Shown here piece after piece: positions 1-20,000 of a stretch of 20,000 nucleotides of DNA. The notes under the pieces were generated by a model. That model made no database searches. It was given only the letters and a program-made list of their open reading frames with translations, and was not told the DNA's origin. Each line of letters starts with the position of its first letter. Within the stretch, counting starts at the first letter, position 1. The DNA is from an uncultured virus (IMG/VR IMGVR_UViG_3300044613_002265) (Duplodnaviria > Heunggongvirae > Uroviricota > Caudoviricetes). Both the position numbers and the translations under genes were made by a program. The stretch is from IMG/VR virus record IMGVR_UViG_3300044613_002265. One strand, 5' to 3'.

Positions 1-1
1 G

Positions 2-1768
2 TTCCATGTACGGCGGGTCGCTCTTCTTTTCGAGGGCGGCCTTTGCCGCACCGATGATTCCTCCTGCGACGGCACCAACTCCGGCACCAGCGGCGCCACC
101 TGGGACGGCTCCGATCGCCGCCCCGATCGCCGCCCCTTTTGCTGCGCTGCTGGCTACGCCTGAGCCTCCAGTGTCTGGCCTGTCCTTCTTGGCGCCTTTT
201 TTGCCGCCCCCAGACTTTCCTCTTCCTTTGCTCCCGCCGCTGCCAGCGCTGCACGAGTTGTCGATTCCTCCGTCTGGGCCGGTCGCACAGAACGCCCGCT
301 CTTCGAGGAACTTCTTCGTCTTCGCCAACTCTTCGGCGACCTTAGCCTTGGTCTGGTTGCGGGAATCAGCGTGTCCAGACTTCTGGAACTGCTGATAACT
401 CCGCTTGGCTACTGCAACAGTGGCGTCGCCATAAGCAGGGTACGTGACCGGGCCGCAGTCCAGCAGTGACTTGATCCTGGTGACAAGTCTCGTTGACCGG
501 CCGTTCTCGTAACTCCACTTCTCGCCGCCTTCTGCCACGACGAAACTGAAACTTGAGCCACGCAAGTCTCCGCGAGAAATCGACTCGGCCAAATCAGCCC
601 GCGACTCTGGCAGCAGACACTCGTACCGAAGGCCCTTCTCGTCGACGGTCATCTTCATCGTCGTCGGAAAGCGGCCCAGGAGATGGTTTGGGTCGTGGTT
701 GAACAGGCAGCGAGTCTCTAGCGGCCTCCCCTCGCCGTCCTCGCGGCTCTCGACAAGCGAGAACGCACTCGGATCAATTCTCTCGACAAAGTCCCCGAGA
801 AGCAACGAATCTTTCCCAAAGCGGGCCGCGTACCCGATAACGTAGGTCTGCGGCTTGCCAGTGTTCGGATCAGCCCGCTTCTCGACTCGAAGCAAATCGG
901 GGTCGGCCTTCTCGACGTTACTGAAGTTGCCAAGAAACCGACGCTCGACGTTGGGCAGCACAGGGGCACTCCTTTGCTCTGATGAAAAATACCGCTCGAC
1001 AGCCTCTCGCAACTCCTCCGCGACGGGCTGGCGGTCTGGGTCTTCCTCGATTCGCTTCAGGCACTCCTCCTTCGGAGTGTCGACGTGGATGTACTCGACC
1101 GGAATGTCGGACAGTTGGCCCTTCATCTCGTCGCCGATGTTTGTGGTGATGATCCACGTCTTGTCGACTGTCGGCTTCCGGAGGGCCTTTTTGATGATAA
1201 GGGCTCTGATATCCGTACAATAAGAGATCAGGTTCTTGTTTTTCTGGTGCGGCGGCAGACCTGACAGGGCGCTCATCACCTTGTCGAAGTCGAAGATCAC
1301 GTCGTTGTCGCCTTTGTGCTGCATCACGTAGGACGTCTTGCCGCTGGCTGGGGCTCCGTGGACGACAAAGACGTTGGGCTTGATGCCCTGCGTCGAGCCG
1401 AATGGCCGCAGCGACCGCCCCTCCTTCTCGTCGGCGGCGTTCATCTGCTCGACGACCTTGCGAGCGTACGCCCGCCCCGCGTCGGAGCCCCACAGAGCCC
1501 ACGCGATTCGCCCGTTGGACGGGAAGCCATCGTCTCCTGGGTTCCAGCCCTCGCCCTTCTTGTCGATCTCGTGGCGATCAAAGAAGGCCTTCATTCGACG
1601 AACGGTGGATGGCGAGAGTTGCGTGCCGTTCGACAAGTCTCGCGCACGGGCAATGCCAACGGCCGTGCCGCCGCGTCCATGCTCACGCCGCCAGGCGAGG
1701 CCCTTCTCGGCCTCTTTGCGGACGCCGTCGGGCGGGGTGAAGTCGATGTGGGAGTATTTTTCAGGCAT
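2..1768 (-). CDS. HK97-family prohead protease polyprotein, 3' end beyond window: N-terminal phage domain + P-loop kinase/AAA-like domain + prohead protease + Cys-tag + glycine-zipper-like cargo
   Basis: Absent from the ORF track because it has no stop in the window. Read manually from ATG 1768 (overlapping the end of the giant ORF): MPEKYSHIDFTPPDGVRKEAEKGLAW...RIAWALWG; Walker A GAPASGKT (1334-1357); protease motifs GYAARF, LFNHD, GSSFSF, GPVTYPAY (~400-870); then RAFCATGPDGGIDNSC (Cys pair 251-289) and GAAIGAAIGAVPGGAAGAGVGAVAGGIIG. Confidence 0.88.
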   Translation of the reverse strand, partial: MPEKYSHIDFTPPDGVRKEAEKGLAWRREHGRGGTAVGIARARDLSNGTQLSPSTVRRMKAFFDRHEIDKKGEGWNPGDDGFPSNGRIAWALWGSDAGRAYARKVVEQMNAADEKEGRSLRPFGSTQGIKPNVFVVHGAPASGKTSYVMQHKGDNDVIFDFDKVMSALSGLPPHQKNKNLISYCTDIRALIIKKALRKPTVDKTWIITTNIGDEMKGQLSDIPVEYIHVDTPKEECLKRIEEDPDRQPVAEELREAVERYFSSEQRSAPVLPNVERRFLGNFSNVEKADPDLLRVEKRADPNTGKPQTYVIGYAARFGKDSLLLGDFVERIDPSAFSLVESREDGEGRPLETRCLFNHDPNHLLGRFPTTMKMTVDEKGLRYECLLPESRADLAESISRGDLRGSSFSFVVAEGGEKWSYENGRSTRLVTRIKSLLDCGPVTYPAYGDATVAVAKRSYQQFQKSGHADSRNQTKAKVAEELAKTKKFLEERAFCATGPDGGIDNSCSAGSGGSKGRGKSGGGKKGAKKDRPDTGGSGVASSAAKGAAIGAAIGAVPGGAAGAGVGAVAGGIIGAAKAALEKKSDPPYME

Positions 1769-4700
1769 CGTTCCACTCATAGTCGTCCAGTTCCCCGTCG
1801 TCCCAAATCTCGTTCCACATTTCGTCAAGCCGCAGCATGTCCTCGGGAGACAGCCACTCGTCGCCAGACCCGAGCGGCATTTCGCGACGATCGGTGCCGA
1901 ACTTCTTGATGAAGCGGTCCATGATCTTGGACTGCGGACTCGACCTGTCCGTGAGATCGAACTTCACGTCGAGGTCTTCTCCGTTGTCTCGCCACCAGCG
2001 GGTGCCGTCGGGCGTGGCGTGCAGATCGAGAAGAGACTTGGCGTGAGACAAGTCTGGCGGCAGTTTGGCCTTGATGCTCGACGGGAGTGGCGCGTCGAAG
2101 CCCATGCGGGGCCAGATCGTGTAGCCTCGCCACGGTGTCGACGTCAGGCTCCCCTTCGTGGCCGACGAGTTACCGGCCGCATTGAGGACGATGCGAGACA
2201 CGCCCGCTTTGTGTGCTGCCTCCACCGACGAGACCATGGCTCGATAGAACTCTCGGGCGGCGGCGTGCCGCTTCGCGTCGTCCTGCTTGATCGAGTCTGA
2301 CACGTTGACAGTGCTGTGATAGACGACAGTCTCGCCAGCCGCCGTGACGCCGATCACTGACGAGCCGTGCAGGCCGCTTTCGACCCCGGCGAAGTCCCGC
2401 TCGAAGGCGAACATCACAGGCGTGACTTTCGAGCCTGGGAACTCCACGGAGAAGTCTGGGGCAGGGCGGACGAACACGTCAGACTCGTCGCTGCCACCGG
2501 CGACCATGGGGGCCAACTTCGGGTCGACGCCAGCCGCATCCAGTGATGCCTTCACTGCTTTCGGCGATGAGATGTCGATCGAGCCGTACCGGCCGTCGCC
2601 AATCGGCGGCGGCGACGAGTCTCGGGAGGACGCGGGCCATGTTGCCGACTCGTTGCTCGACCACGTTCCGCTGGACGATGGAGGCGAGGCCGTGGCGGGT
2701 CCGCCGCTGCTGCCCTCGGCCGCGCAGTCGTTGCCGCTGCCGAATCGCCCGCCCTCGTCGCGGCCGCAGTCGGCCGACCGCTGCTCGGTCGCTGGCCGCA
2801 TCAGCCACGGCCGCACCTTGAGGTGCTGGTATCCGAGCGGCTCGTCGCCCTCGTCTTCGGCGTCGACGGCTCGGCGGGCCTTCCGGTTCCGCTTCGCCAA
2901 CTCTGCCTTGATGATCTCGGGGCCAATCTTCGAGGCGTAGGCGTTTTGGGCGGCGTAGTTGCCGGTCTTCTCGTACACGGCGTTCTGGCCGAACGTCTCA
3001 GCGAACAGGGCAGGCCACGCGCCTTCGGGAAGCGTCGAGGCATGGGTCAGCATGCCGTTGTACTCGCCGTTGGTTGAGAACGAGTAGCCGCCGCGAACGT
3101 GCGCGACCATGTCATGGACGACACGGAACAGGTCGTTGGCGATCATGGGCTCGCCATCGGCAGTCTTGTACTTCGTCTCGCGAAGCATCGGGTGGTCGGG
3201 CGTGGCCGAGCCAGTGCCGAATCCTCGCTCGGTCATAAAGAACGAGAACTCGCCGGTCTTGGCGACCTCTTCTCGCATCTTGTCCGAGTTTGGCTTCGTG
3301 CTGCCCGGCGGGTCGCCGTACGGTTCGCCTTCGCCTCTCCAGGCCCTGACCTTGAGCCCTGCCGCCACGAGGGCCTCGTACTGCCTGCCGATCTCGTCGA
3401 CGAGGTCGGCGTAGGACTTCTCGGCCTCTGGAGTCAGCGACGACCCAGAAGACGTCTGCTCGTCGGCGGCCGACGTGAGAATCTTTTCAGGCGGCGTGTC
3501 CGCGCGACCCTTTGCCCTGTCCCAGACAGACTTCGGATCGGGCGAGACGGAGTCGATGGCGTCGCGGAACTTATCGGAGCCGCGAGGGAAGGACTTGGGC
3601 AGCGACTCCTGCGTGCGGCCAGGCGAGCCTGCCGCAGGCGAGCCGTCGTCAGAGCCGCACGAGTTGTCGACCCCGCCGCCGTCGCCAGTGGGGCAGAAGG
3701 CCCTCTTCTGCTTGCGCTTCGACAGGTCAATGAAGTAGGCTTGGCTTCCGGCGTCTTGTGTCCCAACATGATCATCGCTCAGAAGGTGCGAGACATCGGA
3801 CTTCTTGATTCGTATGATCGCCGCTGGTGGCGGGTCGTCAGACGAGTGAAACAGATGTTCCTCGATCTTGCTCTTCCACGCCGCAAGCCCGCTCTTTTCT
3901 GTGAAGAACACCTTGCCTTTTGAGTAGTTCTCGTAGGCGCCGCCCTTGACTGTTGCCTTGGAGCCAAGCGGCCTTGAGAACCCGTCGGAAAGGATTTTCT
4001 TTGCGTTCTCTTCTGTCGTCACATGATAGATGTAGCCGTCGTCTTGATCTACGAACGACGGCTCTCCTCTGAACAGTTCCGCTGACTGCGCCTTGAGTTT
4101 TCCGTCGGTGGCGCTGCACGAGTTGTCGAGCCCGCCGCCGTCGCCCGTGGGGCAGAAGGCGCGAGACTCCTTGGCTCGCTTGGTCAGGAACTCGACCGCG
4201 AGGTCGGCGAACTCATCGTCGTCCATGCTCGCGATGAAGTCCGCGAACAGAGCCTGCTCGGGGCCGCCCTTCTGGTCGGAATACAGAGGCAGGCTCATCG
4301 GCTCGGCGATGACTCCGAGAGAACGCTTGCTCTCTCGCCGCCGCTTCTGGTAGTTCGCTGGCTCGGTGACGATCTTGCGGATCACTTCCGAGTAGAGCGA
4401 GGGCTCGCCTGGGACCGTGGTCGTGCGAGACCCAAGCGTGCCCCACGCATCCTGCTCGTCCTGCCACAGGATGTCCTGCATGTAGGCGACCGAGACTCCG
4501 GTTCTCTTGGCGGCTTCACGCATCGCGCGGATCATGTTCGCCCGCATGACAGACGTCGTAGGCGCCCGCATGACGTTGGCTTGGTTTTTCAGGATGGCAA
4601 CAGCCAAGCGATCCAGTTTGTATCGCTCGGCTGTGCCGGTTCCGTTTTTGGGATTCGGGAACTTGTCCTTCTTGTACTGCTTGTCTCTCGCCTCGGCCCA

Positions 4701-7700
4701 GTCTGCGATCTGCTGCGGAATGACGCCAGTCCTCTTCATCTGCGCGACGAGCGTCCGGAACTGCCTACCGTCCAAGCCCATCGCAGCGAGTTCTTTGCGG
4801 GGGATGTCCTTGGTCGACGCCATCAAGTCCGAGGCATGCTTCTTCGCGAGAGACTCCGAAGACTTGGACACCAACTCGCCTGAGAGCCTGCCCCACGTTC
4901 GCGTGAACCAGATGTCAGCGGTGAGGGCCTCATCGTCGCCGGTGTTGTTGGCGAAGAACGGGCCAACTTTAGGACCGAAGATGCTGAACGGCGGGACAAC
5001 TTCGGCGACGGCGTAGTCGTTCGCCTTGTAGCGATCGCCTTCGGTGCCAGGAACCTTCGAGAGGAAGAACTTCTCGAAGTCGCTGACCTTGATCGGCGGC
5101 CCGGTGAATATCCGGCGAGCCTCCTCAAGGCCGACGCGGTCGATGATCTTCTGGAGTCTCGCGAAGTCAGCGAGCGTGTTCTCGGCTCCGGCTCCGGCAA
5201 TGCGAATGCCGCTGCCGAGTTTCGCCTTGCTCGGGTCTGGCTCCTCGAAGAACGCCGTCAGCACGGCGTCCGCCCGGAGCATGTTCTCGTACGGGTTGGC
5301 TTCCGGTGAAGTCAAAGCCTGAGCGGCACGGAACAGAAACTCTGCCTGCGGCGAGATGCCTTCAGACGGCTCGCACTCTCCGTTGGGGCCCTCGACGCCG
5401 ACGCAGAATCCTGACGCTGTCCTGCCGCCTCGCATGAGCGGCTGAATCTTGGCGTACTCTTCGATCTGTGTCCGGCGGTCCTCTGGGCTGTAGAAGTTGG
5501 GCGAGACTCCGCGAGCCCGCGCGGACTCGACCTGGGACACGATGCCAGACACCATGTACTCGAAGTCATCTCCTTCGAGCGGCTTCGTAGTGTCGATGGT
5601 GCGGCCACGATGCTCGGCCTGCCTGGCGACGAGGTAGTTGCCGACCGAGATCGGGTCGATCTCGTCCTTGCCTGCAAGTCCACGCACTGGCGTGGCGCCT
5701 GGGACGGACGTGGAAAGAATCTTCTTGCCGTCGTCGCTCCGCTTGGTTGGGCTCTTCTCGACAGACTCCTTGAAGACGTCGACGTGGCTCGCGCCAGGCG
5801 TCCACTTGAGCGGCTCCTTGGCTGGCTCCTCAGACTTCTTCGCAGCGCGGGGTTTCTTCTCTTTTTCCTTCGACGGCGATCCGTCGCCCTTCGCGCAGTC
5901 ATTGCCCTTGGCGAACTGGCCGCTCTCGGTCTGCTCGCAGTCGTCGCGACGCTCGACGCCATCGTCGAACGCACTGCGAGTCTTGTTGCGTTCCTTCAGC
6001 CGGGCAAGCATCTTCTTCATTCGCTCGAAACGCTTGTAGCCAGCATTGGTCTGGTCGGTGAAGTCGAGCGTCAGTTCAATCGTCGTGCCGTTCTCGTTCC
6101 ACCAGCGATCGCCTTCGGGCGTGGCGATCAAGTCCTGAACGGTCATCTGGCCTGTGAGTGCCCTACGCTTCTGGTACGGCGTGAGTTTGATGTCCTCCTT
6201 GATGGCGTCGATGTCGGCCCTATCGAGTTCGCCATCGAAACCAAACTGCGGCCACAGCCGATATCCTTGCAGGGCACTGGTCGACGTTCCGGCGGCGATC
6301 GTGTCGGCCCGGATTGCTCCAGACTCCTCGGCGACAGAGAGCGACTCCGTCATTCGCTCCAACACGAGACTGACGATTCGACGCCTGTCGGCCGAGTCAT
6401 CTTCCAAGTCTCCGCTGATGGATGACATGGCGGCAGAATCCAGCGACATGCTGTCGTAGTTGACGACGAGATACCCGTCGTCGTCCTTCATCAGCGACAC
6501 CATGTTCTTGATGTTGCCAAGACGACCAGAGCCGTCCGGCGCAACTGGAATCGCGGAGTTGACGATAATGGAGTCGCCGAAGGCGTCGATTCCGACTGAT
6601 CCGCCCTGACGAACGCCGCCGCTGATTGCGACAACGTCCTTGACGCCTTTGACTCTCCCGAAGTCAGAGAGCGTGTCCTTCAGAGACTGGACATCGTTCA
6701 CGGAGAACGAATCGAGGACTTCGGCGCCCTTGAACGGCGGCGACGACGAAATGGCTTCCGCGTCCATGTCGACGCTCTCTTCGTCCTCCCACGACGAGCC
6801 ATCGCTGGCGCAGTCGTTGCCGCTTCCAAACCGGCCTCCATCGACCCGACCGCAGTCAGCCCCGGCCCTGAACTCAGCCTCTTCTTCGAGCCACTCGAAG
6901 AACGCCCGCGACTGATTTCGCTCCTTGAGCCTCTTGAGCCGCGACGTTTGTTTCTGGAACTTGGCGTAGCCGAGGCTCTTCTTGTCCGACAGGTCGAGAG
7001 TCATGCTCAGAGTTGTGCCGTTCTCGTTCCACCAGACGTCGCCTTCGTGGAATGAGACGAGGTGCTGCACGGTGATGTCGCTGTGAGGCAGGGCCGCGAC
7101 AAGGGCAGCGTGCGATGGCGTGATCCGCGTCGCAAAAAGATCGGGCCTCGCAGTCCGCATCAACTTCTCGACCACTGCCTGCGGGGCCTGGGAGAGCGAA
7201 TGCTTGCTGCTCTTGTCGAGCATGGCATCGAATCCAAACTGCGGCCACAGGCGATATCCCTTGAGTTCATACTCGGGGCCGCCAGCGGCACTCATCTTGA
7301 CCTTCGAGATTCCTGTCTTTTCGACGCTGGCGATCGCCTCGATAACAGCCTGCTGCATAAGGCTAGTGGCTTTTGCGACCCTCTCGCGAGTGGCAGTCGC
7401 AGCCTTGTCTGGGTACATGCCGTTGAAGCCAAGCACATACTCTCCGTCGTCCCGATACACAGCGACGTTGACGTCAAATTGGCCTTCCGAATCACTGCCA
7501 TCGCGGGCAAGCGGGATTTCGTTATCAATGGTGATGAAGGCGCCGGTGCCGTCGTTGCCGCCTGACGCTCCAAAGAACGTCACCTTACTCCCGCGAATTG
7601 TCGCGCCGCTCATGGCAGCGAGTTCGTCGAGCGACTTGATGCCAGCGTCAGACATTCCATCCGCAAGTCCCTGCGGGTTTGGAATAGCGACGCTTCCTGC

Positions 7701-8909
7701 TTTGTCTGCACCTGTGAATGGCGGCTTGTCTTTGAGCCCATCGCCAGAGATAGATAGAGACGACTTCGACTCCTTCCACGAGTCGTCCGCCTTGGCGGGA
7801 GCCGCAGAAGACTGGCCGCCTGGGCTGCACGTATTGTCGATGCCGCCGCCTTCGCCTGTTGGGCAGTAGGCACGCAACTCAGCCCAGTCGCCATCAAGCA
7901 GGGCTCTAGCCTCGGCGTCAAAGAAGGCGTCAGTCAAGTCCAGGCCTCGCTTCGAGAACCTGTCACGCAGGGACTTGAATCGCTTCCAGCCAGGATCGCT
8001 GTTGCTGCCGACGGCGAGCGACATCTCCATCTCGCCGCCGTTCTCTTCCCACCACTCCTGGCCCTCCTTGGTCTCGTACAGAGACTGGATCGTCAAGGCT
8101 CCTGCGGCCTTCTCTTTGCGAGCGCGAGGCGAGAGAATCTTGTCTGGGATGCCGCTGCCGTAGGAGTTGAAGAACCCAGTTGCGAGCGACCATGTGGGCG
8201 TGACATGCCTGCGTGGAATCACGCCGTTGAAGCCGAGCCTCGGCCAGATGCGATAGCCCTTGAAGTCAGAGTTCTTGCCGCTATCACCGGCGGCCAGCAT
8301 CTCGACCCTGTCGACGCCGATCTTCTCAGCCTGCGTAATGCTTGCGATCGCGCCCTTCATCATGTGACGAGCGACGGCGACGCTGGCTTTCTGCTTGGCC
8401 TCGTCGCTGATCATCAGCATCGTGTAGGACATGACGAGTCCGTCTTCTTCGGTCCTCGTCAGCGATGCGGCAGTCCGAGCAGCGCCCTCGATGCCAGCCA
8501 CGGGCATCTCGCTCGTGAACGTCACGGTGTCTTCGATGTACCGCTCCGGGTCATCGCTTCCCATGAACTCGATGATCTCAAGCAGCCCGCCGTGGGATAT
8601 CGTGACCTGGGCCTCCGGGTCGAGGGCCGCGCATGCTCTGGCCGCTTGATCAAGCGTGACGCCGACCTCGCGGAGCGACTTGTTGACCAGTTCGCCGTCC
8701 ATGATGACGACTGCCTTCACGCCAGCGAGCGACTTGGCCGGAGGAGACTGCTTCAGGTCATCACCGGCAATGCGAACTGGTCCCTGCTCCCGCTTCCACG
8801 AGTTGTCGGTCCTTGCTCCGCTGCCGTCCTGCGACGAGCAGTCGTTCTTGACGCCGCCGCCGTCGCCGGTGGGGCAGAATGCCCGGTACTCTTCTTCCAG
8901 AAAAATCAC
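1761..8909 (-). CDS. Giant (~2382 aa) multidomain polyvalent-type protein between portal and protease: 4 paralogous GNAT-like domains, a glycosylase-like domain, an ADP-ribosyltransferase-like domain and a metallopeptidase-like domain, each introduced by a Cys-tag
   Basis: Uninterrupted 2406-codon ORF. The likely start is GTG 8909, which overlaps the portal stop (GTGA). Seven C-x11-C or C-x13-C tags divide it into modules, and GY(R/T)(I/L)WP(R/Q)xGF...WWx(E/D)NG occurs four times. Confidence 0.85.
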   Translation of the reverse strand: MIFLEEEYRAFCPTGDGGGVKNDCSSQDGSGARTDNSWKREQGPVRIAGDDLKQSPPAKSLAGVKAVVIMDGELVNKSLREVGVTLDQAARACAALDPEAQVTISHGGLLEIIEFMGSDDPERYIEDTVTFTSEMPVAGIEGAARTAASLTRTEEDGLVMSYTMLMISDEAKQKASVAVARHMMKGAIASITQAEKIGVDRVEMLAAGDSGKNSDFKGYRIWPRLGFNGVIPRRHVTPTWSLATGFFNSYGSGIPDKILSPRARKEKAAGALTIQSLYETKEGQEWWEENGGEMEMSLAVGSNSDPGWKRFKSLRDRFSKRGLDLTDAFFDAEARALLDGDWAELRAYCPTGEGGGIDNTCSPGGQSSAAPAKADDSWKESKSSLSISGDGLKDKPPFTGADKAGSVAIPNPQGLADGMSDAGIKSLDELAAMSGATIRGSKVTFFGASGGNDGTGAFITIDNEIPLARDGSDSEGQFDVNVAVYRDDGEYVLGFNGMYPDKAATATRERVAKATSLMQQAVIEAIASVEKTGISKVKMSAAGGPEYELKGYRLWPQFGFDAMLDKSSKHSLSQAPQAVVEKLMRTARPDLFATRITPSHAALVAALPHSDITVQHLVSFHEGDVWWNENGTTLSMTLDLSDKKSLGYAKFQKQTSRLKRLKERNQSRAFFEWLEEEAEFRAGADCGRVDGGRFGSGNDCASDGSSWEDEESVDMDAEAISSSPPFKGAEVLDSFSVNDVQSLKDTLSDFGRVKGVKDVVAISGGVRQGGSVGIDAFGDSIIVNSAIPVAPDGSGRLGNIKNMVSLMKDDDGYLVVNYDSMSLDSAAMSSISGDLEDDSADRRRIVSLVLERMTESLSVAEESGAIRADTIAAGTSTSALQGYRLWPQFGFDGELDRADIDAIKEDIKLTPYQKRRALTGQMTVQDLIATPEGDRWWNENGTTIELTLDFTDQTNAGYKRFERMKKMLARLKERNKTRSAFDDGVERRDDCEQTESGQFAKGNDCAKGDGSPSKEKEKKPRAAKKSEEPAKEPLKWTPGASHVDVFKESVEKSPTKRSDDGKKILSTSVPGATPVRGLAGKDEIDPISVGNYLVARQAEHRGRTIDTTKPLEGDDFEYMVSGIVSQVESARARGVSPNFYSPEDRRTQIEEYAKIQPLMRGGRTASGFCVGVEGPNGECEPSEGISPQAEFLFRAAQALTSPEANPYENMLRADAVLTAFFEEPDPSKAKLGSGIRIAGAGAENTLADFARLQKIIDRVGLEEARRIFTGPPIKVSDFEKFFLSKVPGTEGDRYKANDYAVAEVVPPFSIFGPKVGPFFANNTGDDEALTADIWFTRTWGRLSGELVSKSSESLAKKHASDLMASTKDIPRKELAAMGLDGRQFRTLVAQMKRTGVIPQQIADWAEARDKQYKKDKFPNPKNGTGTAERYKLDRLAVAILKNQANVMRAPTTSVMRANMIRAMREAAKRTGVSVAYMQDILWQDEQDAWGTLGSRTTTVPGEPSLYSEVIRKIVTEPANYQKRRRESKRSLGVIAEPMSLPLYSDQKGGPEQALFADFIASMDDDEFADLAVEFLTKRAKESRAFCPTGDGGGLDNSCSATDGKLKAQSAELFRGEPSFVDQDDGYIYHVTTEENAKKILSDGFSRPLGSKATVKGGAYENYSKGKVFFTEKSGLAAWKSKIEEHLFHSSDDPPPAAIIRIKKSDVSHLLSDDHVGTQDAGSQAYFIDLSKRKQKRAFCPTGDGGGVDNSCGSDDGSPAAGSPGRTQESLPKSFPRGSDKFRDAIDSVSPDPKSVWDRAKGRADTPPEKILTSAADEQTSSGSSLTPEAEKSYADLVDEIGRQYEALVAAGLKVRAWRGEGEPYGDPPGSTKPNSDKMREEVAKTGEFSFFMTERGFGTGSATPDHPMLRETKYKTADGEPMIANDLFRVVHDMVAHVRGGYSFSTNGEYNGMLTHASTLPEGAWPALFAETFGQNAVYEKTGNYAAQNAYASKIGPEIIKAELAKRNRKARRAVDAEDEGDEPLGYQHLKVRPWLMRPATEQRSADCGRDEGGRFGSGNDCAAEGSSGGPATASPPSSSGTWSSNESATWPASSRDSSPPPIGDGRYGSIDISSPKAVKASLDAAGVDPKLAPMVAGGSDESDVFVRPAPDFSVEFPGSKVTPVMFAFERDFAGVESGLHGSSVIGVTAAGETVVYHSTVNVSDSIKQDDAKRHAAAREFYRAMVSSVEAAHKAGVSRIVLNAAGNSSATKGSLTSTPWRGYTIWPRMGFDAPLPSSIKAKLPPDLSHAKSLLDLHATPDGTRWWRDNGEDLDVKFDLTDRSSPQSKIMDRFIKKFGTDRREMPLGSGDEWLSPEDMLRLDEMWNEIWDDGELDDYEWNDA

Positions 8910-11900
8910 GTCGAAAACTTTCCGTTCGTTACCGAAGAGAGAAGCCGCATCACGTCGTCGCCGTACTCTTTCCCGGCCCACAGGCCAGCCAGGACTTCAG
9001 CAACGAACTCGCGGTGGCTCGTGGCGGCGTAGCGAGAAACGCTCTTGGCGACGTCGCGGTTCTCGGCGTCAAACGAGAGCGACGCCGATGCGTCGTACGA
9101 CTCGGCGTCTGCCACGGCATGATGCCGATGAGCCAGTTCGTGCAGGAGCGGATTGGGCTGCGAGAGCCAGCCCCTCGCTGCTGCGAGCCGGAACGAGGCA
9201 ACGGCCTCGTCATTCAGAGAGTCGGACACGTAGATCGCGTCCGTGTCGAGGTCGTACTCAACTACCGAGCGAGACTCGGTAGTTGGCCTGAATACGATGC
9301 TCGGGAGATCAGCCTCGCCAGACTGCTTCAGTTCTTCGACGAGGGCGTCTGCTGCTTGGCGGCCTTCTCGGCCATGATCTTCTCGCGAGCCGCCTCTATG
9401 GCCGCCGCGATCTCTTCCGCCTTCGCTCCCGTCGGAAAGTCGAACCGCACGAGTTTCGCCTTTGCCTTTGGTTCGTCTGCCACTGTAGTCGCCCTTTCTG
9501 ATTTCTTTCTTCTCGTTCAAGTCCCAGATCGCGAGTTGATTGGTCGACTCAGCCGCATCAATGGCGTCGTCGATGTCATCAAATCGCTCCGACAGGTCAA
9601 GGTACACTTGGTTGGATTCGGAATCAATCCAGCCGCCGATGTGAAGTGTAGGCCTCTCCTCGAACTTAGACTTGTTTTCTTTCAAGAACTTGTCGATCAC
9701 CGGCCCTGTGACTTTTTGGGCTGATGGAACAATGGTCTCTGACTCTGGCGCAACCGAGACCATGTAACCAGACGTCGGACTTGACTCTGACACTGGATGA
9801 ATTGAGAACCCTCCAGTCTCGGCCATAGACTTGATCGCCATTTCTGCGATCCGGTCAGACTTGGAGCCGCCTTCGCCGTCGGCTGCGCAATTGTTTCCAG
9901 GCCCAAACAGTCCGCCGTCGACTCTCCCGCAGTCTTCCGCCCGCTGCTCCAGCCCCCACGAGTTGTCATCCAGAGACCTGTACTGCTCGCTGGCGTACCG
10001 CTCGCCGTACTTCGGCGTTCGCACGAAGACCGTGTTGCCAATGCTGACAGAGTCGGTGCCGCCGGTGACTTCACGCCCGGTCCTCTTGTCGTAGAAGTAC
10101 GCGGCTTTCTTCGGGTTGTAGCCGACCGCCGTCCAGTCGTTGATGTCCTCTGGAACCTCGCGGCTCGGCTTGAACTTGCCGACGACCGTCGCAAGCGGAG
10201 TCTTTGAGCGGCCCATTGCGATCGCTGTGGCCGTCGGCTCGTGCGAGACGAACGTCACGTCTCCAGACAATGTCACGATCGAGTCGAATCCAATGACCTT
10301 GCCGACGCCGTTCTTGGACTTCGCCTTGCTGTGGACCGTGACGGCGTACGTGTCCTTTTTCTCGTAGGCTGGAATGTCGATTCGCAGGGCGACGGGAGTT
10401 CCTTCAGCAAGTTCGCGGTGCGATCCGACGAGTTCTCGCTTGGGAATCTCCTGGCCGTCGATCTTTACGTTTCCAGACAATGCAAGGCGAATCGCGTCGT
10501 CGCTTGCCATCGGGATGCTGTCAGAGTTCTTGGACGACTCTGCGACGGGCTTGAAGTCCACCTTGGCGGCGAGCCGCTCGTCGTTTGCGGCGATCGGGCC
10601 CTTGATGGCATTGGCCTCCCTGGAGAGGCGATTGTCCCTGGCCTTGGCGGTCTCCGTCGTGCTGCCGCACGAGTTGTCGATCCCGCCGCCTTCGCCCGTG
10701 GGGCAGTACGCCCGCTGCTGCTTGCCCTTCTTGGCGATCCGTCCGCCAGTCTTGAGGACGGCGTCGTCGCGATGAACAGAGACTGGATACCGTTTGCCGC
10801 GATTGTAGAGACGATCGCTAATCTTGTCGGGGAACGCGGGCTTCGCGAGCGACTCGATCTGTGACGCCTGCTCTCGCGAGAGCGTCTTGCCGATGGGGAC
10901 AATGCCCGCGCCGTTGTAGCCCATCTCCACGTAGAAGATGTCCTTGCCAGATGAGTCGCGGACTCTGATGCCGATCTTGTCGCCGGTGACTTTGGCTGAC
11001 GATCGCCCAGGCTTGCCGCCGAGTTGTCGCACCAAGTCCTTGATGCGTCGCTCAGACGTGCCCATCTGGTAGAGTTTCTTGGCAGCGCGAGACTGCTTCT
11101 TATCGCCCTCGCCGCGACGGAAACCGCGAACGGGCTCGCCGTCGTCGCTGCTGCCAGCGCACTTGTTGCCGTCCTTGAAGCCGCCAGCGCCCGTCCCGCA
11201 GTCGCGAGACTCTGGCATGCTGAGTTTTTCTTCGGGAATGATCCACAGTTTGCAGATCGCGTTGGGCGAGATGATGCCCTTGACGATCTCGCAGGAGCCG
11301 CCCTCTTCGTAGTAGATGCAGTTCCGGCAGGCGATGCCGCGAGACGCGAAAGGGTTCTTCTCCATGTAGTGGGCGCCGCTTGGGCCTTGCTGGGGCCAGC
11401 GTCCACTCTTCTTGACGATCTCTTCCTGGGCGTCGTACAGGGCCTGATTCTGCTGCGAGAGGGCCCGCTTCTCTTGGATCGGCTTGAGTTGCGAGACCTT
11501 GATGCCCGCTTCCTCGCCGGTCTCTTCGTCGACGACAAGGGCCACGGGCTCGCCTGGCTGGACTTCGATCTTCTCGCCAGACTTGAGGTCGAGCGTGCCC
11601 TGCTCCATGACGTGCTTGACGCGGCCGGTCTTGCCTTCGCCGTAAGAAACAAGCATGCCTTCTTCTTTCGGCTTCGACTGCTCACCCTTCTCGGCCGGGT
11701 TCGGAGCCTTGCCCGTCTTGACTTCAGGCAGGCTCGGGACGCCGCCTTGGGCTGGCGGCGGCGGGGCTCCTGGGCCGCCCATCATTGCCGGGTCGGGCTT
11801 CGGCTTGACTGCCTCGTCGATCGTCTGCATGTTCATGCCGACGAAGTGCTTGTCGCCGTTTTCGAGCGGCGGAAGGTTCTCAAGTCGACGGCAGTCGTTG

Positions 11901-13036
11901 ATCGAAAAAATCCCGAGGTTCGTCATCGTGGAGTAGTAGCCCGCGCGAGAGTTGGAGTCCCCTCGCATCAGTCCACGCACGTCGAACTCGGCGACGAACA
12001 GGTCGTCGTTGTAGATCAGCGACCGAGAGATCGCGCTCTCGATGCGTCGCAGCCATGGCACCAGCGTGTAGGTGACGAAGTCCTGGCCCTCGATCTCCGG
12101 GTTGCCGCCAGGCTGGCCCTGCACGAGCCGGAGGGGCAACCGATAGACCCTCGCGATCTCCTCGGACTGGAAGCGGCGTGTCGACTCGAACTGCGACTGC
12201 TCGGCCGTGAAGCCGACGGGCTCGACTTTGAGTCCGTTCGTGAGGATCGCGGTCTTGTACGCCCGGTCGACGCCGCGATGGAGTCGCTCCCAATTATCTC
12301 GCAGCCGCTCGGCGGCCTCGGGCGAGAGCGAGCCGTCGGTCTGTAGCACCATGCCGGGCCGGGCTGAGTTCGCCCAGAACTTGGCGGCGTGAATCTCGCA
12401 CGCCCTGGCGAGGGCGATCGACTCGCGTGCGACTTCGACTGGGACCATGCCCTTGATGCCGTCGGGCTCGGCGGTCCACCGGACGTGCATGATCTGGTCT
12501 TGCGTGTACGGCTCTAGTCTTCCGTTCTCCGGATTCGTGTACATGTAGCGGAGGCGGCCGTTTTCGAGCCGCTCCACGTCCATGCGAGACGGGTGGAGGT
12601 TGAGCAACTCCGAGACAGCGCCGTACCGGCCGCTCTTGATCTGCGTGTAGGAGTTCCCCCACAGGCAGAGGTTCATCACCATCTGCTCGAAGAACTCGAA
12701 CTTGGTCTGCCAGGAGTTGGGAGCGAACGACAAGACTCGATACAGCGGAATATCGCGGGCGATGTCTTTGCTGCCGTCTTCCCCTCGCCGGTAGACGTGT
12801 AGGGGAAGGGAACTGATCGTCTCGGCCAAGATGCGGCAGCACGCCAGCACCACGGTCGACTGGAGGGCTGTCTCAGGCGTGACGCGAACTTCGGCCTCAG
12901 TCCGCCACCGGCCGCCGTAGGTCTCTTCAGACAGCAGGAAATTGTTCCACGAGATGCCACGAATCTCGGGCTCGGACAGCCCGCGTGCGGGTGTCCAGAC
13001 AATGTCGGACAAGGCTCTGTTTTCGGAGTCGCTCAC
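8906..13036 (-). CDS. HK97-family portal protein with a ~950-aa C-terminal multidomain extension
   Basis: The first ~410 aa carry HK97-portal hallmarks (ALQSTVVLACCRILAETISSLPLHVY, APNSWQTKFEF, LWGNSY, EIARVYRLP, TLVPWLRRIESAI, SINDCRRLENLPPLENGD), and the gene follows terL. GTG 13036 has an upstream AAGGGGG RBS. The extension has a Pro-rich linker, a 4-Cys domain, three Cys-tags and a C-terminal HELAH. Confidence 0.92.
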   Translation of the reverse strand: MSDSENRALSDIVWTPARGLSEPEIRGISWNNFLLSEETYGGRWRTEAEVRVTPETALQSTVVLACCRILAETISSLPLHVYRRGEDGSKDIARDIPLYRVLSFAPNSWQTKFEFFEQMVMNLCLWGNSYTQIKSGRYGAVSELLNLHPSRMDVERLENGRLRYMYTNPENGRLEPYTQDQIMHVRWTAEPDGIKGMVPVEVARESIALARACEIHAAKFWANSARPGMVLQTDGSLSPEAAERLRDNWERLHRGVDRAYKTAILTNGLKVEPVGFTAEQSQFESTRRFQSEEIARVYRLPLRLVQGQPGGNPEIEGQDFVTYTLVPWLRRIESAISRSLIYNDDLFVAEFDVRGLMRGDSNSRAGYYSTMTNLGIFSINDCRRLENLPPLENGDKHFVGMNMQTIDEAVKPKPDPAMMGGPGAPPPPAQGGVPSLPEVKTGKAPNPAEKGEQSKPKEEGMLVSYGEGKTGRVKHVMEQGTLDLKSGEKIEVQPGEPVALVVDEETGEEAGIKVSQLKPIQEKRALSQQNQALYDAQEEIVKKSGRWPQQGPSGAHYMEKNPFASRGIACRNCIYYEEGGSCEIVKGIISPNAICKLWIIPEEKLSMPESRDCGTGAGGFKDGNKCAGSSDDGEPVRGFRRGEGDKKQSRAAKKLYQMGTSERRIKDLVRQLGGKPGRSSAKVTGDKIGIRVRDSSGKDIFYVEMGYNGAGIVPIGKTLSREQASQIESLAKPAFPDKISDRLYNRGKRYPVSVHRDDAVLKTGGRIAKKGKQQRAYCPTGEGGGIDNSCGSTTETAKARDNRLSREANAIKGPIAANDERLAAKVDFKPVAESSKNSDSIPMASDDAIRLALSGNVKIDGQEIPKRELVGSHRELAEGTPVALRIDIPAYEKKDTYAVTVHSKAKSKNGVGKVIGFDSIVTLSGDVTFVSHEPTATAIAMGRSKTPLATVVGKFKPSREVPEDINDWTAVGYNPKKAAYFYDKRTGREVTGGTDSVSIGNTVFVRTPKYGERYASEQYRSLDDNSWGLEQRAEDCGRVDGGLFGPGNNCAADGEGGSKSDRIAEMAIKSMAETGGFSIHPVSESSPTSGYMVSVAPESETIVPSAQKVTGPVIDKFLKENKSKFEERPTLHIGGWIDSESNQVYLDLSERFDDIDDAIDAAESTNQLAIWDLNEKKEIRKGDYSGRRTKGKGETRAVRLSDGSEGGRDRGGHRGGSREDHGREGRQAADALVEELKQSGEADLPSIVFRPTTESRSVVEYDLDTDAIYVSDSLNDEAVASFRLAAARGWLSQPNPLLHELAHRHHAVADAESYDASASLSFDAENRDVAKSVSRYAATSHREFVAEVLAGLWAGKEYGDDVMRLLSSVTNGKFST

Positions 13037-13085
13037 TGTGCCCCCTTGCACTCATTGATCGTCATCGACCCGCGATGGAACAAGT

Positions 13086-14753
13086 TCACAGCAAGATGAT
13101 CTCCGGATCGGCCATCTTCGGAGCAGCCTCGGCATCGCTGGCAAGTGCGAGAGCCATGACGAGCGCGATCATGCCGTCCACTCGGGCTGGACTCATGGCC
13201 GCTGGCTTGGCGATCTTGATGTAGCCATCGGCGTTGGTCTTTATCGTGCAATTTCCGGCCATCCAGTTCAGGATCGGATTGTCATTCGTCCGCAGGCGTC
13301 CCTGCGAGATCAGCCCGTCGAGCGCGCGGGTCGGCGCGTTCATGGCCGAAAAGTTCTGGGAGAAGCCTATCACGTCCAATCCTTCGGCCTGAAGTTGTTG
13401 GACGAGGTAATGCGAGTTGTATGGGTCGGTGGCGATCCGCCTGACCGTCCGCTCCTTGGCGAACTTCAGGATGTCCCGCTTGATGAACTCGTAGTCGCAT
13501 GTGTCGCCGGGAGTCAGCGTCAGGCCGGTCTTCGGGTCTTTAGCCCACTGGATGTACGGCACCTCTTCGCGGCGAGTGTCGGCGTTGTCGGCTGGAATCC
13601 AGAACTTGCAGATCACGTCGAACACGTCGTCGTGGGCCTTCGAGACCGCCACGAAAGCGTTGACGTCCCAGGTCTGAGCAAGATCGAGCCCGCCATACCA
13701 GACCCGCGACGAATCGAGCAGGCCGGAGTGGCCCTTGCACTGCTCCCACTGAGTCAGATTCACGAACTTCTCGGTGCCCGCCACCCAGACGTTGAGCCGA
13801 TAACGCAAGAATGACGAGAGCCGGGAGGGCGACTGCTCGGCCTCGCGGACGTCCGCCTTGAAACTCTCCTCGTCCATGGTCACGCCGAACGACGGATTCG
13901 CAGCCCGCCAGACTTCCGGGTCTCGGTAGTCATCTTCAGCGGTGGCCGCCGCGATGTAGGCGAAGTACTGGGGGTCGAGACTTGGGTCTTGCATGACCTT
14001 GAGGGCATGCTCGTGCTGCTCGTAGCAGATCGACGATCGGTCGTAGCCAGCCGTGGTAATCGCCAGGACGAGGCTTTGGCTACGGGAAATGCCGCCGTAG
14101 CGGATCGCGTCCCAGAGTTTTCTGTCCTTGGCTGAGTGCAACTCGTCGTAGCAGAGCGAGTGGATGTTGAGGCCTTCCGCTCGGTGGCTGTCGCTGGAAA
14201 TGACCCGCCAGAACGAGTTCGTCGGAACGCAGGCGATCGTTTTGCGGGAGTCGACGATCTCCAGCCGCTTGGACAGGTAGGGGCTGGAGCGGACAAGTTC
14301 CGCCATCTGCTTGTAGACAATGCCTGCTTGGTCGCGGGACGTGGCCGCGCCGAAGCACTCAGCGGCTGGCTCGGAGTCAGCCACAGTCATATAGAGCGAG
14401 ATGCCCGAGAGAAGAGTCGATTTGCCGTGTGACGACCTTGGCCCCCGTGGCTACCACGCCACAGGGGCCAAGGCGCCATTTTTTTTGGGCACCTCGATGT
14501 AGCCGACCCGGAACCTACGCTGGTCGTTGTCGACCCGCATCCAGCCGAAGAGTTCCTCGATCACCTCGTCTTTCTGCCAGGGCAGGAGGGTGAACGGCTT
14601 TCCGGCGAACTGACCCTTGGAGTGGATCAGAAAGTTCTCGAAGAAGCCGACGGCGTGAGCCGCCTTGGCCTCGTCGAAGTAGTAGTCGTAGCCGAGACTA
14701 AGCGCCTCGGCTTTTGATATACGCTTCCAGCGGGTCTTCTTGGGCAGCGGCAT
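13086..14753 (-). CDS. terL: Terminase large subunit (Terminase_1 family), interrupted by an in-frame TAG inside a 51-nt insertion in Walker A
   Basis: ORFs 14451-14753 and 13086-14390 share a frame. Motifs: HSKGQFAGKPFTLLPWQ, YIEVPKKNG...KSTLLSG (Walker A), CYDELH (Walker B), ITTAG, GGLDLA, DPYN, RVDGMIALVMA. Removing 14424-14474 gives an intact ~538-aa TerL. Confidence 0.93.
14424..14477 (-). other. Hairpin insertion in terL, candidate translational bypass (ribosome hop) element
   Basis: mRNA reads AAT GGC [GCCTTGGCCCCTGTGGC GTGGTA GCCACGGGGGCCAAGG TCGTCACAC GGC] AAA TCG. The 16-bp stem (14436-14451/14458-14473) has one G-U pair, the in-frame TAG is at 14451-14453, and matching GGC codons lie at 14475-14477 and 14424-14426. 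Confidence 0.65.
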
Positions 14754-15162
14754 TCGATACCTTCATGGTCGACCGGGCGGCGGCAGTCATGCCGAACTGT
14801 TGCTCGATCCGCATCAGTTCCCCCGGCAGGCTTTTGAACAACGATCCCTCCGCTGTCAGTTGGCTGTACCCCGTCTGAGTCAACTGGGTCATGCCGTGTT
14901 CTTGAACGTGCTTCACGACGTGGAGCCACTGCTCGTGCATGAGGCAGTACCGCTCGATGACGCTCCGGTCGGCCTGGGTGAACACGCCCATGCCAGACAG
15001 GAGCGGAACGATCTCGTTCCACATGTCGAGGGCGGCGCCGCCAAGACGAGCCGGAGGATTCGTGTCCGCCGGAGGCGGCTTCGGCTCGTCGGCGTTGATC
15101 GGTCGCTGGCCCGGATTTCCCCGGATGACCTTCAGATTGGTGGGAGTTGGGGGACGTCCCAT
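14698..15162 (-). CDS. terS: Terminase small subunit, P27 family
   Basis: MGRPPTPTNLKVIRGNPGQRPIN...PPARL...W...IERYC...QFGMTAAARS is the typical P27 TerS pattern, and the gene lies directly upstream of terL. Confidence 0.92.
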   Translation of the reverse strand: MGRPPTPTNLKVIRGNPGQRPINADEPKPPPADTNPPARLGGAALDMWNEIVPLLSGMGVFTQADRSVIERYCLMHEQWLHVVKHVQEHGMTQLTQTGYSQLTAEGSLFKSLPGELMRIEQQFGMTAAARSTMKVSNAAAQEDPLEAYIKSRGA

Positions 15163-15229
15163 GGGTGCCGACTACTTTTTCGGCGGCTCCTCGGTCTTCC
15201 AGGGTGGCCGACCAAAATATGCGTTTTTC

Positions 15230-15335
15230 TCGGGAAAAAGCCCCCCCGAAAAGTTTTGCAGCCGCTCACGGAAGGGCGCAGGCTGGGTCTCGGCCTCAAT
15301 TTCAATTTCGGCCGAGACACTCCCCCGGAGTGGGC
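15230..15335. other. Probable cos/packaging-initiation region
   Basis: Non-coding stretch between HNH and terS, the usual cos location in HK97-like cos phages. It has G/C runs and a 9-bp inverted repeat GTCTCGGCC/GGCCGAGAC (15287-15295/15310-15318). The cut site cannot be determined here. Confidence 0.5.
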
Positions 15336-15489
15336 AAGATCAAGCCTCGCACAAAAGCCCAAGCCAGTAAAGTAAAAATCGCCCAGAGAACTCCTTGAAT
15401 CATCCAGGGCCTGGGGCTGCTTGCCCCCATGAGCCCAGGCCAAGCCCCGCCTCTCTCTTCATTGGCACCCAATGACTTCTCTTTTCCTG

Positions 15490-15750
15490 TTCAAGTCTTT
15501 CCCTATATAGGAGACAAAACCCTATTATCATTCGAGCCTGACTCGCGTTTTTGACTCTTTGGTACTTGAAGACTTCTACTTTTGAATTGAGACTCCTAGG
15601 ATTTCCCTATATGGGGACTGGAAAAATGAAGTCCCCAAGTACCAATCTCTCAGGAGGCTCTCATTTGAGATATGAGGGCTGATTTTATTTCTGGCCCCTG
15701 GATAGCCTATCCAGACAAGTGGCCCTCAGAGAGCAAGCCAGGGGCCTCTA
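15490..15750. promoter_or_regulatory. AT-rich intergenic region with direct and inverted repeats
   Basis: TTTCCCTATAT occurs twice (15498-15508, 15602-15612). Inverted repeats: TTGGTACTTG/CAAGTACCAA (15559-15568/15636-15645) and GGGGACT/AGTCCCC (15613-15619/15630-15636). Palindrome CTGGATAG-C-CTATCCAG (15698-15714). Confidence 0.45.
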
Positions 15751-16044
15751 TTGAAGCCTGGCATCCTCATGTACCTTCTTGGCATTGCAGCGGGCACACA
15801 GGCACTGGAGATTCTCCATGGAGTCAGGCCCGCCCAGCCTCTTGGGCACAATGTGATCGCAGTGGGCCTCTTTGGGATCAGAGCAGACCCTGCGGCAGGC
15901 CCGGCACTGCCAGTTGTCCCTGAGCAGCACCTTCAGCCGGAGGCTCTCCCAGGCTTTGCCGCCATAGCCTCGCCGGAAGGCGCTGACCCGCGTGGGCCTC
16001 TTTCGGCCCCGCGTGGGCTTGAAGAAAGGGAATCGCTCTGGCAC
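15748..16044 (-). CDS. HNH endonuclease (HK97 gp74-like terminase cofactor)
   Basis: RRGYG..W..LR..VL.RD.WQCRAC...CDHIVPKRLGGPDSMENLQCLCARCNAKK; adjacent to terS. Start inferred at GTG 16044, just after the upstream stop. Confidence 0.9.
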   Translation of the reverse strand: MPERFPFFKPTRGRKRPTRVSAFRRGYGGKAWESLRLKVLLRDNWQCRACRRVCSDPKEAHCDHIVPKRLGGPDSMENLQCLCARCNAKKVHEDARLQ

Positions 16045-16048
16045 TGGA

Positions 16049-16402
16049 TCAGAACATCCTGGGAGTGACTTTTCCAGCGCGGACAGTCTTGGTGATGGTT
16101 CCTGGGGCGATCCATCGCAGGCTCCATCTGTAGTTTTCATTTGGGCTCATGTAGCCAGTCTGACTCTCGTTCAGAGTCAGACTGAGCCTGCCCTGTGAAA
16201 GGTCAATAGGCGATTGGGTGAAGGTGCCCAGCATCTCCCAGCCAATCATGTCTCCGTTGGCCGAAAAGGCCGTGGCCCTGAAGAGGGTTGCATGAAGAGT
16301 GTATCCAGTTACATTCAGCCCTAGATTTACCTCGAAGGTGAACTCGTCGCCAATCACGAACTCAAGATCAACCGTCTCGGGAAGTGAAGAGATCGTCGCC
16401 AC
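16049..16402 (-). CDS. Hypothetical beta-rich protein, possibly virion-associated Ig-like fold
   Basis: 117-aa ORF with a strong AAGGAGG RBS and an alternating beta-strand pattern (GDEFTFEVNL..., GRLSLTL..SQT...YRWSLRW...VRAGKV). The function is a guess. Confidence 0.7.
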   Translation of the reverse strand: MATISSLPETVDLEFVIGDEFTFEVNLGLNVTGYTLHATLFRATAFSANGDMIGWEMLGTFTQSPIDLSQGRLSLTLNESQTGYMSPNENYRWSLRWIAPGTITKTVRAGKVTPRMF

Positions 16403-16458
16403 AGCCTGCCTCCTTGGTGCGAATCGAGCGCGATTTTACGCCCGACCAGAGCGGCACC

Positions 16459-16872
16459 CTAAGTAAGCCACCCACCATCCGCGTCATAATTCGGCCGCTC
16501 GGCGTCGAGCAGCATTCGCCTCTCGTCCCGCAGCCCAGCGATCTCTTTGCGTTGCAAGCGAATCTCGCGACGAAGTGACTCGTTGATCGCGAGCAGATGC
16601 TCAATCGTCGATGCGGCCTCCAGGCAAAGCCCGCCCTTTTCTCGAAGCCTGTCGGCGATCTCGGTCCCAGCAGGAGGATGATTCTCGTCGTAGACGACGA
16701 GCCTCGTGTAGCCGCCATTTGCCGCGCCGAAGTCATGCTCTTCGAGCCACGCCGCGAGTGGATCGGTGCCGTCCCGCAGGGTCCAGCAGTGCGACCCGGT
16801 GTATCCCTTGGCGAGCAGAATCTCCTCGCCGGTCTCGGTGTCGCGAAGATAGAGCCTGTTGTTCGCCATCAC
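16459..16872 (-). CDS. Hypothetical protein with C-terminal coiled coil
   Basis: Start overlaps the upstream stop, with an AAGGAGGAG RBS; contains EIADRLRE...LEAASTIEHL. Confidence 0.75.
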   Translation of the reverse strand: MMANNRLYLRDTETGEEILLAKGYTGSHCWTLRDGTDPLAAWLEEHDFGAANGGYTRLVVYDENHPPAGTEIADRLREKGGLCLEAASTIEHLLAINESLRREIRLQRKEIAGLRDERRMLLDAERPNYDADGGWLT

Positions 16873-17174
16873 TCCTCCTTCACGAAGACGCCCTCGGGCG
16901 TGAGATGCCCGCGACGATCTTTGATGGTCCGGTACGCCGACTCCAGGCTGTGGCGAAGAGTCAAGCCAGAGAGTTGGGCGTAGATGATCAGCGTCACCAG
17001 CACGTCCCCAAGGCCGTCGATCTTGCCTTCGAGGTCGCTCTTGAGGGTCGCGTCGGCGAGTTCGCCGAGTTCGCTCATGGTCTTCATTAGTTGAGCCTGG
17101 GGCGTGCTGTTCGGCACGATCTTCCGAGCCGCAGCCCAGTCTTCGACAGCGAGGATCAGTTCGTCAAGCGTCAT
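16869..17174 (-). CDS. MazG-like nucleotide pyrophosphohydrolase
   Basis: WAAARKI...QLMKTMSELGELADA...IDGLGDVLVTLII...LESAYRTIKDRRG...GVFVKE matches the phage MazG-like family pattern. Confidence 0.88.
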   Translation of the reverse strand: MTLDELILAVEDWAAARKIVPNSTPQAQLMKTMSELGELADATLKSDLEGKIDGLGDVLVTLIIYAQLSGLTLRHSLESAYRTIKDRRGHLTPEGVFVKEE

Positions 17175-17454
17175 GCTTGGAGAGCCTTTCGATGAGGGAA
17201 ATCAGTGTCATCTGAATGCGGGCACAAGTTTCGTCGTCGTTGTCGAAGCCGAATGCGCCGAATGTGTCGGCAGCATGCTGAACAGCGATTCTCTCGTCGG
17301 TTGCCAAGGTTGCGACATCGCCGCTGCGAATCACGCCATCCTGAAATCGCGTCAAGGATCGGAGTTTCTCGATCTCACTCGCGGCTTCTTCCAGCGTGTC
17401 GCCTAGTTGCGGCTCCCGGGCAATCTCTCGACGCAGTCGCTCAACGATGTCCAT
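17164..17454 (-). CDS. Hypothetical protein
   Basis: 3' part of ORF 17164-17709. ATG 17454 overlaps the upstream stop (TGATG). MDIVERLRRE...LEEAASEIEKLR is a pattern common in small phage proteins. Confidence 0.7.
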   Translation of the reverse strand: MDIVERLRREIAREPQLGDTLEEAASEIEKLRSLTRFQDGVIRSGDVATLATDERIAVQHAADTFGAFGFDNDDETCARIQMTLISLIERLSKHDA

Positions 17455-18134
17455 CAGCACACTCCTGGCATGATCGGATTGACTGTGAAGTACTCCTCGC
17501 GGCCATGGACTCCGCCGCCCACGATTCGTAGAAACTGGCGACGCACGTCTCGCCAGACTGGCAGGCTCTCGTGAGGCGTGAGAATCCCGACCTGGTGGAC
17601 ATCCCCGGCCCGCATGAGGGTCGCAGTCTCGTAGGGATACAGGTCCGCGACGTGCCCGATGTCTCCATCGAGGCTCGCGTCCTCGTGAGTCGCGTCCCAG
17701 ACAGCACACGACCCATCCAGGCTGTTTGCCAGGAGAATCTGCACGTCTCGGTCGAGCCTAACGAGGTCCGACGAGCCCCAGCCCCAGCACCCTCCTGGCC
17801 GCTTGCCAGCCTCAGTGTGAATTGCCCGGCCATGCTTGGCTCGATCGCCCCGATGCGGCCTGCCAGCCATCACCACCGACTCGTCGACGGTCAGGTAGCC
17901 GATGTCGCCACGCTTCACGTAGACGTCCCGCAGGACGTCGGCGTAGGCGTCGTACTCGGCTGGCACCGAGCCCGGCATGCCCTGGATGTAGGGCATCATC
18001 AAGCACCGCAGGCCGGAGTATCGAGGAAAGGTGATGCGTGTGTCCATACAAGCCTCGGAAGTTGAGAGCAGAGCATGGCGATCTTCGCCGTCGAGGGTCA
18101 AGTTTTTTTGCGCGATTGACTTGTCGAGGCTCAT
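17454..18134 (-). CDS. Putative 2OG-Fe(II) oxygenase-like protein
   Basis: 226 aa with H-T-E (IHTEAG), a distal His (TPHES) and RQFLR, matching the HxD/E...H...R layout of double-stranded beta-helix dioxygenases. Confidence 0.55.
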   Translation of the reverse strand: MSLDKSIAQKNLTLDGEDRHALLSTSEACMDTRITFPRYSGLRCLMMPYIQGMPGSVPAEYDAYADVLRDVYVKRGDIGYLTVDESVVMAGRPHRGDRAKHGRAIHTEAGKRPGGCWGWGSSDLVRLDRDVQILLANSLDGSCAVWDATHEDASLDGDIGHVADLYPYETATLMRAGDVHQVGILTPHESLPVWRDVRRQFLRIVGGGVHGREEYFTVNPIMPGVC

Positions 18135-18253
18135 CTCAAACGTCCAGTACTTCGCCGGGGATCATCGCCCGCACTTCCTCGCACAGTTTGCGGACTTCCG
18201 GAGTCGTACTCGCCTTGCTCTTCAGGCAGCGTAAACGTGAGCGTGGCCTTCAC
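18131..18253 (-). pseudogene. Small gene, apparently internally deleted or frameshifted
   Basis: GTG 18253 (GTGA overlap) gives MKATLTFTLPEEQGEYD, then the frame looks non-protein-like. Another frame continues TPEVRKLCEEVRAMIPGEVLDV*. Confidence 0.45.
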
Positions 18254-18537
18254 TCTGCCTCCGGCTTTCTGTGCTGGCACGGGCAGTCAGGGTGGTGGCA
18301 GAACGCCGCCGGGACTGTCGCCGAAGCCGCCGCCATGACCCACCAGTGATCGTCATGCTTGACGGTCGTGAGCAGCCAAGTCCCAGGCGGCTGGCTTGGC
18401 CCCGCCGCCTTTCCTGCCACATGTCCCCGTGCCGTCTGGATTGCTGGCAGCAGCAGGGCAATGAGCGTGGCGATGATCGCCAGCACTACAAGGGCCTCCA
18501 CGAGTGTGTAGGCCTTGTGTTTTGATTTCCTACGCAT
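18250..18537 (-). CDS. Prepilin-type N-terminal cleavage/methylation domain mini-protein
   Basis: MRRKSKHKA|YTLVEALVVLAIIATLIALLLPAIQTAR has a basic leader, Glu at +5, a hydrophobic helix and an LLLPAxQxAR ending like Planctomycetota DUF1559 proteins. The C-terminus is short and ends CHHPDCPC. Confidence 0.8.
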   Translation of the reverse strand: MRRKSKHKAYTLVEALVVLAIIATLIALLLPAIQTARGHVAGKAAGPSQPPGTWLLTTVKHDDHWWVMAAASATVPAAFCHHPDCPCQHRKPEAE

Positions 18538-19087
18538 GATGGTCACAGGCCACTGGGTTTCTGTTACGCATGAACTCTGCCACTTCTTCCACGCTCACCG
18601 GCCGAAACCCGTGACAGTCGACGCCAACGTCCAGAGACTTGCCTCCGATGTCCGACAGGTTTCCGTGGCTGTGCCCGTGCAGAAGCCACGACCCTCTGTG
18701 CATCTGGTTCCAGACTCGCATGGCGTAGTGGAACATGACGATCCGCTGCTTATGGGCGCCGCCGAGGTCGACCTTGATCTCATGGTAGTCTTTGACCATC
18801 GCCCATCGCGGATTCTTTTTGACCTCGTCCCTGTCATGGTTGCCGCAGATCAGCCACTTCTGCCCGTTCAGGCGAGCCAGGATGGCGTCGATGGTTTCGT
18901 GGTGCTTCTTGCCCCACGATAAGGCGAAGTCGCCAAGATGGAAGACCATGTCTCCAGGCAAGACTCGCTCGTTCCAGCGAGCCACCATCGTCTCGGTCAT
19001 CTCGTCCAGGCTGGCGAATGGCCGCCGCGAGTGTTCGATGATGTTCGCGTGGTTGAAGTGCGTGTCGGAAGTGAACCAGAAAGTCAT
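18530..19087 (-). CDS. Calcineurin-like metallophosphoesterase
   Basis: SDTHFNH, HLGDF, GNHD, HGHSH and DVGVD motifs. Confidence 0.93.
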   Translation of the reverse strand: MTFWFTSDTHFNHANIIEHSRRPFASLDEMTETMVARWNERVLPGDMVFHLGDFALSWGKKHHETIDAILARLNGQKWLICGNHDRDEVKKNPRWAMVKDYHEIKVDLGGAHKQRIVMFHYAMRVWNQMHRGSWLLHGHSHGNLSDIGGKSLDVGVDCHGFRPVSVEEVAEFMRNRNPVACDHHA

Positions 19088-19491
19088 GTCGGCGACCCCG
19101 GCAGCGGCAACCAGTGGGTGACGCTATCGGTTGGCTGAATGCCGGTAACAGGCAACACCAACGCCCACCAGTCATCCATCATCGGGCTGTATGTGCCAAC
19201 AGTTACCTTCCCTCCACAGACAACGCATACAGGTTCGTTTTTTTCCGGCAGTCGCTCGCTCACGGGAATCCACACTCCAACTGTCTGCCCGTTGATGACA
19301 CGCTCTGCCACACTTTCGGCAGCCCGTTGCCCAGTGCCTTCAAGCATCATGCCTGTTAGCGTGCTGGCAGCAATCACTTCGTCGCGGCAGTCCATAAGCA
19401 ATCGTCGCACTTTTTCATGCTCCATGTATTCCGGGTTGAAAAGTCCGCCGTTGGCTAAGTAGTTCGTGATGCGACTGATAATGTCGTCCAT
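19084..19491 (-). CDS. DUF551-like protein
   Basis: C-terminal WIPVSERLPE...VTHWLPLP signature; ATG 19491 has an AAGGAG RBS. Confidence 0.8.
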   Translation of the reverse strand: MDDIISRITNYLANGGLFNPEYMEHEKVRRLLMDCRDEVIAASTLTGMMLEGTGQRAAESVAERVINGQTVGVWIPVSERLPEKNEPVCVVCGGKVTVGTYSPMMDDWWALVLPVTGIQPTDSVTHWLPLPGSPT

Positions 19492-19509
19492 CGTCGTCTC
19501 CTTTACGCC

Positions 19510-19560
19510 CACAGAACCACGCGATGCAGCGGACGAGCCGCTGATCGCTGGTGTTCTCAC
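19510..19560 (+). mobile_element. attC-like recombination site 1 (short)
   Basis: CACAGAAC-CACGCGATGCAGCGG-ACGAG-CCGCTGATCGCTGGT-GTTCTCAC has AAC/GTT cores, an imperfect stem and an extrahelical G in the ATGCAG arm. Confidence 0.6.
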
Positions 19561-19562
19561 GC

Positions 19563-19904
19563 TTACGGCTCGTCTCGCCAGTCGCACAGGTCACATAGTG
19601 GCAGTCGCACGCCGTACCCCTTCTCTGCCGTCAGGTCTTCCGTGACGCCAACGTCCCCAAACCTAGACACCATGACGAGTTTGACCGTGCTACCGGCAGG
19701 AATGGGAATCTCTACTTCCTTGCTGTCTCGCAGGTGCAGCATCAAAGCGTCGCGTTTCAGTGTCGCGTATCGGTACGGCCACGTTTCCGGTCTGTGCGGC
19801 ATCCAGCCGCGAGACATGGCATGGTCTTCGGCGGCGCGGTCGAAGTGAGAACCAGCGGATGCAAGAGACGGCTCGGCCGCGTCCTGCGTGTTGTCGGTGT
19901 TCAT
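19563..19904 (-). CDS. Hypothetical protein carried in an attC-bounded cassette
   Basis: 113-aa ORF whose AGGAG RBS and first ~19 codons lie inside attC-like site 2; core IPAGSTVKLVMVSRFGDVGVTEDL...GYG.R. Confidence 0.75.
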   Translation of the reverse strand: MNTDNTQDAAEPSLASAGSHFDRAAEDHAMSRGWMPHRPETWPYRYATLKRDALMLHLRDSKEVEIPIPAGSTVKLVMVSRFGDVGVTEDLTAEKGYGVRLPLCDLCDWRDEP

Positions 19905-19936
19905 GTCTCGCCGCTCCTGATCCTGCGTGTTCTGTG
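19845..19936 (+). mobile_element. attC-like recombination site 2
   Basis: GTGAGAAC-CAGCGGATGCAAGAGACGGC...GCCGCTCCTGATCCTGCGT-GTTCTGTG has the same architecture as site 1. Confidence 0.6.
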
Positions 19937-19937
19937 A

Positions 19938-20000
19938 CTACTCTGCCTTCCAACCGTTGTTGATGTACGCCAGCACGGCGTGGAATGCCGCCACCTCGCC
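19938..20000 (-). CDS. 3' end of a hypothetical protein starting beyond the window
   Basis: ...GEVAAFHAVLAYINNGWKAE* stops immediately before attC-like site 2. Confidence 0.45.
   Translation of the reverse strand, partial: GEVAAFHAVLAYINNGWKAE

Follow-up and report, generated by a model that had tools for sequence, protein, structure and literature searches.

Encapsulin cargo-loading peptides are short and conserved, carry a Gly/Ser-rich flexible linker and bring varied cargo into an HK97-fold shell. The protease–scaffold fusions of herpesviruses and HK97-type phages join a protease to a C-terminal capsid-interacting part and release themselves at defined sites. The T4 CTS, as one account describes it, is an N-terminal stretch of ~10 aa that brings any fused protein into the head and receives a single cut from the prohead protease (bioRxiv 10.1101/2021.01.19.427310). 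Polyvalent proteins, as set out by Iyer, Burroughs, Anand, de Souza and Aravind in 2017 (PMC5512222), are multi-domain, belong to the portal–terminase block, include fusions to MuF and portal proteins and are predicted to be packaged and injected; the same article proposes zincin-like peptidases for their processing. In the giant phages phiKZ and SPN3US, according to the accounts we draw on, the prohead protease cuts many head-internal proteins at a recurrent short motif before DNA packaging (PMC7411985, PMC5694885).

The window analyzed here, which is the whole 20,000-nt stretch of DNA from the uncultured virus IMGVR_UViG_3300044613_002265 (Caudoviricetes), holds a head block in the gene order terminase, portal fusion, giant, protease, with tags in the last three:

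2..1768, minus strand: prohead-protease fusion gene, truncated by the left end of the window (Pfam, translation)
1761..8909, minus strand: giant polyvalent protein, ~2,382 aa from a GTG at 8909 (translation)
8906..13051, minus strand: portal fusion protein (Pfam, PHROG portal families, translation)

The portal and protease identities previously read from the sequence hold, with Phage_portal covering aa 67–392 of the portal ORF (Pfam, E 3e-93) and Peptidase_S78 aa 325–483 of the protease ORF (PF04586, E 2.5e-29, 103 bits, above the cut-off of 21); TIGR01543 scored 57.5 bits on the protease, slightly below its equivalog cut-off of 59 (NCBIfam). The portal domain is followed by a Cys-rich extension and then by three units of tag plus module, giving four extra modules, of which the tagged ones are an unassigned 145-aa module, an L5 gp82-like module (Phage_L5_gp82, aa 909–998, Pfam) and one with an HExxH motif at the end. 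The protease fusion has two extra N-terminal domains and runs from an N-terminal domain through an AAA_33 kinase-like domain (aa 153–276 of the ORF as printed, Pfam), S78, a helix, the tag and a Gly-zipper-like stretch to the start of a C-terminal domain; in homologues a conserved domain of ~110 aa stands behind the last tag, and the window ORF ends at the first residues of that domain. The giant had zero Pfam matches at E ≤ 0.01 and comprises seven tags and seven modules of at least four kinds, namely four GNAT-like modules that are paralogous, a DUF7178-like module (~575 aa), a ~135-aa module that hints weakly at an ART, and a phrog_3170-like module. Its GTG start overlaps the portal stop, so that 11 leader residues come ahead of the first Cys, and the protease start ATG in turn overlaps the stop of the giant. 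The tag-bearing proteins P0124, P0125 and P0005 have a leader of this kind as well.

The original prediction had placed eleven tags in these genes and sorted them into type I (C-(P/A)-T-G-x-x-G-G-(I/V/L)-x-N-x-C), type II (C-x5-G-x-F-x2-GN-x-C) and one hybrid. A six-frame regular-expression scan recovered all eleven at the predicted positions (type I six times, type II four times, the 14-residue form once), assigned every one to the minus strand (the prediction had named no strand), in frame in ORFs 2..1828, 1761..8981 and 8906..13051, and returned zero matches to the strict patterns in the remaining frames of the window. Unless otherwise indicated, the features below come from this pattern scan:

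251..289, minus strand: tag of the 13-residue class (CATGPDGGIDNSC), protease fusion, past the protease domain
2724..2768, minus strand: tag of the 15-residue class, giant, ahead of GNAT-like module 4
3657..3695, minus strand: tag of the 13-residue class, giant, ahead of the phrog_3170-like module
4116..4154, minus strand: tag of the 13-residue class, giant, ahead of the ~135-aa module
5895..5939, minus strand: tag of the 15-residue class, giant, ahead of the DUF7178-like module
6810..6854, minus strand: tag of the 15-residue class, giant, ahead of GNAT-like module 3
7827..7865, minus strand: tag of the 13-residue class, giant, ahead of GNAT-like module 2
8838..8876, minus strand: tag of the 13-residue class, N-terminus of the giant, residues 12–24 from the GTG start
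9887..9931, minus strand: tag of the 15-residue class, portal fusion, ahead of the HExxH-bearing last module
10667..10705, minus strand: tag of the 13-residue class, portal fusion, ahead of the L5 gp82-like module
11159..11200, minus strand: tag of the 14-residue class (the 'hybrid'), first tag of the portal fusion; the class recurs, for example three times in P0093

The motif is real. At the DNA level, the six type I and four type II matches compare with 0.00 expected, and 0/200 dinucleotide shuffles contained any match to either type; a far looser pattern (C-x11-13-C plus GG) added three unrelated strings in the window. What did not survive is the division into two types and a hybrid, as all tags align as a single family that keeps an invariant C, G, N and C and falls into length classes of 13, 14 and 15 residues, the supposed hybrid being a recurrent third class (14 occurrences among the tags of 123 proteins). 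A consensus built on 261, 116 and 12 unique copies from outside the window for the three classes describes a glycine-rich loop, Cys-x11-13-Cys with an N-x-C end, set within a longer unit that leads from an amphipathic helix through E-x-R-[A/G]-[F/Y/W], E-S-R-x-x-D or E-S-R-[D/N] to the loop and then to a Gly/Ser linker. Directly ahead of the first Cys, one class has F/Y/W and the other classes have D/N. As anticipated, an Arg stands 2–5 residues ahead of the first Cys in 11/11 window tags, and a low-complexity stretch rich in Gly, Ser and Asp lies downstream. The window copies differ by synonymous codons, and among 168 distinct viral DNA copies each fixed residue is encoded by 2–6 codons while positions that the search pattern did not constrain are still limited to F/Y/W, I/V/L, D/K/E and S/D/T. 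Selection thus acts on the peptide, in line with the protein-level conservation claimed before.

The tag is restricted to viruses and to head-module proteins. A tag profile matched 597 representative proteins (clusters) at E ≤ 1e-3 in a library of 1.84 billion proteins (187 at ≤1e-10, 19 at ≤1e-30; 2–10 matched stretches each), and a scoring of 8,000 candidates gave 213 matches at E ≤ 1. The type I DNA pattern was found in at least 220 IMG/VR viral stretches, which cluster on one strand of their contig, whereas 596 Gb of cellular genomes yielded only three stretches, on two short MAG contigs. Domain scans of 40 representatives detected MuF in 12, a portal in 5 and S78 in 2 (19/40 for these three), only effector-type domains (ART, Zeta or DUF) in 9 and none in 12, with cellular housekeeping families in 0/40; 30 and a further 12 tag-bearing proteins were alike in domain content. 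S78 is encoded in 21/21 tag-bearing viral records checked (5/5 and 16/16), and carriers (portal, protease, MuF) and carrier-less proteins are both tagged within the same phage. Confinement to the head module and variable downstream domains, both expected from the original prediction, are borne out, the kinds of module differing across tag-bearing proteins.

Within proteins, the tags are inter-domain and N-terminal in polarity. None of 141 tags overlapped any of 63 Pfam stretches in 44 proteins, and no two tags lay closer together than 108 aa (median spacing 292, n = 492). In 97/206 proteins the first tag falls in the initial 60 aa, with the shortest leaders measuring 3–14 aa, whereas the residues past the last tag number 325 at the median and fewer than 60 in just 2/206 proteins. 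In complete relatives of 49–70 kb, separate single-module genes between portal and protease, one of them bearing Ntox46, each open with a leader and a tag. Gain and loss are cassette-like: a relative of 88% identity has two additional cassettes of tag plus module, and the window protein ends where the next tag would start. In homologues of the protease fusion, the tags separate the S78 domain, inserted modules and the conserved C-terminal domain. These observations support both the placement at domain edges and the assignment of each tag to its downstream module. Some domain junctions lack a tag: none separates the N-terminal domains of the protease fusion from the protease, or the portal from its first extension. 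The link between tag class and the module downstream is weak, as the fraction of same-class tags was 0.56 where only downstream flanks were alike, 0.50 where only upstream flanks were and 0.44 where neither were.

We tentatively read the tag as a portable N-terminal signal for cargo loading and processing, similar to the T4 CTS but extended to polyproteins, and give this reading slightly less than an even chance. The eleven motifs would be copies of one short linear signal heading accessory modules of the head block, at home in a large set of uncultured phages that encode an HK97-type portal, S78 protease and capsid. The signal would designate the module that it precedes as cargo for the prohead interior. 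On carrier-less proteins, the giant among them, it could act by itself, and it would be redundant on modules already joined to portal, MuF or protease. After assembly, we infer, the co-encoded S78 prohead protease would separate the modules at the conserved E-x-R before the loop, and the freed modules would lie inside the head and could exit with the DNA. An [E/Q/D]-x-R precedes 383/597 internal tags versus 4/15 tags with leaders of ≤15 aa. The cargo interpretation of the original prediction is supported in part: it gains from head-module restriction, domain-edge placement, N-terminal polarity and variable modules, and loses from the tags' absence at some junctions. Several considerations run counter to our reading. 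Internal modules fused to a carrier would need no address, and a protease site or a targeting helix leaves the invariant Cys pair and the Asn unexplained. The relatives' capsid protein has a long delta domain without a tag, so that S78 cleavage would be independent of the tag, and F/Y/W versus D/N before the first Cys would be a mismatch with a single specificity pocket, if the cut fell at that bond. The low AlphaFold2 confidence for the loop, the weak link between tag class and downstream module, the scarcity of CTS-like sequence among the tags and the lambda-type portals of two tag-bearing proteins also count against it. A form of the idea that does use the cysteines, in which the pair would use a disulfide or shared metal ion to tether modules inside the head to further tags, on portal, protease or one another, until the reducing host cytoplasm releases them, seems to us distinctly unlikely. 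If true, one 25-residue cassette would provide effector loading, retention and timed release, and a natural plug-and-play tag for protein delivery would exist across hundreds of phage lineages.

The tag could instead be a cleavage motif only, for S78 or for a zincin-like peptidase module, without any targeting role. Tags that sit between domains with a flexible linker, that occur in the protease's own polyprotein in a manner resembling protease–scaffold fusions and that accompany S78 in 21/21 records would suit such a site. Nevertheless, almost half of the proteins open with the tag, where trimming a few leader residues separates nothing; single-module genes are tagged, and protein ends almost never fall at a tag. 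The relatives' capsid protein is presumably cut although it carries no tag. As to the zincin-like module, it was fully matched in 1/5 related records and was missing from one that is 96% complete. A processing site alone is an explanation that we regard as rather unlikely. A role in ejection, in which the N-terminal loop and linker would contact either the DNA end or the channel of portal or tail so that modules exit in order, would account for the N-terminal polarity, would be needed on each module however it was loaded and fits the tagging of the portal's own C-terminal extensions; it leaves the conserved E-x-R and the cysteines unexplained, and we think it very unlikely.

The cysteines could also form a clasp, either as a disulfide that closes the loop in the extracellular virion or as ligands of a metal ion shared by two tags, a proposal that we doubt strongly; equally doubtful is the role it might serve, in which modules would be locked until they reach the reducing host cytoplasm or carrier-less cargo would be linked to portal or protease tags. 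The invariance of C, N and C across the three classes and the tagging of both carriers and carrier-less proteins speak for it. In AlphaFold2 predictions the helix extends as far as the Arg and then gives way to coil, the loop being unstructured with a pLDDT of <50 (16 sequences) or ~61–63 (145 sequences), and the lack of a fold of its own would be expected if a partner or cofactor were needed. However, each tag offers two ligands and the tag count per protein is often odd, while a C-x-C in the capsid delta domain, considered as a partner, was limited to the ~95-kb lineage and missing in three other tag-bearing lineages. As an identity for the loop, a zinc knuckle or ribbon was rejected, given that it needs four ligands, that the tag has two Cys and no conserved His and that the loop is coil with a pLDDT of ~63 or less; two Cys alone cannot form a standard Zn site. 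Repeats kept at the DNA level as junctions for cassette shuffling, with a functionless peptide, would agree with tags that pair at 72–79% DNA identity over 53–65 nt, with cassettes gained and lost at tags and with tag classes shared more within proteins (0.66) than between them (0.44), but the codon diversity and the restricted free positions point to selection on the peptide and render this reading highly improbable. Self-processing by intein-like Cys...Asn-x-Cys chemistry, or modification to a lanthipeptide-like ring, is scarcely credible. The invariant residues are indeed Cys, Asn and Cys, and one tag segment weakly matched the FxLD lanthipeptide precursors (TIGR04363, NCBIfam), though its 14.9 bits fall short of the cut-off, which is 30. 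Both identities were rejected, as a HINT fold needs ~130 aa or more, compared with 13–15 residues in the loop, and the Asn lies two positions before the second Cys rather than adjoining it; neither Ser nor Thr is conserved in the 15-residue class, and Lan-type enzymes had zero matches among the annotated ORFs of the window.

We found no published description of the tag. If it is a portable cargo and processing signal, several known systems offer partial parallels. Like the encapsulin peptide, the tag is a short conserved peptide with a Gly/Ser-rich linker; to our knowledge, encapsulin peptides are C-terminal, lack cysteines and serve non-viral compartments. The herpesvirus and HK97-type fusions resemble the protease fusions of the window's relatives in the way tags part S78, inserted modules and the conserved C-terminal domain, although we know of no such fusion with cargo modules or a cysteine loop. 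The cleavage motifs of phiKZ and SPN3US are three residues long, end in Glu and serve a T4-type protease, whereas the tag spans 20–25 residues with two cysteines in S78-type phages; common to both, as far as the accounts of these phages go, is a recurrent short motif in head-internal proteins, its cleavage in the window phage being our proposal. Comparison with the T4 CTS of IPI-III and Alt, as described, shows that non-structural proteins of varied kinds carry a short leader at the N-terminus in both cases, the giant having its leader of 11 residues and the N-terminal position on cargo being shared by the 97/206 proteins noted above. The CTS as described there differs in having no cysteine loop, in not being repeated in polyproteins and in working with a T4-type protease and scaffold core. 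Sequence homology between the two was rejected, a CTS-like Q-[E/D]-F-[ILVM] helix occurring in only 9/245 tag copies, in one lineage, all but one at a single position of the protease fusion. The main text of the polyvalent-protein article (PMC5512222) contains the words cysteine, Cys, linker, glycine, low-complexity and disordered zero times each. The proteins it describes nonetheless share the domains ART, GNAT, 2H and zincin with the tag carriers; the window's three tagged proteins likewise combine several unrelated domains per polypeptide, and they lie in a portal–terminase head block whose tag-bearing relatives are MuF and portal fusions.

All long genes of the window lie on the minus strand, and the 11 copies of the tag, a glycine-rich loop of the form Cys-x11-13-Cys, are found in the portal fusion, the giant protein and the prohead-protease fusion of the head block.

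Head-block genes of the window
Rightmost of the head block, right of the portal fusion, minus strand: small terminase and large terminase
8906-13051, minus strand: portal fusion, 1,381 aa (Pfam Phage_portal at aa 67-392, E = 3e-93)
1761-8981 as longest ORF, minus strand: giant protein
2-1828, continuing beyond the left end, minus strand: prohead-protease fusion (Peptidase_S78, here S78, at aa 325-483, E = 2.5e-29; AAA_33 at aa 153-276)

Translational coupling joins the three genes: the GTG of the giant gene at 8909 overlaps the TGA of the portal gene, and the protease ATG at 1768 overlaps the TGA of the giant gene. An HNH endonuclease gene adjoins the terminase genes, and a MazG-like pyrophosphatase and a phosphoesterase are encoded upstream of the head block (window 15748-16140, 16869-17174 and 18530-19087, minus strand). 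The left end of the window is not included in its nearest record, G001. In related viral records an extra tagged protein of 600-700 aa, opening with a helix and a 15-residue-class tag, is encoded between the protease and capsid genes (L231:13740-15848, L232:6777-8825, L233:14452-16314), and in the window such a protein probably lies just outside the left end.

The large terminase gene is split within its Walker A motif (…PKKNG / GKST…; window ~14423-14470, minus strand; ORFs 14451-14753 and 13086-14390). Between two Gly codons lies an insert of 48 nt, preceded by a run of eight A and containing a hairpin of 17 bp whose loop holds an in-frame TAG; taking the insert out restores a canonical Walker A. 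The insert, 44-48 nt long, was present in five of five related records and, as 25 distinct variants, in 34 IMG/VR stretches. Downstream, 7 variants continue in frame 0, each of them with a stop in the insert itself, while 17 continue in frame +2 and 1 in frame +1, and thus none of the 25 is readable by standard decoding. Three of the hairpin pairs show compensatory changes, and a search of the insert against Rfam gave nothing above chance. A fixed -1 frameshift fails in variants with a stop just before GKST; the insert resembles a case of programmed translational bypassing, as in T4 gene 60, or else a very small excised element.

The original prediction had placed 11 Cys-flanked tags in three head genes, and a six-frame scan found each at exactly the predicted position, in the frames of the portal fusion, giant and protease fusion. 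Degenerate DNA patterns matched the window six times for the 13-residue class and four times for the 15-residue class, with no match of either pattern in 200 dinucleotide-preserving shuffles. Because Cys, Gly, Asn and Cys are invariant among the 11 aligned copies, these form one family. The copy first described as a hybrid is a genuine match; it represents a recurrent third class of 14 residues, found elsewhere too, and not a hybrid. Across 123 proteins, tags of 13 residues (n = 276) outnumber those of 15 (n = 123) and 14 (n = 14), and the outside copies gave the following consensus sequences:

13-residue class (261 unique sequences): E-S-R-A-F-C-P-T-G-E-G-G-G-[V/I]-D-N-S-C-[G/S]
15-residue class (116 unique sequences): E-S-R-S-A-D-C-G-R-D-E-[D/G]-G-[K/R]-F-G-x-G-N-x-C-[A/Q]
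14-residue class (12 unique sequences): E-S-R-[D/N]-C-G-T-G-A-G-G-F-[Q/K]-x-G-N-[T/K]-C-A

The conserved motif extends beyond the Cys loop, and around ten Gly/Ser-rich residues follow the tag in each consensus. AlphaFold2 modeling of the protease fusion (16 sequences) placed a helix at residues 467-490, reaching up to the Arg, followed by a tag and linker with pLDDT <50, and 145 tag segments again gave a helix and then coil, with a loop pLDDT of ~61-63. By these models the tag behaves as a short linear motif rather than a small folded domain. Lanthipeptide and intein readings were rejected on comparison with the defining features of those elements, and the association of tag class with module family was too weak for the class to serve as the label of one family. 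Tags of different genes also align as DNA (72-79% over 53-65 nt; G001:C1:11782-11834 and two other places), a likeness sufficient for cassettes to undergo homologous recombination on occasion.

When 8,000 candidates were scored with a profile built from the 11 copies, 213 proteins reached E ≤ 1. Over the full library of 1.84 billion proteins the profile recovered 597 representatives at E ≤ 1e-3 (187 at ≤1e-10 and 19 at ≤1e-30), a count biased toward polyproteins since single-tag proteins cannot reach the profile thresholds; each representative had 2-10 matched stretches. The DNA pattern of the 13-residue class was found in at least 220 IMG/VR stretches, clustering on one strand per contig among the matches listed. 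In 596 Gb of bacterial and archaeal genomes the same pattern matched no more than 3 stretches, which lie on two MAG contigs (3.4 and 1.2 kb). By these counts the motif is virus-specific, and integrated prophages of sequenced species carry it rarely or not at all. Among 40 representatives scanned with Pfam, 12 carried Phage_Mu_F (MuF), 5 a portal domain (one of lambda type) and 2 Peptidase_S78, while 9 had only ART, Zeta-toxin or DUF domains and 12 had no match; none of the 40 matched a cellular housekeeping family, which bears out the predicted restriction to head-module genes. Domain content was the same in 30 further matches and 12 protease fusions. When the portal fusion and giant were compared by tblastn with 50,697 phage records, a search in which low-complexity filtering may hide tags, no cultured tagged relative came up; the matches were limited to the portal domain and one module (aa ~1826-2017). 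Literature searches with the motif strings gave no relevant description among the matches listed, which included unrelated parechovirus work, and within the limits of these searches we treat the motif as undescribed.

The most informative result is the polarity of the tag. In 97 of 206 tag-bearing proteins, fewer than about 60 residues separate the start from the first tag, with leaders down to 3-14 residues, whereas fewer than 60 residues follow the last tag in only 2 of the 206 (median 325). The giant of the window starts 11 residues ahead of the first Cys, and three database proteins open likewise. Complete relatives of 49, 55 and 70 kb encode, between portal and protease, separate genes of ~300-1,000 aa, each opening with a ~30-residue leader, E-x-R-A-F and then the loop; one contains an Ntox46 domain, and in two the loop is a degenerate one of 11 residues in which the first Cys-Pro and the final D-N-S-C are still present. 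A relative with 88% identity to the window's giant has two additional cassettes of tag plus module; the window's giant ends 3 residues past the point where this relative continues, and the relative's next tag follows 7 residues later. By its polarity and these cassette differences, the tag needs a module behind it but can do without one ahead of it, and tag plus module is the unit of gain and loss. The placement of tags at domain boundaries, as originally proposed, holds in that no overlap was seen between 141 tags and 63 Pfam stretches in 44 mapped proteins; tag-to-tag spacing is never below 108 residues (median 292, n = 492). It does not extend to every junction, however: the window has no tag between the N-terminal domains and the protease, nor between the portal and its first extension.

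As for the modules themselves, the giant contains four paralogous ones of ~300 aa (window 7881-8837, 6870-7826, 5958-6809 and 1764-2723, minus strand), which share 24-27% mutual identity, measured via a relative, and a G-Y-R-x-W-P-x-x-G-F motif. Some of their homologues are named GNAT acetyltransferases by JGI, and DUF5824 matches relatives. Module 4 of the giant, outside this set of four, resembles DUF7178-type viral proteins. MuF (PF04233) was considered as a hidden carrier in the giant and rejected, being found in none of five related records, and the giant is treated as carrier-less. The last module of the portal fusion has an HExxH at aa 1304-1308 (window 9128-9142, minus strand), which suggests a zincin-like peptidase as proposed for polyvalent proteins. 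Its role as a universal processing enzyme was rejected: of five related records, one has a full match, two a partial one and two none, one of the latter being a 96%-complete genome. Upstream of the first tag, the first portal extension has a four-cysteine stretch, C-x2-C-x9-C-x12-C (aa ~575-600; window 11252-11329, minus strand), which is unrelated to the tags and may be a small zinc-binding element. The linker after the protease tag at 251-289 runs into a Gly/Ala-rich, glycine-zipper-like hydrophobic stretch (window 2-250, minus strand), possibly a membrane-active piece. Pfam Gly-zipper_YMGG matches at the same place in relatives (database protein P0206), and in the extra tagged protein encoded after the relatives' protease gene, too, stretches of this sort come after the tags.

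As for processing, 383 of the 597 internal tags (64%) have [E/Q/D]-x-R in front of them, against only 4 of the 15 tags whose leader is no longer than 15 residues, a difference that fits a role for this segment where the upstream module ends. Protease fusions have tags that set apart the S78 domain, 0-2 inserted modules and a conserved ~110-aa C-terminal domain, at whose first residues the window's protease ORF ends; several of these proteins end in a helix resembling the pre-tag helix. All tag-bearing viral records examined for it (5 of 5 and 16 of 16) encode S78, among them complete genomes of 49, 55, 70 and 93 kb, but these 21 records are related and have a homologous capsid gene in common, and hence do not count as 21 separate observations. 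Uncontrolled predictions of a complex between the S78 domain and a 40-aa tag peptide scored under the mark in both runs, which speaks neither for nor against an interaction.

A pure cleavage site is an unlikely reading of the tag. The relatives' capsid protein has a long delta domain and no tag, the residue ahead of the first Cys differs by class, N-terminal tags with tiny leaders would be senseless as separators, and the invariant Cys, Asn and Cys would be left unexplained. We are more doubtful of a metal or disulfide clasp; a Zn bridge between the tag and the C-x-C of the capsid delta domain was rejected as a general mechanism, since C-x-C occurs in three ~95-kb relatives and is absent from three other tag-bearing lineages. 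Use as an ejection handle seems improbable, and a purely DNA-level role extremely so: across 168 distinct viral DNA copies, each fixed residue is written with 2-6 codons, and even where the search pattern leaves the residue free, nothing but F/Y/W, I/V/L, D/K/E or S/D/T is encoded, which disfavours that role and places selection on the tag peptide.

The leading reading, by analogy, is of the tag unit as a portable cargo signal comparable to the T4 capsid-targeting sequence (CTS). Carrier-less proteins such as the giant would owe it their entry into the prohead; for modules joined to portal, MuF or protease, its main part would be to set the S78 cut sites. The three steps of binding, cutting and ejection are all ones that we infer.

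How phages select non-structural head cargo for the next host is known in detail for few model phages only. The tag is an easily recognised sequence signal on hundreds of different proteins, whether fused to portal, MuF or protease or standing alone as effector-like proteins, and it could let the injected arsenal of uncultured phages be listed straight from sequence. It marks module boundaries in giant proteins lacking database matches and, as a short cassette, is testable as a packaging or release tag for foreign proteins in HK97-type capsids. If its cysteines were chemically active, this would be a new principle in capsid cargo handling.

By their description in Iyer et al. 2017 (PMC5512222), the tagged proteins are polyvalent proteins; the main text of that paper contains none of the terms cysteine, Cys, linker, glycine, low-complexity or disordered. 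In the T4 literature, the CTS is a ~10-residue N-terminal peptide that brings any fused protein into the prohead and is removed by a single prohead-protease cut (bioRxiv 10.1101/2021.01.19.427310; PMC3012670). Homology of the tag to the CTS was rejected, the likeness being lineage-specific only; as a signal of the same kind, the tag would be longer than the CTS and could be chained.

Follow-up and report, generated by a model that had tools for sequence, protein, structure and literature searches.

The window, the whole stretch of 20,000 nucleotides analysed here, is part of a tailed phage: its minus strand carries terminase genes (13086-15162), an HNH gene and a number of small accessory genes, and the sequence was found in lake and freshwater metagenomes. 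Near its end, two hairpins (sites 1 and 2) with the appearance of attC recombination sites flank a small minus-strand gene, hereafter the cargo gene (Table 1). The stand-in record for the whole genome (G001; 19 kb, 20% complete) is 100% identical to the window over 5001 bases and reaches 2.5 kb past the window end. It carries nine attC sites in one orientation at positions 1-3012 (~3 kb), and sites 1 and 2 are thus the tail of a longer array. Having at least two attC sites in the same orientation and no intI, these nine sites constitute a CALIN; no tyrosine recombinase was found in G001. The cassette whose gene ends in GWKAE occurs twice in G001, with 15 differences in 360 nt, and the two copies are then followed by different sites, diverging from AAC on; a second duplicate, at the start of the G001 contig, is identical over 126 nt and is possibly an assembly effect.

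Table 1 Features at the end of the window
Feature	Position	Strand	Remarks
Metallophosphoesterase-like gene, without sites	18530-19087	-	Cassette elsewhere
DUF551 gene	19084-19491	-	PF04448; own ribosome-binding site
attC site 1, short type	19510-19560	+ (top)	Geometry scan and host-trained model
Cassette: antisense cargo gene and attC site 2	19554-19929	+	376 bp; cut between G and TT at both ends
Cargo gene, 113 aa	19563-19904	-	Head encoded by attC, predicted disordered (about residues 1-21); beta-rich core
attC site 2, long type, 82 nt	19845-19936	+	Host-trained model and translation
AGGAG ribosome-binding site, in the 5' arm of site 2	19914-19918	-	9 nt before the ATG at 19904
3' end of upstream cassette gene (...GWKAE stop)	19930-20000	-	Array goes on past the window

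On the other side of site 1, the DUF551 gene overlaps the start of the metallophosphoesterase gene. A homologue of the former is a full cassette in L080, and the DUF551 gene of the window would be a former first cassette, its far core end and the adjoining attI being gone. The metallophosphoesterase protein is 87% identical in L120, and in L120 and L125 its gene has attC sites on both sides, with matching cores. L125 is a genome-bin contig of 3269 bases with an eight-site antisense array, partly near-identical to that of phage L120, and is probably a phage contig inside a bacterial bin. Next in the window comes a small minus-strand gene (18250-18537) with a prepilin-type N-methylation motif (PF07963) and homologues in L005, L035 and L057; together with the host matches described below, it suggests a host among the Planctomycetota, of Pirellulales type. 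Farther away, the minus-strand ORF 1761-8981 (2406 aa) repeats the motifs 'RAFCPTGxGGGxDNxCS' and 'DCGRxxGGRFGxGNxCA', both of which recur in the 1381-aa ORF 8906-13051 and in ORF 2-1828, which we take to be portal-like and prohead-protease-like, respectively. Phages L229, L241 and G005 (L005/L056) have terminases 96-99% identical to that of the window and wholly different arrays (2 to 14 sites). A promoter and terminator scan stayed at chance level.

attC sites have one spacer of 5 nt and another of 4-8 nt. On the plus strand, both sites read AAC, 5 nt, an 8-nt L'' with one extra G, a 7-nt L', 6 nt and GTT. They thereby have the R''/R' boxes, AAC...GTT ends, 5-nt spacer, 8/7-nt L boxes and extrahelical base of attC, whose overall structure is as set out in the attC sections of PMC5027507. 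Site 1 spans 41 nt from AAC to GTT, has its extrahelical C on the minus (bottom) strand, contains no start codon, stands at the head of the DUF551 cassette and is identical at 39 of 41 nt to a site in a Pirellulales genome. The bottom strand of site 2 encodes the ribosome-binding site (RBS), the ATG and the first 20 codons of the cargo gene. All site counts given here come from a purpose-written geometry scanner, not from IntegronFinder. In 1,026,014 bases (125 partly overlapping sequences, their loci picked by attC-like motifs) it returned 377 sites, against 5 in Markov shuffles of the same length, and sites 1 and 2 are its only matches within the window. A covariance model trained solely on 59 host attC sites (62 non-redundant long sites less three possibly belonging to phage-type cassettes) scores site 1 at 46.0 bits and site 2 at 44.9 bits on the minus strand; site 1 on the plus strand reaches 9.5 bits and the next-best match in the window 10.4 bits. 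The check that a preliminary description of this DNA had proposed, an attC covariance model, thus comes out in favour of both sites. The host alignment shows covariation at 16 of 21 pairs, a partly circular result, because the sites were selected by pairing. Rfam gave no match, nor did the INPHARED phages.

Two features depart from the textbook site. The extrahelical base, expected to be a G on the bottom strand, is a C here (with G on the top strand), an arrangement found in 360 of the 377 phage sites and 203 of the 210 host sites; its presence in IntI-linked host sites marks it as a lineage trait. The bottom strand has little advantage in folding (mean -0.57 kcal/mol over 316 phage sites, +0.34 over 19 host sites), and the two strands of sites 1 and 2 fold equally. 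The cores had also been a worry, as deviating from RYYYAAC/GTTRRRY. That worry falls away: GTTC cores recur in host sites next to true IntI genes, so pyrimidine-rich cores are no argument against attC. Judged by their sequence, both hairpins are real attC sites.

The four octamers at the ends of the sites, CACAGAAC at 19510, GTTCTCAC at 19553, GTGAGAAC at 19845 and GTTCTGTG at 19929, all lie where the preliminary description had placed them, and its boundaries for a 376-bp cassette are borne out. Behind GTTCTCAC the cargo gene is found with other neighbours in L001, L002, L003 and L006, and it ends in GTGAGAAC, again with other neighbours, in L001, L002, L003 and L076. The description had further noted a reciprocal 8/8 match, inner core with inner and outer with outer, and had taken the swap as the footprint of insertion into a pre-existing attC. 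Its two halves fare differently. The inner cores, GTTCTCAC and GTGAGAAC, are mutually complementary, and so, at 4 nt, are the inward-facing cores of 175 of 219 cassettes, counted as the non-identical units that adjacent sites delimit in phage loci (mean of shuffles 37.9, maximum 56). Outward-facing cores match at 4 nt in 39 of 219, which is the chance level (shuffle mean 37.9). A first cassette set had given 123 of 146 for the inner and 27 of 146 for the outer match. The commonest cores among the 219 are CTCA (60) and CTGT (55), and 24 cassettes have the complete reciprocal pattern. The inner match is the normal cassette rule and the outer match is chance; with the two sites ending a longer array, the footprint reading does not hold, and insertion at an attI is the simpler route, since the same gene stands first at an attI-like site in L002. 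No exact empty-site relative of the 376-bp cassette was found, and the joints listed (15 of 47) from contigs of four runs contained no clean excision joint; these contigs agree with the window throughout the cassette, site 1 and the DUF551 side and break at the repeats. Units with complementary cores do move intact, as integron cassettes should, by the 175 of 219, by the reordered cassettes and by the host arrays described below. The swapped cores are silent on which site travels with the gene, for which a comparison between phages was needed.

The order standard in integron cassettes, a gene on the top strand and then its attC, is not that of these arrays. Among 128 clean phage cassettes (the phage-like bin contig L125 included), a bottom-strand ORF reaches the far core in 111 and a top-strand ORF in 20, the test being an open frame that ends at the far core; a longest-ORF test (75 bottom, 71 top) is uninformative in GC-rich DNA. 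The 111 antisense cassettes have 71 long and 40 short sites. An RBS with an in-frame ATG lies inside 52 of the 71 long sites and none of the 40 short ones, 29 of which have RBS and ATG just past the site. In 49 of the 52, the frame crosses the core in one and the same register, as Gly-Ser or Gly-Tyr, and 64 of the 76 RBS-ATG pairs in long sites are in the frame of the cargo. The cargo gene fits this pattern: its first 20 codons, MNTDNTQDAAEPSLASAGSH, lie inside site 2. An antisense cargo with RBS and N terminus inside attC, as originally described, is thus what the 113-aa minus-strand ORF, the AGGAG and the 20 codons give, and the proposal that attC doubles as a translation start extends, as a predicted function, to most long sites. 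Host cassettes, by a heuristic count that leaves out three of four phage-type cassettes through filtering, are sense in 66 of 114, unclear in 46 and antisense in 2; among top-strand host ORFs, 12 of 40 match toxin-antitoxin families, the 40 having been hand-picked from 136. Host arrays with IntI and attI have the same site polarity as the phage arrays, with genes on the top strand. Array polarity is uniform, and no phage locus has sites on both strands. Many cassette proteins of L012, L037, L039, L056 and L145 have a 'LTDEEREAI...LRxLLERL' tail in common, with the far core formed by its final codons; modularity may thus extend to both ends of the protein.

The cargo protein has no match in Pfam, NCBIfam or PHROG and 10 homologues. 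AlphaFold gives pLDDT below 50 at residues 9-21 and 82-94 in the core. The best hits of a fold search (Z 5.4) are SH3-type domains; no fold search gave a clear match, and the atlas matches have no common family. The models hint at a disordered head on a weakly SH3-like barrel core. Three different attC heads occur on cargo homologues, all joined at GS-HF, and the downstream short site is common to L001, L003 and the window, with different heads. In L004 (MTDRD-HF) and L007 the gene has no sites and begins with a native start; in G005 (L005/L056) it lies outside the main array, its head decayed.

Movement of cassettes is seen between phages L037 and L039, in which three cassettes without a mismatch stand in different order, with breaks between AA and C of AAC. 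Each unit runs from the C of AAC through the front site and the gene to the AA of the far core, so that the front site travels with its gene; at the junctions the two sides have fewer than 10 nt in common. Bottom-strand recombination crosses over in AAC, according to the recombination sections of PMC5027507, and the breaks appear to be that crossover point. Where the upstream neighbour differs, the front site is retained in three of three cassettes of 100% identity, against two of seven homologous cassettes of 80-97% identity. From this and the three cargo heads it follows that sites are also replaced on older copies, a replacement that simple bottom-strand excision leaves unexplained.

Many related phage arrays end in an attI-like site. 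Among 74 terminal sites, three of them bacterial, 53 have a matching end core. Beyond that core the sequence is mostly no longer attC: a heptamer resembling an L box, a 5-nt spacer and GTT occur, together with TTA-type repeats near -24, -29 and -44; the account of attI1 in PMC8946536 describes a like layout. A separate scan for the terminal motif found 36 loci with 32 distinct sites. Where at least 400 nt lie upstream, an attC is present on that upstream side within 1.2 kb in 21 of 25, in 20 with a matching core; none of the 32 sites has an attC on the opposite side. In G051 a full IntI is faced by an attI to which the end of phage array L115 is identical at 34 of 40 positions, shuffles reaching at most 22. 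A position matrix built from phage ends, which recovers 34 of 39 at 10 bits or more in leave-one-out, picks out 14 host sites scoring at least 12 bits, two of them apparently spurious; five of the 14 adjoin an integrase gene, one divergently and four on its strand and downstream of it. A profile of array ends built for nhmmer was too insensitive, missing the window and the host attI sites. The host attI downstream of intI and on the same strand (L252, L264, L309 and L321) is of the type commonest in phages; the divergent host integrons L128 and L151 have a hairpin-like attI type also seen in phages L115, L116 and L119. Host attI sites with an array and no intI nearby lie beside housekeeping genes in L213 (11363-11433) and L126 (5032-5102), and hosts therefore also seem to run integrase-less arrays in trans. 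No attI-like site was found in the window or in G001 (best plus-strand score in the window -0.7 bits), from which the window phage is judged to have lost its own attI.

Four phage cassettes lie in host arrays, as represented in metagenome-assembled genomes, two of them directly at attI. In G156 a phage cassette is first at the attI on a 233-kb contig (C6), beside nadA, with 98.5% identity over 330 nt, and on contig C23 two phage cassettes (97.9% and 93.9%) stand ahead of eight host cassettes; in G050 one is first at attI, at 96.5% over 316 nt. At the junctions with attI, phage and host copies have only the core in common, which argues against a repeat-driven chimera. In the other direction, phage L015 holds a host-type sense cassette, 75% identical over 239 nt to L290. 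Since the cassettes are reshuffled between phages and present in host chromosomes, the phages probably use the host's gene-swapping enzyme.

We thus regard it as probable that these are integrase-less phage integrons, on whose bottom-strand attC sites the host IntI would act in trans, with insertion at a phage attI. The phage array would consist of an attI site and attC cassettes, with no integrase gene, and sites 1 and 2 are its last attC sites. Site polarity is normal and the genes are on the bottom strand, from which phage transcription would read them toward attI, so that each attC comes to stand in front of its gene. Long sites, having acquired translation starts, would supply an RBS, an ATG and a disordered head of 15-25 residues ending in Gly-Ser, and short sites would stand before genes with their own RBS, making every cassette a self-starting unit. 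In the window phage, the loss of attI would mean that cassettes can still be lost or donated and cannot be loaded at attI. The structure and polarity of attC, the boundaries, the reordering, the antisense layout, the start pattern, the attI-like ends, the shared cassettes and the IntI-free phage records enter this account as sequence comparisons; to them we add, by inference, catalysis by host IntI, translation of the heads and the identity of the host.

Which enzyme moves the cassettes bears on the main alternatives. The preliminary description had proposed shuffling by an integron-type integrase of host or phage. The sequences support such shuffling, and the integrase is probably that of the host rather than of the phage: IntI above the TIGR02249 cut-off is found in 76 of 176 genomes of the host family and in none of 49 phage records (including G001, 20% complete), none of which has the intI next to the array that marks a complete integron. 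Attesting the host side, a looser short-site attC pattern occurs in 49 of 176 host-family genomes, a strict pattern in 3 of 301 of the order. It is quite improbable that the phage's own tyrosine recombinase of about 285 aa, rather than host IntI, does the work, even though Pfam places an Xer-like enzyme in 36 of 48 array-bearing records, and Pfam together with a custom profile places one in 24 of the 25 that are near-complete, and though all 3 near-complete records among terminase relatives (21 of 45 loci used) have array and recombinase together. These enzymes, common in these phages (L129-L143, L152, L153, L368-L438), lack the IntI insertion, the distance from Lys to HxxR being 58-63 aa in 9 of 11 phage recombinases measured, against 106-108 in two host IntI. 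Their genes lie far from the arrays, beside a conserved divergent gene and a short upstream ORF, with no tRNA next to any of 25 such loci. Conversely, attC sites occur in only 7 of 37 records picked by recombinase, and in 1 of 7 near-complete ones (from 71 loci of one recombinase clade, the 37 of at least 22 kb and not already picked by array), and the attI of host IntI genes is what the phage ends look like. The Xer-like recombinase looks like a general feature of these phages.

Relic host integron sites, between whose attC repeats cassettes are exchanged by homologous or single-strand-annealing recombination, are an improbable source of the same picture. The sites are indeed near-identical repeats, head swapping looks as though the crossover fell inside a site or on its far side, and the window phage has lost attI and its neighbouring former cassettes are fused. 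However, the breaks fall exactly at AAC, a whole site with a variable 6-nt spacer goes with the next gene, junctions at attI have only the core in common, and a uniform polarity (no locus with both strands) ends in an attI-like site. Highly improbable is a mirror-image unit, in which the plus strand is recombined, the gene moves with its downstream site (the 19511 side) and the start comes from the upstream site. The symmetry of the swapped cores, a G as the extra base on the plus strand, the equal folding of the strands and the short downstream site that L001, L003 and the window have in common under different heads would suit it, but the sites of host arrays with IntI and attI point the same way and the genes there are on the top strand, the covariance model favours the minus strand by about 36 bits, and identical cassettes travel with their front site. 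Such events may, rarely, cause the head swapping.

Beyond host IntI acting in trans on phage arrays, one can imagine a parasitic mirror image of the integron, a tentative reading that we are more inclined to doubt than to hold. The phage would have copied the host attI, kept its cassettes antisense as a two-way firewall and made genes into cassettes. Host toxin-antitoxin or defence cassettes would then be silent in a phage array and phage cassettes silent at a host attI, and an attC start would be fused onto ordinary phage genes, with heads swapped later; a native MTDRD-HF (L004) beside the attC-encoded ...GS-HF of the window cargo is such a pair. If true, phages would be a place where new integron cassettes arise, and the phage attI type would name the host.

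Genes that occur both packaged as a cassette and unpackaged form natural pairs, which give a handle on how integron cassettes arise. On this layout, the ...SAGS and ...SRGS that recur at the N termini of lake-phage proteins would come from recombination-site DNA, and antisense phage genes are to be expected among the 'gene-less' or odd cassettes of environmental integrons; att sites might serve as host markers where the phage is uncultured. Bacterial tools in the usual view, integrons have lately been treated as anti-phage arsenals, in the account of bioRxiv 10.1101/2024.07.02.601686; our data suggest that phages, too, draw on the integron enzyme for their accessory genes.

Phages were already known to carry CALINs from the text of Qi et al. 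2023 (PMC9892861), which reports 17 CALINs in 10,705 genomes, terms the TJE1 and PH101 arrays typical in structure, finds phage attC sites recombined by IntI1 and proposes exchange with bacterial integrons; that CALINs are served in trans is accepted (main text of PMC9668308). The arrays described here are alike in being attC arrays in phages without intI. However, the text of Qi et al., its figures aside, has no antisense rule and no start codons inside attC, and no attI in virulent-phage arrays or cassettes shared by phage and host. The traffic in both directions that it could only propose now has sequence evidence. In the literature searched, with subscription journals mostly outside it, we found no antisense phage arrays, attC-encoded starts, phage attI or shared phage-host cassettes. 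With sedentary chromosomal integrons, as treated in the relevant sections of PMC5027507 and PMC8946536, the phage arrays have in common the attC geometry, the bottom-strand AAC crossover, uniform site families, and attI L and R boxes with upstream repeats. By contrast, they have no intI in cis, their genes face attI and are not read from Pc, and their attC precedes the gene and can start it. Insertion of cassettes facing the promoter was never seen, according to the text of Nivina et al. 2016 (PMC5027507); unlike in that case, the orientation of the phage sites is normal and only the gene is reversed. A gene opposite to Pc is described for Xanthomonas sRNA-Xcc1/symE (text of bioRxiv 10.1101/2025.06.18.660453), and recombination-site DNA aids translation in cassettes that borrow attI1 signals (text of PMC8876359). 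As presented in those texts, both are exceptions in sense arrays, with the signal in attI, whereas in the phage cassettes reversal is the rule and the signal lies in their own attC.
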